Notes under the pieces: generated by a model
Databases searched by the model: none
What the model was told of the DNA's origin: nothing
What the model saw: only the letters and a program-made list of their open reading frames with translations
DNA from: an uncultured Candidatus Saccharibacteria bacterium
Lineage (GTDB): Bacteria; Patescibacteriota; Saccharimonadia; Saccharimonadales; UBA4665
Length of the DNA stretch: 64,000 bases
NCBI GenBank assembly: GCA_964610985.1
Contig: CAZSZJ010000003.1
Location: forward strand, 143 to 64,142
Reading direction: 5' to 3'
Position numbers and translations under genes: made by a program
In this document: positions 1-64,000 of the stretch, piece after piece
How positions within the stretch are numbered: the stretch's first letter is position 1
Layout of the letters: the number at the start of each line of letters is the position of its first letter

Positions 1-2
1 GC

Positions 3-320
3 ATGAAGCGCCACTGGAAACGGGTTCCGTCGACCATACGCCGGCCAATTGTGCTGGTTATTGGTACGTTGTTTATCATCGCGTCGGTACTTACTGGCTG
101 GCTGCCTGGCCCCGGCGGCATTCCGTTATTTTTGATCGGCATTGCTATTTTGGCCACTGAATTCGAGCGCGCACAGAAATTTAGAGACCTCATTTTGGGA
201 TGGATTCATGTTTTTGGAAAATGGTACAGACGCAACCGCGTGCTTGGGACGGTTTTTCTGAGTTTATGTGCCGCAGCTGCTATTTCTATCGCGATTTTTA
301 GCTTTAATAAGCTCCGATAA
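3..320 (+). CDS. small membrane protein with PGPGW-type motif
   Basis: ATG at 3, 105 aa. Hydrophobic helix IVLVIGTLFIIASVLTGW is followed by LPGPGGIPLFLIGIAILA, resembling the 'PGPGW' putative transmembrane family. A second hydrophobic helix lies near the C-terminus. The true start could lie upstream of the window. Confidence 0.6.
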   Translation: MKRHWKRVPSTIRRPIVLVIGTLFIIASVLTGWLPGPGGIPLFLIGIAILATEFERAQKFRDLILGWIHVFGKWYRRNRVLGTVFLSLCAAAAISIAIFSFNKLR

Positions 321-353
321 CTCTCTGTTAAGCATAAGCATTAAAGAATATAT

Positions 354-381
354 TTGACATACGCGCCAACAGATGTAAAAT
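354..381 (+). promoter_or_regulatory. putative sigma-70-type promoter (TTGACA - 16 nt - TAAAAT)
   Basis: ttgaca at 354-359 and taaaat at 376-381, separated by 16 nt. It lies in the non-coding gap upstream of the small ORF starting at 419. Confidence 0.4.
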
Positions 382-418
382 ACAGAGTAATTGGTTATAT
401 AAATGTAAGGTGGCGCAC

Positions 419-631
419 ATGTCGGAGTTCATCGTTCTGGGGCTTATTCCAGGCACACAAATTCAGATCACATTTTTACTATGGCTATTGGTTGTGCTTA
501 CGATTTCTATTTTTGCCGGTGCGCACATCGTGCAGCGTTCGCGTATGTTCCGGAATGCGCTGGTGACACTCGTCTTGTTGGCACTCAGCCGCAGGACACC
601 CGATTCTGAGGCTCTTTGGTCGACGTTGTAA
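419..631 (+). CDS. small hydrophobic protein (two predicted TM helices), function unknown
   Basis: The ORF-track frame 410..631 opens with GTG. An in-frame ATG at 419 sits 5 nt after an AAGGTGG Shine-Dalgarno (407-413). The product MSEFIVLGLIPGTQIQITFLLWLLVVLTISIFAG... is strongly hydrophobic. No family recognised. Confidence 0.45.
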   Translation: MSEFIVLGLIPGTQIQITFLLWLLVVLTISIFAGAHIVQRSRMFRNALVTLVLLALSRRTPDSEALWSTL

Positions 632-650
632 TCTAGTCTGCCCTATAAAA

Positions 651-2093
651 TTACTCTTCGCTGTTTGCCGGCATAATGCTTTCAGCATACAATTTGAGTT
701 CTTCGAGCAAGTATTCTTGATGCGAAGTAAGATGCTCGCGTGCAGCGACCTCTTGCAAGCGCGCAAAGAAGCGCGCTATTCTGCTCTGCGGGCCGCCGTC
801 TAGCAGCCTCCGTACGCAGTGCTTCTCCCATTCGACACGCTCTTCGCCACTCAGCGCTTTGGGATAATTTCGGGCTTTATACAGTGGCAAAAGTGCCGAT
901 AGCCGTTGGTCTTTGAAACGCAAATTTAGGTCGCCCAACTCCTCTGGCCGCGCGGCGCGCACCACGCTCATAGCCTGCTTGTCACCATTATCAAGAAATC
1001 CATCGTACATGCATTCGTCCACATCTTTGTCGGTAGCGACCAGTGATGTTTGGAAAGGTTTGTCCATGATTTCCCAAGCTTTAAAGAGCCGGGCTTCGAG
1101 ATCGGGCATGCTCTCTAGGGCAGCGGCATGCTGTCGTATTTCTTTCATGTCGAGTTTGAGACGTTTTTGGCTAGCCTCGTCTAAAACGCCGAGTGGCGCC
1201 ACGGCGGGACAGCGGTTGAATTGCAATGATTTTACGGGTAGGCGCGGCTCTTCTGAGTCTTTTTTCCATTTCCAGGATTCAGCGAGCTGTTCGGGCGTGG
1301 CATCTTTGTAATACAGTGGGTCGTAACGCAGATCAAACACAAACATACCCTGTTTTTTGGGATGAGGACAGATCGGCATAACTACCGTTGTCTTTTCGTA
1401 CTCAGCGGCATATTTGCCGCTCGTGTACACGAAAGGTTTGCCGCTGTCTGCCAGCTCGGCCACCTTGCGTTTGTCGCGCATAGTCATTAGGTAATCAAAT
1501 AATTTGGTCTGCTTGTTACGAATCATCCGGGCCACGGCGATGGTGGCATCCACGTCACTGAGAGCGTCATGTGCATGGGCATGATCTAGTTTATTGAGTC
1601 CCGTCAAAAGCTCCAAACGGTTGGTCGGTTTGCCATGCACATCAACCGGCCACTTTATACCCTCCGGCCGAAGCGCACGCGTCATGCGCACCACATCCAG
1701 TAAATCCCACCGCGACCGGTCCTCACGCCATTGCCATTCATACGGATCGTAAAAATTGCGGTAGTGCAGACAGCGCATAAACTCGTCGTCAAAACGTACG
1801 GTGTTAAAGCCCAGGAAAATTGTGCCTGGCGTAGCGATCTCGTCGGAAAACATGCGCAGGAACTCAGCTTCGGTGTAGCCATCAGCGACGGTCTGCTGCG
1901 GCGTGATGCCGGTGATAAGGATGGCATCTGGATCGGGCAAAATATCTTCGGTCAAACGGATTAATGCGTTGACGGGCTCACCCAGTGGATTGAGGTTAAG
2001 GTCGGTGCGGCGACCGGCAAACTGCATAATGCGGCTGCTATGCGCGTTAATTCCGCTTGTTTCGAGGTCATAAAAGAAAAAACTGGCTGACAT
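651..2093 (-). CDS. sbcB: exodeoxyribonuclease I
   Basis: 480 aa. N-terminal DEDDh exonuclease motifs (FFFYDLETSGIN, NTVRFDDEF, HDALSDV), with length and C-terminal region typical of ExoI. ATG confirmed at 2091-2093. Confidence 0.9.
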   Translation of the reverse strand: MSASFFFYDLETSGINAHSSRIMQFAGRRTDLNLNPLGEPVNALIRLTEDILPDPDAILITGITPQQTVADGYTEAEFLRMFSDEIATPGTIFLGFNTVRFDDEFMRCLHYRNFYDPYEWQWREDRSRWDLLDVVRMTRALRPEGIKWPVDVHGKPTNRLELLTGLNKLDHAHAHDALSDVDATIAVARMIRNKQTKLFDYLMTMRDKRKVAELADSGKPFVYTSGKYAAEYEKTTVVMPICPHPKKQGMFVFDLRYDPLYYKDATPEQLAESWKWKKDSEEPRLPVKSLQFNRCPAVAPLGVLDEASQKRLKLDMKEIRQHAAALESMPDLEARLFKAWEIMDKPFQTSLVATDKDVDECMYDGFLDNGDKQAMSVVRAARPEELGDLNLRFKDQRLSALLPLYKARNYPKALSGEERVEWEKHCVRRLLDGGPQSRIARFFARLQEVAAREHLTSHQEYLLEELKLYAESIMPANSEE

Positions 2094-2101
2094 TACATCA
2101 A

Positions 2102-3058
2102 CTAGTGTAGCAGAAGCGGATCCTGATAGCGGAATAATCCGTAGTCCTCACCCATATTGATTGCCGCGTGTCCCGTGGTTTTGAGCCGTGAAGGAGCGGT
2201 AAGATCATCTAATGGAGGCGTATGGACTGGACACTTGAGCGTCGCTGTTTCGAGAAATTCGCCTCTATAAAACACATCAGCCCAATTGTCGCCATGGTGA
2301 CGTCTCGTATTATATTGCCGGGTTTCGCGGTCAAAAAATATCTCAACATCGAGTTGAGGCAAAGGTATGCGATGTTTCGATTGAATATTAACGCTGTTCA
2401 TTCCCGCCAATGCCAGAGGCAAGCGGATAAGGTCATGCGCGGCCTGAACGCGGTGATCGAGATTAATGTTGTCTCGTTTTTTACCGATAAATCGGGCATG
2501 CTCTTGCATAAAGTGCGCGAGCGAACTTCCCGCCAATGCCCATTTGAGACTTCTGGCCTCGTCCGAAATATTTTTGCGATCTACCGCGGATTCCACCAGC
2601 TGGCGGCCCAGGATAGCGTGGCGCGCGAAGGCGTAGGGCCACCAACGACGCGACGCCGTAGCACCATCGGTAAACTCACGTTCAAATTCGTCGCGTCGGC
2701 ATATCATCATGCCCACCAGATTGCGCTGATAGGCATTTCTGCGCTTACCCCAAAGCGTGAGGGGATTCCCAACTATTTTCTGACGCCGTGGCCGAGGATC
2801 TATAAAATGTGCAGCATAGCCATCGCCCTCGATAAATCCTTGACTCATCTGGTCGAAGCCAAAAGTAGTATACACGTGACGTTCGGTCTTATTCCAGTCG
2901 AGCGGTTTTATTTTACAAGGATCAATATTGCGACGCATTACAACTTCTTGGAGGGTGCGGAGTACGGCATCGGGATGCTTCTCAAGGTCCGGGGCAATAT
3001 CAGGCAGATGACTGGCGACTTCCAGCCGAGCTGTCCTGAGTACACCACTGTGCAGCAT
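2102..3058 (-). CDS. hypothetical protein (318 aa), no recognisable domain
   Basis: Long ORF with an ATG start, 8 nt upstream of sbcB on the same strand. No motif recognised by eye. The overlapping plus-strand ORF 2222..3079 is judged an antisense artefact. Confidence 0.6.
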   Translation of the reverse strand: MLHSGVLRTARLEVASHLPDIAPDLEKHPDAVLRTLQEVVMRRNIDPCKIKPLDWNKTERHVYTTFGFDQMSQGFIEGDGYAAHFIDPRPRRQKIVGNPLTLWGKRRNAYQRNLVGMMICRRDEFEREFTDGATASRRWWPYAFARHAILGRQLVESAVDRKNISDEARSLKWALAGSSLAHFMQEHARFIGKKRDNINLDHRVQAAHDLIRLPLALAGMNSVNIQSKHRIPLPQLDVEIFFDRETRQYNTRRHHGDNWADVFYRGEFLETATLKCPVHTPPLDDLTAPSRLKTTGHAAINMGEDYGLFRYQDPLLLH

Positions 3059-3092
3059 AGTCGCTTAATTATAACATAAAATACGTGGAACC

Positions 3093-3578
3093 TCAATTAT
3101 GAGAAGAGTCCGTGCCGGGCGATTCGGACCCCATGCCAGCAAAAGACATTTCAATCTCGCGGTGGAACATTAATGCCTGCACTACCCCTAAACCATGCTT
3201 TACAGCGATGCACGTTACCTCAATATCGAGGTCAGTTACATTTTGCTCACCGCCAGCAGACTTCTCTAGAAAGCGTTTTATGGCACCCGGTCGAAGCGAA
3301 CGCTCACCTTCCCTCTCAAGGCACTTCAGCTCCTCATCTATACGGCCTAGATTCTCGCCTGCCTTATTCTGTAATTCGCTAATAACCCACTCCAGACTTC
3401 TTTCCGCTACCTTAGTGGCTTGCCGAAAGGCGACATCCCACTTATCCGGATCATTTGGGTCAAAATAAGACTCGGCGTAAGCGTCAGCATACTGGTCGAC
3501 AAATGTCTCGCCATCAAAATCGTCCCCAAAATAGTTCTGAGCCGTTGTCAGCTCGGGGTCATATTTTTCTGGCAACAT
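3093..3578 (-). CDS. hypothetical acidic protein (161 aa)
   Basis: ATG start 9 nt downstream of the obg stop. Asp/Glu-rich N-terminus (DDFDGETFVDQYADAYAESYFDPNDPDKWD). No family recognised. Confidence 0.55.
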   Translation of the reverse strand: MLPEKYDPELTTAQNYFGDDFDGETFVDQYADAYAESYFDPNDPDKWDVAFRQATKVAERSLEWVISELQNKAGENLGRIDEELKCLEREGERSLRPGAIKRFLEKSAGGEQNVTDLDIEVTCIAVKHGLGVVQALMFHREIEMSFAGMGSESPGTDSSHN

Positions 3579-3587
3579 AATTCCCTC

Positions 3588-6040
<2,453 letters not shown>

Positions 6041-6207
6041 TTTGTTGATACGCTATTGCTCCTTGGACGTTTTTGAGGCGTCCACCCCTGAAAAACCAGA
6101 GGGAAACGCCAGAATTTTTGCCTTTCAAAGGCACTTCCCGCGTTTCAAGCATAAGTATAGACTATATATGCCCTTTTGGGAAGGCCAGAGACTTTTACTT
6201 ACCCCTG

Positions 6208-7254
6208 TTATGGATTGCATAATTTTGTGCAATATTGAGAAATATTTGCTTCATGCTCGGCTGCCGTTTTGGAAAAGTGAGTCGCACCATCGTCACCAGA
6301 TACGAAGTAAAGCCAATCAGTTGAGGCCGGATTAGCCACCGCTTTGAGCGAGCTGATCGTTACATTGGATATCGGGGTGGGCGTGAGCCCAGCATGACTA
6401 TAGGTGTTATACGCTGAATCGTAGGCCGAGGAAGGCTTTTGACCAGCCAACACCGCCCCGTATGATGCGGTGGCATCAGATTGGAGTTTCATACCTATGC
6501 GGAGGCGTTTTAAGAACACCTGCGCTACTTGCTCGCGGTCCTGCTGCTTGGGAACTTCTTTTTCCACGATTGAGGCCAGGATAATCGCTTCATAAGTGCT
6601 AAGACCCTGGCGAGCAAAGGCGCTCCTGAGGTCGGGCGTAAGATACGTATTCATCTGGTCGAGCGCTGATGCAACGATGGTCTGTGGGTCAGTAGCGGCT
6701 GTCTTTTGGTATGAATCAGGATACAGATAGCCCTCGAGACTGACATTGGCGGGCTTGTCGACCAGCGCCGGGTTATTAAGGTAGCCCCGGGGATCAAGTG
6801 CCCTATCAACTTCAGTCTCACTAAAACCGTCCTGGACAAGGGTGGTGCGAAGCTGGTCGAGCCGCCTTCCAGGGAGGAGCGTCACCAGATTGGTCGCTAC
6901 TTTGCCGCGCGTCAGTTGCGATACGATTTCGGGAACGCTTTGGGTGGCAGCCAGTTCATAACTGCCAGCTTTGAGGTCTTTGCCAACCTCTTTACTACTT
7001 ACATACAGACGGAAGGCCCAACTGCTGCGGATGACTCTTTCTTGTTGAAGCTTGCCAGCGATCTCGTCGACTGACGCACCCTGTTCTACGGTTATCAATC
7101 GAACTTCGGGGTTCGTGCTGAGCGGCCCAAGGTTTTTATTGTAGGCAAAGCGAACGCCGACGGTTGCCCCGCCGATCAGAATGACACCTACAAAGAAAAG
7201 TAGAACAATGCGGCGCGGCCAGCGCCTTTTGGCTGGTTGACTGGTATATTTCAT
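6208..7254 (-). CDS. mltG: endolytic murein transglycosylase MltG (YceG family)
   Basis: 348 aa. N-terminal TM anchor, YceG-like core (LASIVEKEV, YNTYSHAGLTPTPISN). 4-nt overlap with ruvX upstream. Confidence 0.9.
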   Translation of the reverse strand: MKYTSQPAKRRWPRRIVLLFFVGVILIGGATVGVRFAYNKNLGPLSTNPEVRLITVEQGASVDEIAGKLQQERVIRSSWAFRLYVSSKEVGKDLKAGSYELAATQSVPEIVSQLTRGKVATNLVTLLPGRRLDQLRTTLVQDGFSETEVDRALDPRGYLNNPALVDKPANVSLEGYLYPDSYQKTAATDPQTIVASALDQMNTYLTPDLRSAFARQGLSTYEAIILASIVEKEVPKQQDREQVAQVFLKRLRIGMKLQSDATASYGAVLAGQKPSSAYDSAYNTYSHAGLTPTPISNVTISSLKAVANPASTDWLYFVSGDDGATHFSKTAAEHEANISQYCTKLCNP

Positions 7255-7676
7255 GCGCGCACCTCGGGGTGATCATTTAGATAGTCCTCTAAAATATATG
7301 CGGCGGCTAGAGCGTCGATGTCGGATTTTTGGTATGGTTTACCGCGGGCTTCTAGCTCTTTTTCGGCTTTGACGGAGGTTACGGCCTCATCTTGCCAGTG
7401 AACAGGCAGGCCCAAGATGGGCTCTAGTGCAGCACCAAATGCTTTTACGGCATCAGTTTGCGCCGTAGAATCACCGTTCAGATTACGTGGCAGACCGAGC
7501 ACGAGTAACACGGCTCGTTCATCTTTGATAATTTGTTTGATGGTAGATAAGGCGTCAGCGTCGTTTGTAACCGTAGTGAGCGGATGCGCGATGCGTGCGA
7601 CCGCATGAGCACTCGCCACACCGATTCGTTTTGAGCCCACATCCAGTGCCAGGATTGAACTGTCGCTAGTTAGCAT
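7251..7676 (-). CDS. ruvX: Holliday junction resolvase-like nuclease RuvX (YqgF)
   Basis: ILALDVGSKRIGVA start typical of YqgF/RuvX. The ORF-track start at 7688 is TTG; the in-frame ATG at 7676 gives the canonical N-terminus. Confidence 0.85.
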   Translation of the reverse strand: MLTSDSSILALDVGSKRIGVASAHAVARIAHPLTTVTNDADALSTIKQIIKDERAVLLVLGLPRNLNGDSTAQTDAVKAFGAALEPILGLPVHWQDEAVTSVKAEKELEARGKPYQKSDIDALAAAYILEDYLNDHPEVRA

Positions 7677-9366
7677 TTTTTTGGACAACCGGTTTCTCGA
7701 CCGTAACTGTTATCTTCGCCGTCTTCTTTGGAATAGAGCTCACCCAGAATGGGCTATAGTCGACCTTTACTTCGGTTACGCCGGGATATTCGTTGATGAT
7801 GGTTCGTGCGTCGTTGGTCTTTTTGCCAGCGACTTTTGTCTTGATTTCGCCTACGTTCAGGTCGGAACCGGCAATGGCGGTTGCTTCCATGGTTACGAGC
7901 GTTACGCCGCTGTTTTCGTTTTGAAATTTAAAGGTAGCTTTGTCCAGGCCGTAATCGGTGATCTGCTGCTTGTTTTCGTCGATCTTGTCTTCGACGGCTT
8001 TGTCTATAACTTTCTTTAGGTCAGCTTGCTTGACGCCAAGCATGGTGTAGATAATCTTTTGAGTTACGGTTACATTGGCCGCTTCGTCACCGACTTTTAC
8101 ATCGGTACTGACTTCGGGTTCGCCGGCTTTAAAAGTGTCGTCGATCGGGTACAGGCTCTTGGCAGTAAGGCCGCTTTGCAGTTCTTGTTTGAGAGCATCA
8201 TTTTCCCCTGTAGCAACTTTTTGCTTGGCGTTGTCGATGTCGGCTTGCGAGACAATCTTGACGATTTGGCTTGTACCGCCGCTTACACCACTGGTAGAAG
8301 CGGAAATGTCGGGGCGCCCAGCCACCGTCAAGGCAGTGGGACCAGTATTGTATTTATCACCGTTATTTTGGGCGGCAACAGAGGTAGCTGCAGTAGCGAC
8401 CCAGGTACATTTACCGCCACTTAACTTTGGAACAAACGTAGTGTTGCTCTGTGCGATATATGTCAGTCCATTGGCACTCAAGCCAGTGCCTGCCGGAACG
8501 TCATTCGGTGGTGTTGCAGCACAAGTTCCGCCCGTCATAGATGCTGTGCCTGTCGCTTTTGTGCCATTATCTTTTTGGCCGGTGGCTTCGACTTGCTGCG
8601 TAAATGTTTTTTGGGCTTTTTGCTCTACCGAAGGCACGAGCGCTTTTTCGGCATCAACTTCGCGGGCTGCAGAACTTAGGGACAAATCTAGGTTGGCCTG
8701 CACAGCCGAACTATCGGTTTTAACAGATATGGATGCGCGTGGCATCGCCACAAAAGCCATATACCACATAAATACAAACACGACCACCGCGATACCGCCA
8801 ATGACCGCCCATATACGGAACTTATTAAAATCTGGGATGGAGAACTTTTTGCCGCCTTTTTTGGGCTTGGTTTTTTTGCTCATTGCGGCTGATTCGGCTT
8901 CTAACGTAGCACTGTCAAGGTTAATAGTGTCATCCTCGTCGATAGCAGGAAGTGCGGCAACGCTCGGAGAACGACGCAAGTGCTCGCCTACGGGCTTCGC
9001 GTCATCCAAAGGCTCATCGTCAGCTAGACTGACCGCTTCTTCATCATCGTCATCGGCACCATGCGCTCCCATGTGAGTTACAGGAACCTCTGGGCGAGAC
9101 TGCAAACTCTTGGCAACGTAAATACCCACACTACCGGCAAGCGGCAACAGCCCGGCCTCGCTCGTGATGAGCACCAAATGCTTTTTGGCTTCATCGGCGG
9201 TGCGCTTGAGCAGCTTCATATTAACGATGCTCTGCAGAACGGTGGCGCGCTTGGGTAATACCAAGGCAACGATCTTTTCGTGCGAACCACGAACTTTATC
9301 AATAATCGTCGTGATTTCGTCGTCTATGTCAATGTAGATCGTATCTTTGCCTGATGATGTGCTCAT
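7666..9366 (-). CDS. hypothetical single-pass membrane protein (566 aa)
   Basis: ATG at 9364-9366. Cytoplasmic N-terminal domain (IYIDIDDEITTIIDKVRGS...LVLPKRATVLQSIVNMKLLKR), an acidic linker, a TM (IWAVIGGIAVVVFVFMWYMAFVA) and a large Thr/Ala/Ser-rich extracytoplasmic region. It lies between ftsA and ruvX. No family assigned with confidence. Confidence 0.65.
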   Translation of the reverse strand: MSTSSGKDTIYIDIDDEITTIIDKVRGSHEKIVALVLPKRATVLQSIVNMKLLKRTADEAKKHLVLITSEAGLLPLAGSVGIYVAKSLQSRPEVPVTHMGAHGADDDDEEAVSLADDEPLDDAKPVGEHLRRSPSVAALPAIDEDDTINLDSATLEAESAAMSKKTKPKKGGKKFSIPDFNKFRIWAVIGGIAVVVFVFMWYMAFVAMPRASISVKTDSSAVQANLDLSLSSAAREVDAEKALVPSVEQKAQKTFTQQVEATGQKDNGTKATGTASMTGGTCAATPPNDVPAGTGLSANGLTYIAQSNTTFVPKLSGGKCTWVATAATSVAAQNNGDKYNTGPTALTVAGRPDISASTSGVSGGTSQIVKIVSQADIDNAKQKVATGENDALKQELQSGLTAKSLYPIDDTFKAGEPEVSTDVKVGDEAANVTVTQKIIYTMLGVKQADLKKVIDKAVEDKIDENKQQITDYGLDKATFKFQNENSGVTLVTMEATAIAGSDLNVGEIKTKVAGKKTNDARTIINEYPGVTEVKVDYSPFWVSSIPKKTAKITVTVEKPVVQKNAN

Positions 9367-9381
9367 TGTTTCTCTTCTTTT

Positions 9382-10716
9382 TTATACTCGTAACATCTTA
9401 TCTATTTTTTCGCGAACCGAATCGCCGGGCGATGTAGAGAACTGCAGCGTGTCGAGGCCAACTCGCAACAATCCCATGGCAGTAATAAAGGTATGGTCGG
9501 TGACGTCATCTGTTTTATCTATAATGCCAACGACCTGCTCGGGACGAATATGCTGTACGACCGGTTTGCGCGTAAAAGGCAATTCGGTATACCAATTGCC
9601 CGCTTCCAGTCGATCCATGAGCATATCGAGGCTCGAACCACCGCCACATAAAAACAAACGATGGGGCAAATGGTCAAGCTTATTGTTGAATTCGCTGAGT
9701 GCCAGCTCGACACCACTTGCCCAAACGTCCAGCGTTTTGGTTAATGCGCCTTCGATAGCTGGCACCTTGGCTTGCGGTGCCTTGTGGTCAGAAAGCCCCA
9801 CCTTTAACTCTTCGGCTTGTATAAAGGATACGTTGAGTTCACGTTCGATAGACCGCGTGAATGCCCGTCCGCCGATACCAAACATTTTGGTACCCTGCAC
9901 GCCACCGTCATTTATAACCGCGATGTCGGTCGTGCCGCCACCGACGTCCATAAGAACGGCACTCATGCTGGCATTGGCGTCATTGCCAATAACCGAGCGC
10001 GCTACGGCAAATGGCTCTGCTGCCACAGCCAGCAGATCGAGGTCAAGTTGCTGCGCGGTGCGCTCCAGCGCCCCGATATGGATCATAGGCGCAAAGGCGG
10101 TGTAAAGCTGCACCACCACGTCCCGCCCCTGAAAGCCGATTGGGCTTGTTACTTTATAGCCGTCAATCTCGATACCGACAAGGGCACTATTAACCAGCCG
10201 CACCTCAACTTCTTTACCGCCCAATTCCCAGGCCAATTGTTTTTTGGCTTTGGCTTCGGCGCGGGCTTGCACTAATTTAATAATTTTTTCGACTTCTAGT
10301 AAATCGAGGGGCTTATCTGGCTGTTTGCGTGTAACGCGAACGGTAGTTGTCGTGCCTTTGACCAGTTCACCAGCGATACCAATGACAGTGGTGCGCACAC
10401 TAACACCGGCCTGGTCTTCGGCTTGGCTGAGCGCCTTGTCGCAGTTGGCGACCACACTCGAAATATCGGCAATCGCCCCGGCCTGCATATCACTCAAGTC
10501 CTGGTGAGCGCGGCCCACGCCGACAATCTCGATCGTGTCACCGACCACATGACCGATCAGGGCCTTAACATATTCGGTACCGATATCCAGGCCAACCACA
10601 TATTGCTCGGCCTCGGACGCTTTTGCTTTTTGGCCAACTTTGGCATTGACCTCAGAAGCCTTGTCGGCAACCCTCTGTGCTAATGACTGACCCATCGTTT
10701 TGAATTTATCAAGCAT
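9382..10716 (-). CDS. ftsA: actin-like cell division protein FtsA
   Basis: 444 aa. Phosphate-1 VVGLDIGTEYVKAL, phosphate-2 / adenosine motifs VLMDVGGGTTDIAV and IGGRAFTRSIE. FtsA-type subdomain order, with AEELK after the second ATPase motif. Confidence 0.75.
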   Translation of the reverse strand: MLDKFKTMGQSLAQRVADKASEVNAKVGQKAKASEAEQYVVGLDIGTEYVKALIGHVVGDTIEIVGVGRAHQDLSDMQAGAIADISSVVANCDKALSQAEDQAGVSVRTTVIGIAGELVKGTTTTVRVTRKQPDKPLDLLEVEKIIKLVQARAEAKAKKQLAWELGGKEVEVRLVNSALVGIEIDGYKVTSPIGFQGRDVVVQLYTAFAPMIHIGALERTAQQLDLDLLAVAAEPFAVARSVIGNDANASMSAVLMDVGGGTTDIAVINDGGVQGTKMFGIGGRAFTRSIERELNVSFIQAEELKVGLSDHKAPQAKVPAIEGALTKTLDVWASGVELALSEFNNKLDHLPHRLFLCGGGSSLDMLMDRLEAGNWYTELPFTRKPVVQHIRPEQVVGIIDKTDDVTDHTFITAMGLLRVGLDTLQFSTSPGDSVREKIDKMLRV

Positions 10717-10776
10717 AATCGTCTTTGATTATACCATGGTTACGTCGGTATAAACGTCAAATTCAATAACTCTACG

Positions 10777-11530
10777 TTACTTAGGAGCAGTTGCTATAAA
10801 AGGCTGCCACTGTGCTTTAGTCTGATCCACGATCTGCCGTACCGATGCATATGACGCCAATGTTCTTTGCAATGTTGTGCGGGAAGCTGTTAAAGTCTCG
10901 GTATTCATCTCACAAAATTGACGCTGGAGATGCCGGGCGTTTTCCAGCTGGGTATGTTCAATGATTTCTTTGGCGTCCAGATGAGGTGTGAAGAGACGAA
11001 AATCATTACGCCACGCTCCTGATCGCCACAGGAGACCCATATTTACAGACCCCAAGCGCCGGGCAAGCCGGCTGGAAGGATGGGTTATCGCGATGAATAG
11101 TAAGCTGGAGGGAGTCACAGCCCATGTACATAGCGAATGCCGCCCGATAAGGCGCCACAAGCGACCCAATCTGCTGACCCATATCCCACTCCCTAAAAAT
11201 GACCGTAGAGCCTTCCACCTGCAAATAGCCTGGCGGCAAAAGCTCGCTCTGCGTTTTATGGTAGAGGCCCATCATTCCGACCAAACGCTCTTCGGCGACA
11301 TTATGAATACCCCATATAAAACGGCTATCTCTTTGCATCCACGATTGGTAGGCAGCTGACTCTTCTTTTCGCTGAAATAGATCATTCAGACCCTCACGGA
11401 ATTTCGGCGCAACCCATCGGCCTACGGCGGGCTCGACAAAAGGCGGTAGTGTCTGCAAATCAGCTGGCGTAATCTCACGCAGGACCAATGGATGAAGCTC
11501 TGAAGCTACTTGTATTTCTGGGGCGAACAT
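10777..11530 (-). pseudogene. GNAT (RimJ/RimL-like) N-acetyltransferase interrupted by a frameshift
   Basis: Frame A (11006..11530) reads ...IGSLVAPYRAAFAMYMGCDSLQLTIHRDNPS and then goes out of family. Frame B (10777..11169) continues with SSRLARRLGSVNMGLLWRSGAWRNDFRLFTPHLDAKE. Joined, this gives the canonical GNAT C-terminus N-x-x-S-x-R-L-x-x-x-L-G-(F). The junction is near 11075-11085 (minus-strand ...AACCCATCCTTCCAGCCGG...). Confidence 0.55.
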
Positions 11531-11538
11531 TGTGATGA

Positions 11539-13428
11539 TTAGGCCAGTACGGCTTTGATGCGGCGAATACCGGCTGAGCTTGCTTCCTCTTTGAGTATCT
11601 TAAAACGCTTGCCGTCTTCGAAAAGCTCCAGGGTATGGTCGACGTGCGGCCCGCCGCAGATTTCGAAACTAAAGGGCTTTTCTGCACCGTCAGCAATCAT
11701 TTTGTAGACTTTGACGGTTTCGCCGTAGCGGTCACCAAATTGGCCGAGTGCGCCTAAAGGCCCCGTTGCTTCAGCCGTTGGATATTCGGCCCAGGATACT
11801 TTGAGGTCTTTGCTAATTTGTTCGTTGACGATGTCTTCGACTCGTTTGAGCTGTTCGGGCGTAACTTTTTCGGGATGGCTAAAGTCGAATCGCAGGCGTT
11901 CTTCAGTGATGTTGCTGCCTCGCTGGATAACGTGGTCGCCGAGGACATCACGCAACGCTTGGTACATGAGGTGTGTGGCGGTGTGGTATTTTTTGTGCTG
12001 TAGGGTTTGGCCGCCGAGACCGCCCTTGAAGACACCTTTACTGGCGGTTTGGCTGCGTTCGCGCTGCGTCTTCATGAGCGCATCAAATTGTTCGCGCCAA
12101 TCTGCTGCAACTTTAATGTCCTGCTTAAAAGCTTCCTCGACGCTCAGCTCGACGGGGAAACCATAGGTGTCATAGAGCTTAAATACTTCTTCACCGGTCA
12201 GGCCGCTAGCGCCCATTTTGGACATTTCATGGATGCCTTTGCGGAGTGTTTGGCGGAAAACTTTTTCTTCGCGGGTCAGAGTCTCGATGACTTCGTCGCG
12301 TTTGGCGTGGACTTCTGGGAAGTCGTTTTCATACAAGCTCGTGATGACCGGCACGACTTCTTGGACAAAGTTTTGTTCGATACCAAGGTCAAAAGCAAAT
12401 CGGATGGCGCGGCGCATCAAGCGACGCATCACATAGCCCTGTTCTTTATTACTTGGCTTGACGCCATCGATAGCCAGGAACGCGGCGGCGCGTAAATGGT
12501 CAGCTACCACCCGCATGGCGTTGGTGTGGCTGTCATATTTTTTGCCAGACAAAGCCTCGAGTTTTTCGATAATCGGCCAAAGCAGGCTTATTTTAAAGGC
12601 ATCGGGGCTGTCAATAGCCGCCATGGCAATTCGTTCCAGGCCGCCGCCGAAGTCCACGTTTTGCTTGGGCAGTTTTTCGAAGCCGGCCTCAGTGCGGACA
12701 TATTCCATGAATACACTATTGGCGATTTCGATAAAGCGGCCGCAGTCGCAGTTGGGATGACAATACTCACCGTATTCAATGTTATGCTCGATAAAGTCGA
12801 ACTCATAAAAGATTTCGCTGTCGCCACCGCCGGGCTCACCAACCGGCATATCTTTGATTTTGCCAGCACGGCACCACCAGTTTTTGTCGGCGTCATAAAA
12901 GAAAATGCGCTCGTCAGGCTTCATGCCGCGCGCGTAACCGTCCTGTTCGGAGCCGATATCGGCCTTCAGTACTTCGATGCCTTTTTCGGCAAACAGCTTT
13001 TCCCAAATCTCGGCAGCTCGTGTATCGCGCGGAATACCGTTTGCTTCATCGCCAATAAAACAGGTCACGTAGAGTTTTTTAGGATCGAGACCAACAACAC
13101 TCGTTAGGAATTCAAAGATCCATGGCAATTGCTCGCCCTTAAAGTAATCACCAAACGACCAGTTACCTAGCATTTCAAAGAAAGTGGTGTGGCGATTGTC
13201 GCCAACTTCAGCAATATCTTGGGCGCGCAGGCAGGTCTGAGAGTCGACCAAACGCACGCCTTCGGGGTGTTCTTCGCCCAGTAAATATGGAATCAGCGGC
13301 TGCATGCCCGAACCGGTAAATAGTGTCGTCGGGTCATTGAGCGGCACCAAAAGCGCGCGGGGAATCACCTTGTGCCCGTTTTTTTTGTAAAAATCTAAGT
13401 AAGCCTGTCTAATTTGCTGCGCATTCAT
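11539..13428 (-). CDS. alaS: alanine--tRNA ligase, short form lacking the C-Ala domain
   Basis: 629 aa. Class II catalytic core (FFEMLGNWSFGDYFK), tRNA-recognition region and editing-domain metal motifs (HTATHLM ... CGGPHV). It ends right after the editing domain. Confidence 0.95.
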   Translation of the reverse strand: MNAQQIRQAYLDFYKKNGHKVIPRALLVPLNDPTTLFTGSGMQPLIPYLLGEEHPEGVRLVDSQTCLRAQDIAEVGDNRHTTFFEMLGNWSFGDYFKGEQLPWIFEFLTSVVGLDPKKLYVTCFIGDEANGIPRDTRAAEIWEKLFAEKGIEVLKADIGSEQDGYARGMKPDERIFFYDADKNWWCRAGKIKDMPVGEPGGGDSEIFYEFDFIEHNIEYGEYCHPNCDCGRFIEIANSVFMEYVRTEAGFEKLPKQNVDFGGGLERIAMAAIDSPDAFKISLLWPIIEKLEALSGKKYDSHTNAMRVVADHLRAAAFLAIDGVKPSNKEQGYVMRRLMRRAIRFAFDLGIEQNFVQEVVPVITSLYENDFPEVHAKRDEVIETLTREEKVFRQTLRKGIHEMSKMGASGLTGEEVFKLYDTYGFPVELSVEEAFKQDIKVAADWREQFDALMKTQRERSQTASKGVFKGGLGGQTLQHKKYHTATHLMYQALRDVLGDHVIQRGSNITEERLRFDFSHPEKVTPEQLKRVEDIVNEQISKDLKVSWAEYPTAEATGPLGALGQFGDRYGETVKVYKMIADGAEKPFSFEICGGPHVDHTLELFEDGKRFKILKEEASSAGIRRIKAVLA

Positions 13429-13461
13429 GGGTTATATAATAACAGAGAGAGGCAGGCCATG

Positions 13462-14409
13462 TCACTCTGACTTGCGATACGCCCCGCCGGACATGTTATG
13501 GACAGTATCTTTTGTCAGAGTTTTATGTTTGTCGGCGGCGTCATCTATCTTTTTCATTGAGCTTTCATCTTCAACCAAACCATGGGCTACACCATAGTCA
13601 ATAACCACCAATTCACTGACATTACAGATGAATTGATCGCCGATAGAAAGGCTGGTGTGCGAAACTGTCAAATCACCTACAGCGGTCACCACTTCATTGA
13701 CTGTAATAAAATTTTTGTATTTTTCTGGATCAGGACAGACATCTCGGGCGGCCCTTGCAAGCTGCCTAATTTGATTTCGTCGGTCCACTTTACGCATCTG
13801 GACCCCTTGCAAGCGAGCCCAAAAACCTTTTGCTTCGTCCTCACTTAAATCGGCAACGGAAATTCCAAATTCATCCCCGCCCAGGCGTTCGCGGTAAACG
13901 ACTATATTATCGCCCTTGCGTATGCTACCCAAGATTTCCTTAGCTGCAGCCTTTAAAATCAGATCACCCACATCTTCACCAAAGAAGTCATTTGGCCACT
14001 TAAAGTCATCTATATCTCCTCTGATCTTTGTGTAGCTTCGAGGGTTCTTGACTCCTTCGGCTGGACGGCGCTTTTCGGCCAAACCGCGTAAAAGATACAC
14101 CCCGTCCGCCCACCTCTCAAATTCAGAATAAGTAAGCATTCCCGTAAGATCATCTACTGCGATCTTGGCATCGGCTCCGAATTGCGCCTCAGTCTGAACT
14201 CCCAGCCAGGCCGCCACGTCCTCATCACGCCGATCTCCATGCAAACGATCAGCTATGCGGACAACTAAAGGGTCGCTTTCATCGAGGCCTACAAGCGCAC
14301 CCAGACGGCGTCGGTGTTCTTGCAACCTACTGTCGATTTCCATCTCTCTAGATGGAAAATAAGTTTGGGCCATGTCAAAATAACTTGGACCGTTGGCTTC
14401 GGCAGACAT
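13462..14409 (-). CDS. GGDEF-domain protein (putative diguanylate cyclase) with unknown N- and C-terminal extensions
   Basis: DDLTGMLTYSEF ... GDIDDFKWPNDFFGEDVGDLILKAAAKEIL ... ERLGGDEFGISV reproduces the GGDEF-domain pattern (D-x-LTG, DxDxFK-x-x-ND-x-x-G-x-x-x-GD, GGDEF). No TM or recognisable sensor domain. Confidence 0.7.
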   Translation of the reverse strand: MSAEANGPSYFDMAQTYFPSREMEIDSRLQEHRRRLGALVGLDESDPLVVRIADRLHGDRRDEDVAAWLGVQTEAQFGADAKIAVDDLTGMLTYSEFERWADGVYLLRGLAEKRRPAEGVKNPRSYTKIRGDIDDFKWPNDFFGEDVGDLILKAAAKEILGSIRKGDNIVVYRERLGGDEFGISVADLSEDEAKGFWARLQGVQMRKVDRRNQIRQLARAARDVCPDPEKYKNFITVNEVVTAVGDLTVSHTSLSIGDQFICNVSELVVIDYGVAHGLVEDESSMKKIDDAADKHKTLTKDTVHNMSGGAYRKSE

Positions 14410-14441
14410 TAAATTCTCCTGAATTGCTGGCGCTATACATT

Positions 14442-15488
14442 TTACATCACGATGCCGCCGCCGACAACGCGGTCAGCTTCGTAAAGCACGGCGGATTGAC
14501 CGGGAGTGAGAGCGCGGACGTCATCTTTGAGCTTTAGGCGCCAATTGCCGTTTGGCAGTTTTTGGGTGGACGTGACTTCGATAAGCTCAGCGCGATAGCG
14601 GGTACGCACGTGGTATTTGCCATTTTCTGATGGCTCGGCGTTGATCCAATGCGTCAAAGTAAGTTCAAGTTCGCTATGCCATAATCGGTCATCTTGCAGA
14701 TCTGTCGTCACGTACACCTCGTTTTTGTCCATATTTTTGCCAGTGACGTAATAGGGCAGGCCGCCGCCGACACCCAAGCCCTGACGTTGGCCGATGGTAT
14801 AAAAGAGCGCGCCATCGTGTTCGCCAATGACCTGACCGTGCTGGTCCATAATTGGCCCGGGGGCGGTTTTTACAAACTGTTGCAAAAACTCTTTGATGCC
14901 GACTTTGCCGACAAAACAAATGCCCTGACTGTCTTTTTTCTCTGCAGTATTAAGCCCTAGTTTTTTGGCAATTTCGCGCACTTTTGGTTTTTCGTATTCA
15001 CCAATTGGCATAAGACTTTTACCAAGTGCCTCTTCGGTCACGCGGTACAGAAAATAGCTCTGATCTTTGTTTTTGTCCAAGCCAGCGAGTAGAGTGACGT
15101 TTTTGATACGGGCGTAGTGACCGGTAGCAATCATGTCTGCGCCATCAGCGAGTGCCGCTTCCAAAAACAGCTTAAACTTCACTTCCTGGTTGCACATAAT
15201 GTCAGGGTTGGGCGTTAGGCCAGCCTTGTAGCCGTCAATCATATAGTCGACGACTTTACTGCGATACTCTTTTTCAAAATCGAACATCTTGAATGGAATA
15301 CCGAGCTTGACCGCCACGCGCTTGGCGTCCTGATAATCTTCTTTCCAAGGGCAAACAAAGCCAGGCAGATCCTGACTCCAGTTTTTCATGTACACACCGG
15401 TGACGTCATAGCCCCGCTCCAGTAGCAACGCCGCCGTAACTGAACTATCCACACCGCCGGACATGCCGACATAAACTTTCTTTGCCAT
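14442..15488 (-). CDS. mnmA: tRNA 2-thiouridine(34) synthase MnmA
   Basis: 348 aa. PP-loop VGMSGGVDSSV; conserved NPDIMCN and CFVG catalytic cysteines. Confidence 0.95.
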   Translation of the reverse strand: MAKKVYVGMSGGVDSSVTAALLLERGYDVTGVYMKNWSQDLPGFVCPWKEDYQDAKRVAVKLGIPFKMFDFEKEYRSKVVDYMIDGYKAGLTPNPDIMCNQEVKFKLFLEAALADGADMIATGHYARIKNVTLLAGLDKNKDQSYFLYRVTEEALGKSLMPIGEYEKPKVREIAKKLGLNTAEKKDSQGICFVGKVGIKEFLQQFVKTAPGPIMDQHGQVIGEHDGALFYTIGQRQGLGVGGGLPYYVTGKNMDKNEVYVTTDLQDDRLWHSELELTLTHWINAEPSENGKYHVRTRYRAELIEVTSTQKLPNGNWRLKLKDDVRALTPGQSAVLYEADRVVGGGIVM

Positions 15489-15543
15489 AACTGGAATATT
15501 TTAGCAAAATTTCACTATAAAAACCACTGTTATGCAACTAGGG

Positions 15544-16710
15544 CTACAGGCGCGGCGTCAGCAAAATGATCTTATCGTTGCTACCATTGCTGGTACTGAG
15601 GTACAAATTGCCATCCGGGCCCTGGGTCACGGCGCGCAACCGCCCATACGCGCCTTCCAAGATCTTTTCTTCGCCCACGACTTTATCTTGACTGTCGAGA
15701 CGAAGAATTTTGAGGTGTTCCGTTTTGAGCATGGCCATCGCAAATGCGCCATTCCACCCCTTCCAGTTGTGCCCATAAATCATGGACGCACCAGAAGGAG
15801 CCACGGTCGACGATCCAGAAGACCAGATAGCGTCGATGGCATCCGGAAAGCGTTTGTTGTCAGTCATGGGGACGCTCTCGTCATAACCTTTGGCGGGCGG
15901 CGACCAGCCAAAGTTACCTTGCCGTAGCTCGTTTACTTCGTCGTCTTCACCCGTTCCGTGTTCTGCACTTAAGCCCAGTACGCCATTTTTGGCCTGGTCA
16001 AAAAATGCCAGACCTTGGATATTCCGGTGACCGTATGAATAGATACGTGGATCGAATTCGCCGCCCATATTTCCAGCCACGGGAGCGCCGTCACGGGTGA
16101 CACGCAACACCTTACCGCCCAGTTGTTTGGGATTGGTCGAAGTGTCACCCTGCGCGGAATCGCCGGTGCCCACCCATAGGTTTTTATCCGGTCCAAACTC
16201 CAACTGACAGCCTGAATGCCGCCCCGCTGATGCTCCATTATTTGCCGTAATACCCGTAATGATATCTTTTCGCTCATGCGCCAGCAGCAAATCGTTCAAG
16301 CGCCAGCGTACCACACGAATATCTTTGGCAGTGCTATTAAAACAGGCATATATTAACCGGTTACTTGCAAAATCCGGGTCAACCGCAAGCCCCATCAGGC
16401 CGCCCTCGCCCGCAGGCCTAACGTCTGGAATCGATTCTATAAGCTGTGCTTGGCCATTCCTGAGGTACTGTATTTTTCCGTCGCGCTCCGTAAACAATAA
16501 TTCGCCACTCGGCAAAAAGGCGATGTCCCAAATAAACCGACGTCCGCTTAGCAGAACCGTATCCACAACCCCTGGAGAAGAGTTATCACCCTGCCAATTC
16601 TGCAGAGATTCCGTACTCTGGGGTTGACTGCGCACTATGATAAACATGGCTGCGGCGAGCAGCAGCAAACCGATCGTCGTCGTAAACAGCAATGTCATTT
16701 TTTGCTTCAT
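15544..16710 (-). CDS. secreted/anchored PQQ-dependent sugar (glucose/sorbosone) dehydrogenase-like beta-propeller
   Basis: N-terminal hydrophobic anchor. GSDH-type motifs (GLMGLAVDPDF, GRHSGCQLEFGPD, YSYGHRNIQGLAF, EHGTGEDDEVN). The start overlaps the stop of the upstream PKD gene (ATGA at 16707-16710). Confidence 0.8.
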   Translation of the reverse strand: MKQKMTLLFTTTIGLLLLAAAMFIIVRSQPQSTESLQNWQGDNSSPGVVDTVLLSGRRFIWDIAFLPSGELLFTERDGKIQYLRNGQAQLIESIPDVRPAGEGGLMGLAVDPDFASNRLIYACFNSTAKDIRVVRWRLNDLLLAHERKDIITGITANNGASAGRHSGCQLEFGPDKNLWVGTGDSAQGDTSTNPKQLGGKVLRVTRDGAPVAGNMGGEFDPRIYSYGHRNIQGLAFFDQAKNGVLGLSAEHGTGEDDEVNELRQGNFGWSPPAKGYDESVPMTDNKRFPDAIDAIWSSGSSTVAPSGASMIYGHNWKGWNGAFAMAMLKTEHLKILRLDSQDKVVGEEKILEGAYGRLRAVTQGPDGNLYLSTSNGSNDKIILLTPRL

Positions 16711-17594
16711 CCCTGTTGTTCCAATCGTTTACGCAGTGCGGCCAGCTCGTATCGCCGGCCCAGCCAAAATGCCACAAAGATTAAGATTACCGATGCTGCG
16801 GCCGGCAACCACAAAACGCGTGTAATAACTTGTTGTTTTTGCTCGGCATCACCTGGGGCATTCGAGGTAATGGCACCGTTAGCTATCGCCACTAACTGCA
16901 AATACGCGGTCAAACCGTCTTTGTCAGTTGCTTTAATGATAACCTTGTAAACACCGGCGGATGTATAAATATGCTTGAGGTCGATGGTGCCGGGAAATTG
17001 TCGGCTAATGAGGTCGGGCGCCTTGTTGTCGCCCCAATCAACACTGATAGCATATGGGCCCGTGCCGCCCGTCAAGATAATGGGCCATGTTAGTAGCTGG
17101 CCGGGGTTTGACCCGCGCTGTGCATAACTGCTCGTCAAACTAAGCAACGACGCGTTAAACGGATTAAACTGGGTATCATGAAAGGTCACTTTTACGATAT
17201 TGGAATCCGGTCCTGCTTGGTCAAAAGCGTCATAGGCACGCGCCACCAGGTCGTTCTGGCCCGCAAAAAGGTCAATCTGCAAAGTATAGCTACCAGTCGC
17301 GCACTGTACCGAACCTACAAAGACATTATTGGCAAAGACTTTGATTAGCAGGTTTTTGGGGCACAGACCCGCGACGGTTACTGGGGTGCTAGTGAAGGAC
17401 TGCCCAGAACTGGGCGTTGTGATGGTGGGCGCCTGGGTCGGCGGATTGCTCGGAATTTTGCCTTCGATACCAACCGAACCGGCTTGCGGATTTTCGACAG
17501 GCGAAGCGGCCCCTGCCACTCCAGTAAAAGCCAATAAGCTCATCCCAAAGGCAACCAGGACAACTGCGCGTATTAAGGCCGGACGACGAAACAT
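16707..17594 (-). CDS. surface protein: signal peptide, Ig-like domain, PKD domain, C-terminal TM anchor
   Basis: Signal peptide MFRRPALIRAVVLVAFGMSLLAFTGVAGA. PKD signature ISVDWGDNKAPD...HIYTSAGVYKVIIKATDKDG. C-terminal TM VLWLPAAASVILIFVAFWLGRR. Confidence 0.7.
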   Translation of the reverse strand: MFRRPALIRAVVLVAFGMSLLAFTGVAGAASPVENPQAGSVGIEGKIPSNPPTQAPTITTPSSGQSFTSTPVTVAGLCPKNLLIKVFANNVFVGSVQCATGSYTLQIDLFAGQNDLVARAYDAFDQAGPDSNIVKVTFHDTQFNPFNASLLSLTSSYAQRGSNPGQLLTWPIILTGGTGPYAISVDWGDNKAPDLISRQFPGTIDLKHIYTSAGVYKVIIKATDKDGLTAYLQLVAIANGAITSNAPGDAEQKQQVITRVLWLPAAASVILIFVAFWLGRRYELAALRKRLEQQG

Positions 17595-17657
17595 ATATCT
17601 TCTATAACCCTCGTCTGTATTATACCGTTTTGCTTATGCTAGAGCGAGACTCTAATT

Positions 17658-18701
17658 CTAATGGCGATATCGAGTGCGGCGACCGCTAAAGGCGCGGCGG
17701 ATCAGCCATACAAGCAGGACGATCAAGATGATAGCGACCGCCAGAACGGCCACCGACCACCAAGGGATATACCAGAAACTGGTGGTAGCGAGTATTTCCT
17801 GTGAATTATTGCCATTGAGACCATAGTAGAGCGCAACCTGAGCGGTGTAGCGACCCGGCAATAGGCCAGGATCGTCACATGTGGCGTTTTGCGTGGGAGT
17901 TTGCTGGGCATTCGGATCTTTACTTTCGAGCACGCTCGTCTTTAGACAAGCCTGAATACGGCGCGTTTGACCAATCAACACTAATTGTTTTTTGGGGTTC
18001 GCATCGGTTACTTCTTTGACGGTTGCGCCAAACATATTTTTGACTACGAGACTTCCGGTGGGCTGCTCGGCAATATTACCGGTGTTTTGCAGACGGTAAG
18101 CAAATTCTTTTGGCGTTGAACCAAGATAAAAACTCTTAAAGCCGCCCTTTGATTCGTCTTTCAGGTCAGCGACAAACATACCAAAGTCTTTGAGTACCAA
18201 TTTTTCCCTGGCTTCCCCTGGTACGGTTACAAAGACAAGACTTGCCGTCGATGCAGCAATATTAACTTTTTCTTTGGTTTCAGGGTTTTTAGCGGTGTAT
18301 TCGATGGCGCTATAGTAGCTCCCTGCACCTTGTTTTTCGGGAATGGTTATCGTAATGGGTACGTTGGCCGATTTACCGGCGGCGATCTTAACACTATCCT
18401 GTATCTTTGCAAATGGCTTGAGTGACCAAGGCGTCTGCGGCAAATTGTCGTCTAGCTGCAAGGCAGGTGCGCCCGTTTCGTTGGCTGCCCCAAAATCGAT
18501 AATACGAATGTTTACCTGCAAGTCTTGGTTGAGACTCAGGTTACGAATATACAATGTATCTTTTACGGTCTTGCCCGCTTGCACAGTGTAGTCTTTGCGC
18601 GGCGAAATGCCGAGGCCATTGGACTGCGCCGACACGGATGATACGGAAACAAGTGTCATCACTGCCAGGAGCAAGGAAATAACACGTGCGATTTTCTTCA
18701 T
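17658..18701 (-). CDS. cell-surface protein with DUF916/DUF3324-like two-domain architecture and C-terminal membrane anchor (CscA-like, tentative)
   Basis: Signal peptide (...VSSVSAQS). First half GISPRKDYTVQAGKTVKDTLYIRNLS...WSLKPFAKIQDSVKIAAGKSANVPITITIPEKQGAGSYYSAIEY. Second half LVLKDFGMFVADL...FAYRLQNTGNIAEQPTGSLVVKNMFG. C-terminal TM WWSVAVLAVAIILIVLLVWLIRR plus a basic tail. The family assignment is by pattern resemblance only. Confidence 0.55.
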   Translation of the reverse strand: MKKIARVISLLLAVMTLVSVSSVSAQSNGLGISPRKDYTVQAGKTVKDTLYIRNLSLNQDLQVNIRIIDFGAANETGAPALQLDDNLPQTPWSLKPFAKIQDSVKIAAGKSANVPITITIPEKQGAGSYYSAIEYTAKNPETKEKVNIAASTASLVFVTVPGEAREKLVLKDFGMFVADLKDESKGGFKSFYLGSTPKEFAYRLQNTGNIAEQPTGSLVVKNMFGATVKEVTDANPKKQLVLIGQTRRIQACLKTSVLESKDPNAQQTPTQNATCDDPGLLPGRYTAQVALYYGLNGNNSQEILATTSFWYIPWWSVAVLAVAIILIVLLVWLIRRAFSGRRTRYRH

Positions 18702-18747
18702 AAACCCTCTTTTTACTAGGAATTAACCTTTAGCCTTTAGTTTACCA

Positions 18748-19803
18748 TCAAAAAGTCGCTGCACAAACATAGGTAAGTGTTGCAGTATACACACCGGGTG
18801 GTTGGCTAGGTGAAATATTAACAATGTAGCTGGATGTGAATTTACGGCTATCGGTCGCAAAGGAGCTCGTGGCTACTGTATCGCCGCTTACAAAAGCAAA
18901 ACGGTTCGAGGTATCGTAGCGCGCAGTTGGCGTACTGATGCCGGCACCAGTGGGATTTGCACCCACCGCCGGATCAGAATTTTGTCGCAAATTAAGCCCA
19001 AACTGTGCATTGCCCGGGGCACTGACGGTCGGGTTTGCCAGAGGCGAGATAACATTATTTCCGGATGTCATGGTCGTGCCGTACATACTTATGGCCAGGC
19101 CGAATTCGGCATTTGTGGCCGCAATCATCTGCGAAGAACCGTAGGCCACTCGCGCGGTTGAGAGATCGCCCAAATCAATTACGCTATCATCGGCGGTCGA
19201 ACAATCATCGGCCAGCACGAGCCCCACGCAAAACTTCAAGATTGGCGGAACTTCCGAACTCACATGAATGCTGGTAGTGGTCGAGTTTACGACCGCGCCA
19301 AAGTCAATATACGCCCCCGAGCCATCTGCGCTAGCAAAGGTGCTTATTCGCACATAAAACGTGTCAGGGGCACCCGTCGGGTTTACAACCGCGTCAAAAA
19401 CATAGTGCGATGGATTTGCGACCGGGGATGTAGTCGCTGCACGCGAAAGTGTCAAACGGTTAGGTTGAGCGTCAAAGATAGAAAAACCGGTTTCGCCCGT
19501 TTGGTCGGCCAATACAGCCCCTGACACGTCTATGCCCGTTGGCGCGTTACATGGCAATTCCAAGAATGGGGTTGTGCAGTATTCGAACACGACTGAGCCT
19601 ACAGCGTCCGGACTAGCATATGAAAACTGAAAAGAGTGACGAGTGATTGCACCGGGTTGGCTATCCTGAATGTGCAGTCCGCGACCCTGAAGCTGTAGCG
19701 CCGAAACCTTGAGTGGAAGCGCTGTGAAGTAAACGAAAGGCAAGAATAGGCTAAGCGCAATTAGCAAATTGTCCTTTAGGCTAGTCCGAAGCTTTTTTGC
19801 CAT
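18748..19803 (-). CDS. secreted surface protein, paralog 3 of a three-member family (unknown family)
   Basis: Signal/anchor sequence NLLIALSLFLPFVYFTALPLKVSA. Shares an N-terminal module (GSVVFEYCTTP ... FYVRISTF) with 19834..21120. Shares a C-terminal module (NAQFGLNL...YDTSNRFAFVSGDTVA...NISPSQPPGVYTATLTYVCAATF-stop) with both neighbours. Confidence 0.7.
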   Translation of the reverse strand: MAKKLRTSLKDNLLIALSLFLPFVYFTALPLKVSALQLQGRGLHIQDSQPGAITRHSFQFSYASPDAVGSVVFEYCTTPFLELPCNAPTGIDVSGAVLADQTGETGFSIFDAQPNRLTLSRAATTSPVANPSHYVFDAVVNPTGAPDTFYVRISTFASADGSGAYIDFGAVVNSTTTSIHVSSEVPPILKFCVGLVLADDCSTADDSVIDLGDLSTARVAYGSSQMIAATNAEFGLAISMYGTTMTSGNNVISPLANPTVSAPGNAQFGLNLRQNSDPAVGANPTGAGISTPTARYDTSNRFAFVSGDTVATSSFATDSRKFTSSYIVNISPSQPPGVYTATLTYVCAATF

Positions 19804-19833
19804 ACACGCACCGAAGCTGGCTAAAGCCTAAGG

Positions 19834-21120
19834 TTAATACGTTGGAGTCGCTAGGTAAGTAATACTTGTGGTGTAGATGCCCGGAGGGGTGGTGGTCGAG
19901 ATATTGCCGAGGTATCGAACCGAGCCAGTATCGCAGGTTACCGTACCGCTCGCCGATGCGATCTGGACGGGTGTCGTTACGCTACTGGGAGCAAAGGCAA
20001 AGAGAGCCGTACCACCGTTGGTGATTGTACCGTTTCCGGCAGCATATGGCGCAGAAGCGGCAAGGTTGGTGAAGCTATGCCCGTTTCCTAGCTGGGTGTC
20101 ACTGCTGTCGATAGCCAAACCAAACTGGGACGTACCGACGCCGCTAGCAACCGCCGTGCTAGGCGTAGGCTGTGTGGTACCGGCAGCGGCAATAGAATTG
20201 CTCCCGCTCTTGAGCGTATCTCCGGAGTAATAAATAATCGTTCCGCCGTTGGCGTTCGTACTTAACCGGAAGTAAGAATGGGCGTCATATGCCTGCTGAA
20301 AACTCAACGTCCCCTCGGTTACATCACCCAAAACTAGCGCACCGTTATCGCTAAACGCCGTACAAGAAGTGGTGGGGGGCGTGACTGTGCTGCCTACCGA
20401 AAAGTTAAGCGTTTCCTGAACCTTAGCCGTAATGTCGATCTGCTGTGCCGTTGAGTTGGCGACAGAACCTTGGTCGACCGGTGTCGCAAAGGCGTTGTCA
20501 GAATACGTAGTCATGCGCACAAAGAATGCCTGGTTATCTGTTGTTGGATTCGTCACGTAGTTTGATCCGCTGGCACCAAATTCTGCGGTAACGGTCGCGC
20601 CGCTCGTAACAGAGGCTGCTGTGCGGGAAATGGCAATACAATTGGTGCGGCCCGGGCTTGCGCCAGTACAGTTATAAGGCGCGCCGGTAAGAACGGCTGA
20701 TGCATTGACCGTAAAACCACTGCTAAATCCTGTACCGGTAGTTGTTACTGCGGTAACGTTAGCGGCCGTAAAACCCGTAGGTGAGGTACATGTTGTGCCA
20801 GGCAATGGCGTTGTACAAATCTGAAACAATACTGAACCGATGTTTCCCGTAGTTGGAATGGTAAAGCCAAAAGTGTACTTTGCACGTGCGCCGTTGCCAC
20901 CTTCGCCGGGGTTACCGACGTTGATGCTTCCATTGGCGGAGCTGCTAATCGTTAATTTGCGCGCAGTGATCTGTGCAGCCTTGGCGTTCCCGGTAAATAT
21001 GATCATATCGCCCACAACCCAAGCACCGAAAAGGGCGATAGCTAACGTCAACAGGCTCGTGCGACGTAGAAATGATCTGATTTTGGTCATGTAATTATCC
21101 TGTTTATTTGCAGTGTTCAT
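19834..21120 (-). CDS. secreted surface protein, paralog 2 (largest) of the three-member family
   Basis: Signal peptide around LLTLAIALFGAWVVG...AKA. GSVLFQICTTP and FFVRMTTY modules. C-terminal TSQFGLAI ... GNISTTTPPGIYTTSITYLATPTY-stop. An alternative ATG at 21090 (MTKIRSF...) is equally plausible. Confidence 0.7.
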   Translation of the reverse strand: MNTANKQDNYMTKIRSFLRRTSLLTLAIALFGAWVVGDMIIFTGNAKAAQITARKLTISSSANGSINVGNPGEGGNGARAKYTFGFTIPTTGNIGSVLFQICTTPLPGTTCTSPTGFTAANVTAVTTTGTGFSSGFTVNASAVLTGAPYNCTGASPGRTNCIAISRTAASVTSGATVTAEFGASGSNYVTNPTTDNQAFFVRMTTYSDNAFATPVDQGSVANSTAQQIDITAKVQETLNFSVGSTVTPPTTSCTAFSDNGALVLGDVTEGTLSFQQAYDAHSYFRLSTNANGGTIIYYSGDTLKSGSNSIAAAGTTQPTPSTAVASGVGTSQFGLAIDSSDTQLGNGHSFTNLAASAPYAAGNGTITNGGTALFAFAPSSVTTPVQIASASGTVTCDTGSVRYLGNISTTTPPGIYTTSITYLATPTY

Positions 21121-21187
21121 ATGAAAGTATTTTTCGTTTTAAGATTATCATAAAACATAAGCATTTCGCAACCTTTTTGCATGCAAT

Positions 21188-21934
21188 TTAAAACGTGGGG
21201 ACCACTTGTATATTAAGCCGCCCGCCATACTGCCCGGCCGGAGTAGAACGGTCCACATTGGCAATAATTGAAAGCGAGTAATTGGTTTGCCCACTGCTTT
21301 TATTACTAAAAGCGATGGTGTCGCCATTAACAAACTTAAAAAGGTTGGCAGTATCGTAACCAGACGCCGCTGACCCAAATCCAAAGGTCACATCTGGTAT
21401 TTGCGACGGATCGGCACCAATATCGGGTACTGAATTATTAACTAAATTAAGTCCGAACTGCTCAACACCTGCCTGCGACGACGTCGGCGATCCAAGCGAA
21501 GAAAGTGCGTGCGAACTACCGTTAGCTGTAGTAGGCGATGCACCATGCACCAGCACCACATAGCCGCTGCTCAGATAATTGCGCACCGTAAAAGTTGCGA
21601 CCGCCGACCCGGTGATGCTGGCATCGATAATGCCCAGATCGTATACGCCGCCGTTTACCGCAAACTCCAAAAGCGGTACATTGGATGTGTTAAATCCGCC
21701 CTGAAATTGGTAGTTGGTGCTAGCCGAATTGCCAACGGTCAACTCCCCGGCCGATTGTTTGGCCTTATAATTCGTCGAAGATGGGTCCAGCTCGCCGCCC
21801 GATCCAAAAAACGATTCCTCAACTTTGTAGTTGGTCGAAGTTGATTGCGCATACGCCGGCATAGAGCTCACCGCTATCAACACAAGCACGGCCATGCCCA
21901 TAGCAATAACCCCAACCAACTCATGCAGTTTCAT
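21188..21934 (-). CDS. secreted surface protein, paralog 1 (smallest), with three STNY(K/Q) mini-repeats
   Basis: The ORF-track start at 21970 is TTG. ATG at 21934 gives MKLHELVGVIAMGMAVLVLIAVSSMPAYA, a signal peptide. STNYKVEES / STNYKAKQS / STNYQFQGG repeats. C-terminal VEQFGLNL...YDTANLFKFVNGDTIA...NVDRSTPAGQYGGRLNIQVVPTF-stop. Confidence 0.7.
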   Translation of the reverse strand: MKLHELVGVIAMGMAVLVLIAVSSMPAYAQSTSTNYKVEESFFGSGGELDPSSTNYKAKQSAGELTVGNSASTNYQFQGGFNTSNVPLLEFAVNGGVYDLGIIDASITGSAVATFTVRNYLSSGYVVLVHGASPTTANGSSHALSSLGSPTSSQAGVEQFGLNLVNNSVPDIGADPSQIPDVTFGFGSAASGYDTANLFKFVNGDTIAFSNKSSGQTNYSLSIIANVDRSTPAGQYGGRLNIQVVPTF

Positions 21935-22001
21935 GACTGCTATTGTGCGCCAAGCTGCATCAAAAGACAATCCGTTTACGCTTTAGAAAGACTCTAGTAT
22001 T

Positions 22002-23078
22002 ATGTACAGGAAGCTTATGGATCCATCGCAAGTTCAGTCTGACAAAGAAAACGATACCAATTCGCTGGAAAGTAGCGGAACGACTGTTGATAATGAAAAA
22101 CCCGCGGACAGTTCTGTGCCCTCCAATGAACTAGAAAACTCGTCTGAAGCCTCTGGCTCCTCTAGTTCATCGATTGACGCCAGAGGTTCCGAGGGCACTG
22201 GTAGCACACAAACTAATACTTCTGCTCGACCACCTTTTTTCAAGCGCCTGTGGCAAAAATTTAATATCTACCTGCTCTTGTTTGCACTTGTTATTTTGCT
22301 CGCCATCGGTATAACTTTGGGACTGTTTCTTAAAAACCGCAGTGACACCAAAAAAACTGAAAGCATCATTAACTCGCAAAACTTGTCCGAAAGCGCGCTC
22401 AAGCAACTAGCTAATAGTGACGTCACCGTTGGCAACTCCAAGCAAGTGTTAAAAGTTGTATCAAACGCCCTATTTTCCGGCTCGGTACTGGTGCGCGGTG
22501 ACCTGGAAGTCGCAGGTAGCGTAAAAGTGGGGAACGAGCTACAGCTGCCTGGCATTACCGTATCCGGTTCGAGCCGATTTAACCAGTTGCAGGCCGACAA
22601 CCTGACAATTGGCAGTAATGCTACCGTACAGGGCACATTTAACGCCAAAAAAGGCATAAATGTTTCAGGGAACAGCACGTTTGACGGCCTCTTATCGGCC
22701 GCGCAAATCTCCACCAACGTATTTATTTTGAACGGCGACCTTAAACTTACACATCACATTACGGCCGGTGGTTCCACGCCATCGGTCGAAAGGGGCGGCG
22801 CGCTCGGTTCGGGCGGCACCAGCTCGGTCAGCGGCTCGGACACCACCGGATCAATAGTCGTAAACACTGGTGGCAACCCCGGCGCAGGCTGCTTTGCCAC
22901 CATCAAATTTGCTACACGCTTTGACGGCACGCCGCACGTCACTATTACACCAATCGGCAGCGCCTCGGCCGACATCAATTATTATGTCAATCGCAGCAGC
23001 ACCGAGTTTAGCGTCTGCACCACCAATCCAGCTCCAAGCGGCCAAACCTTCGGCTTCGATTACGTTATCCTAAACTAA
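22002..23078 (+). CDS. single-pass membrane protein with extracytoplasmic beta-helix-like repeats
   Basis: Low-complexity Ser/Glu N-terminus and a TM (IYLLLFALVILLAIGITLGLFL). Then short repeats of the type VLVRGDLEVAGSVKVGNELQL / ITVSGSSRFNQLQADNLTIGSNATVQGTFNAKKGINVSGNSTFDG, followed by a Gly/Ser-rich stretch. Divergent from the surface locus. An alternative ATG at 22017 follows AGGAAG. Confidence 0.65.
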   Translation: MYRKLMDPSQVQSDKENDTNSLESSGTTVDNEKPADSSVPSNELENSSEASGSSSSSIDARGSEGTGSTQTNTSARPPFFKRLWQKFNIYLLLFALVILLAIGITLGLFLKNRSDTKKTESIINSQNLSESALKQLANSDVTVGNSKQVLKVVSNALFSGSVLVRGDLEVAGSVKVGNELQLPGITVSGSSRFNQLQADNLTIGSNATVQGTFNAKKGINVSGNSTFDGLLSAAQISTNVFILNGDLKLTHHITAGGSTPSVERGGALGSGGTSSVSGSDTTGSIVVNTGGNPGAGCFATIKFATRFDGTPHVTITPIGSASADINYYVNRSSTEFSVCTTNPAPSGQTFGFDYVILN

Positions 23079-23111
23079 CTTTGCACTAGACTATGCGTTA
23101 TACTCATACAA

Positions 23112-23600
23112 ATGAGAGCATCCCCGGATATTGAGCCCGAGCAGTGGCCTTCGGTTATATTCGATACTGCGTTGCACGCCCGTAATTTACTCGAAAAAAC
23201 GTGGTCTCCCGAGACCGCTTTTCAGGGCATAGAATTGCAACCTGACGATGTGGTGTCCCGCGGTCAGTGCGGCGTAAGCGCCCTCTGGCTCGCCCGACAT
23301 CTGTACCAACAAGGTATCGACGCTCATTTTACAGAAGGGATAATCAAACTGGATAATCTAAAAGATGAGCAGGTATGGGTGGAGGTCAGGCGACCAGACA
23401 TGCAGCCATTAATCGTTGATATTACGTCCGACCAATACCAGACGCCGAACAGGACAGCCGTACATGTCGGCAATTATGCCAGCGGCCCCGGCACAATAGG
23501 ACACTATGAACCTTTGCAGTATTTTTCACCATTTGAAGTACCCCGCCGGAAACTACTTGCCCGCTTCGCAATTTTAGAACAAAATATTGCCCGTCGATAA
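23112..23600 (+). CDS. hypothetical protein (162 aa), possible papain/transglutaminase-like fold (very tentative)
   Basis: ATG start. The segment SRGQCGVSALWLARHLYQQGIDAHF...EQVWVEV...IVDITSDQY resembles the Cys ... (H)aWvEv ... D layout of transglutaminase-like cysteine peptidases. The expected His is Gln, so this may be inactive or a false resemblance. Confidence 0.4.
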   Translation: MRASPDIEPEQWPSVIFDTALHARNLLEKTWSPETAFQGIELQPDDVVSRGQCGVSALWLARHLYQQGIDAHFTEGIIKLDNLKDEQVWVEVRRPDMQPLIVDITSDQYQTPNRTAVHVGNYASGPGTIGHYEPLQYFSPFEVPRRKLLARFAILEQNIARR

Positions 23601-23603
23601 AGC

Positions 23604-26072
<2,469 letters not shown>

Positions 26073-26076
<4 letters not shown>

Positions 26077-27500
26077 GCCTTACCCTCCAAAAGCGTTTGT
26101 TTTTTGAGGGTATCGCGGATGGCTTCGAAATTTTTGTCGTCTTTGATCTGACCGGCGTATTCGTTGGCGGCCTTTTTGATAGCCTCCAAGTTGATTGTCT
26201 GGTTTTCTTCGAGACCAAGAATAATATCGAGCATCAGAGTTTGCGCGACCAAGCCGTAGCGTTCGCCCGGAATCTGGTTAAGCATCTTGTACAGCAGGTT
26301 ACCTTTGCTCAGCGCTTGCTGCGCCGAAACGGCAAGCTCCGAACCAAAACGCGCAAATTCCTGAGCCTCGGCATGTGCCGTGAGCGTCTTGAAGGTCTGA
26401 CCACCCAGTTTTTTGTGGCGATCACTTTGGCCGCGGCCACCCACGCGACTTACACTCAAACCGACGTTGACCGCCGGCCGCATGGTATCCCGAAAGATCT
26501 TCATATCCAAAATCCACTGACCGTCGGTGATCGACATAACATTGGTTGGCAGGTACGACGTAATGTCACCGCCAGCCGCAAAGACCATTGGTACCGTGGT
26601 AAGTGTCTTGTGGTTACTGGCCAATTTGCCTGCACGTTCGAGAAGCGACGAATGCACATAAAACATGTCGCCCGGAAACGAGTCGCGTCCCGGACTCATT
26701 CCCGAAAGCAGGGCAATTTCGCGGTAGGCGTGAGCATGTGCGGTCAGGTCGTCATATATAAGTAATGTGTCCTGACCGACTTCCTGCCAAAAATATTCAG
26801 CCATACTGCAGGCCACGTACGGCGCAAGGTAGCTCATAATGAGCGAATCGGCAAGCGTCGAGACGATCACGATCGACTGGCCCATGGCGTTATTAGCATT
26901 CAGGCGCGACAGGAGCGTGTCGACATCGCTGCGCCGTTTTGCAATCAGCACATACACCGTAATAATGTCGCCGCCCACTTGGTTGAGCGCGATCTGGGTG
27001 GCCAGCGTGCTTTTACCGGATTTGCCGTCGCCCAGCATGGCCATGCGCTGCCCACGCATCAGCGGAAACATCGTGTCGATAACGGTAATCCCGGTTTCAA
27101 GCTGTTTGTCGAGTGCTTCACGTTCATGAAATGGCGGCGCAGGCGAAAACACGGGACGTACGCCATCGGCAGCTATCGGCCCTTTACCGTCGAGCGGCTC
27201 ACCTGTAACCGAAATAACGCGCCCGACATAATCTTTACCCACCTTTGTTACTAACTGATCGTGCTGTACAACCGCAGTCATACCCACAGACATGGACTTG
27301 CGGCCAAGGTGCAGCACAGTGAGGTGATCTTCGTAGATGTGATGGACGTAGCCTTTGCTGCCGTCTTCAAACAGCACCAGCGCGTGCATATTGACTGGCT
27401 GCATACCCTTGATTTTGACCAAAAAACGGTCGACGGCAATGACTTCGCCTACTGGCTGACCGCTGGCAACGAGCTGATTAAAATGGCGATTATCGCTCAT
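26073..27500 (-). CDS. atpA: F-type ATP synthase subunit alpha (divergent, 475 aa)
   Basis: Walker A MLGDGKSGKSTLA, YDDLTAHAHAYREIALL and PGDMFYVHSSLLERA, which are alpha-type motifs. 4-nt overlaps with delta and gamma. Confidence 0.9.
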
Positions 27501-28057
27501 GCTTTGACCTCATTTGAAGCTTCCGGAGCGGGTACTGTCGTCACACCCGATGATGCACTGGCTACAAGGGAATCGATCAACATGTTACGCTTGGCATCAA
27601 AACGGCCTCGCAAGCTGAAATCAAATGTTTTATTAGCCGTTCGTACAATGCAGCCGGCGGCAATAGTGGGCTGCAAACCCAATTGCAACAACGCATAAGG
27701 ATGAATGTTGGCTCGCAGCCAAGACACGATCTTGACTGTAAGTGCGGCCGACGGATCGGCCGCAAAACTAATGTGAATGATGGGCGCTTTTTCTTCGACT
27801 TTTTGCAAAAATGTGATGAGCTTTTTTTGGTCAGTTGCGAGCAGTAAGTTGAGCTTGTTATCGGCAGCCATCGCTTCAAGCATACGCGACGTGCGCGGCA
27901 ACGGAGCCTGTTTGCCAGGCTCACGGATAGCGGCGGCCTGTAAAAACTCCTGCAAGGCCTCGACTTCGCGCTGCAAACGGTGTACTTCGACCGGCCCAAA
28001 AATAACGGTCGGCAGTTCCAGGCGACGAATGGTGTGGGCGGCTTTTTCAAGCGCCAT
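27497..28057 (-). CDS. atpH: F-type ATP synthase subunit delta (OSCP)
   Basis: The ORF track extends to 28195, but that N-terminus overlaps atpF and looks non-protein-like. ATG at 28055-28057 gives 186 aa. The C-terminal ISFAADPSAALTVKIVSWL...LQLGLQPTIAAGCIVRTANKTFDFSLRGRF matches the delta pattern (...liGG..v..gd...D.S.rg.l). Confidence 0.7.
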   Translation of the reverse strand: MALEKAAHTIRRLELPTVIFGPVEVHRLQREVEALQEFLQAAAIREPGKQAPLPRTSRMLEAMAADNKLNLLLATDQKKLITFLQKVEEKAPIIHISFAADPSAALTVKIVSWLRANIHPYALLQLGLQPTIAAGCIVRTANKTFDFSLRGRFDAKRNMLIDSLVASASSGVTTVPAPEASNEVKA

Positions 28058-28664
28058 TAACGATATCCTCCAGGATAGCCTTTTTGTTGGCCTCCAGCTC
28101 GCCCAAAATGTATTCCAGTTGGTCATTGAGGTCGATCTGGTTGCCGATAGCCGCAAGCACATAGTGGTTGACAACGTCGGCCATATTTTGGTCAAAACGC
28201 TGGACGCGGCGCGCTTTTTCGTCGCTCACTTCTTTTTCGAGCTGAGCGGTCAGGGTGTGACGCTGCTCATCGATGGTTGCTTTGGTTTTTTCGATGGATT
28301 CGACGGCCAGCTGTTTGGCATCGGTAATAGCACTTTCGTAGTTCGAAAAGGCTTCTTTCAGATCCTTGCTGATCTGATCTTTCATGTATTCGTTAAGCTC
28401 TGAGGTCGTCAGGCGCAAATCTTGCTGCAAAAACATGGCGTTTTCGCCCAAGATCTTTTCGAAATGCAGGCGGCCACGGTTACGCAGTTCTTCACGGAAT
28501 TCTTCATTAAAGATATGCTCGACGTCTTTTTCGGCTTCGGCCTGAAAATCTTCGATCGATTTTGTGGACACACCGACACGGCTCAGACGAACCGCAACAT
28601 ATATAAACGCCAGCCCGCCGGCCCATATCACACTCAGGATGAGTATTAACCACCAAATTGTCAT
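28047..28664 (-). CDS. atpF: F-type ATP synthase subunit b-like (one TM + long coiled coil)
   Basis: The ORF-track start at 28676 is GTG. ATG at 28664 lies 6 nt after AAAGGTGGAG. MTIWWLILILSVIWAGGLAFIYVAV is a TM helix, followed by about 180 aa of charged helical sequence. It sits directly upstream of delta. Confidence 0.7.
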   Translation of the reverse strand: MTIWWLILILSVIWAGGLAFIYVAVRLSRVGVSTKSIEDFQAEAEKDVEHIFNEEFREELRNRGRLHFEKILGENAMFLQQDLRLTTSELNEYMKDQISKDLKEAFSNYESAITDAKQLAVESIEKTKATIDEQRHTLTAQLEKEVSDEKARRVQRFDQNMADVVNHYVLAAIGNQIDLNDQLEYILGELEANKKAILEDIVNGA

Positions 28665-28692
28665 CCCACGCTCCACCTTTTTATCACAAGCA

Positions 28693-29532
28693 TTATATCC
28701 TTAGTAATAAATATACCCCAATCCCGCCAATAACAAAAACGATTAATGCCATTAATGTAACTTGGAGGAGATTGCGAAAGATCGTCTTTTTGGCCAAGGG
28801 GTTACGGCCGACTGCGGTCATGCCAGTACGCACGCCTGCGAACAAGATAACACCCGCTACAATCACACTCAGCAGCGCCACCGCCGTCCCGGCATAAATG
28901 CGAAAGGCGCTCACTGGCTGGTCGGTTACCACCTCAGCCAGTTTTGCCAACACTTCAGGCACGCCCGCTGGCGCGTCTTTTTGGTATTTGGGATTATGTG
29001 CCACCGAAATCTCGATGCCGATCCGTCCTAAGTTCACCTGCTGGTTACCAGTACTGGTTTTGAGTACGGTTGTGCCCTCGGTCATGGACTTGCCATCAAA
29101 GGCGTCGAGCGCTTTGCCAAGCACAAACTCTTGGTCGCCGTCAGCCTTCATACCTACACCAGCCACAGACGAAACAGAAATATAGTCACCAATGTTAACC
29201 GCTCCGTTTTGCGTGCTGACGAGCACATCAAACTTCCCCGAATTGGCTACAAAAACCTCCTCGGCAGCTTCGGTATTGGAAAGTGACACGCCGGATTCGG
29301 CCGAAGAAACGACTACGCCCAAAACATCGCCGTCGTCGGCTTGCTGTGCGGCCCGTACTTTGCTGCCATCGCCCGGCTTGAGCCGCACGATCATGCCTTT
29401 TTGCAGGGCGTCGTCGGATTGGTAGCCTTGTGTTATCTTTTGGGCCAACACTTGTCCAGAGCAGAACATAGTAAAGGCGGCCAAGCTCAGAATCAGCAAA
29501 AACCGCTTTATAACACGCTTATACTTAACCAT
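28693..29532 (-). CDS. secreted domain fused to a C-terminal two-helix membrane hairpin with a c-subunit-like GRNP loop; function unknown
   Basis: Signal peptide FLLILSLAAFTMFCSGQVLA, then a soluble domain of about 190 aa. The C-terminus is FRIYAGTAVALLSVIVAGVILFAGVRTGMTAVGRNPLAKKTIFRNLLQVTLMALIVFVIGGIGVYLLLRI. It occupies the slot 16 nt upstream of atpF. Confidence 0.6.
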   Translation of the reverse strand: MVKYKRVIKRFLLILSLAAFTMFCSGQVLAQKITQGYQSDDALQKGMIVRLKPGDGSKVRAAQQADDGDVLGVVVSSAESGVSLSNTEAAEEVFVANSGKFDVLVSTQNGAVNIGDYISVSSVAGVGMKADGDQEFVLGKALDAFDGKSMTEGTTVLKTSTGNQQVNLGRIGIEISVAHNPKYQKDAPAGVPEVLAKLAEVVTDQPVSAFRIYAGTAVALLSVIVAGVILFAGVRTGMTAVGRNPLAKKTIFRNLLQVTLMALIVFVIGGIGVYLLLRI

Positions 29533-29537
29533 TACGT

Positions 29538-30674
29538 TTAAGTATACAAAAGAGATGCCAACGTGGCCACTGTTCTTCGCACATCATCTTCGGTCGTTTG
29601 GCGCCCCATACTAAAACGGAGCGAGCTTTGGGCGTCTGTCTGGGAGATACCCATAGTCCTGAGCACATGTGACGGCTCTTCGTTGCTGGCGCTACAAGCC
29701 GAGCCAGCAGCACACAAAATGCCGGCTTCGTCGAGCTGGATCAAGATGCGTTCGTTGTCGGTGCCGGGCAGCGTAATGTGCACGTTATTCGGCAGCCGGT
29801 GCTTGAGCGAACCATTTACAATGACGCCAGGAACCGCTTCTTCGAGTAAATCTATAAAGAGTTTTTGGAGTCCTTGCAGGCGCACTCCTTCCGCGCGGCG
29901 GCGTTTTTGCACCAGCTCTAAGGCTTTGGCAAAACCGATTGCTCCAGCCACATTTTCCGTGCCGCTACGCAGACCGCGTTCTTGGCCGCCGCCTAGGATC
30001 TGCGGGCTAAATCGTACTCCCGCTTTGGCAAACAGGACGCCAAATTGCTTAGGGCCATAGATTTTGCCGCCGTTGAGCGTAATAAAATCCGCGCCCAGGC
30101 GTGCCGCGTGAATGTCCAAATACGTTGCCGCCTGCGCTGCGTCGGTGTGCAGATAAAGTGGCAGTTCGTTTCCGGCGCGCATGCGTTCGCGGCGGATTAC
30201 TTCGATAGCTTGACCCAGTTCATGTATGGGCTGAATGCTGCCGACCTCATTGTTAGCATACATCACGCTCACGAGCACGGTTTGGTCGTCGATGAGTTTT
30301 AGGAGTTCCGGCAATGAGATGATTCCTTTTGCGTCGACGGGCGCTTCTTTGCATCCATAGTGGTGCGCTGTTTTGAGTACCGATTCGTGCTCGATAGCGC
30401 TCGCTATCATACGGCACCCGGGAAATTGTTCTAGAACACCGCGAATTACCAGGTTGTTAGCTTCGGTTCCGCCAGCAGTAAAGATAATCTCGCTGGGGCG
30501 TGCACCCAATATGCCGGCTACACTTGCCCGGGCAGCTTCGAGGTCGCGGCGCACTTCGATCGCCGCCATATAGGTTGCGGACGGATTGTAAAACTTTTCC
30601 GTAAAATAGGGCTGCATTGCATCATAGACCATGGGATCCATGGGGGTAGCGGCGGCGTAATCGAGGTAAATCAT
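29538..30674 (-). CDS. cysteine desulfurase (NifS/IscS-like, class V aminotransferase)
   Basis: 378 aa. PLP-lysine context FITLNGGKIYGPKQ, HTDAAQA, and active-site loop AGSACSASNEEPSHVL. Confidence 0.9.
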   Translation of the reverse strand: MIYLDYAAATPMDPMVYDAMQPYFTEKFYNPSATYMAAIEVRRDLEAARASVAGILGARPSEIIFTAGGTEANNLVIRGVLEQFPGCRMIASAIEHESVLKTAHHYGCKEAPVDAKGIISLPELLKLIDDQTVLVSVMYANNEVGSIQPIHELGQAIEVIRRERMRAGNELPLYLHTDAAQAATYLDIHAARLGADFITLNGGKIYGPKQFGVLFAKAGVRFSPQILGGGQERGLRSGTENVAGAIGFAKALELVQKRRRAEGVRLQGLQKLFIDLLEEAVPGVIVNGSLKHRLPNNVHITLPGTDNERILIQLDEAGILCAAGSACSASNEEPSHVLRTMGISQTDAQSSLRFSMGRQTTEDDVRRTVATLASLLYT

Positions 30675-30681
30675 AGTCTTA

Positions 30682-30708
30682 GTATAAAATAAGCGGCCGG
30701 AGCCGCCT
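30682..30708 (-). terminator. putative intrinsic terminator
   Basis: The minus strand reads GAGGCGGCtccgGCCGCTTATTTTATACT: a GC stem (30693-30706) followed by a T-rich tract, just downstream of the 30715 stop. Confidence 0.45.
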
Positions 30709-30714
30709 CATATT

Positions 30715-31074
30715 TTAGAGTTCGGTGTGCATTAATTTGCCGTACATCTTCATTGCTTTGTACAGGCGTTTGCCTTCTTCAAGCTCGACGTAGCGGTAAG
30801 GCTGACCGTCTTGGGCCTTTAGAATGCCATTAGGGCGAACATCATATCGGGTAGTTACGATGCGTTGTTGGCCGTTTTCGTCGGTCCATTCTTCGTGCCA
30901 GATCCAAGTGCTTGCATCCAGGCAAAAGAATTCGCGGCGTACGCCATGCGGAATCGGCCCAAAGATATCGCCACCGATTCGCGCGGCGCGGCGCAACAAT
31001 TCACGGTATTGGCGTGCGCGTTTTTCTTCGTCGTGCTGGCCTTTGAGCGAACCGAACAGGTTAAGGCTAAACAT
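30715..31074 (-). CDS. hypothetical protein (119 aa)
   Basis: The ATG overlaps the upstream stop as TAATG (31072-31076). Basic N-terminus and a Trp-rich core (FFCLDASTWIWHEEWTDENGQQRIVTTRYDVRPNG). No family recognised. Confidence 0.6.
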   Translation of the reverse strand: MFSLNLFGSLKGQHDEEKRARQYRELLRRAARIGGDIFGPIPHGVRREFFCLDASTWIWHEEWTDENGQQRIVTTRYDVRPNGILKAQDGQPYRYVELEEGKRLYKAMKMYGKLMHTEL

Positions 31075-31448
31075 TATTTAGCCCCTAAAAATTCAGCGTA
31101 ATCATGCTGTGATTTATCGGTAAGGTCGAAATCGGTATTAATTTCGGTAGGAGCCGGATCTTCGATAGTAGCAAAGGTAGGTACAGTGGGATAAGAAACG
31201 TCAGGGGTGGTTTGGCTATAGTTTGCGGCAATTTCATTGAATGCGGCCTGTTCGAGATCATTTAGCGGTGCAGCTTCAGGACCATCATTGATTGAGGGGC
31301 GTTCGGTAGGTGGAATAACCTCAGAACCATTGTGCGTTATAAGGGCGGCGCAACTTCGAAAAATGGTAGCATCAACCATCTCCCTATAGGCGTCCTCGGG
31401 GGTCCGGGACAACTCAAAACCTTCTCTTCGTGGTTTGGATTGCATCAT
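31074..31448 (-). CDS. hypothetical acidic protein (124 aa)
   Basis: ATG-ATG start at 31443-31448, 7 nt downstream of the TatD-family stop. Translationally coupled to the next gene. No family recognised. Confidence 0.5.
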   Translation of the reverse strand: MMQSKPRREGFELSRTPEDAYREMVDATIFRSCAALITHNGSEVIPPTERPSINDGPEAAPLNDLEQAAFNEIAANYSQTTPDVSYPTVPTFATIEDPAPTEINTDFDLTDKSQHDYAEFLGAK

Positions 31449-31455
31449 CTTCTTT

Positions 31456-32286
31456 CTACCTCATGCCGAGAACATACTTGGCGTTCTCTGTTGTTTGGGC
31501 AACCAATATTTCGAGGTCTTCTCCTCGCAAATGGGCTAGAAACTCCGCAGTAACACGCACATGTTTAGGCTCGCACATATTACCACGAAATGGTTCAGGA
31601 GTCAAGAAAGGGGCATCTGTTTCTAGCACCAGTTTGTCGAGTGGAACCGCCTTTGCGGCCTCCAATTGGTGCACATCTTTGGTAAATGTCATTATACCAT
31701 TTAGGCCGACGTAAAGTCCACGATTTAATATATTTTTTAGATCTTTATGATGCGAACTAAAACTGTGGATGATACCGCGGATCGGTTTTTTGGCATGATA
31801 TTCGTCAAAAATCGGCCAAAAATCGTCGAATGCGTCGCGTACATGAAACACCATCGCCAGATCGTGCTTCCCTGCCATCTCTATCTGATGGCGCAGCATA
31901 GCAATTTGGTCTTCTTTTGGCGAGTGACCGTAGTAATAGTCCAGACCGCATTCGCCGACCGCCAGCACCTTTGGATTTACGGCAAGCAACTCGAACCGCG
32001 CCAGCATCTTGGGATTATCCTTGTACACTTTGGCCTCGTGCGGATGAATGCCGATACTAGCCCAAACGCCGTCATGCTCGCCAGCAAATGCGACCGCTAT
32101 TTCGCTGTCTTCGACGGTCGTGCCCACGCATAACAGGCGCGTAACACCTTCCTTTTGGGCATTTTTAAGCAAGTCCTCGGGTTTTGGCGAACCAGCCTTG
32201 ATGTATCTTTTCTTGGTTTCAGTATTCAGCTCCAGGAGTTCGGATGCTTCGTGGATATGGCAGTGCGTATCGGTCAGTTGGATCAT
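31456..32286 (-). CDS. TatD-family metal-dependent hydrolase (DNase)
   Basis: 276 aa. DTHCHI start, GECGLDYY, HVRDA and ETDAPFLTP motifs. 4-nt overlap with metG. Confidence 0.9.
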   Translation of the reverse strand: MIQLTDTHCHIHEASELLELNTETKKRYIKAGSPKPEDLLKNAQKEGVTRLLCVGTTVEDSEIAVAFAGEHDGVWASIGIHPHEAKVYKDNPKMLARFELLAVNPKVLAVGECGLDYYYGHSPKEDQIAMLRHQIEMAGKHDLAMVFHVRDAFDDFWPIFDEYHAKKPIRGIIHSFSSHHKDLKNILNRGLYVGLNGIMTFTKDVHQLEAAKAVPLDKLVLETDAPFLTPEPFRGNMCEPKHVRVTAEFLAHLRGEDLEILVAQTTENAKYVLGMR

Positions 32287-33746
32287 TTTGCTTCTGCGGG
32301 CTTGACCGGTTCGGCTCCTGTGTCGGTCTTGGGAAACAGCGTGCCGGTAATCGGCCGAATGATGCCTTCGTTAAATACGGCTTTTATCTTGGCTGACGTT
32401 TCGGGCAAAAACGGCTCCAGGAGTTCAGCAATTTCGATCAGACAGCCGGCTTGGTAAGCGAGCACTTCACGCAGATGGCCGTCGTCTTTTTCTTTGGCGA
32501 TCTGCCAAGGTTTTTCTTCGTCGATGTATTGGTTGAGGCCGCGAACTTGGTCCCAGATGTGGTCGAGAGCGCGGTCAAACCGGCAGACAGCAATCGCTTC
32601 TTCGACCGGACGGTTATCGTGCTGAGCGGCGGGAATGTCGCCAATCAGACCGTTTTGATATTTCATGATCATGGCTGCGGTGCGCTGGACGGCATTGCCG
32701 AGCTCGTTGGCCAGTTCGTTATTATAGGCAGCTTCAAAACCTTCCCACGTAAAGTCGCCGTCGTTGTAGCTCGGAATATGGCGCAGAAAGTAATAGCGAA
32801 AAGCGTCGACGCCATATTTTTCGACGATTTCTTTGGGGGAGACTACATTGCCCTCGGATTTACTCATTTTACGGCCATTCAGATTAATAAAGCCGTGCAC
32901 GTAGAGTTGCCGCGGCAGCGGGATATTGAGGCCCAGAAGCATAGCTGGCCAGATGGCGGCATGGAACCGAATAATGTCTTTGCCAATCACCTGCACGCTC
33001 GCGGGCCAAAAAGTCTTAAAGTCGTCGTGCTCCGGGTAACCTAGTACGGTGATGTAGTTCATGAGCGCTTCGAACCAGACGTACATTACCTGCGAGTTGT
33101 CGCCAGGGACTGGAATGCCCCAGTCTACGTTTTCTTTGGGACGGGAAATACTGATATCTTCTAGGCCCTCTTTTAGCACGGCTAAAATTTCGTTGCGGCG
33201 CGTTTCGGGTACGATTTTAAATGCCTTTGTTTCGATGGCTTCTTTGATCTGGTCGTTGTATTTGCTGAGCTTAAAGAAGTAATTTTCTTCTTCAACACGC
33301 TGGTAGGCCTGCGGGTGCGTGGGCTCCATGCGAGCTGGATCGGCTTGAGCCTCGGGAACGAATGTTTCTTCTTTTACGTCGTACCAACCAATGTAGGTAC
33401 TTTTGTAAATATCGTCTTTGAGTGCCTTCCAAATAAGCTGAGCGCGCTGTTCGTGACCTTTGTCGGTCGTGCGGATAAAACGGTCATTGCTGATGTTGAG
33501 CATGTGCGCAAGGTCGCGGAACGCTTGACTCATTTCGTCGCAGAGCTCTTTGGGTTTTTTACCGAGGGATTCGGCTTTTTGGGCAATCTTAGCTCCATGC
33601 TCATCGGTACCGGTACCAAAAATAACGGTCTTGCCGTCTTGCCGTGCAGCGCGGGCCAGGACATCGGTCATAACAAATTCAAGCGCGTGACCGACATGCG
33701 GCTCGCCGTTTACATAGGGAATAGAAGTCGTAACGTAATAATTCAT
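32283..33746 (-). CDS. metG: methionine--tRNA ligase (minimal form)
   Basis: 487 aa. PYVNGEPHVGHALE (HIGH-type) and KMSKSEGN (KMSKS). No C-terminal tRNA-binding appendix. Confidence 0.95.
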   Translation of the reverse strand: MNYYVTTSIPYVNGEPHVGHALEFVMTDVLARAARQDGKTVIFGTGTDEHGAKIAQKAESLGKKPKELCDEMSQAFRDLAHMLNISNDRFIRTTDKGHEQRAQLIWKALKDDIYKSTYIGWYDVKEETFVPEAQADPARMEPTHPQAYQRVEEENYFFKLSKYNDQIKEAIETKAFKIVPETRRNEILAVLKEGLEDISISRPKENVDWGIPVPGDNSQVMYVWFEALMNYITVLGYPEHDDFKTFWPASVQVIGKDIIRFHAAIWPAMLLGLNIPLPRQLYVHGFINLNGRKMSKSEGNVVSPKEIVEKYGVDAFRYYFLRHIPSYNDGDFTWEGFEAAYNNELANELGNAVQRTAAMIMKYQNGLIGDIPAAQHDNRPVEEAIAVCRFDRALDHIWDQVRGLNQYIDEEKPWQIAKEKDDGHLREVLAYQAGCLIEIAELLEPFLPETSAKIKAVFNEGIIRPITGTLFPKTDTGAEPVKPAEAK

Positions 33747-33871
33747 ATAGTTTTAGTGTACCTGTTTATGAGTGAATGAAAAAAGAGTAAAAAGAAAATA
33801 GCCCTAGTGGGGCATGCCGTGCATTACCGTAGTCATAAACAACTTGGTCATATGCGCGTATTATAACATAG

Positions 33872-33903
33872 AAAAACGGCCGCTCTTTTTGGCGGCCGTT
33901 TTT
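33872..33903. terminator. bidirectional intrinsic terminator
   Basis: AAAAACGGCCGC-tctttttg-GCGGCCGTTTTT: a 7-bp GC stem flanked by A and T runs, 18 nt downstream of the pilin-like gene stop. Confidence 0.7.
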
Positions 33904-33920
33904 AAGATTTTAATGCGTAG

Positions 33921-34514
33921 CTACTGTACGGCCGTCAATTTAGGAACAAGGTCGGTTACCGCCTTGATGGCCGCTTCTTGCAAAGCTTCTGGCGCGTTAG
34001 GGTTACCACATACGCCATGGGGATGCGCGTAATGGTAGTAGTAGTCGCCTACCTTGACAAAGGCGGAGTTCGTCTTAGCAGCTTCCTGCGCTGTAGTGCC
34101 GTCAGAGTCCCCAATACTCTCGGTTGGCTTCAGACGCTCGATAATACCGACAGGGCTATCATCAGCCATACAGCCAGAACCGTATTTTTCGAGTTGGTCG
34201 GATGAAAAGCGAGCGTCTTTGCCATCATAAATCATGTAAACAAGCTTCTGTTCGCCACTGTATTCAGCGCGGACATTCCATTCTTTGATGGTGACGTAGG
34301 TTTTAGTGTCGGTCTTGGTCTCTTCGGTTGGTTTGGTTTCGGTCTTGGTTTCTTCTTTTTTGTCGGAGCTAGCGTTTTGGCTTGTAGTGGTAGTCTTTTT
34401 ATCGTCTTTGTTGTTCATGCGATACACATACCAACCCACTGCGGCTAGAAGCGCGACCACAACCACAATAATCACGGCTTCGACTGCCGTGAATCCCTTT
34501 TCGTTTTTTGTCAT
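33921..34514 (-). CDS. type IV pilin-like protein (prepilin-type N-terminal cleavage/methylation signal)
   Basis: MTKNEKG/FTAVEAVIIVVVVALLAAVGWYVY is a class III signal (G-F-T-x-x-E plus a hydrophobic helix). It is followed by a Thr/Lys/Glu-rich linker and a globular C-terminus. Confidence 0.75.
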   Translation of the reverse strand: MTKNEKGFTAVEAVIIVVVVALLAAVGWYVYRMNNKDDKKTTTTSQNASSDKKEETKTETKPTEETKTDTKTYVTIKEWNVRAEYSGEQKLVYMIYDGKDARFSSDQLEKYGSGCMADDSPVGIIERLKPTESIGDSDGTTAQEAAKTNSAFVKVGDYYYHYAHPHGVCGNPNAPEALQEAAIKAVTDLVPKLTAVQ

Positions 34515-34596
34515 TTTAAAACCTTTGCCTTTCTTTTATTTTGTTGTAGGTTTGAGGTAAACTATACAACTTTATAACTTCGATGACAAGGGGATT

Positions 34597-35133
34597 CTAG
34601 AACAAACTGACTTGGTTTTCAGTAGGTGGTTTTTTGCTATCTTTTACAGGTGCAGTTAGGGGCACCCTTAGGTGTTCGGCCAACCGCTCAACAAACATAT
34701 CCTGCCCTTTATGCATCTTTGGCCCAGCCTGATGTATAGGAAACCACGCCGCTTTATCGAACTCGGGAAAATGCTGCAACTGGCCTGATTTTGGCGGCCA
34801 CTCCATTTCGAATGTATTGCTCACCATAACGGCCGGGTCCAGGTCACCCTCGACAGCCCAGGCATAGATGACCTTGCCGTCCTTCCGCTTAAAAAACCCG
34901 AGGTCGATCAGTTCACCCTCCGGTACCGGCACGCCCGTTTCTTCGGTAAATTCGCGGCGGGCGGCCGTTTCCAGATCTTCGCCTGGTTCACATTCGCCCT
35001 TAGGAATCGACCATGCACCTTTATCTTTTTTGCTCCAAAATGGGCCGCCCGCGTGGCCGAGCAGCACATCCACTTGCCCGTTTTTGTTTCGGTATACTAA
35101 TATCCCTGCGCTTTGCTTCTTCATATGCTCCAT
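34597..35133 (-). CDS. NUDIX hydrolase
   Basis: Nudix box GECEPGEDLETAARREFTEETG. 178 aa. The start may be ATG 35133 or ATG 35124. Confidence 0.85.
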   Translation of the reverse strand: MEHMKKQSAGILVYRNKNGQVDVLLGHAGGPFWSKKDKGAWSIPKGECEPGEDLETAARREFTEETGVPVPEGELIDLGFFKRKDGKVIYAWAVEGDLDPAVMVSNTFEMEWPPKSGQLQHFPEFDKAAWFPIHQAGPKMHKGQDMFVERLAEHLRVPLTAPVKDSKKPPTENQVSLF

Positions 35134-35154
35134 CGTAGCATCAGATCCGGTGAT

Positions 35155-35187
35155 CCAAAAGAACCGGTTAAAAACCGGTTCTTTTGG
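35155..35187. other. perfect 15-bp-stem inverted repeat (possible terminator or processing hairpin after tRNA-Leu)
   Basis: CCAAAAGAACCGGTT-aaa-AACCGGTTCTTTTGG, immediately 3' of the minus-strand tRNA-Leu. There is no clean U-tract after the stem, so a terminator role is uncertain. Confidence 0.4.
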
Positions 35188-35188
35188 A

Positions 35189-35278
35189 TGGTGGGCGAGG
35201 AGGGACTCGAACCCTCAAGGCTTATTCAGCCAGCGGATTTTAAGTCCGCCGCGTATACCGATTCCGCCACTCGCCCGC
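35189..35278 (-). tRNA. tRNA-Leu (anticodon UAA), type II with long variable arm, CCA encoded
   Basis: The reverse complement reads GCGGGCGAGTGGCGGAATCGGTATACGCGGCGGACTTAAAATCCGCTGGCTGAATAAGCCTTGAGGGTTCGAGTCCCTCCTCGCCCACCA. Anticodon loop CT-TAA-AA, T-loop GGTTCGAGTCC, acceptor stem pairs. Confidence 0.9.
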
Positions 35279-35337
35279 GAACAGTAGCCCTAAAAATAGG
35301 GAAGCTTATCGGAAAAGCTTCCCTATTATATGTCTAA

Positions 35338-36432
35338 CTACTCTAGAATCTCAAGGGGCGTGGTGAGTTCGATGGTAGGCGCACTTGGATATTCGTAGGA
35401 TTGCTTGTTAAAACCGAGGTTAGCTTTGCGTACTGGTTGCTCCGGATCTTTCTGCTTGTCTTCGCCAACACCGGTCAGCTCGCTATACAATGGCAGGCCG
35501 AGCTGCTCGTCTACTAAGTAATAACCTTTTACGCCGCCATTCTTTACGGCATTAATAGATATGAATTCATACTTCCATTCGGCTTTGGGATGTTCACGGG
35601 TAATCTTTTCGATTTCGGCGGTTTCAAAAAAGATGTTGGAAAGTTGTTCGTTTATTGTTGATGCGTCGCCGCGGGGTTTAAAGCCGTATTTGCGGAGTTG
35701 TTTGCCGTCACGGACTACAATACCTTCGTCAGTAATAGTGAACAGGTTAGCGGCCTGAAGCTTGTTTTTCCAGTTGGCGGCTTGGCTGTTGGCGAGAGTA
35801 ACGGGCATGAGTCCGTCGGACATACGTGCCGGTGCAAGGTCTACAATGCCCCCAGGTCTAACGCCCAGATATGGACAAACCGAAAACGAATTGGCTTCCG
35901 TAAGTATATACATCTGTTTGAGGTACTCGTTGGCCTCCGTCAGGTTCTTGGGTGCAGGCCGTCCCGACCCACCTGCCGACACCAACCCATCCCAATATGC
36001 CGTACCATCTATGCAGCGCTCCATGTCGAAGTCGGTTTTGTCGTATGACCGCTGGGCGTACACGCCGCGGTATTTATTATTGACGAGTTCGCCAATACTG
36101 GACTGGATAAAACCAGGATCATTTTTGGCCTCGAGATCCGCCTTGGTGGCGTAAGTAGTGCGGTATTGGGCGACACGGATATTCTGCTGGGCAGCGCCTT
36201 TGGCGAGCGCGTCATAAAAACCGGCGACAACTTTGGGGTCGCTTGCCTGGACGTTTTTACTATTATCGCTTTTGTTGCCGCGCAGTGCAAAGAATAAAAG
36301 CGCTATCGTCAATACAACGACAATAATAACGGCCGGAATCAGCCATTTACCCAATTTCTTGCCATTTGAGGGCGCGTACCCCGGGTTAATCGGTGAGAAA
36401 TCACCGCCACCTTGGCTACTATTGCTATCCAT
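35338..36432 (-). CDS. single-pass membrane protein with large extracytoplasmic domain, function unknown
   Basis: The ORF track extends to 36540, but that extension runs through tRNA-Cys. ATG at 36430-36432 gives MDSNSSQGGGDFSPINPGY...GKWLIPAVIIVVVLTIALLFFAL (TM) plus about 290 aa outside. No family recognised. Confidence 0.65.
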   Translation of the reverse strand: MDSNSSQGGGDFSPINPGYAPSNGKKLGKWLIPAVIIVVVLTIALLFFALRGNKSDNSKNVQASDPKVVAGFYDALAKGAAQQNIRVAQYRTTYATKADLEAKNDPGFIQSSIGELVNNKYRGVYAQRSYDKTDFDMERCIDGTAYWDGLVSAGGSGRPAPKNLTEANEYLKQMYILTEANSFSVCPYLGVRPGGIVDLAPARMSDGLMPVTLANSQAANWKNKLQAANLFTITDEGIVVRDGKQLRKYGFKPRGDASTINEQLSNIFFETAEIEKITREHPKAEWKYEFISINAVKNGGVKGYYLVDEQLGLPLYSELTGVGEDKQKDPEQPVRKANLGFNKQSYEYPSAPTIELTTPLEILE

Positions 36433-36472
36433 AATATCCCCCTTAGTATCTCTTGGTTTTGAAAAGTCTAAA

Positions 36473-36546
36473 TGGAGGCACCGACCGGACTTGAACCGGT
36501 GTACAAGGTTTTGCAGACCTCTGCGTAACCACTCCGCCACGGCGCC
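36473..36546 (-). tRNA. tRNA-Cys (anticodon GCA), CCA encoded
   Basis: The reverse complement reads GGCGCCGTGGCGGAGTGGTTACGCAGAGGTCTGCAAAACCTTGTACACCGGTTCAAGTCCGGTCGGTGCCTCCA. Anticodon loop CT-GCA-AA, 7-bp acceptor stem with one G-U, discriminator U, T-loop GGTTCAAGTCC. Confidence 0.9.
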
Positions 36547-36657
36547 AAAAAGTGATCTTCATTATCTTACTACATCTGTTTGTGCCGAACAACCACCTCG
36601 AGACATCTGTGCGATATTCAACATCAAAAATGATCCCACTTGTGGTAATCTAGATGC

Positions 36658-38046
36658 ATGAATCCACAAGAACCCTCCAATTTTAATGCACTGAACCAAC
36701 AGCCAGTCCAGTCTGGCGCAGAGCCATCATTTGGCCAGCCTCAGCCGCCCAAAAAACGCATGTCCAAGGGTCTTAAAATAACCCTGATTGTCGTGGGTGT
36801 GTTGGTCTTGTTGCTGACAATTCTGCGCATCCGCGCGGTCATCGTTCAAAATAATAAAAACGACACAAAGGGAAGCAAGAGCAGCCAAACCAAACAGCCC
36901 AACGGCCAAATCGCCAGTACCGGACCCAAGGTTTTTACCGTTAGTTACGCCAAAGAAGCGCCTTCTTATGCCGGCAATAAGATGCACGACGCCTGTTCGC
37001 TTCTTAGTTTTGAGGGGGCCATGAGCAAAGTTAAGGGTATACCGGAGTTAAATGACGTTAAAACGCTTCAAAAACCACTGAGCATTGAACACAACTACAC
37101 CGACCACAACATTCCCGGAATCTTAGGGACAGATGGCCAGCCACGCAAAATAACGCAGACTATCAGCAGCGAGGGCTCAAAGCCAACCAGCATGGACAAT
37201 TTTGCTTCTATCGCCAACAGCTACTGTGTGTACGGCCAGAACTTGCCTAGCAGCGTAACTTTTGCCCGCGTATATGTAACTCAGCCGCCCACACCGCTGA
37301 CTCCGGAATTCCTGCCTTTCCTAGCCAATCTGCCAAAAAAACAAGTTAACGGCGTAGACGTATACACCGTTGACACCCCGAACGAGAATGGCTTTATGTA
37401 TGCCGCCATGATCCGCGCCGACAAAAAAGTAGCTGTTATTTTAAAAACCGGCAACACTGACATCATGGACTCCGGCGTCAATGAAATAACCAAAAAAATG
37501 ACCGCCACACCAATTGGCTATGCCAAGTATGAGTATCCCGGCATGTACGGCAAGCTCGTCGACTCTTGTTCGCTGTTTAGCGCAGCCGATTTTGAGCGAT
37601 TTATGGGCAAAAAAGCTGCTTCCACCGTTACCGAAAGCCTTATCGTAACTAAAGGCTACGACCTTGGCGTCGACCGAAACTGCCGTCGTTCACAGGTAGA
37701 CAGCCAGCTCGAGCCAGTATATGAGTCCGATACCGCAGATATTACTATTCGCCAAGGCAAGAGTGAGCTAGCAGCCAAATCGTGGCTTGAATCTAAAAAA
37801 GGCAGCATTTACATCTTTACACCGTCCCAAACCAAGCTCGGCGATGAGTCGCTCATAAGAGTAAATGAGGGCAATGATGATAACTCCCGCCGTTCATACA
37901 AGCTCTTTGTCCGCATCGAAGCCGCGGTTATCGAGATTGACCTCGACCAAAGTGCCGCCGGTGACGCATCGGCAGCCGCCTTTGAACAACGCATCATGCC
38001 CGCCGCCAAACAGATCATCGAAAACTACCAAAAACAGATTAAATAA
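36658..38046 (+). CDS. membrane-anchored extracytoplasmic protein with two DUF3558-like repeats (tentative)
   Basis: Pro/Gln-rich N-terminus and a TM (LKITLIVVGVLVLLLTIL). There is an internal duplication marked by HDACSLLSFEGAMSKVKG and VDSCSLFSAADFERFMGKKA. The '(D)xCSLL(S/T)...' start is typical of DUF3558-type secreted proteins. Confidence 0.6.
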   Translation: MNPQEPSNFNALNQQPVQSGAEPSFGQPQPPKKRMSKGLKITLIVVGVLVLLLTILRIRAVIVQNNKNDTKGSKSSQTKQPNGQIASTGPKVFTVSYAKEAPSYAGNKMHDACSLLSFEGAMSKVKGIPELNDVKTLQKPLSIEHNYTDHNIPGILGTDGQPRKITQTISSEGSKPTSMDNFASIANSYCVYGQNLPSSVTFARVYVTQPPTPLTPEFLPFLANLPKKQVNGVDVYTVDTPNENGFMYAAMIRADKKVAVILKTGNTDIMDSGVNEITKKMTATPIGYAKYEYPGMYGKLVDSCSLFSAADFERFMGKKAASTVTESLIVTKGYDLGVDRNCRRSQVDSQLEPVYESDTADITIRQGKSELAAKSWLESKKGSIYIFTPSQTKLGDESLIRVNEGNDDNSRRSYKLFVRIEAAVIEIDLDQSAAGDASAAAFEQRIMPAAKQIIENYQKQIK

Positions 38047-38101
38047 TCTGCGGCGGCCCCTCCCTGTTGACGATTGCGCCATATAATCGTATGGTGCAAT
38101 T

Positions 38102-38680
38102 ATGTCCAACATGAACGAACTCGGCTTCCCGATGTGGGATCACCTGCGGATGGACGGGCGCTACCTGAAGACCGTCCAATGCATAGACTTTCTTGGCAGT
38201 AGTCTAGGTGGCGAGACATCTCTTACCATGACCATCAACGACAGAGACGAGCCCCTCCTACCCGGCACGATATTTGGCAGCATCATACGCTACCGCTGGC
38301 GCCAGCGCGAATGGGAGACCTGTAACGGCAACCGCCGCGTTTCCAACCCTTCAACCCGTTTGCACCTGCAAGGCTACTACACCGGCCAAAGCGTCGAAAC
38401 CCCTATTACTGTTCCGGGGTTTAAAACCAAAGAACCGGTCATGCTGCCGGTTGTCGACCTCAAACTTTGGCGCTGGAGCCAGCCTTATAAAATAGACGTG
38501 GGTCAGATCGCCCTTGCCCGCCTTTGCGAAGGCGAGCGCGCAGTGATTCAGGAAATAAATTTTGACCACCAGGCAATTATGCGAGACCAAAAGATCGAAC
38601 CCAGGACCGACAACCCTCATCCCTATTTAAGCACCGTCCAGTTCGGGGGCCTCTACGTCGTGCCACTAGCCCCGGGCTAG
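38102..38680 (+). CDS. hypothetical protein (192 aa)
   Basis: ATG start 55 nt after the preceding gene. Trp/Arg-rich (RYRWRQREWETCNGNRR). Its 3' end overlaps the convergent gene by 15 nt. No family recognised. Confidence 0.5.
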   Translation: MSNMNELGFPMWDHLRMDGRYLKTVQCIDFLGSSLGGETSLTMTINDRDEPLLPGTIFGSIIRYRWRQREWETCNGNRRVSNPSTRLHLQGYYTGQSVETPITVPGFKTKEPVMLPVVDLKLWRWSQPYKIDVGQIALARLCEGERAVIQEINFDHQAIMRDQKIEPRTDNPHPYLSTVQFGGLYVVPLAPG

Positions 38681-39631
38681 GTGTCTCGCATCTCGTTTCT
38701 CGCGTACGCCCTGAAAGTCATCGAGCCGCATACTGACTACACGCGATAAGACACGCAATTTCGCAGCTGTGTTTTTAGAGACCTTACCGGCTTCGGCTTT
38801 GAGGAACATATTAAGCGTGTCAATCGGACCATCGGTCGACCGGATAACCAGATCATCTTGGCCGTAAAAATAGACTACGTCCTTTTTGTACGCCTCATTA
38901 TATCTTCGGTTGCCCGACTTCAGCTGCACCAGTACTTTTTTGTGTGAATCTCCCGCTGAGACGGCTATATAATCGGCCCGCATCTTTGCCGAAAAGCGGT
39001 TATGTTCTTGCCGAAAAGATGCCGGTAGTGTCAGGTACCGTTGGGGTTCGTCAAGTTGTGATACGAGCCCATAGGCCATTTCGGTCGCCAGGCCAGACCG
39101 CGATTCGCGCTCTTGCGTCGTTTTGCTAGGCAAGGCCATGACCCCTGACCCAAGCTCCAGACAGCCCGACCTAACCTTTTGAAACTTGGCCTCGGTCACT
39201 TCGTCATCTAAGGGCTCGTAGGCCAACCACGAGGCCGCCACCTCCATAAGGGGAAGATACGACAATGACTGAACGAGCCTGACCCCAGTATCACGCACAT
39301 CAAGGTTTTTACGCTCCGTGGACTGAGCCCGACGCAAATCCGACATTTCTTCGCCAGCCCCGAGCCAATGCTCAGAAGCCTGGCTCAAGTAGCCGAGTCT
39401 CGTTTCGAGTTTACCAGAATTCCTTCCTTTTCTGCCCCGGAAAAGTGCCGCTTCGGCGGCCGCCCAGCCTGCGGCATAGCGTACCAAAGGATGATCATTC
39501 GTGCCCATTTGATCACTCATTTTCATGAATTGATCAGGTGACCGGCTGTGATTGGCAATGTAGTCACGAAAATGTGGATCCTCAAAATCAAAAGCTTGCT
39601 CTAATGGCGATCGAGTGTCGAGATGTTGCAT
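38666..39631 (-). CDS. hypothetical protein; C-terminal half may be a PD-(D/E)xK nuclease-like fold (tentative)
   Basis: The ORF opens at ATG 39655, but ATG 39631 is preceded by TAAAGGAT at 6-nt spacing. The C-terminal half has GLATEMAYGLV ... ADYIAVSAGDSHKKVLVQLKSG, an E ... D ... QxK arrangement compatible with restriction-endonuclease-like folds. Confidence 0.5.
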   Translation of the reverse strand: MQHLDTRSPLEQAFDFEDPHFRDYIANHSRSPDQFMKMSDQMGTNDHPLVRYAAGWAAAEAALFRGRKGRNSGKLETRLGYLSQASEHWLGAGEEMSDLRRAQSTERKNLDVRDTGVRLVQSLSYLPLMEVAASWLAYEPLDDEVTEAKFQKVRSGCLELGSGVMALPSKTTQERESRSGLATEMAYGLVSQLDEPQRYLTLPASFRQEHNRFSAKMRADYIAVSAGDSHKKVLVQLKSGNRRYNEAYKKDVVYFYGQDDLVIRSTDGPIDTLNMFLKAEAGKVSKNTAAKLRVLSRVVSMRLDDFQGVREKRDARHLARG

Positions 39632-39673
39632 GAATAATCCTTTAGGATATAGCATAATACATCGATCCGTGTG

Positions 39674-39943
39674 CTATATCAAGTTATCAACACTCATTAG
39701 ATCGATTCCTTCAAAGCGTCCTGCGCCATAAGCCATATTTCTAGTCCGAAAAGCATCTTCACCCTTTAGTGTTCCCCGCAGGACAGCCGGGCCTTTGGTT
39801 GCACCGCACCAGTAGGTCTTCGCCCGGGCAAGCGTATCGATAATCCAAATTATTTGGCCTGGTTTTACCCGGATCACGCCTACTGGCAAGTTCGGCCGCA
39901 GCCCAACCGGCCGCACCACGAACCAGAGGATGGTCCCTTTCAC
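39674..39943 (-). CDS. hypothetical protein (89 aa), weakly supported
   Basis: GTG start with no convincing Shine-Dalgarno. Co-directional, 18 nt (42 nt if the shorter 39631 start applies) upstream of the 38666 gene. No family recognised. Confidence 0.35.
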   Translation of the reverse strand: MKGTILWFVVRPVGLRPNLPVGVIRVKPGQIIWIIDTLARAKTYWCGATKGPAVLRGTLKGEDAFRTRNMAYGAGRFEGIDLMSVDNLI

Positions 39944-40120
39944 TTACGCTGCACTCATCTCCTTTAGATATGTGGGGCCACGGCCTTCCCCAGATATATA
40001 GCTACGGAGTTTAAATCTTCAAAACTATGCAGATGTTCTAGTTCTGTTTGAGCTGCTGCATCATCACAACCTTCCTGCTTTAGACGGCTAAAAAACATCA
40101 TAAAACGAATACACTTACCG

Positions 40121-40333
40121 TCAATTCTTATCGGCTCTATATTCCAGAATATCGCCAGGCTGGCAGTCAAGGGCTTTGCAGATTGCCTCTAGTGTAGACA
40201 GGCGGACGGCTTTCGCCCTGGCGTTTTTGAGAATGGACAGGTTGGCCATGGTGATGCCTACCCGTTCAGACAATTCGGTCACGCTCATTTTGCGCTTTGC
40301 TAGCATAACATCGATATTGATAATTATCGCCAT
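40121..40333 (-). CDS. XRE/Cro-type helix-turn-helix transcriptional regulator (YozG-like)
   Basis: 70 aa. MLAKRKMSVTELSERVGITMANLSILKNARAKAVRLSTLEAICKALDCQPGDIL is the short HTH_26/YozG-type pattern. 8 nt downstream of the DUF2975-like gene. Confidence 0.85.
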   Translation of the reverse strand: MAIIINIDVMLAKRKMSVTELSERVGITMANLSILKNARAKAVRLSTLEAICKALDCQPGDILEYRADKN

Positions 40334-40341
40334 AGCATGCC

Positions 40342-40869
40342 CTAGACCGTTAGGTCGTTCTCCGACTTCATAGCAATCGCTTCACGCAACAATCGCTGGA
40401 ATATACCCGCCACAATCGCTATCGCAAACGGCACCAGCGCCAAGATCATGCAGATAATAATAAGCCCCGGAGCGTCATCGTTTTGAGCCCAGATGTAAAA
40501 GAACGGCAACACGGCTATAAATATCGCACTAATAGCCGCTCCACAGCAAGCGATGCGGCGGAGCGCCTGCACCGACAGTTCTGAAAAGGCTTTGTTTTTG
40601 TCGACATACTCAAGAAGCAAAAACCCCTGGTAAAGCGCCATAAAGAACGGAATTGCCGCAGCGTACATCGCGCTCAAAATAACATAAAACACATACGTCA
40701 TGTTTGGATATTCATCTGGAACATGGATCCAGGTTGCCGGCAGCGCAAAGGCGCAAATGGCAAGCACGACAAGACCGATAGCTATGATAGCCGTTTTTAA
40801 GAAAAAGGTTGATCCTCGTTTGACGAGTAGAGATTTGGCGTTTTTCATAACGCCATTAAAGCATATCAT
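40342..40869 (-). CDS. DUF2975-like four-TM membrane protein
   Basis: 175 aa with four hydrophobic helices. The usual genomic partner of YozG-type HTH genes. An alternative ATG lies at 40848. Confidence 0.65.
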   Translation of the reverse strand: MICFNGVMKNAKSLLVKRGSTFFLKTAIIAIGLVVLAICAFALPATWIHVPDEYPNMTYVFYVILSAMYAAAIPFFMALYQGFLLLEYVDKNKAFSELSVQALRRIACCGAAISAIFIAVLPFFYIWAQNDDAPGLIIICMILALVPFAIAIVAGIFQRLLREAIAMKSENDLTV

Positions 40870-40904
40870 TTATCGAATAACAATAAATAATTGTTGATAT
40901 AGTG

Positions 40905-41864
40905 TTATTTACTATCTATAGTCAATTTAGGTGCGAGCGCAAAACTTCCAACCTGAAAGGCCTGACTAGGCGAAACATCATAACGCCAAGTCATGGCAGG
41001 ACACACATGATCAAATGCCTCATCAATATGACCGATAATCGGCTTTTGCATCATTAATATTTTTTTGTCATCAACGAATTCGACCATAGTGTCGGCAAAA
41101 TGTACGGTGCCATTATCTCTTACAAGTCGACGCAAATGGTCGATGTGGCCAAATTGCAGGCTAGCATTTTGATCGTCAAGCGCCAAAACCAGAGCTGCCG
41201 CCTCGCCGTCTGGATTCATTTCGAATTGTCTGCCGAATTTTCCAGCACTGAGAGGACCAAGATGCATAATAGGGAGGGAGGCCAGCTGTGACATGAGAAG
41301 CTGTGAGCACACAAATGAAAACTTTTCGCCTAAATCCAACCGATTCTTAGTTACATCTATTTCACGTACCATCGCTGCAGCTTGTTGTACAAAATGCTGA
41401 TAGCTAGTTGTCGTAGCAGCTTGTCCGAACGCCCTATCAAAATCTTTGGCAACACCAGAGATGTCAGCCCTTACAAGACTGACTTTGCCCAATAAATCGA
41501 AAGGCAAGGCATTAAGAGCAAGTTCAGTCTGGCTTATGTCGGCGTCAACGAGCACCGTTTTATCGAACTCCGATACTATGTCGATAAGAGGAATGTCTCC
41601 GCAACCACCAGCCCCAAGAATAAGAGCATTCCGCTCCTCACCAGTAACTGACCGCGCTAAAGCCACCTGGGCCGTGGCATATATGTTTTCATGACTATAA
41701 TCCAGATGATCAGCCTGAAAGTTATTTGCGTAAAGTAACCTATCCGCTGCAATCGCCGCGTTCATTGAGCCATAGGCTGAATGTAGAACCGGCGAGAAGC
41801 CTTCTGCCGAAGGTTCAACTCGGTTCGACAAGAGATGCTTATTGGGACTGTTGGGTTCAGTCAT
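40905..41864 (-). CDS. putative class I SAM-dependent methyltransferase-like Rossmann protein (divergent)
   Basis: ALILGAGGCGDIPL (motif I-like), TVLVDADIS (acidic end of beta-2), VSLVRADISG (motif III-like). 319 aa. No close family recognised. Confidence 0.45.
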   Translation of the reverse strand: MTEPNSPNKHLLSNRVEPSAEGFSPVLHSAYGSMNAAIAADRLLYANNFQADHLDYSHENIYATAQVALARSVTGEERNALILGAGGCGDIPLIDIVSEFDKTVLVDADISQTELALNALPFDLLGKVSLVRADISGVAKDFDRAFGQAATTTSYQHFVQQAAAMVREIDVTKNRLDLGEKFSFVCSQLLMSQLASLPIMHLGPLSAGKFGRQFEMNPDGEAAALVLALDDQNASLQFGHIDHLRRLVRDNGTVHFADTMVEFVDDKKILMMQKPIIGHIDEAFDHVCPAMTWRYDVSPSQAFQVGSFALAPKLTIDSK

Positions 41865-41943
41865 ATCAGCTGATAACTATACCATATTGACGGTAGTTAG
41901 CAATTCCTGACGTTCTCTGAGTCTCCGAACGGCGTAAGTCTAT

Positions 41944-43287
41944 CTATTCGTAGCGGTACATGTCGGCTACATATTTGTCATCGAAGTTACGCCGGTCCCA
42001 ATCGTATACCGAAGACAGGACCGCACCGCCCAATAGTTGGCCTTCTTTTAGCGGTTGCTTATAGAAATCGGCGAACGCTTTTTGGTATGCCACCGCATAC
42101 TGGAAGGTCCATAATTGTCCGGAAGATGTCTTGATCGTGATTTTGTCGTCCTGGATCTTAACAATCTTACCCTCAATGTTGCGCCATTGGTATTGACGTG
42201 TTTCTGCAGTCGGAACAGCAACACCTTCTCCGGTGGGCATCATGTTTGGATTGCCATGCATCTGCCCTTTATGTTGCCCGGGATAAATGTTCCCCGCGTA
42301 AAAGCTTTGTCCACTTTTGTCATCCCTAAAGGCATTGGGGCATGTATCCGCACCATTGCCCATACAAACCTGTGCCCAGGCACCTAATCCGAACTCAGAA
42401 ATATCCATTTGGGAAATTTCATCCTGCTGTTGCTGGTCCGCCTTAGTATTAATCGGGCCTTTGGTCGCGGTCGCCTCTTTAATTGCTTCGTAAGGGTGCG
42501 AAAGCGCGAAGACCGAAAAGAGATCTACCGGCGCGGGCCTCTGTCCAGAATGCTGGATATGGCGCAAATAATCATCTTGGTATACTGCCACCAGTTTGCC
42601 CACAGCATCCGCCTGGATTTCGGCCTTTTTACCTTCTTTGTAGTAGTAGAATTCGGCACGCGGAATGGTAATGTGTTGATCGATGTCCTGCGAAGTTTCG
42701 TATTTGCTGCGGCCCATAGAATAGGTCAGATGCAGCACGACATTTTCGCCCGTAACCTGTTCGACTGTTCCGATACGCGGTGCTATAAAGTCGACACGGA
42801 ACGGATCGGTTATATACTCCACGCCATCTTTGGGTACGGTGTAGGCATTAGCAGCATGAAAGTGCAGCAGGTCTATCATGTTGATTTCGGCAAAGGCCGA
42901 AACCGCTATGTCGCTGTAGGAACGCTTTGAGCCATAAGTAAACTCGCGCGGTTTTTGTCCGTTTGGCGTCTGGTACGTAACTTTGACTTCGTTGCCGATG
43001 ACGATTCGTTTAATGAGTGAGAGCGGGTTCGTTCCTTTGGCATAGGCATAGCCGCTAAAACCGAGCATTGCGGCCACCGCCAAAACGAGCGATAGGGCAA
43101 CGGCGCGGCGCGGAGCGGAGCGCCATGTGATACTACGGATACTTTGCCAGATGCTTGGCTTTTCGTAGGCCAATTTGTGTTCGTCCCCCAACCTTATGGC
43201 ATTCAAAACCGACGTAGTGAAGAGGCTATACGTTTTGTGTTCCGGTCGCGATACCACCAGATACGCCTCTAATTCATGCTCATTCAT
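41944..43287 (-). CDS. putative anti-sigma factor, single TM, large extracytoplasmic domain
   Basis: ATGA overlap with the ECF sigma stop. Short cytoplasmic N-terminus, a TM (AVALSLVLAVAAMLGFSGYAYA) and about 360 aa outside. The role is inferred from position and topology. Confidence 0.6.
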   Translation of the reverse strand: MNEHELEAYLVVSRPEHKTYSLFTTSVLNAIRLGDEHKLAYEKPSIWQSIRSITWRSAPRRAVALSLVLAVAAMLGFSGYAYAKGTNPLSLIKRIVIGNEVKVTYQTPNGQKPREFTYGSKRSYSDIAVSAFAEINMIDLLHFHAANAYTVPKDGVEYITDPFRVDFIAPRIGTVEQVTGENVVLHLTYSMGRSKYETSQDIDQHITIPRAEFYYYKEGKKAEIQADAVGKLVAVYQDDYLRHIQHSGQRPAPVDLFSVFALSHPYEAIKEATATKGPINTKADQQQQDEISQMDISEFGLGAWAQVCMGNGADTCPNAFRDDKSGQSFYAGNIYPGQHKGQMHGNPNMMPTGEGVAVPTAETRQYQWRNIEGKIVKIQDDKITIKTSSGQLWTFQYAVAYQKAFADFYKQPLKEGQLLGGAVLSSVYDWDRRNFDDKYVADMYRYE

Positions 43288-43808
43288 GACAGCTTGCTCC
43301 TGAGCTGCTGTTTGGCACGGCGCATCCAGCTTTTTACGGTATTTATGGGTACGTCCATTTCGTCAGCGATTGCCTGGTAACTGAGGCCGTCCCAGTAATA
43401 CGCCTCGATGGTGCGACGCTGTTCGGGCGGCATTAGGTCAAGCACGGCTTTCCGCACTTCGTGGATCGTTTCGTCATGCATCAGGGCGGCGTCGAGCGCC
43501 CCCGCACCCTCCACATCTTCCATATCGCTCGGCACTGCCCGCTTCCCGGCCTTCAGGATATCAAGCACCATATTAGTCGCAATACGGTACAGCCAGGTCG
43601 AATACCGAGCCTTGCCGCCATCAAAATCTTTTAGTTTTTCGTATGCTTTAATGAATGCGCGCTGGGCAACGTCTTCCGCTTCGTCGCGGTCGCCAAGCAA
43701 CCGGTCGCAGTGAATGACAAGGCCCACACGATAGCGCTCGACGAGCTGGCCATATTTGTCCAGGTCGCCGGCACATATCTGTTTGATTGTTTCTGCTTCG
43801 TTGTTCAT
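43284..43808 (-). CDS. ECF-type RNA polymerase sigma-70 factor
   Basis: Region 2 (YRVGLVIHCDRLLGDRDEAEDVAQRAFIKAYEKL ... STWLYRIATN) and region 4 HTH (LSYQAIADEMDVPINTVKSWMRRAKQQL). The ORF-track start at 43814 is GTG; ATG at 43808 was chosen. Confidence 0.9.
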   Translation of the reverse strand: MNNEAETIKQICAGDLDKYGQLVERYRVGLVIHCDRLLGDRDEAEDVAQRAFIKAYEKLKDFDGGKARYSTWLYRIATNMVLDILKAGKRAVPSDMEDVEGAGALDAALMHDETIHEVRKAVLDLMPPEQRRTIEAYYWDGLSYQAIADEMDVPINTVKSWMRRAKQQLRSKLS

Positions 43809-43862
43809 ATCCACTATACGATTGAACCGCTGATTTGTTGCAGGACTATTGCAGTAACCCGT

Positions 43863-44567
43863 CTAGAGCCTTGGCAAAATCGAAGTCTCATAAGGAACTC
43901 CAGCCGCGTCCAATCGCTTCCCAAGACGCGGCGAATGAGCGGATCCTGTAGCCAATAAAAGGATAGGCCGAGCATCACCGGTTGGGTCAACCTCCCGACC
44001 AGGAGCCGGCTTCGTCATCTCTATAGCCGCGTCACCAAGAGCTGCCAGCATTCTAGTATTCCGGTAAAACAGACCCTTCTCTTTTCGTACATCGGGATCA
44101 AGCCGCTGCCAAAAATCCTGCATCGTTACCCATGTTTCCACGGTAGTGTCCGCCCGGCGCACGGGTATGCCGCGCAGCATAGTATGCGCCGCTACATACA
44201 CCAAATTATTAATGCGACGTTCCTCGCGGCTCTTTTCCAAAAACACGGCAATCGTGTCCCGGAAGTCTTGGGACATATCGGCGACAGGTGTTTCAGGTAT
44301 ATTGGCAGGAACTATGCTAGTCAGCGTTAGCTCTTCGTCTTGAGGTCGTGCAAATCCCGTAGGTTCGACCACTAAAACATCGCCATGTTCTGCACGCAGA
44401 TGGCTTGCGGCAGTCAAAAGGCCAGCGTAGTCCTCGTCCTCGCACTGTCGTACATACGGCAGACCGTCAATAAACTCTGTAATCCCATGCGTGACACCGA
44501 AGAGTCGCAGATCAACGGCCTGTAAGGCATCGACGCGCTCGGGTGTGAGTGGAATGTTTCTATTCAT
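43863..44567 (-). CDS. hypothetical protein (234 aa)
   Basis: ATG preceded by AAAGGAGA (7-nt spacing) and an extended -10 element. No family recognised. Confidence 0.6.
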   Translation of the reverse strand: MNRNIPLTPERVDALQAVDLRLFGVTHGITEFIDGLPYVRQCEDEDYAGLLTAASHLRAEHGDVLVVEPTGFARPQDEELTLTSIVPANIPETPVADMSQDFRDTIAVFLEKSREERRINNLVYVAAHTMLRGIPVRRADTTVETWVTMQDFWQRLDPDVRKEKGLFYRNTRMLAALGDAAIEMTKPAPGREVDPTGDARPILLLATGSAHSPRLGKRLDAAGVPYETSILPRL

Positions 44568-44593
44568 AGGTTTTTGTCTCCTTTAAAGAATCG

Positions 44594-44602
44594 ATTGTAC
44601 CA
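44594..44602 (-). promoter_or_regulatory. putative extended -10 promoter element (TGgTACAAT)
   Basis: The minus strand reads TTTTTTGGTACAATCGATTCTTTAAAGGAGACAAAAACCTATG. That is TGnTACAAT followed by a strong SD and the ATG of the 234-aa gene. Confidence 0.4.
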
Positions 44603-44628
44603 AAAAAGCCCCTATTGTGCTGGGGGCC
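44602..44628 (-). terminator. intrinsic terminator downstream of the 363-aa gene
   Basis: The minus strand reads GCCCC-agcacaata-GGGGC-TTTTTTGG, 25 nt after the stop at 44653. Confidence 0.6.
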
Positions 44629-44652
44629 TTAAAAGAGTTTGATTGCTTAAGC

Positions 44653-45744
44653 CTAAACCCGTTGCAGGCGTTGCCGCTGCTCATAGTACTCACTGAGGCC
44701 AAAAGTAGCCAGCTGGCTCAAGTCGTCGGCTATGAATATAGGCAGCTCGGGGAAATCGCTGAGTAAACGGTTGAGATGAGCCTTCGCAAGTGTCCGCGTC
44801 CGGTTGGTCTGAGATGTCGGCCCGCTCGGATGATCCTCAATAAAAATCCCGAGAGACTGCCCGGCAATGTAGGCGTGCATCATGAAGGGCCCAAGTTCGG
44901 CCAGAGCGCCAAAACTATCGGTTTCACCAGTGATCGCGATCAACTGCACAGCGTCATTCATTTTGTGCGTTAGCTCTTCTGCGGGGTCCCAATTCTTGCT
45001 ATAACCAGCCTTTACGGGGACACCCCTACCCCTAACCGTACTCTCAACTTCGTTCATCCATTCAGGCATGACGGGGCCGCAGGTTCCAGACAGATTAACA
45101 ACAGGCGCAAGGTCTCTACGGCGGGGCGGAAGTACACGTTCGATCCGCGGGACCATACCACTCTCTTGTTGGACGAGCCTATCCCGAAATCGGACTGCGG
45201 CTATGTGGGAAAGGGAGCTAACACTATCTGCCATTGTAAAAAGAGGGTACCGGGCTGCGGTAGCCGAGAGGATATTCTTGCCCAGTTGGCGGGCGCGTCT
45301 GGTCTTTTGTGGAGAACGTTCGTCTGCCGCCATGTAGACTATGGCGTCCTGGCCACGCAGCACACCACCAAACGCGGCAAAACCGGCCTCCATTATGCTA
45401 GCCGGACTTTCCGTCTGATTGGTAACAGCCACTGCAACAACGTGGTCACGGGCCAAATGGATGCTCTCTATTTCGGCGTCTTCCGGCTTCCACTCCTCAA
45501 CTTCGGGATTAAAAACCGAATCCGGTTCAATACCATACCCCTCAAGGATGGGAAATAGTTCTGCGTGTCGCCAAGAAATATAGTCTGGAGACTTGGGATT
45601 GCCGCAGGTGCCAAATGCCCCTAGTTTTAGAATTCCTTGATCACCTAAACCAGGGCCCAATACACGCGTGGCGTTTTCTGCTAATGGCTGCCACGCGAGG
45701 ATGGGGTCATATTCGGGACCGCCACAATTTCTTCCGGACATCAT
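44653..45744 (-). CDS. protein with two tandem nucleoside 2-deoxyribosyltransferase-like Rossmann modules (tentative)
   Basis: The internal duplication is visible by eye. Copy 1: LGAFGTCGNP...W...NPEVEEW...EIESIHLARDHVVAVAVTNQTESPASIMEAGFAA. Copy 2: NLSGTCGPV...W...NWDPAEELTHKMNDAVQLIAITGETDSFGALAELGPFM. The pattern G(S/T)C ... W ... E..H...D.v...i...t.S..s..ElG resembles the 'Nuc_deoxyri_tr2'-type family. Confidence 0.5.
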   Translation of the reverse strand: MMSGRNCGGPEYDPILAWQPLAENATRVLGPGLGDQGILKLGAFGTCGNPKSPDYISWRHAELFPILEGYGIEPDSVFNPEVEEWKPEDAEIESIHLARDHVVAVAVTNQTESPASIMEAGFAAFGGVLRGQDAIVYMAADERSPQKTRRARQLGKNILSATAARYPLFTMADSVSSLSHIAAVRFRDRLVQQESGMVPRIERVLPPRRRDLAPVVNLSGTCGPVMPEWMNEVESTVRGRGVPVKAGYSKNWDPAEELTHKMNDAVQLIAITGETDSFGALAELGPFMMHAYIAGQSLGIFIEDHPSGPTSQTNRTRTLAKAHLNRLLSDFPELPIFIADDLSQLATFGLSEYYEQRQRLQRV

Positions 45745-45844
45745 TGAACCTCGTCTTTAATTTTCAGTATTTAATTTGAATTTAAATATTTTATACTAAA
45801 ATGCTCATCTTACAAAGATATGACTTAGTGAGATTCTGTTTTTT

Positions 45845-47143
45845 ATGATTCACGAAAAGATTCCCCAAACAATTCTTGTACCGAATAAAGTAGTGCAGGA
45901 AGCTTTATCCGATCAGCATGCTGCTGCTCCTTTTGATATCGACCCTGCCCATTTCACACTGGCTGCCGTCCCTGAGAAGAATGATGATAGAGACCAAACG
46001 CCAAGCCGTTTAGGCAAAATAGTTGCTCTTGCAACCGGCGTTGCTACCACAGGGTACCTATTCTTGGCTGGGACGGGTGAAGCAAATGCTGCTCATGCCG
46101 AGACGGTCACCGCGCAAACGGCAGAGCAAAACACACCACTCGTTTACGGCACCCTAATCGTCGGCGCGGCCGGTATAGCTGCATCTACCGCCGTTAGCGC
46201 CGTATCACGGTGGAGGCAAACTCGAGAAAATGCCGATAAAGAATTCAATGCAACGGTTGCAAATATGATAGCGAATATCAAGAACGATTCTGGACGAGTT
46301 CGCGTGCTACCACTTGTGGCTCTGCATAATTATGCCGAACAAAAAAGATTCGCACCCCTTGTACATAGAGCAATGGCAGGATATTTACGCGACCGCAGGG
46401 CTGACCTCGAGGAATTATGGGAAAAGCATGGTGAGGATAGAGAGTCATTTGAGCGCGACCTTGTCAAAAGGCGTTACGCCGACAGAGAGGCTTTTCTAAT
46501 ATATATGAAAACCTTGCCCAGCGTGCGTAAAAAGGTGCGCGGACCGGACATTAAAGGGCGCGTAAAGCGCGCGGTCGGAGCCGATGAACTATACGAGATA
46601 GAAAAGATAACCGACACATTACCAACCGAGCAAAAGGCACGCATAAGTGCACCAGGAATTAACCTTGATTACATGCGAGGCATACATCGCGTCGACCTCC
46701 ACGGCATGGATCTTACCGGGGCCGGCTTGCAACATAGTCTATTTACGAATGTGAGTTTTAGGGATGCCAGCCTCGTAGAAGCACAGCTTGAAGGGTCGAT
46801 GCTCAAAAACTGTAGCCTCATAGATACCGATGCCCGTGCCGCCTACTGGGATGGCGCCCTAATAACGAGATGCATAATAAATAAAAATACGAAACTCGGT
46901 AATCTTCCCAAAAAGCACGCGAAGGCTACGCATAGCATCCTTGACCCCGAAAGACCCGACGATTTCCGTGGTAATCCTCGAGTAATCCTACAAGACCTCA
47001 TCCCCGCCGAAGGCATGACTCACAAAGAATTTATCGATACGATACACGCATGGCAACAAAACGGACTGGAATTGCTCGAAGGAAGCGAAGAAGAGTACTT
47101 TTATAGGCCTGACGCTGAACCCCAAAAAGAGCCTGCTTCATAA
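45845..47143 (+). CDS. membrane protein with C-terminal pentapeptide repeats
   Basis: Two hydrophobic helices (IVALATGVATTGYLFLAG; LVYGTLIVGAAGIAASTAVSAV), a charged helical middle, then a pentapeptide-repeat run DLHGMDLTGAGLQHSLFTNVSFRDASLVEAQLEGSMLKNCSLIDTDARAAYWDGALITRC. Confidence 0.7.
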   Translation: MIHEKIPQTILVPNKVVQEALSDQHAAAPFDIDPAHFTLAAVPEKNDDRDQTPSRLGKIVALATGVATTGYLFLAGTGEANAAHAETVTAQTAEQNTPLVYGTLIVGAAGIAASTAVSAVSRWRQTRENADKEFNATVANMIANIKNDSGRVRVLPLVALHNYAEQKRFAPLVHRAMAGYLRDRRADLEELWEKHGEDRESFERDLVKRRYADREAFLIYMKTLPSVRKKVRGPDIKGRVKRAVGADELYEIEKITDTLPTEQKARISAPGINLDYMRGIHRVDLHGMDLTGAGLQHSLFTNVSFRDASLVEAQLEGSMLKNCSLIDTDARAAYWDGALITRCIINKNTKLGNLPKKHAKATHSILDPERPDDFRGNPRVILQDLIPAEGMTHKEFIDTIHAWQQNGLELLEGSEEEYFYRPDAEPQKEPAS

Positions 47144-47185
47144 TATTACCCTATATATCAACCATATCGACAGACGTATCAGTCT

Positions 47186-47953
47186 CTAGCTGAATAGTTG
47201 GACGACGGTTTCGTGCAGTTTGCTGTTGGTGGCAAGCAAAGTGGTTGTGCTCGGATTAACGGGTTTGCCGTCAAGCTGTGTAACCGTTCCGCCCGCTTCC
47301 TCGATAATGACTTTCATGGCGGCGATATCCCAGAGCTTGGTGTCCGCTTCGATCATGATGTCGAGCTTGCCCTGAGCCAATAGATGATAGCTCCAGAAGT
47401 CGCCTATGCCCCTGGCCCACTTCGCATTTTCGGCAAGCGACAACAGCGCCTGAATATTCCCGTGCTTGGTGAAATATTTGAGAGAACCAAAGCTCAGATA
47501 GCTGTCCTGCACCGAATCGACGGCCGACACCGAAATACGCATGTCATTTAGAAAACAACCCTGCCCTTTTTCGGCATATACCAGCTCGCCCATCAGCGGC
47601 GCATTTGAAACGCCAAGCACAAATTCGCCGTCATGAAGCAGCGCCAGTTGCGTGGCAAACAAAGGATTGCGCCGCAGATAGCTCTTGGTCCCATCGATAG
47701 GATCGATAATCCAAGTGTAGCCTTTGTGATTATTCAGATCCACTTTTTCACCCTCTTCGCCGTAAAAAGTGTGGTCGGGAAATTTACTCAAAATCACATT
47801 TTTGATGGTTTCTTCTGCCTCACGGTCAGCAATGGTAACCGGGGACTGATCTTCTTTAAGCTCGCTGCGGATATCTTGGTCCAGGTAATTGCGTATTACC
47901 TTTTCGGCTTCTTTGACAGCTTGCAGGGCTATGGCTAATAGGTCGGACTTCAT
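47186..47953 (-). CDS. inositol monophosphatase-family phosphatase (SuhB/HisN-like)
   Basis: FYGEEG, WIIDPIDGTKSY and WDIAAMKVIIEEAGG motifs. 255 aa. Confidence 0.9.
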   Translation of the reverse strand: MKSDLLAIALQAVKEAEKVIRNYLDQDIRSELKEDQSPVTIADREAEETIKNVILSKFPDHTFYGEEGEKVDLNNHKGYTWIIDPIDGTKSYLRRNPLFATQLALLHDGEFVLGVSNAPLMGELVYAEKGQGCFLNDMRISVSAVDSVQDSYLSFGSLKYFTKHGNIQALLSLAENAKWARGIGDFWSYHLLAQGKLDIMIEADTKLWDIAAMKVIIEEAGGTVTQLDGKPVNPSTTTLLATNSKLHETVVQLFS

Positions 47954-48035
47954 GGCCCTATCATAGCAAGCATGTCAGCCAGCCACCAGGCCTCAATGTT
48001 TGATATGCAGCGGTAGACATGACATAATAATCGAG

Positions 48036-48479
48036 ATGAATACCCCCTGTTATGCTGAGATCCGTCAGATACAAACCTACGAAGACCCTCTTTTTGCTTG
48101 TGCCAAGCGATTGAATGACACCACCCATGCCTATCTACTAGACTGGCTCGATCTCCCCCATCAGAGCTATGTAGCCTTGGATCCTGATACGCCAGAAAAA
48201 GTGATAGGCGTGATTCAAGTCGAGGATTTTAGCATCGCTAGACATCATAAGTACGGTGACGCTTACATTTCCAGACTCGCCGTAGACAGCGGCTTTAGAC
48301 GTATGGGCGTAGGCTCACTACTTGTTGCCCATACGGTACAGATAGCCAGAGAAGCCGGTCTGGAACTCATGTCCACGATAGCATTAAGCCCTACCGCTCA
48401 AGCATTTTTTGAAAAACAAGGTTTTTTGCGTATGTCTCACTTGGGACGAAAAGGCTTCACGCGGTATCACGAATTATGA
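48036..48479 (+). CDS. GNAT family N-acetyltransferase
   Basis: ISRLAVDSGFRRMGVGSLLVAHTVQIAREAGL (the R-x-x-G-x-G acetyl-CoA motif) and FFEKQGF. The ORF-track start at 48000 is TTG; ATG at 48036 was chosen. Confidence 0.8.
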   Translation: MNTPCYAEIRQIQTYEDPLFACAKRLNDTTHAYLLDWLDLPHQSYVALDPDTPEKVIGVIQVEDFSIARHHKYGDAYISRLAVDSGFRRMGVGSLLVAHTVQIAREAGLELMSTIALSPTAQAFFEKQGFLRMSHLGRKGFTRYHEL

Positions 48480-48558
48480 ACATCGCTTTCCCTAACGAGC
48501 TGGCCTTCAGTAGTAGTGCCGTTATACTATGAGATATCATCTGCAAAAAGGAGCACAC

Positions 48559-49308
48559 ATGAAACTGGAAGGCAAAGTAGCGATTATTACTGGTTCAGCT
48601 GCGAATATTGGCAAAGCAATCGCCGTATTGTTTGCAAAAGAAGGCGCCAAGGTCGTCGTAAATACCAAGAAAAATGCTACTGCCGGTCAGGCCGTCGCAG
48701 ACGAGATAACAAAAACGGGCGGTGAGGCCATTTTTGTGCAAGCCGACCTAGCCCAGCAGGGTGAAGTCGATAAGCTGTTTGCCACGACCATTGACGCTTT
48801 CGGCGCCGTGGATATCCTTGTAAACAACGCGGGCGCAGCTAACGGCAAACCGTTTCTGGACACAACCAAAGAAGACTGGGTGCGCGAATTCGATGACAAC
48901 TTTTTTGACATGGTACTGTGTTCGCAGGCGGCAGCCAAAATCATGAAAGAAAAAGGCAGCGGCGTCATCCTAAACACGACATCGATCAGGGGCATCGAGC
49001 ACACCGGCCGCGAAGGAATCATGCCCTATTCGGCGGCCAAAGCGGCGGCCATCAGCTTTACCAAAACTCTCGCCAAGGAACTTGCGCCCACCATCAGGGT
49101 CAATGCCGTAGCCCCGGGATTTGTGATAACGCCAAATTATGACAAAACCCCACAAGAAACTAAGGATCAGTTCATAGACGGCACGCTCATCAAGCGCTGG
49201 ATACAGCCACAGGAAATAGCTGAGGCATTCTTGTACTTGGCCACAGCCCAAGCCGTCACGGGCGAAAATCTGGTAGTCGACGGTGGCTTTACGCTAAAAG
49301 TAGGGTAA
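48559..49308 (+). CDS. short-chain dehydrogenase/reductase (FabG-like)
   Basis: ATG at 48559 follows AAAGGAG. TGSAANIGKA (TGxxxxxG), NNAG, and YSAAKAA (YxxxK). Confidence 0.9.
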   Translation: MKLEGKVAIITGSAANIGKAIAVLFAKEGAKVVVNTKKNATAGQAVADEITKTGGEAIFVQADLAQQGEVDKLFATTIDAFGAVDILVNNAGAANGKPFLDTTKEDWVREFDDNFFDMVLCSQAAAKIMKEKGSGVILNTTSIRGIEHTGREGIMPYSAAKAAAISFTKTLAKELAPTIRVNAVAPGFVITPNYDKTPQETKDQFIDGTLIKRWIQPQEIAEAFLYLATAQAVTGENLVVDGGFTLKVG

Positions 49309-49311
49309 TTT

Positions 49312-49836
49312 TTACGGCAATTCTGCAAGTAACTTATTTGCACGGCGGACGACTGATTTAGATTTGTGTTTTTGTTGTATTTTGAGCAATGAAACTACTT
49401 CATCTGTTGTAACTGAGCCATCTTTCGCAAATTGCACCAAGGTGTCCATGGCATTCGCTGAGACGATCCAGTCGACTCCCGTAGAGGACACTAAATGTTT
49501 GAGCCAGCTTATTGCGTTTAGTTTCTGGATAGGAGATAAGTCAACCTGACTATATATCTGCGCCAAATGCCACTGTATTGACGGCTGGCTGCTTGCGGCC
49601 AAGTCTTTCTGTAGTTTATTTACGTATGGCAATAGCCAGTCAGGATGTTTGCGACAGATCTTTTCGAGCGCGTCCGCGGCACGCATTCTTACCCATGCGT
49701 CTTCACTGGACAGACAGGGATACAGCTCATTCAGCCGACCTTTTTCGTTTAATACCAGACCAATTACCTCATTTGCCCTACCGAGTGAGTTAGACTTACC
49801 ACCGACTGCCAGTATCTCCGCAAAACTTTCGGCCAT
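49312..49836 (-). CDS. DNA alkylation repair protein-like HEAT-repeat protein (tentative)
   Basis: 174 aa, all-helical, with repeats such as EDAWVRMRAADALEKICRKHPDWLLPYV and SIQWHLAQIYSQV resembling the AlkD-like 'DNA alkylation repair enzyme' family. Confidence 0.5.
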   Translation of the reverse strand: MAESFAEILAVGGKSNSLGRANEVIGLVLNEKGRLNELYPCLSSEDAWVRMRAADALEKICRKHPDWLLPYVNKLQKDLAASSQPSIQWHLAQIYSQVDLSPIQKLNAISWLKHLVSSTGVDWIVSANAMDTLVQFAKDGSVTTDEVVSLLKIQQKHKSKSVVRRANKLLAELP

Positions 49837-49839
49837 ATT

Positions 49840-50682
49840 TTATATCATAGCAAAACGGCCTAAATGAGTACGGACCTTTTGCCACCAGGTCGACTCTGGC
49901 GGCCGCCGCTCACCCTGTCGGCAGATCAAATAGTAACCCGTATTGAATTGTTTGTCGTCATCGCCACCGGGATACTGGCGGAGAAGATCGTGAAAACCGT
50001 CTTCGTTATCAAACAGCATCACCCGCTCAGTAAAACCCGTAAGCTCAAGATTAGCGATTAGAGAAAGAAAGTCGGGGTGTCGGCCAGTGCCAAAGATGTG
50101 ATGGTAGCGCATAGTGTCAGTTTCTCGGATGATCAGCATGCCGTCTTTGGCCAGGACGCGAGCCTGTTCGCGGAGGATGGCCTCGACGCTGCGCGAGTGA
50201 ATTACCGAAGTCATTATAATGTCACGCATAAAGGTTTCGCGGATCGGAAGTTTTGTATTTTGTTCTCCATCTACAAAAGGCAGTTTTTGCGCATCAGCCC
50301 ATAAAAATGAGGCACGGGACATGCTGGGTGCGTCGCTCATTGTCTGCGCAAGCTGTTGTATGTCATCGGTAAAAATGTGACCATATTCTCCCCAACCCTT
50401 ATGTCGTTCAAGGCGTCCGCTGGAGTATGCGCTAGTACCGCCATCGATACCTACATAGTGCAGGCGTCCGAAGTCACGAGGACTGTCCATACAATACGGG
50501 GATACCGCCGGACCGACCTCCATATAGACACCGTCTTCAGGTTCATCGGCCAGGACGGTACCTAGCATTTGTCCCCGGACTTCGTCGTCTACCGAGGTAC
50601 TGGGCAGTCGACCTCTACCATCCTGGCGATACAAATAGTTATGGTAGTCCGAATCGCTCGGGAAGGCGTCATATGTTTTCAT
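49840..50682 (-). CDS. class I SAM-dependent methyltransferase (type 11-like)
   Basis: YMEVGPAV (motif I-like), YVGIDGG, LWADAQKLPF and ILREQARVLAKDGMLIIRE. Confidence 0.65.
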   Translation of the reverse strand: MKTYDAFPSDSDYHNYLYRQDGRGRLPSTSVDDEVRGQMLGTVLADEPEDGVYMEVGPAVSPYCMDSPRDFGRLHYVGIDGGTSAYSSGRLERHKGWGEYGHIFTDDIQQLAQTMSDAPSMSRASFLWADAQKLPFVDGEQNTKLPIRETFMRDIIMTSVIHSRSVEAILREQARVLAKDGMLIIRETDTMRYHHIFGTGRHPDFLSLIANLELTGFTERVMLFDNEDGFHDLLRQYPGGDDDKQFNTGYYLICRQGERRPPESTWWQKVRTHLGRFAMI

Positions 50683-50856
50683 GCAGCTATACTACAGCAA
50701 TAAGCTGAAGATTGTCATGATGCGCCCTTTAGATCACTACTAAGACCAGGGCGCGACTTATGGGTCGATTCTCTTGTCCATGAAGTCAAAATTTACACTT
50801 TCGCATTCAGCACGATAAACGTTACAATTATTATGACGTAATTGCATAACTAAATC

Positions 50857-51942
50857 ATGCGCAACAAAAACACAGCAAAACCAAAACACAACGGAACACA
50901 GCTTAAGCATATCCCGTTCTACCTCCATAAACTTTTCTTATGGCCGGTAGGCATTGTACTGGGCCTGATTATTGCTACTTTTCTTGCTTTTCAGCTCAGT
51001 CCCTGGCCGAGCGCCATGCTCGTACGGCATGTTTTTACCAGCAATGACAAATCCGTTTTGGATGCACTGCAGAAGCATACGCCCACAACCCCCGTTACCG
51101 TTATCGCCGATCAACAGTATAAATCAGGCGACAAAAATGCTTTTCTCGATATATACACTCCAACTTCGGCAGTACAATCCGGCCAGAAGCTACCCGTCAT
51201 AATATGGACACACGGCGGCGCCTGGGTATCGGGAGACAAAAGTGATACTGGCCCTTACTACAAACTACTGGCGGCAGAAGGCTTTACCGTAGTTTCATTG
51301 AACTACACGCGGGCGCCCGAAAAGAAGTACCCTGCCCAAATTTTTGAACTCAACGAAGCCCACGCGTATATACGCTCCAATTCTGCTCGTCTTCATATTG
51401 ATCCCAACAAAATCTTTTTTGCCGGCGATTCTGCGGGATCACAGCTTTCCGCCCAGATGGCAACTATTATCACCAATCCGGCCTACGCCAAAGATCTCGG
51501 AATTACGCCAACTTTAAAACCTTCACAACTAGCTGGCGCTATTCTTTTTTGCGGCATTTATAAAATGGAAGGCCTTACCGAGGCGAATCCGAACTTGCCC
51601 AAACTTGTAAATTGGGGGGACGATCAGGTTATGTGGGCATTTAGTGGAAGCCGGAATAAATCAGGCCCTCTTATTTACCAGATGTCACCGTACTATCACG
51701 TTACGAAAGATTTTCCGGCCACTTTTGTGAGCGGCGGCAACGGCGACCCGCTTACCGATAAACAGTCCGTCCCGCTCGCAAATAAACTACAAGGCCTGGG
51801 CGTTTCAGTCACCTCGCTTTTCTACCCGTCAAACCACCAGCCCAGTCTTCCCCATGAATACCAGTTCAACCTTGACACGGCAGATGGCCAGCAAGCACTT
51901 GCGCGGCTTCTCAAATTCTTAGAGCAAATATTCCCCCGGTAA
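50857..51942 (+). CDS. membrane-anchored alpha/beta hydrolase (esterase/lipase, HSL-like)
   Basis: N-terminal TM (LWPVGIVLGLIIATFLAF). Oxyanion HGGAW and nucleophile elbow GDSAGSQL. Confidence 0.85.
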   Translation: MRNKNTAKPKHNGTQLKHIPFYLHKLFLWPVGIVLGLIIATFLAFQLSPWPSAMLVRHVFTSNDKSVLDALQKHTPTTPVTVIADQQYKSGDKNAFLDIYTPTSAVQSGQKLPVIIWTHGGAWVSGDKSDTGPYYKLLAAEGFTVVSLNYTRAPEKKYPAQIFELNEAHAYIRSNSARLHIDPNKIFFAGDSAGSQLSAQMATIITNPAYAKDLGITPTLKPSQLAGAILFCGIYKMEGLTEANPNLPKLVNWGDDQVMWAFSGSRNKSGPLIYQMSPYYHVTKDFPATFVSGGNGDPLTDKQSVPLANKLQGLGVSVTSLFYPSNHQPSLPHEYQFNLDTADGQQALARLLKFLEQIFPR

Positions 51943-52048
51943 AGCATACTGGCACTCTTGACTATCGAGTGCTAGTTTTCTATAATCAATACAGAAGCCA
52001 GTTATGCTTCTCTCAGATTTATATACCTATAAAGAAAGGAGAATTATA

Positions 52049-52480
52049 ATGAGCAGTCTTGTAAAGTGGGATCCTTTTGCAGAGTTAAGCGCTTTGCAAA
52101 AACAGTTCTTTGGAGACGACTTTATGACGCCATTCAAGGGTGTAAATATTCCCACGACCGATGTATACACCAAAGACAACCAACTCAAAGTCGAGGCGCA
52201 CTTGCCAAACTTTGAACAAAAAGACGTGAACATTCAGGTAGAAAATAATGCCCTCGTGATTAGCGCTGAGCGCCACGAAAAAGAGGAAGATAAAGACAAG
52301 AAGTACGTCGTCCGCGAAAGCTCCAGCAGCTTTTACCGGCGCATTGCCCTGCCCGAACGAGCCGATGTTGATAAGATTGAAGCTCATTTGGACGATGGTG
52401 TTCTGAAGGTAAGCATACCCCTTACGCCGCTCCCCGAGCCCAAAAAAATAGCTATTGCCGCTTCTAACAAAAAGAAGTAA
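52049..52480 (+). CDS. small heat shock protein, Hsp20/alpha-crystallin family
   Basis: ATG at 52049 lies 7 nt after AAGGAG. Alpha-crystallin domain (VEAHLPNFEQKDVNIQVENNALVISAERH ... FYRRIALPERADVDKIEAHLDDGVLKVSIP). Confidence 0.9.
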   Translation: MSSLVKWDPFAELSALQKQFFGDDFMTPFKGVNIPTTDVYTKDNQLKVEAHLPNFEQKDVNIQVENNALVISAERHEKEEDKDKKYVVRESSSSFYRRIALPERADVDKIEAHLDDGVLKVSIPLTPLPEPKKIAIAASNKKK

Positions 52481-52492
52481 TCAAGACATGTT

Positions 52493-52527
52493 AAAAAAGA
52501 GGCCCTCATAACAGGCCTCTTTTTTTG
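52493..52527. terminator. bidirectional intrinsic terminator
   Basis: AAAAAAGAGGCC-ctcataaca-GGCCTCTTTTTTT between convergent genes (hsp20 and the 64-aa ORF). Confidence 0.75.
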
Positions 52528-52540
52528 TGTGTGGTTGAAT

Positions 52541-52735
52541 TTACCTATTTGATTTTGGCGGTCGAGAGGAGGGCTTAACGCCTGTACCTTCACCCGTGAC
52601 GAGACGCTTCATACGCTCACTTAAAGGCACTCGACTGACCGCAATTCTTCCAGATGAAGATGACGCAGCCTTAATAATTCGCTGGTTTGCTTGCATCTGC
52701 TCTCGAATAATATTCGCTTGATCATGATTGGTCAT
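52541..52735 (-). CDS. hypothetical small protein (64 aa), weakly supported
   Basis: The ATG overlaps the stop of the upstream gene (ATGA-type), and a terminator lies just downstream. Polar, low-complexity sequence with no family recognised. Confidence 0.35.
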   Translation of the reverse strand: MTNHDQANIIREQMQANQRIIKAASSSSGRIAVSRVPLSERMKRLVTGEGTGVKPSSRPPKSNR

Positions 52736-53265
52736 ATACTTACCTCATGCGTGGTGGTCGTATCCCAAGCCACACCATTATTATCTAAATGAGAGTACAC
52801 CCTTATCGCCTTTGTTGTATTCTGAATTATAAACTCAAACAGTAACGGCTGTTTCGCCCCAGGTTCAACGCAAATGCCGGGCGGGAACGCCCTACCTCCA
52901 AGAAGACCAAGTTTGTATGTTGGTGAAAGGTCTTGTGATTCTATGGAATTGGCAAGATAGGGTTTTAATTCCTCAATGGTCACTTCACTGGTCGTGTCTT
53001 CGGCAATCATAGGCCGGATAACAACATTCCCTGTGTTTTGTATTGTTACGGTCACCGCTACGTATGTTGTTCCGTTTTCCAAATCAATAAATGTCACGCC
53101 GTGCTCGATATTCGCGCGCGGTGCCTTTTCTCGACGCTTATAAAACCACCACAGACCAGCGATGATAGCAGCTATCGTGAAAAAGGAGGCTATGCTGTCT
53201 ATATTATTAAAAACAGAAACACAGATTTGGCCAAGTTCCATTAATAACTCTTTTAGCTTTTCCAT
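52732..53265 (-). CDS. membrane-anchored hypothetical protein
   Basis: The ORF-track start at 53301 is TTG; ATG at 53265 was chosen. TM FFTIAAIIAGLWWFY, then a beta-rich domain of about 130 aa. No family recognised. Confidence 0.5.
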   Translation of the reverse strand: MEKLKELLMELGQICVSVFNNIDSIASFFTIAAIIAGLWWFYKRREKAPRANIEHGVTFIDLENGTTYVAVTVTIQNTGNVVIRPMIAEDTTSEVTIEELKPYLANSIESQDLSPTYKLGLLGGRAFPPGICVEPGAKQPLLFEFIIQNTTKAIRVYSHLDNNGVAWDTTTTHEVSI

Positions 53266-53302
53266 TTGCGCCTGAGTATACCACAGGTTGCTTAATGGCA
53301 AA

Positions 53303-54445
53303 TTATACTACGAGCTTACTTCTTGCCTGATTAGCAGTCCTCAAAACTTCTTCGACCGAGCTTCCTAGTACCGTAATATGCCCGATTTTCCGCGCCTTAC
53401 GCGATGATTTGCCATAGAGATGGGGATGAGTATCCGGTAGTGCCAAAACCCTATCCATGCCTTCTCTTGTTAGTGGCTCCTCGCGCCGGCCTAGAATGTT
53501 AATCATGGCTGCCGCTGGCGAACGCATTGCTGTCGAGCCAAGCGGCATTCCGGTTATTGCTCTGATGTGTTGCTCAAATTGCGACGTAACGTTAGCTTCA
53601 ATTGTATGATGGCCAGAATTATGAACTCTTGGCGCAATCTCGTTAATGATCACGCCGCCTTCGGTTGCAAACATTTCAATAGCGAATATGCCTGCCCCGC
53701 CTAGCTGTTTAAGTGTTTCGTGAGCAATTTCCTGGGCATTTGAAATCAGTTCCGGCCTGACGCGCGCAGGCGTAACGACCGTATGGCAGATGTTATCCTG
53801 ATGTACCGTTTCGGCTGTGGGATAAATGGCTATATTGCCCTGCATATCCCTGGCCGCAACTACGGACAGCTCCTTTTCAAATGGTACGACTTTTTCGGCG
53901 TACAGATTGCTCCAATCGCTGCCAAGCACCGCATCTACACGATCATAATTGCCGTCAAAGAGCAGGTTGCCGCGTCCATCATATCCGCCGGTTCTTGTTT
54001 TAAGTATTACCGAACCACCCAGTCTATGGACAATTTCATCGAGGTAGTCCGCTTTGTCGCCATCAGTTTCTTGATAAATGAGAGGCACAGATTCAGCGAC
54101 AGGCAACCCGGCTCTCATGAGCATTTGCTTCTGGGTATACTTATCCTGGATAACGGCGAGCGTTTCGGGAGAAGGCTGCACGTTATACCCTTCGTTTGCC
54201 AAATCTAACAGTACGCCGGTATTAATGTGCTCTATTTCCCAGGTTACAACATCTGTTTGCTCGGCAAGCCGCCTAATAGCGTCGGCATCTTTTAGGCCGC
54301 CCATAATTTGTTTTGCTCCCGCCTTTGTGGCCGGGCAATCGGGCGAAGCTTCAACGACCGTTACCAGATAGCCCAATGGATGAGCTGCTTCAGTAAGCAT
54401 TCTTCCTAACTGACCACCCCCAACAATACCAATGCTCTCAATCAT
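53303..54445 (-). CDS. purK: N5-carboxyaminoimidazole ribonucleotide synthase-like ATP-grasp protein
   Basis: IGIVGGGQLGRML N-terminus, ATP-grasp core (DKYTQKQML...GLPV, ILKTRTGGYDGRG, EMF...INEIAPRVHNSGH). The ORF-track start at 54457 is GTG; ATG at 54445 gives the canonical N-terminus. Confidence 0.8.
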   Translation of the reverse strand: MIESIGIVGGGQLGRMLTEAAHPLGYLVTVVEASPDCPATKAGAKQIMGGLKDADAIRRLAEQTDVVTWEIEHINTGVLLDLANEGYNVQPSPETLAVIQDKYTQKQMLMRAGLPVAESVPLIYQETDGDKADYLDEIVHRLGGSVILKTRTGGYDGRGNLLFDGNYDRVDAVLGSDWSNLYAEKVVPFEKELSVVAARDMQGNIAIYPTAETVHQDNICHTVVTPARVRPELISNAQEIAHETLKQLGGAGIFAIEMFATEGGVIINEIAPRVHNSGHHTIEANVTSQFEQHIRAITGMPLGSTAMRSPAAAMINILGRREEPLTREGMDRVLALPDTHPHLYGKSSRKARKIGHITVLGSSVEEVLRTANQARSKLVV

Positions 54446-54616
54446 CTCTAGAAACACCCCTCTTATTATGATTGGTTAACAGTAGCATAAGCCGGTAATT
54501 GCGGCGTGTGGATTTTTCGCAAGACAGGCTTGCACTTTAGGGTCACTTATTTGTACAGTCGGAAGCGTGGAAGAATTAACCTTATTGTATTACCCGCCTG
54601 ATGGGAATGTTCTTGC

Positions 54617-55399
54617 TTACGGCCGAAGCGTACCCACAAACACTTGCCATGCCAGTGCGCTCTTGGCCAGCAGGCTTAAGACGATGTAGGCTTTTTCGCC
54701 GTACAGGTAGTCGCGCCATTTGCCAATTCTTTTGTATTGCAAAATCATATTGACTGCGAAACAGTTGAAGAACAGGAAGATACTGGCGTAGATGTAGTAG
54801 ACGAAGGTTGGAATCTCACCAGATCCATAATTCTCACCAGCCCAAAAGTAGATACCGATAACCACCCAAGGCAAGATACCGGCCAGGGTGCCTATATTAT
54901 AGGCGAGCCAGCTAACCTTTTCGCGGCCCTGGTTATAGAGCTCCATAGCCAGGCCCATCAGGTTCATGATGGCCGTCAGCCCAAAAATCATGACCAGCGA
55001 ACCAAGATCGTATATACCGGATAATAGGGCGATGCCGACCATCATGGTGCTGGCGCTGAGGGCATATTCAATCCACCGCACTTTATTAATGCCGTGTTTC
55101 AAATTGGCTTCATAACGCCTGCAGTAAATAGTCGCCACAAATAGATGCGCTACTGCGCTCAGCAAGAAGAAGGTCACTACAAGGTAAGCGAGATTAACGT
55201 CAAATATTGGCTGGGTTGCCGACGCCAAAACCGGCTTGTCCGGCGTAGACGGATCGAGTGTTAGGTGGTTGGCTGTGACGCTCCATATACCGCGGTTCGG
55301 GTCACTCAATATAAAAACGGCCAGGGCTTGTACAGCGTGCAGCCCGGCCATGATCAAATTAAATCTTACCAAGCCTTTGGTAGCAATCTTTTTAGGCAT
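54617..55399 (-). CDS. heliorhodopsin (7-TM retinal-binding photoreceptor)
   Basis: 260 aa with seven hydrophobic helices. Close by-eye match to HeR 48C12, as remembered: VRWIEYALSAS (48C12 RWVEYSLSSS, counterion Glu = E111 here), GEKAYIVLSLLAKSALAWQVFVGTL (48C12 GERAYIVLSLVAKSALAWQIFSGTL, Schiff-base Lys = K246 here). The conserved His residues are present as H21 and H85. Confidence 0.9.
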   Translation of the reverse strand: MPKKIATKGLVRFNLIMAGLHAVQALAVFILSDPNRGIWSVTANHLTLDPSTPDKPVLASATQPIFDVNLAYLVVTFFLLSAVAHLFVATIYCRRYEANLKHGINKVRWIEYALSASTMMVGIALLSGIYDLGSLVMIFGLTAIMNLMGLAMELYNQGREKVSWLAYNIGTLAGILPWVVIGIYFWAGENYGSGEIPTFVYYIYASIFLFFNCFAVNMILQYKRIGKWRDYLYGEKAYIVLSLLAKSALAWQVFVGTLRP

Positions 55400-55416
55400 G
55401 TTGAATCTGCAAAGAC

Positions 55417-55632
55417 TTACGCTTTTTTAGCGCTGCTCATCATCTTGACCAGGGTATATATGCCGTAAAGGGAGGCAACACCCACAAGAGCATAAATGAC
55501 TCGCGATACGCCGGATTCCACGCCAAAGATTTCGTCCACCAGATTGTACTTCATCCAACCGACAAGGCCCCAGTTAAAACCGCCAATAATAAGTAGTAGC
55601 ATTGCCAGCTTGTCTAATGCATCCATTTTCAT
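55417..55632 (-). CDS. DUF378 family small membrane protein
   Basis: 71 aa. LLLIIGGFNWGLVGW...SRVIYALVGVASLYGIY matches the DUF378 pattern (IGalNWGlvG ... iiY.lvGlaal). AAGGGTGGG SD upstream. Confidence 0.8.
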   Translation of the reverse strand: MKMDALDKLAMLLLIIGGFNWGLVGWMKYNLVDEIFGVESGVSRVIYALVGVASLYGIYTLVKMMSSAKKA

Positions 55633-55713
55633 ATTCCCACCCTTTGTTGTTATTTATACTTAAAGCATAAGCCTTGTTAGCTAAATTAGCAATGGGTTAT
55701 GGTGAACGCTGCA

Positions 55714-58092
55714 TTATGGATTTAACGGATTCCACTGCCAGTTGCGAACCTCCGGCATATCAATGCCATGCACCTTAATATACTCGGCGTGTTCGATCAG
55801 TTTTTGCTGCATAAGCTGCTTCAGCTCCAAGGCCTCGGCACCCGTAATACCGCCGTAGTCAATAGCGTCTATAACCAAACGGAACCGGTCCATATCGTTG
55901 CGCACCGTCATATCGAAGGCGGTTGTAATTGTACCCTCCTCCTTGTAACCGCGCACATGCAGATTGCGATTGGCACGGCGATACGTCAGACGGTGGACAA
56001 CCCACGGATAACCATGGAAGGCGAAGATAATCTGTTTGTTCTTGGTAAATAACGCATCATACTCCATGTCGCTTAAGCCGTGCGGATGTTCCGTGTCGGG
56101 CTGAAGCCGCATAAGATCGACTACATTCACAACGCGGACGCTTAAATGCGGCAGACGTTCGCGAAGGATGGATACGGCCGCAAGAGTTTCCAGTGTAGGC
56201 ACGTCACCGGCGCAGGCCATAACTACATCGGGTTCACCGCCATGGTCGTTGCTCGCCCAATCCCACACGCCCACGCCTTTAGAGCAGTGCTCGATAGCCT
56301 CGTCCATGGACAGCCACTGCGGACTGTCATGTTTGCCGGTGATAGTCAGGTTGATGTAGTTACGGCTTCTCAAGCAATGATCCATGGTAGACAGTAAGCA
56401 GTTCGCATCAGGTGGTAAGTAGATGCGTACAACCGCCGCCTTTTTGTTGAGCAAGTGGTCAATGAAGCCGGGGTCCTGGTGCGTAAAACCATTGTGATCC
56501 TGCCGCCACACATGCGAGGTCAGCAGATAATTGAGTGACGCGATCTCGTGTCGCCACGGCAACTCACTGCACATCTTAATCCATTTGGCGTGCTGGTTGA
56601 CCATGGAGTCGACAATGCGGATGAAGGCTTCGTAACTGTGAAAAATGCCATGACGTCCTGTAAGTAAGTAGCCCTCCAGCCAGCCCTGAGCTTGATGCTC
56701 GCTGAGCATAGAATCCAGTACCGAGCCGGTTGTTGCCAAAGATTCATCTGTTGGCCTAATGCGTGCCGACCATTGCCTGTTGGTTGCTTCAAGGACCGCC
56801 TCCAATCTGTTAGAGACAAGCTCGTCCGGACCAAATATCCTAAAGTTATGATGTTCTTCATTATGCTTCACTACATCCCGCAAATATGGGCCAAGTGCAT
56901 GAACATTTCCCTCGTTGGCGGCGCCGCGGTACTCGACCGTAACGGCATAGTCGCGGAAGTCCGGCAATTCTAGCTCACGCAAGAAACTGCCGCCGTTGGC
57001 ATGAGGATTCGCTCCCATGCGGTGCTGACCGACGGGCGCTAATGCGGCAAGCTCTGGCAGTAACGTACCGTTTTGATCAAACAGCTCTTCCGGCTTATAG
57101 CTTTTTAGCCAGTCTTCGAGGACCGCCACATTATCCGGGTGGGCAGCATCGACAGCGAGCGGCACCTGGTGCGACCGGAAATTTCCTTCTATCTGTTTGC
57201 CGTCAATGGTTTTCGGCCCTGTCCAGCCCTTCGGCGAGGCGAGTACGATCATAGGCCAGCGCGGCCGGGTGGTGTCGCCGTTATTCCGGGCATTGTCCTG
57301 AATTCGCTTAATCTCACGAATTGCTTCGTCGAGTTTCGCGGCCATAAGCTGATGCATCTGCATCGGATCATCGCCTTCCACAAAATAGGGCGTCCAGCCA
57401 TAGCCACGAAAGAGCTGCTCCAGCTCATCGTGTTCGATTCTAGCAAGAATAGTAGGGTTGCTAATCTTATACCCGTTAAGATGCAAAATTGGCAGTACCA
57501 CGCCATCGGTTTTCGGGTTAATAAATTTATTGGAATGCCAGGCAGTCGCGAGCGGGCCCGTTTCGGCCTCGCCGTCACCGACAACACAGGCGGCAATAAG
57601 ATCAGAATTGTCGAAAACCGCGCCAAATGCATGGCTTAGGCTGTAGCCGAGTTCACCACCTTCATGAATTGATCCGGGTATTTGCGGGGAGACATGACTG
57701 GATAGCCCTCCCGGAAAAGAGGACATCTTGAATAGCTGTTTAAGCCCGGTTTCGTTTTGCGCGACTTTAGGGTAACACTCCGTAAATGTACCCTCCAGGT
57801 ACACATTGCTGACCAAGGCGGGTCCGCCGTGACCCGGGCCGGATAGGTAGATCGTATTAAGACCATATTCTTTAATAACCCGGTTCAGATGAACATATAT
57901 AAAGTTCTGGCCGGGGGCGGTGCCCCAGTGTCCGAGCTGTAGCTTCTTAACATGCTCTAGGCGTAACGGCTCTTTGAGCAATGGATTATCGCATAGATAA
58001 ATCTGCCCTACAGACAAATAATTAGTTGCCCGCCAATAGGCGTCAATAGCATGCAGTGTCTTCTCGTCTAGTATGTTCTCGCCTTGATTCAT
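55714..58092 (-). CDS. xfp: xylulose-5-phosphate/fructose-6-phosphate phosphoketolase
   Basis: 792 aa. [27 protein letters not shown] and [16 protein letters not shown] signatures. Confidence 0.95.
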
Positions 58093-58110
58093 AGCCCACC
58101 CTTTTGTCTT

Positions 58111-59286
58111 TTACATTAATCGAGCCGTTTCGCGTGCGATAGTGGCTGCCTCATCGGTAGGAATAACATGCACGCCAACCCGTCCGCCATCAGCCGAAAT
58201 GAGACGCGCGCCTTCCTGGTTGTGGGCAGCATCGATAGTAATGCCCAAGAACTCCAGCCCAGTGCATATCCTGGCCCTAATCTCTGGAGCGTTTTCACCG
58301 ATACCGCCGGTAAACACCAAAGTATGCATGCCGCTGAGCGCTGCCGCAAAGCCGCCGATGCTCTTTTTGACGTGGTAGCAGAATGTATCTACTGCCTCTT
58401 TTGCGCGTTCGTCTTCTGTCTCGATTTCGAGCAGCTTCTTCATATCGGCCGTGGTTTCGGAGATGCCAAGCAAACCCGACTCGAAATTGACCATGCGGTT
58501 AAAGCGTTCGGCGTCATAGCCCAGCGTGCGTGCGAAGTAGAGCGCCAGGCCGGGGTCGAGATCGCCGGACCGAGTGCTCATCGGTATGCCGGAGGCAGGG
58601 GTCATACTCATCGTCGTATCGATAGGTTTGCCGTTTTGGAGGGCGGCCAAGCTTGCGCCGCTGCCCAGATGAGCGATGATGACTTTGCCGTTTGCTGCCG
58701 TTTCACCCTCAACCCGCCGCAATTCCTCTAGAATGTAGGCATACGATAGACCGTGGAAACCGTAGCGGCGCAAGCCTTTCGCCTCGAAATGGCGTGGGAT
58801 TGGCAACCGCCGTGATTGTGCCGGCAGATCGTGATGGAAGGCCGTGTCAAAACAGAGCATTTGTTGCGCCTGCGGTAATATATTTTGAAAGACCGTAACG
58901 AGTTCCAGCTCGATTGGCAAATGCTCAGGATCGAAGGCTACCAACTTTTGCAAGTCCGTAAGCGCTTCGTCAGTCGCGACTAGTGTTTCATGATAGTCCG
59001 GCCCGCCATGCACAATACGGTGGCCGACTGCCCTTATAGATGCAACGGCGACTTGAGCGGTCAGCCACTCCATTAGTAGTTTGCCGGCGTCCGAGTGATT
59101 ATCTACGGTAACTAGTCTCGCGCCGTCAGGCATTACAAGCCTTGCTGACGGCTGGCCGATGTTTTCGATGACTACCTCGAGCACTTTTTGAGTGGGATGA
59201 TGCGCGGCAAATAAGGCAAGCTTGATGCTCGACGATCCGGCATTAACCGTCAGGATATAGGTATCACTACTACTCGTTGCTTCCAT
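58111..59286 (-). CDS. ackA: acetate kinase
   Basis: 391 aa. ILTVNAGSSSIKLALF, VGHRIVHGG, FDTAFHH and AHLGSGASL motifs. 18 nt upstream of xfp. Confidence 0.95.
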   Translation of the reverse strand: MEATSSSDTYILTVNAGSSSIKLALFAAHHPTQKVLEVVIENIGQPSARLVMPDGARLVTVDNHSDAGKLLMEWLTAQVAVASIRAVGHRIVHGGPDYHETLVATDEALTDLQKLVAFDPEHLPIELELVTVFQNILPQAQQMLCFDTAFHHDLPAQSRRLPIPRHFEAKGLRRYGFHGLSYAYILEELRRVEGETAANGKVIIAHLGSGASLAALQNGKPIDTTMSMTPASGIPMSTRSGDLDPGLALYFARTLGYDAERFNRMVNFESGLLGISETTADMKKLLEIETEDERAKEAVDTFCYHVKKSIGGFAAALSGMHTLVFTGGIGENAPEIRARICTGLEFLGITIDAAHNQEGARLISADGGRVGVHVIPTDEAATIARETARLM

Positions 59287-59462
59287 AGACCTTATGTTTA
59301 TTTTACCCTCTTCCTATGTTATGTCAGAATTAAATTGAAAAATGTGGAAAGATCAACAGAAATATCCGCAGGCCTGCCGCATTGCTACGATCATGCGCAA
59401 ATGGAAATAATAAGTTTGTAATGTGGTCTTAATTGCAATTAAGGGGGAGTAGAATTAAGAAG

Positions 59463-59879
59463 ATGGAGCTGAAAAGAAGGAAAGATATGAGCAAACGAAA
59501 AGAAGATATTTTTACACGATTTACCACAATAGCGTCTGCCTGGCTGGGGCGACCATGGATATTCATTAGCGCACTTACTGTGCTCATCCTCTGGGGGATT
59601 AGCGGACCCGTTTTGGGTTTTTCCGATACCTGGCAACTCATTATCAATACAAGTACAACCATTGTTACGTTCCTTATGGTATTTATTATTCAAAATACGC
59701 AGAACCGCGACAATTTGGCCATTAATATAAAGCTTGATGCGATTATGCAAAAGCATGGCATAACCGACGAAGATCTTGTTGAGGCCGAAGAGGCCAGCGA
59801 CCGGAGCCTTGAACGACACGTACAAAAGGTACAAAAACAGACAGAAAAGAAGTCGCTAGCCAAAAGACGCAAAAAATGA
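59463..59879 (+). CDS. low-affinity iron permease-family membrane protein
   Basis: FTRFTTIASAWLGRPWIFISALTVLILW...DTWQLIINTSTTIVTFLMVFIIQNTQNRD matches the bacterial 'low affinity iron permease' pattern. The ORF-track start at 59433 is TTG. Candidate starts are ATG 59463 and ATG 59487; the latter has a better-spaced GAAGGAAAG. Confidence 0.7.
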   Translation: MELKRRKDMSKRKEDIFTRFTTIASAWLGRPWIFISALTVLILWGISGPVLGFSDTWQLIINTSTTIVTFLMVFIIQNTQNRDNLAINIKLDAIMQKHGITDEDLVEAEEASDRSLERHVQKVQKQTEKKSLAKRRKK

Positions 59880-59943
59880 CCGTTACGTAGCAACAACTAA
59901 AGGCTCTATAGCTTCGCCTCTTCTCTTGCTTTATTTCGGTAAA

Positions 59944-61212
59944 CTATTTAATTCCCAGATGCTCACCTATGACTTTGGGAATTGAAGCAACGGCCTCTAG
60001 CCTATGGGGATTAAATAAATCTGTCCATTGATTCTCGAGTCCGCAAATCTGGTCTGTCAGTAGCATGCCAGCAACCGTGCCATTCGTTAGACCCCACTTC
60101 ATAAATCCCGTAGCTGTATAGGTATGTTTTGACCAAGGATAGAGTTTGCCTATAAGCGGCATGTCATCGTAGCCCAGATAATCACGATGTGTCCACTGGT
60201 ATTCGATATCGGTTATACCAAAATACTTCTTTGCATATTCGGCTAAACGCTTATACCGAACTTTTGGATTAAAACGTGTTAGTGGAATGTGGCCTTCGCC
60301 GCCTATCAAAAGAAAGTTCTCTTTTCCATCTTTTACAGGCAGAATTGAATAGTGGCCCTTGTCCGGTGAGATATACATACCTTTTACTGCGTGGTCTATT
60401 TTTCCAGCAACGATATAAGATTGCATTGGATATTCAACTATACAGTATGACCCTCTCGCAAATAATGGAAATGTAGGAACATTTGTTGCAACGATAATAT
60501 GTTTAGCATGTACACTGGCTTTTGTTGTTCTCACTCTTCCAGGATTACTATCTCTTATTCCCAGAGCATGAGAATGCTCATAAATATGGCTGCCATCTCC
60601 ATCAATTGCTTTTGCTAATCCCGATAGATACTTTTGAATATGAAAGGTTGCTTGTCCAGAAAATCGAACGGCTCCTTCGATTGGGAATGGTAAGTCTGCA
60701 CTTCGCTCAAAGGTTGCCGGAAGGCCGAGTTTCGCGGCCGTGGCCGCTTCAGCTTTAAATTCTTTAATTTGGCCCGGGTTAGTCGTATGAACAAAATTAT
60801 CTTCGGGTCGCCAGTCGCATTCGATATGTTCATCTTTAATAATTGCAGCAATCTTGTCGATAGCCTGCTGATTTGCTTTTCCATACATTCGAGCTTTTTC
60901 TTCACCCAACCGTTTACTCAATTTGTTGTATATGAGATTGTGTTGCGAGGTTATTTTCCCTGTTGTATGACCACTTACACCAGCGCCAATGGTATCTTTT
61001 TCTAAAACAATAACTTTTAGTCCGGCTTTTTTTAGAAGATATGCTGAAGTCAACCCTGCGATACCTGCACCAATAATTACTACATCTGTCTCCGCATTTT
61101 CTAGCAAAGCAGGATAACCTGGGCTTTTCGTAGTCGTTAGCCAGTACGAGCTTTTATCTTGCAGCGAATCGATCACTACTCTAATTATAGTTGTTGTGCG
61201 GTTAGTGTGCAA
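59944..61212 (-). CDS. FAD-dependent oxidoreductase (DAO family)
   Basis: DVVIIGAGIAGLTSAYLLKKAGLKVIVLEKD dinucleotide-binding motif. 422 aa. The only available start is TTG at 61212, so the exact start is uncertain. Confidence 0.8.
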   Translation of the reverse strand: MHTNRTTTIIRVVIDSLQDKSSYWLTTTKSPGYPALLENAETDVVIIGAGIAGLTSAYLLKKAGLKVIVLEKDTIGAGVSGHTTGKITSQHNLIYNKLSKRLGEEKARMYGKANQQAIDKIAAIIKDEHIECDWRPEDNFVHTTNPGQIKEFKAEAATAAKLGLPATFERSADLPFPIEGAVRFSGQATFHIQKYLSGLAKAIDGDGSHIYEHSHALGIRDSNPGRVRTTKASVHAKHIIVATNVPTFPLFARGSYCIVEYPMQSYIVAGKIDHAVKGMYISPDKGHYSILPVKDGKENFLLIGGEGHIPLTRFNPKVRYKRLAEYAKKYFGITDIEYQWTHRDYLGYDDMPLIGKLYPWSKHTYTATGFMKWGLTNGTVAGMLLTDQICGLENQWTDLFNPHRLEAVASIPKVIGEHLGIK

Positions 61213-61353
61213 AAGCGGACTAAGACATCCAACTGGACCTGCGACATATATTACTTCCCTCCCAATATCCTGAAAGTACCCTCAGAGACAACCAAAAACG
61301 AGGAGTATAATAAAAGAGTTATTGGTTAATATTCCATATGTAGGAGGAGGGCT

Positions 61354-61596
61354 ATGCCTTACGCAAGCATTGATGAATTGCCAAAAAATGTGGCGGGCGT
61401 ATTGCCAACACACGCTCAAGAAATCTTTGTAGCAGCCTTTAATAATGCCTATGATGAATATAGCAATACGGAAGACAGAAAACAGGACGACGACCGTGAA
61501 AATACAGCCAGAAGAGTTGCTTGGAGCGCGGTAAAACAAAAATATAAGAAGGGCGGAGACGGAAAGTGGCACCCTAACGAGAAGCCAATTTCATAG
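61354..61596 (+). CDS. ChaB-family protein
   Basis: AGGAGGAGGG SD 3 nt upstream. MPYASIDELPKNVAGVLPTHAQEIFVAAFNNAY...ARRVAWSAVKQKYKK resembles the ChaB domain. Confidence 0.6.
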   Translation: MPYASIDELPKNVAGVLPTHAQEIFVAAFNNAYDEYSNTEDRKQDDDRENTARRVAWSAVKQKYKKGGDGKWHPNEKPIS

Positions 61597-61601
61597 CAGA
61601 G

Positions 61602-63800
61602 ATGCCAAGATCTCATTCAAATCATATGAGTAGTGTCGAAAGATCGGTTGCTTATGATATCATGGCCGATCAGCCTTTCCAGCCACTTTCCTTAGAATAT
61701 GATTTGGATATGTTGCGGCTGGCTACTGCACTACGGCCGCCAGACTTTACTCTTGATGAGCAGTGGACGGCGCATATGAATACGCTCGTTGCGGGCAGTA
61801 GTTTCCGGTTTCCTAATCGATATAATCCCGACGATCCGAAGATAATCAACGCATTACAAATGCGTGAAGAAGTGCTTAACGAATTTGGATGGCTGCGCGA
61901 GGGAAGCTCTTTGAGACAGGCTTTTTTAGCACGGCAAGCCAGGAACTACCCCCATTGGCAGCGCCCCGACTATATAGTGCAAAATCTTCGCTTATTCCAC
62001 GATGCTGCTAAAGAAAATATGATGGCGATCGTAAGTCAGAATTCCGAATTCGTTTTTCGGCGGCCAATAATTATGGCGGAACGGCTTGTTAAATCTTGGG
62101 AGGTTGGCTTTGATACACAGAAGATAGTTGAAGTGGGCCCCTATCTCTTCTTTAGGGGCAGCCTAGACGATTTCGAGCAAAATGTCCGGCGGAAAGTGAG
62201 CGCGTATGGGCAGCAGGTACTCAAAATCGCGGCTGCCAGGGAAATAGAAGAAAAACAGGCCGAGAGAGTGGCTCGAGTAGAGCTATCTCCCGAGTCACAC
62301 CAAGAAATGCTTACAGCTGTCACGGTACATAAAAATAATCCTGATTTTGTTATGGATAGTGTTTGGTTCGATAAGCTCAACACTCTTATACGTCAAGGGT
62401 CACAAGCAGTGCCTAATTATAAGGGTAAGTTTAAAAGTGACGAGCTGGATATATATCGTACGGAGATTAATGGGGTTCGCTCCGAATTTCTTAAAGAACT
62501 AGGGCTATTAGAACAGGATCCTGCTTTGGAAAGATTGCAGCAAGAACTGGAGAGGCATAAATCTTTGCCTGCGCCCCTTAAGGTGATAGAGATACTGCAA
62601 TTATTTCATGGCCTACTAGGCAACGAGGCCTTAAGGCCTTTGCGCGAGTTCCCGAGATTCGTATGGGGCAATGCAACGACCATTCGTGCGAAGCTGGACA
62701 CGATTGCGGAGCTAACCGATCCAGCGGCTTATTTATTGAAACATCCTAAAGATATAGATAATTATGAAGGCGATAAGCTTCGAGAAAAGGTAAGGAGAAG
62801 TCTTGTCGTATCACGGAAACGTCAAACTCGCATCAAGCCAAAGAAGAGTCGCCCAAAAGTCGTGGAAGAGGTGGAAGAGGTGGAAGAGCTTGACTCGTCG
62901 TTTGTTCCCGACCCACACGCCACCCCTAAACTTTTCTCCGACGGTCTGGAACTAAGTCAGGCCGAAATGAGCTTTCAGGTCCCTGGGCCTTTGTCTCTGG
63001 AACGTGATGCGGGGTGGCTGGCGTTAGCCGGGGTATTCCGGGATGCGCCCATCGATCAGGAGTTTGTCGACAGGCTTAATACTATCCGGCAAAAGGCCTT
63101 AATTCGCGGAAACAAAAAAATAGCCTGGAATGTTTTTTTTCAAGAGCTTGGCTGGGGCGAACTATCATCTAACAAAAAATCACTCTCTTTACCAAAGGCA
63201 ATTCAAAATATGCGGCTTATGTTTGCCCATCTGGGTAATATGGTCATGGCGCCGATAACAAGGAATATGGTGCGGGTCCTTGAACGCACGCCGAGTACTT
63301 TTGCTGACGAATTGAGTGCAATAGGTGGGTCAGATATGGTGGAAGAAGTCTTGTCAAACAGAACTAATTTATTAGCTGGAAACCTACTAAAACTTTTAGA
63401 AAAGAACAATGGCGAACTGCCCGAACCCGGACAACGGTCTGGACGCAAGAGTCAAGAAAGAAAAAACAAGCACTCATCTGAACCGCCCGCTCCTGCTGAC
63501 TTATATCTTAGACGCCCGCCGGAAGGTCTAAGCTTTAGCGCTGCGAGCGTGATTAATCCCGCTCGTGACCGTACATTTGACGATATTCACCAAGCCTTTG
63601 CCAAGGCACCGACAGAACGCCAAAGGGTGCTGCGCGGTTATGCCGCGCAGCTGCCCGGAGGTATTGAGGCATTGATTGAAACATGCCCGGAACTAATCGA
63701 TTGTGACGAAAGGGCTCTACAGGATTTTATTGAGTTGGCGGAAGATCCGGATATCACTCAGACTGTGCTTTTTAGAAGGTGGAGACAGGTTGCCCGGTAA
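61602..63800 (+). CDS. large orphan helical protein (732 aa) with three internal repeat modules
   Basis: Starts 5 nt after the ChaB stop. Three modules open with PLSLEYDLDMLRLATALRPPDFTLDEQWTAHMNTL / ELSPESHQEMLTAVTVHKNNPDFVMDSVWFDKLNTL / PLSLERDAGWLALAGVFRDAPIDQEFVDRLNTI. Each continues with E(F/L)G(W/L)(L/G) and I(V/I/Q)xN(L/M)RL(F/M) segments. Confidence 0.7.
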   Translation: MPRSHSNHMSSVERSVAYDIMADQPFQPLSLEYDLDMLRLATALRPPDFTLDEQWTAHMNTLVAGSSFRFPNRYNPDDPKIINALQMREEVLNEFGWLREGSSLRQAFLARQARNYPHWQRPDYIVQNLRLFHDAAKENMMAIVSQNSEFVFRRPIIMAERLVKSWEVGFDTQKIVEVGPYLFFRGSLDDFEQNVRRKVSAYGQQVLKIAAAREIEEKQAERVARVELSPESHQEMLTAVTVHKNNPDFVMDSVWFDKLNTLIRQGSQAVPNYKGKFKSDELDIYRTEINGVRSEFLKELGLLEQDPALERLQQELERHKSLPAPLKVIEILQLFHGLLGNEALRPLREFPRFVWGNATTIRAKLDTIAELTDPAAYLLKHPKDIDNYEGDKLREKVRRSLVVSRKRQTRIKPKKSRPKVVEEVEEVEELDSSFVPDPHATPKLFSDGLELSQAEMSFQVPGPLSLERDAGWLALAGVFRDAPIDQEFVDRLNTIRQKALIRGNKKIAWNVFFQELGWGELSSNKKSLSLPKAIQNMRLMFAHLGNMVMAPITRNMVRVLERTPSTFADELSAIGGSDMVEEVLSNRTNLLAGNLLKLLEKNNGELPEPGQRSGRKSQERKNKHSSEPPAPADLYLRRPPEGLSFSAASVINPARDRTFDDIHQAFAKAPTERQRVLRGYAAQLPGGIEALIETCPELIDCDERALQDFIELAEDPDITQTVLFRRWRQVAR
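62862..62888 (+). repeat. perfect 3 x 9-nt tandem repeat (GTGGAAGAG) encoding VEEVEEVEE
   Basis: gtggaagag occurs three times head to tail, inside the basic/acidic linker of the 732-aa ORF. Confidence 0.95.
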
Positions 63801-63822
63801 GTATTTACCTTAATTGGATCTG

Positions 63823-63999
63823 CTATGCCTGTCCATCCCCATTTGGATTGAACTCCACCGTCCACTCAATACCGTATTGGTCTCTAAACATAGCAAAATA
63901 GGTGCCCCAGGGACTCTCCGCCATAGGCATTTCAACGGTGCCCCCTTCCGAAAGGCCCTTGAATAGCTTATCGGCTTCTTCTTTAGTTTCTGCGTAGAC
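63823..63999 (-). CDS. VOC/glyoxalase-fold protein (PhnB-like), C-terminal fragment truncated by the window end
   Basis: Not in the ORF track because no start lies in the window. The minus strand translates to VYAETKEEADKLFKGLSEGGTVEMPMAESPWGTYFAMFRDQYGIEWTVEFNPNGDGQA-stop (TAG at 63823-63825). This is the typical PhnB-like C-terminus (...mpl.e..wg..fg...D.fG..W.v). Confidence 0.55.
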   Translation of the reverse strand, partial: VYAETKEEADKLFKGLSEGGTVEMPMAESPWGTYFAMFRDQYGIEWTVEFNPNGDGQA

Positions 64000-64000
64000 C

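Follow-up and report, generated by a model that had tools for sequence, protein, structure and literature searches.

A probable minimal pam pilus operon in a Saccharibacterium and the remote homology of its chaperone to DUF916

Pam filaments and related surface systems

The pam operon comes from a 2026 study of the thin surface filaments of host-dependent CPR bacteria, which described it in Ca. Mycosynbacter amalyticus (10.64898/2026.03.03.709456). Briefly, cryo-EM of M. amalyticus PamA and PamB gave a filament structure with linker-strand exchange, PamB being one of two major pilins (10.64898/2026.03.03.709456). Chaperone-usher pili (Pap/Fim, CFA/I and the archaic Csu/CupE systems) resemble Pam in having a two-Ig-domain chaperone, subunits built as truncated Ig-like domains that a neighbour's strand completes (i.e., donor-strand exchange), and tip and terminating subunits, which have been proposed for Pam too. 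By contrast, Pam has neither an usher nor an outer membrane, its chaperone is membrane-tethered, its donor strand is an inter-domain linker rather than an N-terminal extension, its subunits carry an additional N-terminal sandwich domain, and its fibre is an open, extended helix and not a coiled rod (10.64898/2026.03.03.709456).

A further comparison is with the WxL/Csc clusters of Lactobacillales, Listeria and Bacillus, defined by the WxL domain (PF13731) and by WxLIP proteins (DUF916, PF06030, plus DUF3324, PF11797; PDB 9i1y and 9i25). Their anchored protein (about 340-360 aa) has a signal peptide, two Ig-like domains, a C-terminal transmembrane (TM) helix and a basic tail, and is thus alike in architecture and size to the anchored protein of the locus studied here, whose first domain is homologous to DUF916. 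Beside the anchored protein, both types of locus encode one small and one or more large exported proteins with a common C-terminal beta domain, and in WxL proteins a WxLIP strand is predicted to complete what is otherwise an incomplete sandwich. However, the C-terminal domain of Pam pilins has no detectable sequence similarity to WxL and no W-x-L motifs, the second domain of the chaperone found here has no DUF3324 match by sequence, the locus lacks both a sortase and an LPXTG protein, and WxL proteins, which belong to another taxon, are described as peptidoglycan-bound surface proteins and not as filaments.

Organisation and conservation of the locus

The locus occupies positions 15544-21970 of the window (i.e., the whole 64,000-nucleotide stretch of DNA that was analysed) and consists of six co-directional minus-strand genes whose products are all exported or anchored. 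As an earlier sequence-only reading had reported, the genes lie close together (gaps of 67, 30, 46 and 63 nt followed by a 4-nt ATGA overlap, as given by the ORF coordinates), and all six proteins start with a hydrophobic N-terminal signal or anchor. We found that in this cluster a Saccharibacterium (class Saccharimonadia) very probably carries a minimal five-gene pam operon, encoding a chaperone-assisted, usher-less, donor-strand-exchange pilus. Specifically, NCBIfam matches exceed the curated cutoffs for PamT, PamR and the pilin C-terminal domain Pam_pilin_C (NF058581, cutoff 55 bits; present in all three paralogs), and comparison with a full operon (L087) supports orthology to its first five genes.

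The M. amalyticus operon (PamT, PamA, PamE, PamD, PamR, PamB, PamC) has the same families in the same order for its first five genes, the same flanks (ATP synthase genes and a divergent 'tail fibre-like' gene), and in both systems all products carry signal peptides while the chaperone and PamR carry C-terminal TM helices. The two differ in that the PamB-like pilin and the second chaperone PamC are missing here (neither was found in the window), the pilin at the PamA position is shorter, and a dehydrogenase gene is joined to the end of the operon by the ATGA overlap. Since the Pam pilus operon is present here in compact form, the cluster represents a known kind of attachment apparatus; the link between its chaperone and WxLIP is the sole new point.

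We assessed synteny in 55 species-level Saccharibacteria genomes, in which the order of atp operon, divergent gene, PamT, pilin, pilin, chaperone, PamR, (optional pilin and chaperone), mnmA and alaS is kept. The first gene of the operon is PamT in most of the 55 related loci, and PamR, present in 50 of them, nearly always follows the chaperone directly; the only loci lacking it are those cut at a contig end or reordered. Given that the housekeeping flanks (atp operon, mnmA and alaS) are equally syntenic, synteny alone is weak evidence in such reduced genomes, and the same observation would suit secreted or envelope proteins without any relation to one another (e.g., S-layer or matrix components), merely adjacent in a conserved genome backbone. 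We consider such chance adjacency very improbable, as one C-terminal domain is common to three of the proteins, curated equivalog matches back the Pam assignment, homologues have an experimental filament structure, and the extra pilin and chaperone genes nearly always co-occur across species (as a pair or with at least a second chaperone in the same slot).

Conservation in relatives thus holds for the first five genes but not for the sixth. The latter (15544-16710, minus strand, 388 aa), whose start overlaps the stop of PamR, encodes a membrane-anchored beta-propeller of the glucose/sorbosone dehydrogenase type (Pfam PF07995 GSDH, 244 bits). Among the 55 loci it was found only in the closest relatives (L001, L002 and L019), and in many other species its slot holds a PamB-like pilin and a PamC-like chaperone. 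The dehydrogenase is a lineage-specific passenger and not a core Pam component.

Pilins and candidate donor strands

PamT (21188-21934, minus strand, 248 aa, or 260 aa from an alternative TTG start at 21970 used in NCBI's own call) is a small pilin whose sole domain, the C-terminal truncated-Ig one, follows three S-x-NY repeats (previously noted as STNY(K/Q)). It matches the NCBIfam equivalog NF058579 (CPR_pilus_PamT) at 314 bits (cutoff 240) and NF058581 at 151 bits, and we propose that it is the distal tip subunit. [quoted passage not shown] The pilin at the PamE position (18748-19803, minus strand, 351 aa) is also two-domain, matches NF058581 at 173 bits and shares 42% identity with the second L087 pilin (E 1e-83). 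Its AlphaFold2 (AF2) model shows two beta domains and a low-confidence linker (aa 178-207), and its 411 homologs, where a source is named, all come from Saccharimonadales or mislabelled MAGs. Several points count against the Pam reading, among them the absence of PamB and PamC from the window, the short pilin at the PamA position, and the fact that the pilin model had only generic two-Ig adhesin matches (TM about 0.2); the PDB copy searched contained no solved Pam structure.

That these three proteins are paralogs, as first noted from the sequence, is borne out by BLASTP between PamT and the PamE-position pilin (E 8e-19, C-terminal ~165 aa) and between the two larger pilins (E 8e-25, full length), while PamT and the PamA-position pilin are linked only through the PamE-position pilin and the common NF058581 domain. 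The C-terminal module attributed to all three holds as a domain, but its YDTxN..F.F..GDT motif is confined to PamT and the PamE-position pilin and is degenerate in the PamA-position pilin. The N-terminal module ascribed to the two larger proteins is visible in both (GSVLFQICTTP and GSVVFEYCTTP; FFVRMTTY and FYVRISTF), and no further paralog was found elsewhere in the window. The same reading could not place the family; by NF058579 and NF058581 its members are Pam pilins, a characterised family.

It had also suggested a fibre of these paralogs with strand complementation, which is in essence the Pam pilus (10.64898/2026.03.03.709456), but with the C-terminal strand as donor, whereas the strand donated in the solved homologues is the inter-domain linker, the most conserved region of the pilin (10.64898/2026.03.03.709456). 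The putative donor strand of the PamE-like pilin is VPPILKFCVG (19222-19251, minus strand, aa 185-194), in which V185, P186, L189, F191, C192 and V193 are invariant among 42 homologs and which forms the lowest-confidence part of the monomer model, where the linker is disordered. A collinear putative donor, KVQETLNFSVG (family consensus KVLETLxFSVG), lies in the PamA-like pilin (20392-20424, minus strand, aa 233-243). PamT retains a linker-like motif, VPLLEFAVNG (21650-21679, minus strand, aa 86-95), which BLASTP aligns with the linker of the PamE-position pilin and which is conserved as PLLE[VF]xVxGG in 43 PamT orthologs; this sits awkwardly with a pure tip role, as the PamT of the preprint lacks a linker strand.

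Two further candidates lie outside the pilins. In PamR, GSVGIEGKI (17454-17480, minus strand, aa 39-47; family consensus GSxGLE) is a candidate N-terminal donor strand, and the corresponding strand has been predicted to insert into the last pilin (10.64898/2026.03.03.709456). In the chaperone, a hairpin (18426-18494, minus strand, aa 70-92, DFGAANETGAPALQLDDNLPQTPW) may donate a strand: it is highly conserved (F70, G77, P79 and W92 invariant; L81 and L83 at least 90%), its pLDDT in the AF2 model (65-69) is below that of the flanking strands, and it is collinear with the segment of WxLIP for which AF2 predicts insertion into WxL (PMC10599100).

The membrane-anchored chaperone and fibre assembly

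The PamD-type chaperone (17658-18701, minus strand, 347 aa) is a membrane-anchored two-Ig protein of the DUF916 (WxLIP_PGBD) type by remote homology, with a signal peptide, a DUF916-like Ig domain, a second Ig-like domain, a C-terminal TM helix (aa 308-340) and a basic tail. Its AF2 model (pLDDT 81) has two beta-sandwich domains and a C-terminal helix, in line with the halves and anchor recognised earlier, and Foldseek places two WxLIP structures of E. faecium, 9i1y and 9i25, at the top (E 6e-11), followed by the chaperones CfaA, EcpB, CsuC, PapD, Caf1M and FimC of chaperone-usher systems (E 1e-8 to 4e-6). Alignment by hhalign to verified WxLIPs spans the whole first domain (Prob 97.5%, P 6.8e-12). 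PF06030 scores 24.5 bits on the protein itself, under the gathering threshold of 27.3, and reaches E <= 1 in 36 of the 40 family members; relatives located inside pam operons score above that threshold. The proposed DUF916/DUF3324 architecture is therefore upheld for DUF916, while DUF3324 is undetectable by sequence. Family membership, synteny, the chaperone fold and the homology to DUF916 are established for this locus. Identity to the L087 chaperones is 39% for the first and 31% for the second, and because no NCBIfam model matches the protein, its chaperone role rests on fold, context and the AlphaFold complexes of the preprint.

The structural matches of the chaperone, which include WxLIP bound to a long WxL protein, and the homology of its first domain to DUF916 also suit the Csc/WxL-type surface complex raised as one possibility by the sequence-only reading, in which the DUF916-type protein would hold the paralogs at the cell surface as a non-filamentous adhesin, as proposed for WxLIP and WxL in Lactobacillales. 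The two kinds of cluster follow a parallel logic, with an anchored two-Ig protein encoded beside a small protein made of the shared domain alone and a large one in which N-terminal domains precede it (PMC10599100). We nevertheless judge this complex unlikely, given that the paralogs have no detectable WxL domain (nothing in Pfam; profile-profile P 0.015-0.18 by hhalign) and, as already noted, no W-x-L motif, that a true WxL locus (L072) has both the sortase and the LPXTG partner absent here, that cryo-EM of M. amalyticus shows long filaments formed by PamA and PamB, which belong to this pilin family, and that the donated linker strand is invariant in the PamE-like pilin. A classical chaperone-usher or sortase-assembled pilus, to which the PapD/FimC/CsuC-like chaperone fold and the weak likeness of the pilin model to chaperone-usher tip adhesins and Gram-positive MSCRAMM adhesins might point, is extremely improbable: every operon gene is accounted for and none is an usher, the chaperone has no Pfam match to PapD-type families and is anchored rather than soluble, an internal linker serves as donor strand, and the suggested sortase check gave no LPxTG motif among the six proteins and no TLxTC signature in any ORF of the window.

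Within the favoured Pam operon, the gene after the chaperone (16707-17594, minus strand, 295 aa) had been taken for a PKD protein; it is the RbmA-like PamR (NF058578, CPR_pilus_PamR equivalog, 421 bits, cutoff 300), with two Ig/FnIII-type domains, the N-terminal strand and a C-terminal TM helix (aa 256-279). We propose PamR as pilus terminator and membrane anchor.

Chaperone function, assembly order, PamR anchoring and a role in host contact, all of which we infer for the source organism, would combine as follows. Sec would export all products via their N-terminal signal peptides; the two-domain pilins and PamT would each expose an open groove in the truncated Ig-like domain at their end, and the DUF916/WxLIP-type, PapD-like chaperone, held in the membrane by its C-terminal helix, would transiently fill this groove with a strand of its own. 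The conserved inter-domain linker of the next pilin would displace that strand, so that the fibre grows from its base, with PamT, which has no N-terminal sandwich domain, starting it at the distal end. For the last pilin the strand would come from the N-terminus of PamR, whose TM helix would tether the fibre. As this lineage has neither PamB nor PamC, the fibre would be made of the PamA-like and/or the PamE-like subunit with a single chaperone, and it probably serves first contact with a host bacterium.

A divergent conserved gene (22002-23078, plus strand) lies on the other side of PamT; in about 47 of the 55 loci it separates PamT from the atp operon. Its product has an acidic cytoplasmic N-terminal region, a TM helix (83-112) and a beta-rich exterior; its sole family match is weak and bactofilin-like (E 0.007), and it is probably the 'tail fibre-like protein' of the preprint.

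A reduced Pam pilus operon

Six minus-strand open reading frames lie between positions 15544 and 21970 of the window, with the order and spacing that the sequence-only reading had described (gaps of 67, 30, 46 and 63 nt, followed by an ATGA overlap). In the direction of transcription these are G1 (21188-21934; 248 aa, with NCBI's own call beginning at a TTG at 21970), G2 (19834-21120; 428 aa), G3 (18748-19803; 351 aa), G4 (17658-18701; 347 aa), G5 (16707-17594; 295 aa) and G6 (15544-16710; 388 aa). All six products carry a hydrophobic N-terminal signal or anchor, as expected of exported or anchored proteins, and C-terminal transmembrane (TM) helices are present in G4 and G5 (in the latter at residues 256-279). 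The proposal that G1, G2 and G3 are paralogs was borne out with some qualification: G1 and G3 have about 165 C-terminal residues in common (BLASTP E 8e-19) and G2 and G3 align over their full length (E 8e-25), while G1 and G2 are linked only via G3 and a common curated domain, and the YDTxN motif thought to unite all three is found in G1 and G3 only. No further pilin or chaperone paralog was found within the 64-kb window. A promoter and terminator scan of the locus stayed at chance level, and Rfam revealed no regulatory RNA in it, the sole Rfam matches in the window being two tRNAs elsewhere.

While Pfam returned no match for G1, G2 or G3 at E ≤ 1, the curated models of NCBIfam (release 20) place this family, which the earlier reading could not assign, as Pam pilins. 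Specifically, G1 is an equivalog-level match to NF058579, 'CPR-type pilus protein PamT' (314 bits, cutoff 240, residues 14-248), the Pam pilin C-terminal domain NF058581 is found in G1, G2 and G3 (151, 103 and 173 bits, respectively; cutoff 55), and G5 matches the equivalog model NF058578, 'pilus system RbmA-like protein PamR' (421 bits, cutoff 300). These models trace back to a preprint (bioRxiv 10.64898/2026.03.03.709456) reporting cryo-EM structures of two filament forms that the parasitic CPR bacterium Ca. Mycosynbacter amalyticus sheds; their subunits polymerise by using the linker strand to complete the C-terminal domain of the adjacent subunit. On the basis of AlphaFold models, the same preprint proposed roles for other components: PamT would form the tip and PamE an additional pilin, PamC and PamD would act as PapD/FimC-like chaperones kept in the membrane by a C-terminal helix, and PamR would terminate and anchor the fibre. 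Such pili have been proposed as the fibres by which epibiotic or parasitic CPR bacteria make contact with the host. With the family described and given curated models in 2026, the locus by itself is now ordinary: it is a new member of the Pam operons, in a reduced form.

Gene order, orthology and neighbouring genes

Database searches yielded 411 homologs of G3 and 391 of G4, none with a Pfam annotation; where the source gives a name, it is that of a hypothetical protein from Candidatus Saccharimonadales. Among GTDB species representatives, a scan gave 55 loci, which come from Saccharibacteria with the exception of two evidently mislabelled metagenome-assembled genomes. One of these (L008; DATLCF010000001.1, 562 kb, labelled Nevskiaceae) holds a complete Saccharibacteria-type pam operon with its flanks, and the other (L032; DATMTU010000018.1, a 9.6-kb contig labelled Dongiaceae) the core of the operon from pilin to second chaperone; both taxonomic labels are almost certainly wrong. 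The check on gene-order conservation suggested by the sequence-only reading gave a common layout across the 55 loci: atpA/atpD-atpC, a divergent membrane protein of 340-380 aa, PamT, a large pilin, a pilin of about 360 aa, a chaperone, PamR, optionally an extra pilin and a second chaperone, and then mnmA and alaS. The nearest genome is JARIHD010000006, with 92% identity in G4.

As a reference for orthology we used L087, a complete pam operon from a metagenome that was checked with NCBIfam. G2 corresponds to its first, large pilin, G3 to its second pilin (42% identity), G4 to its first chaperone (39%, against 31% for the second) and G5 to its PamR (45%). From position and from the L087 operon, and not from direct comparison with the M. 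amalyticus proteins, we infer that G2, G3, G4 and G5 are PamA, PamE, PamD and PamR, respectively. A PamB-like pilin and a PamC-like chaperone were not found in the window, and the same reduced form without PamB and PamC occurs in about 17 of the 55 loci, which makes it a variant of the Pam system and does not exclude the locus from it. The window thus holds a minimal five-gene operon, i.e., one chaperone, two rod pilins, a tip and an anchor. That about 17 related species have this stripped-down form suggests that PamB and PamC are dispensable, and it indicates the smallest gene set worth reconstituting.

The sixth gene, G6, had been counted as part of the cluster but is not a conserved member of it. 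Its product is a membrane-anchored beta-propeller of the glucose/sorbosone dehydrogenase type, a PQQ-type sugar dehydrogenase (PF07995, 244 bits), found only in the three closest relatives (L001, L002 and L019); in many other species of Saccharimonadales its slot is taken by the PamB-like pilin and PamC-like chaperone. G6 is therefore a lineage-specific addition, despite the ATGA overlap between its start and the stop of PamR.

The flanks of the operon are equally constant on both sides, since mnmA and alaS (11539-15488) adjoin it as consistently as the ATP synthase genes do on the opposite side (23604-25225) in loci L002-L056. The functional coupling of pili to ATP synthase suggested by the preprint (10.64898/2026.03.03.709456) may therefore be mere backbone synteny of reduced genomes. 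Such synteny could also have brought together exported proteins that are otherwise unrelated; set beside the PamT and PamR equivalog matches and the pilin domain common to G1-G3, we regard this explanation of the locus as very unlikely. Between alaS and mnmA lies a minus-strand gene (13462-14409; 315 aa), detected in the window and in the nearest relative L002 only, with a partial GGDEF match (PF00990, profile positions 36-102 of 161); its product is possibly a degenerate cyclase. On the other flank, PamT has as its neighbour, in about 47 of the 55 loci, a divergent plus-strand gene (22002-23078; 358 aa). Its product has an acidic N-terminal region, a TM helix at residues 83-112 and a beta-rich exterior whose weak repeat signal is bactofilin-like, and it probably corresponds to the preprint's 'tail fibre-like protein'.

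The proposed Pam chaperone and the DUF916 superfamily

The AF2 model of G4 (pLDDT 81) consists of two beta-sandwich domains and a helix at residues 314-339. When it was compared with the PDB by Foldseek, the three best matches (E ~6e-11) came from the January-2026 entries 9i1y ('WxLIP from Enterococcus faecium') and 9i25 ('WxLIP ... bound to long WxL'), WxLIP being the anchored protein of WxL/Csc clusters. Below these ranked CfaA, EcpB, CsuC, CupB2, PapD, FimC and Caf1M (E 1e-8 to 4e-6), as well as RbmA. The alignment with WxLIP runs over the whole protein (304-306 columns) and, of the comparisons with WxLIP, is the only one to span the second domain.

At the sequence level NCBIfam has no curated model for the chaperone, and G4 scores just below the gathering threshold of PF06030, i.e., DUF916 (24.5 bits, GA 27.3), a sub-threshold match that is repeated in 36 of 40 members of the family. 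For profile comparison, genuine WxL clusters were drawn from metagenomes by the published WxLIP motif NQIDKxxxYFDLK and verified with Pfam (137 and 158 bits for PF06030 and PF11797, 227-243 bits for WxL); they also encode a sortase and a small LPXTG protein. In hhalign, a profile of 82 PamD-/PamC-type proteins matched the WxLIP profile along the entire first domain (G4 37-137 vs. WxLIP 49-149; Prob 97.5%, P 6.8e-12). Global mode gave Prob 98.9% and P 1.4e-16, and the reversed-sequence control Prob 6.7% and P 5e-3. An exhaustive HMMER search extended the chaperone family to 3,897 clusters at 50% identity (E ≤ 1e-3); PF06030 was matched at E ≤ 3e-6 in 21 of 118 members (best 2.6e-10), and several members with PF06030 above GA lie within verified pam operons. 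Together, the hhalign result and these family-member matches support placing the first domain of Pam chaperones in the DUF916 superfamily. The DUF916/DUF3324 architecture read from the sequence of G4 is thus supported for its first half, as a remote homology. For DUF3324 we found no Pfam match in either the 40 or the 118 members, and hhalign of the second domain alone gave P 0.006 and Prob 6%, so that by sequence this domain is not recognisably DUF3324. PDB sequence searches gave no match with the first chaperone profile, and a broader profile reached EfmWxLIP1 at no better than E ~0.07; a scan of viral contigs for the WxLIP motif gave zero matches. In two proteins, P0333 (686 aa) and P0364 (637 aa), the chaperone profile matched in four stretches, as though two Pam-type chaperones had been fused in tandem.

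The homology of G4 to DUF916/WxLIP links a newly described CPR pilus with the WxL/Csc clusters known from lactobacilli, enterococci, Listeria and Bacillus, which have long been puzzling, and it suggests a mechanism for these clusters: strand complementation as by chaperones, possibly with polymerisation. The preprint (10.64898/2026.03.03.709456) makes no mention of WxL, DUF916 or Csc, and our literature search found no paper linking WxL clusters to donor-strand or chaperone-usher mechanisms. Hassan et al. 2023 (PMC10599100) did predict that the WxL beta-sandwich is completed by a hairpin of WxLIP; although not so named, this amounts to strand complementation of the chaperone type.

Pilins, WxL domains and assembly

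Kinship of the chaperone with WxLIP raises the alternative that the locus encodes a non-polymerising, WxL-like surface complex; the sequence-only reading had considered a distant analogue of such Csc/WxL complexes. The W-x-L motif is absent from the paralogs and from G5, and when each pilin family was aligned by hhalign with the verified WxL proteins (227-243 bits), P ranged from 0.015 to 0.18; a 146-sequence profile of the Pam C-terminal domain against a 159-sequence WxL profile gave P 0.065, so that neither the small nor the large profiles reached significance. The sole recurrent pairing concerned the last strand (YTATLTYV vs. YTTTLTWVL). Foldseek of the full two-domain pilin model retrieved only generic two-Ig adhesins (TM ~0.2), the WxL chain of 9i25 was not among its best 50 matches, and a PDB sequence search with the pilin gave no match. 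Typical partners are missing as well, with the LPxTG motif absent from all six proteins and the TLxTC sortase signature from every ORF of the window, and the relatives of the operon are all Saccharibacteria, not Firmicutes. As the pilins have no detectable relation to WxL, the locus is not a WxL/Csc member, even though its chaperone has common ancestry with the anchored protein of that family, and we consider the surface-complex alternative unlikely.

The structural matches to PapD and FimC might instead suggest a classical chaperone-usher pilus. That system relies on a soluble periplasmic PapD-family chaperone and an outer-membrane usher, whereas G4 is TM-anchored and the operon has no unaccounted gene; none of its products matches PF00345, PF02753 or an usher family in Pfam. 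With the sortase signals also lacking, a classical chaperone-usher or sortase pilus is highly improbable. A search of the Southlakia Tn-seq paper (PMC10633639) brought up nothing relevant on usher, fimbria or Ig-like proteins.

We thus consider it very likely that the locus encodes a donor-strand-exchange pilus. All products would be exported by Sec, after which the membrane-tethered G4 would cap each pilin domain, once exported, at its open groove; a candidate for the capping strand is the hairpin at G4 residues 70-92, which is conserved and modelled with lower confidence. This strand would then be swapped for the linker of the next subunit (KVQETLNFSVG in G2 and VPPILKFCVG in G3), a motif that is invariant among homologs and the least confident part of the monomer model. 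PamT would start the fibre, and the N-terminal strand of PamR would end it, with PamR tying it to the membrane. That filaments form and linkers are exchanged has been shown for the M. amalyticus homologues only, and all other steps we infer.

Within PamT itself, orthologs keep a linker-like motif, PLLE[FV]xVxGG..DLG (21650-21679, minus strand; PamT residues 86-95), at the position that corresponds to the donated linker strand in two-domain pilins; in the preprint (10.64898/2026.03.03.709456), however, PamT is described as being without a linker strand. Three S-x-NY repeats upstream of this motif (residues 29-85) are also conserved, while the CS..YC cysteine pair of the PamT family consensus is absent in the window copy. 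The PamE-like pilin family of G3 has five invariant cysteines (76, 85, 192, 201 and 347); the odd one, cysteine 347, lies four residues from the C-terminus and could form an inter-subunit disulfide or be free.

A broader and decidedly tentative idea, which we think somewhat improbable as a whole, is that the Pam pili of CPR and the WxL/Csc clusters of Firmicutes are two branches of one ancient monoderm system, in which exported proteins, one small and at least one large, end in an open Ig-like domain that a membrane-tethered chaperone of the DUF916 type completes by donating a strand. The idea is supported as far as the chaperone is concerned; for pilins and WxL proteins it has no sequence support. 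If it were true, the C-terminal domain of Pam pilins would correspond to the WxL domain, and donor-strand exchange might also be how WxL proteins assemble. By eye, the small WxL proteins of a true WxL locus (L072) and of similar loci (L057-L085) have AEYTSNGxIxFE in common as a conserved N-terminal segment, from which a proline-rich spacer and then GPLSIDFASSLxFG lead to the WxL domain; this layout recalls an N-terminal donor extension.

Follow-up and report, generated by a model that had tools for sequence, protein, structure and literature searches.

Insight into the physiology of heliorhodopsins (HeRs) has so far come through their operon neighbors, such as glutamine synthetase, photolyase and an ABC transporter. 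The window analyzed here, a 64-kb stretch of Saccharibacteria DNA, encodes a HeR directly downstream of a small membrane protein of the DUF378 (YuzA-like) family and in the same orientation as the genes for acetate kinase, phosphoketolase and PurK, and raises the question of which of these neighbors, if any, is functionally linked to the photoreceptor. A preliminary description of the locus, made from the sequence alone, proposed a light sensor possibly wired to DUF378 or to central carbon and ATP metabolism. The identity of the two proteins, the expression signals shared by their genes, and the distribution and losses of the pair among related genomes bear on these proposals.

The heliorhodopsin and its DUF378 neighbor

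The HeR protein (Table 1) matches the Pfam profile PF18761 with a score of 305 bits (cut-off 26.7), covering all positions of the profile (1-242 of 242), and the NCBIfam equivalog NF038020 with 309.9 bits (cut-off 100). A sequence search against the PDB identifies TaHeR (E=8e-69) and 48C12 (E=5e-48). In the alignment with TaHeR, the single counterion glutamate E111, located in TM3 within the RWIEY segment, and the Schiff-base lysine K246, located in TM7 and forming an SxxxK motif with S242, pair with E108 and K238, respectively; in the native numbering of 48C12 (6su3), H21, H85, E111, S242 and K246 correspond to H23, H80, E107, S237 and K241. All five residues are invariant across an alignment of 20 relatives. 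The AF2 model (pLDDT 78, pTM 0.75) contains 7 TM helices and a beta-hairpin between TM1 and TM2 (strands 40-48 and 58-69), and a Foldseek search of the PDB with this model returns HeRs as all of the top 10 matches, with TM-scores of 0.77-0.85 (0.82-0.85 for TaHeR, 6is6), compared to about 0.5-0.63 for type-1 rhodopsins. The start at M1 is backed by an N-terminus that is kept in the relatives, and the first 12 residues (MPKKIATKGLVR) include four Lys/Arg and no acidic residues, a charge distribution that fits the positive-inside rule for the cytoplasmic N-terminus predicted by the inverted topology of HeRs. The dN/dS of the gene is 0.04. The profile and structure matches bear out the preliminary identification of a 260-aa, 7-TM heliorhodopsin; the two motifs quoted in its support are present, and the Glu and Lys positions and the His pair H21/H85 align with those of 48C12. 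By its sequence and model, the product is a genuine, intact heliorhodopsin with a full retinal pocket. It would be a photoreceptor with a slow photocycle that acts in a sensory or regulatory mode and is expected to modulate other proteins, not to pump ions.

The protein encoded upstream of HeR matches the profile PF04070 between residues 5 and 61 with a score of 74.9 bits (cut-off 25), and a search with Pfam and NCBIfam profiles finds no further domain within its 71 residues. The AF2 model (pLDDT 91.9) is a two-TM hairpin with a short loop helix (helices 5-27, 31-36 and 41-70), for which Foldseek detects no significant structural match in the PDB (all E-values >3). The NWG motif (N20, W21, G22) along with V24 and G25 is invariant in the DUF378 alignment, and the dN/dS is 0.08. 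No assigned function was found in the literature that mentions DUF378. One distant member of the family is encoded in a photolyase/MerR neighborhood.

Table 1. Coordinates of the DUF378-HeR pair, its predicted expression signals and the flanking genes in the window.
Feature	Position	Strand	Details and basis
purK, true PurK	53303-54445/54457	co-directional with HeR	profile match
HeR coding sequence	54617..55399	(-)	260 aa; Pfam, NCBIfam, PDB sequence matches, AF2/Foldseek
Codon of K246	54664-54662	(-)	AAG
Codon of E111	55069-55067	(-)	GAA
DUF378 stop to HeR ATG spacer	55400..55416	(-)	17 nt, read from sequence
DUF378 (YuzA-like) small membrane protein	55417..55632	(-)	71 aa; Pfam and AF2
5' leader with DUF378 ribosome-binding site	55633..55663	(-)	ribosome-binding site AAAGGGTGGG at 55644-55635; conserved in the window and 14 loci
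Predicted sigma-70-type promoter of DUF378-HeR	55664..55692	(-)	-35 at 55692-55687; -10 at 55669-55664
xfp, true phosphoketolase	55714-58092	co-directional with HeR	profile match
ackA, acetate kinase	58111-59286	co-directional with HeR	profile match

Predicted promoter, distribution and losses of the gene pair

Alignment of the DNA upstream of DUF378 between the window and 14 related loci reveals a conserved block that consists, in this order, of a -35 element (TTGCTA), a 17-nt spacer, a -10 element (TATGCT), the leader AAGTATAAATAACAAC, the ribosome-binding site AAAGGGTGG and the DUF378 ATG. In the window, this block occupies 55692-55633(-), within the 81-nt spacer between xfp and DUF378. The predicted promoter is present in every aligned locus; 5' of the -35 element, the loci have no sequence in common. 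Conservation of a non-coding block is meaningful here because synonymous sites between the loci are saturated (median dS of about 1.7), with both genes under purifying selection. A regular expression for the promoter has 20 matches in 1.77 Mb of loci, 19 of them directly upstream of the module, and the motif occurs once in the window. A generic promoter scan of the window did not flag the operon promoter because only 8 of the 12 consensus positions match. We also considered a special regulatory motif or operator but rejected this possibility given that the CTTATGCT -10 core is found at four other intergenic sites of the window, including one upstream of purK; the CTTATGCT element is thus read as a generic promoter element.

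The HeR gene starts exactly 17 nt after the DUF378 gene, as previously described, and in 13 related loci the gap between the two genes ranges from -3 to 20 nt. This tight spacing, together with the conserved predicted promoter upstream of DUF378, makes it almost certain that the two genes are co-transcribed, as the preliminary description had surmised. No Shine-Dalgarno-like motif is found in the 17-nt spacer; HeR lacks a ribosome-binding site of its own and hence its translation probably depends on that of DUF378, so that translational coupling of the two genes is plausible. HeR would accordingly represent the distal gene of a two-gene operon that is transcribed from what appears to be DUF378's own, housekeeping-type promoter in the xfp-DUF378 spacer. 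A mobile-element origin of this module was rejected: no direct or inverted repeats flank it convincingly in the window, and a tRNA gene adjoins the module in only one locus (L001).

To assess the distribution of the pair, 80 genome loci (query, the HeR alignment) and 80 metagenome loci (query, the window protein) were fetched and scored for the presence of DUF378, xfp, ackA and purK, with 144 HeR loci evaluable. Among the HeRs with at least 77% identity to that of the window, DUF378 is located directly upstream on the same strand in 13 of 15 evaluable loci; below 77% identity, this arrangement is found in none of the 129. No DUF378 gene was detected elsewhere in the 1.68 Mb of HeR loci beyond the linked cases, and distant DUF378 genes (52-59% identity) have no HeR nearby. 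Accordingly, the possibility raised at the outset, that adjacency of the two genes would not recur in other genomes, holds for HeRs at large but not inside the close clade. In the NJ tree, the DUF378-linked HeRs form a single clade, which implies a single origin of the linkage. Within this clade, the cassette lies between unrelated flanks in approximately 10 contexts, suggesting that it emerged a single time, in a narrow lineage, and has been passed on while the genes around it were rearranged many times. In the wider Patescibacteria, the recurrent neighbors of HeR are MsrA, rRNA/tRNA methyltransferases, PD-(D/E)XK nuclease, HAD hydrolase, sortase, an NmrA-like protein and UvdE. A wider pairing was considered because P0217 (DUF378, 57%) and P0114 (HeR, 64%) were each listed on a contig of 2,427 bp and was dismissed as a coincidence; the L173 locus has no room for a HeR, and L174 (HeR with 66% identity) has no DUF378.

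Either gene can be lost while the other is retained. In L088 and L002, the DUF378 ORF is deleted with different end points, but HeR is intact and still preceded by the predicted promoter and the ribosome-binding site; these are taken as independent deletions. In L089, a different gene precedes HeR. Conversely, three lineages keep an intact DUF378 but either lack HeR, have it as a pseudogene or carry a frameshift in it. In L162/L163, DUF378 is 85% identical and stands behind the same promoter, but the gene that follows encodes an unrelated 200-aa multi-TM protein and there is no HeR; L166 and L167 are 98.8% identical over the first ~4.5 kb, which encompass the upstream genes and DUF378, and L167 has an intact HeR whereas L166 retains only a remnant, truncated and internally deleted, in which a frameshift runs into a stop codon; and in L091, a frameshift interrupts HeR immediately ahead of the Schiff-base Lys. 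Assembly errors or variation within the population may account for the L091 frameshift and the L088 deletion. Because losses are seen on either side, neither gene appears to be strictly needed by the other, and the promoter is assigned to DUF378, with HeR as a likely add-on to the DUF378 transcription unit.

Rival readings, host and retinal supply

In our view, it is probable that the window encodes a functional, non-pumping HeR photoreceptor within a DUF378-HeR operon of single origin, that the linkage is a non-obligate one based on promoter sharing, and that the other neighbors are incidental. The principal alternative is that DUF378 is a dedicated membrane partner of HeR, that is, a mini-transducer, a chaperone or a retinal-loading helper, whose two-TM hairpin docks on HeR in the way TM1-TM2 of HtrII dock on sensory rhodopsin II, with the operon setting a fixed ratio of the two proteins. 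Several observations are compatible with such a partnership, which we nevertheless consider unlikely. Both gene products are integral membrane proteins, DUF378 being confidently modeled as a two-TM hairpin; the spacing of -3 to 20 nt and the lack of a ribosome-binding site in front of HeR suggest coupled translation; the cassette is kept through the ~10 contexts at a dS of ~1.7, and selection for producing interacting partners together might explain why a 16-20 nt junction has been retained; and the photolyase/MerR vicinity of a distant DUF378 hints at a light-related role. The pairwise dN values of the two genes are correlated (r=0.62), although co-inheritance alone would produce such a correlation. 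Against the partnership stand the single evolutionary origin of the linkage and its absence from all 129 other Patescibacteria HeR loci, the two independent deletions of DUF378 with HeR and its expression signals kept, the loss or erosion of HeR in three lineages that keep DUF378 under the same promoter, the lack of an output domain in DUF378, and the position of DUF378 outside the ten published groups of HeR operon partners (PMC11109279). No DUF378-HeR fusion proteins were found either; long HeR homologs (281-327 aa) were considered as candidate fusions but carry Lys/Thr/Ser-rich N-terminal tails or over-extended starts. Since each gene can persist without the other, we favor the view that the two are mutually dispensable and that DUF378 is at most a facultative modulator, not an obligate transducer; likewise, a shared promoter is favored over an obligate HeR-DUF378 complex, and the linkage would mainly concern expression, with HeR borrowing the DUF378 promoter. 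The suggested wiring of HeR to DUF378 is therefore weakened. A more specific version, in which DUF378 is a true, co-translated small-membrane-protein partner of HeR in this Saccharimonadales clade (a two-TM modulator or a helper in loading of host retinal), seems to us quite improbable, but would be consequential: it would assign a function to the widespread DUF378/YuzA family for the first time and add an eleventh class to the HeR partners, and the photolyase/MerR neighborhood of the distant DUF378 would point to a broader role of the family in light stress.

The promoter-sharing interpretation also has to be weighed against two readings in which HeR serves energy metabolism, both of which we regard as very unlikely. 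Under one of these, ackA-xfp-DUF378-HeR-purK is transcribed as a single unit, and light sensing is thereby tied to ATP production through phosphoketolase and acetate kinase. The ORFs and profile matches confirm the co-directional run of these five genes that was noticed originally, no terminator-like intergenic site is predicted between ackA and HeR, again in agreement with the initial observation, and the HeR-purK spacer has no stable hairpin (z=+1.6). However, the conserved predicted promoter lies between xfp and DUF378, and purK is preceded by a -10-like CTTATGCT element of its own. Furthermore, neither ackA nor purK is found near HeR in any of 172 related loci, and xfp is found in one (L002), where it is convergent and located on the other side of HeR. 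Thus, the comparative context already largely rules out a single metabolic unit, and there is no support for the proposed wiring of HeR to central carbon and ATP metabolism; in this genome, DUF378-HeR most likely has xfp, ackA and purK as neighbors by chance. Read-through from ackA-xfp into DUF378-HeR may occur given that no terminator is predicted after xfp. The other reading assumes that HeR is not a sensor but an ion transporter that energizes a fermentative CPR cell. Some viral HeRs transport protons, and the window also contains genes of an F-type ATP synthase. However, TaHeR and 48C12, the closest solved relatives of the window HeR (46% and 40% identity, respectively, in the Foldseek alignments), have both been reported as non-transporting. 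The alignments with these two proteins reveal no sequence feature that would separate the window HeR from non-pumping HeRs, and among the rhodopsins of Saccharibacteria it is the type-1 SacR proteins to which pumping has been attributed (PMC9296517).

Homologs of both HeR and DUF378 come overwhelmingly from Saccharibacteria/Saccharimonadales MAGs and metagenome contigs. The ATP synthase beta subunit of the window shares a cluster at an identity of at least 90% with a protein assigned by NCBI to a Candidatus Saccharimonadales bacterium, and the gene content, with housekeeping genes and long runs of ORFs without a Pfam family, fits a CPR genome. The host is a Saccharimonadales (CPR) bacterium and would be of a soil or rhizosphere type. 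Among the ~58 ORFs of the window, the Pfam scan detects no carotenoid, retinal or type-1 rhodopsin families (phytoene synthase, phytoene desaturase, lycopene cyclase, Blh, CCD, polyprenyl synthase and bacteriorhodopsin), which confirms the earlier remark that genes for carotenoid or retinal biosynthesis are missing from the window, although 64 kb carry little weight for the genome as a whole. A FAD protein encoded at 59944-61212 is a member of the DAO family and not CrtI-like. In an earlier study, blh was missing from the Saccharibacteria genomes with rhodopsin genes that were examined, and it was proposed that retinal comes from the actinobacterial hosts of these bacteria; the same work cites HeR as rapidly taking up retinal from outside (PMC9296517). 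The bacterium would most likely take all-trans-retinal from its surroundings or from its host. The need for exogenous retinal that the preliminary description envisaged fits the lineage and is a reasonable, if not new, proposition. The HeRs of Saccharimonadia have already been catalogued, with 80 occurrences, and CPR HeRs have been linked to protection against oxidative stress (PMC9166423); the MsrA and UvdE neighbors in the wider clade agree with this interpretation but are absent from the window.

Taken together, these comparisons indicate that the DUF378-HeR operon is a genuine, conserved, clade-restricted and previously undescribed arrangement, of single origin and losable from either side. 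It adds a new type of neighbor, a 71-aa DUF378 membrane protein, to those known for HeRs, in a lineage of CPR episymbionts that are probably unable to make their own chromophore, and might provide the first clue to the function of DUF378. The loci with HeR but no DUF378 (L088 and L002) and those with DUF378 but no working HeR (L162/L163, L166 and L091) represent natural controls of a kind that is seldom at hand, among which the sister loci L166 and L167 are near-isogenic; these controls argue for a coupling that is transcriptional and not obligate. The known photochemistry of HeRs and the retinal dependence of Saccharibacteria are unchanged by this finding.

Comparison with known systems

The Saccharibacteria HeRs and SacR type-1 rhodopsins described previously (PMC9166423, PMC9296517) come from the same host lineage as the window HeR. 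These studies do not mention DUF378, and no paper dealing with heliorhodopsin and DUF378 together was found in the literature searched. The best solved match is TaHeR from a Thermoplasmatales archaeon (PDB 6IS6 and 7U55), with 46% identity. Both TaHeR and the window HeR have the counterion Glu, the Lys of the SxxxK motif, the paired His residues and a beta-hairpin that connects TM1 and TM2. TaHeR is cited as an example of rapid uptake of external retinal via an opening in the apoprotein (PMC9296517). The window protein differs from TaHeR in having a CPR bacterial instead of an archaeal host, in being encoded downstream of DUF378, and in a loop (W186-E195, AGENYGSGE) that is 5 residues longer; the TM1-TM2 loop is longer as well. 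All key residues also align with those of 48C12, the founding heliorhodopsin (PDB 6SU3 and 6UH3), with a Foldseek TM-score of ~0.8, but the identity is only about 40%.

The closest functional analogy is the SRII-HtrII system, in which a 7-TM retinal photoreceptor is likewise co-transcribed with an adjacent gene that contributes two TM helices. The analogy has clear limits: at 71 aa, DUF378 has no HAMP, methyl-accepting or other signaling domain, the topology of HeR is predicted to be inverted, and the co-occurrence of HeR and DUF378 is non-obligate (0 of 129 loci below 77% identity). A Foldseek search against the PDB detects no homology between DUF378 and HtrII.

A different comparison is with the published operons of HeRs and their partners, such as AbHeR with glutamine synthetase, HeR with photolyase, and OcHeR with the OmrDE ABC transporter, in which HeR is conceived as a regulator of the protein encoded next to it. 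Ten partner groups are recognized in one classification (PMC11109279), namely GS, NAD+ synthetase, photolyase, MerR, TerC, ABC transporter, SDR, alpha/beta hydrolase, DUF2177 and DUF2238; DUF378 is not listed among them. DUF378, for its part, has no known activity, and in the clade described here either gene has been repeatedly lost with the other one kept. What the window locus appears to have in common with the published operons is co-transcription of HeR and its neighbor from a single promoter.

Start and decay of the heliorhodopsin gene

The public NCBI record of the heliorhodopsin (HeR) encoded in the window at 54617-55399 (minus strand), P0001, is 244 aa long and begins at Met17. Because relatives retain the N-terminal sequence MxKKITTKxLVRFN, sequence conservation supports Met1, at position 55399, as the favored start. 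The Patescibacteria homologs P0109, P0113 and P0118 (320-327 aa) contain highly basic, Lys/Thr/Ser-rich N-terminal extensions of 60-70 residues that match neither DUF378 nor any other known domain; these extensions would be cytoplasmic.

A comparison of two near-identical sister contigs, L166 and L167, with 98.8% identity over the first ~4.5 kb, reveals an intact HeR gene in L167 and a pseudogene in L166, and past this remnant, the downstream genes of L166 are unlike those of L167. In another locus, L091, the HeR gene is frameshifted and reads “...SLLATIVSRR...” in place of “...SLLAKSALAWQ...”, while the adjoining DUF378 gene is intact; the cause is decay of the gene or an error in sequencing. 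In L162, which has DUF378 without HeR, the slot held by HeR in related genomes is occupied by a gene for a multi-TM protein with no match in Pfam.

Features in the window and in loci related to HeR and DUF378
Feature	Location	Strand	Remarks
tRNA-Leu	window 35189-35276		
400-aa ORF	window 35338-36540	-	no Pfam family
tRNA-Cys	window 36473-36546	-	
ECF-type sigma factor	window 43284-43814	-	
purK	window 53303-54457	-	TIGR01161, 399 bits (cut-off 318)
CTTATGCT copies	window 331-338, 6148-6155, 17633-17640, 54484-54491, 55664-55671		5/5 intergenic
HeR, intact	L167:4291-5076		
HeR pseudogene	L166:4291-4611		1-nt insertion producing a stop codon; internal deletion; truncation
HeR, frameshifted	L091:5766-6572		break immediately before the Schiff-base lysine
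200-aa multi-TM protein	L162:5305-5907		downstream of DUF378

A promoter-like motif and other genes of the window

The motif CTTATGCT is present in five copies in the window, compared to ~2 expected, and probably represents the usual -10 region of housekeeping promoters in the host. One copy is located upstream of purK, a gene described in the preliminary description as “purK-like”; its TIGR01161 score identifies a true PurK. The ATG at 54445, with AGAGGGG ahead of it, is a more likely start of this gene than the GTG at 54457.

The start of the 400-aa ORF is probably over-extended because the tRNA-Cys gene overlaps its 5' end. The ECF-type sigma factor gene shares 4 nt with the downstream gene (the pair spans 41944-43814, minus strand) for a 447-aa protein that showed no match in a family search and is possibly an anti-sigma factor. 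At 17658-23600, 35338-39655 and 40905-43287, ORFs of 160-460 aa follow one another without any Pfam assignment at E<=1e-5. Stretches of this kind are a typical feature of CPR genomes, and surface or host-interaction proteins specific to the lineage could be concealed in them.

Gene neighborhoods of HeR and DUF378

Two ENA metagenome contigs (L171:4001-7243 and L172) encode a distant DUF378 protein (52% identity) directly followed by an NmrA-like/DUF2867 gene and a DNA photolyase, with MerR, Fpg and glutathione peroxidase genes farther upstream, which is a light and oxidative-damage neighborhood. In 6 Saccharibacteria loci, an NmrA-like gene also lies immediately upstream of HeR. Among the 157 Patescibacteria HeR loci surveyed (within L001-L160), MsrA is a recurrent neighbor (24 loci, usually two genes upstream), as are RsmE-like and TrmA/RlmD-like methyltransferases, a PD-(D/E)XK nuclease, a HAD hydrolase and a divergent sortase; the UvdE UV endonuclease is found near HeR in 5 loci. 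These recurrent neighbors of HeR in Patescibacteria fit a photo-oxidative and UV-damage theme.
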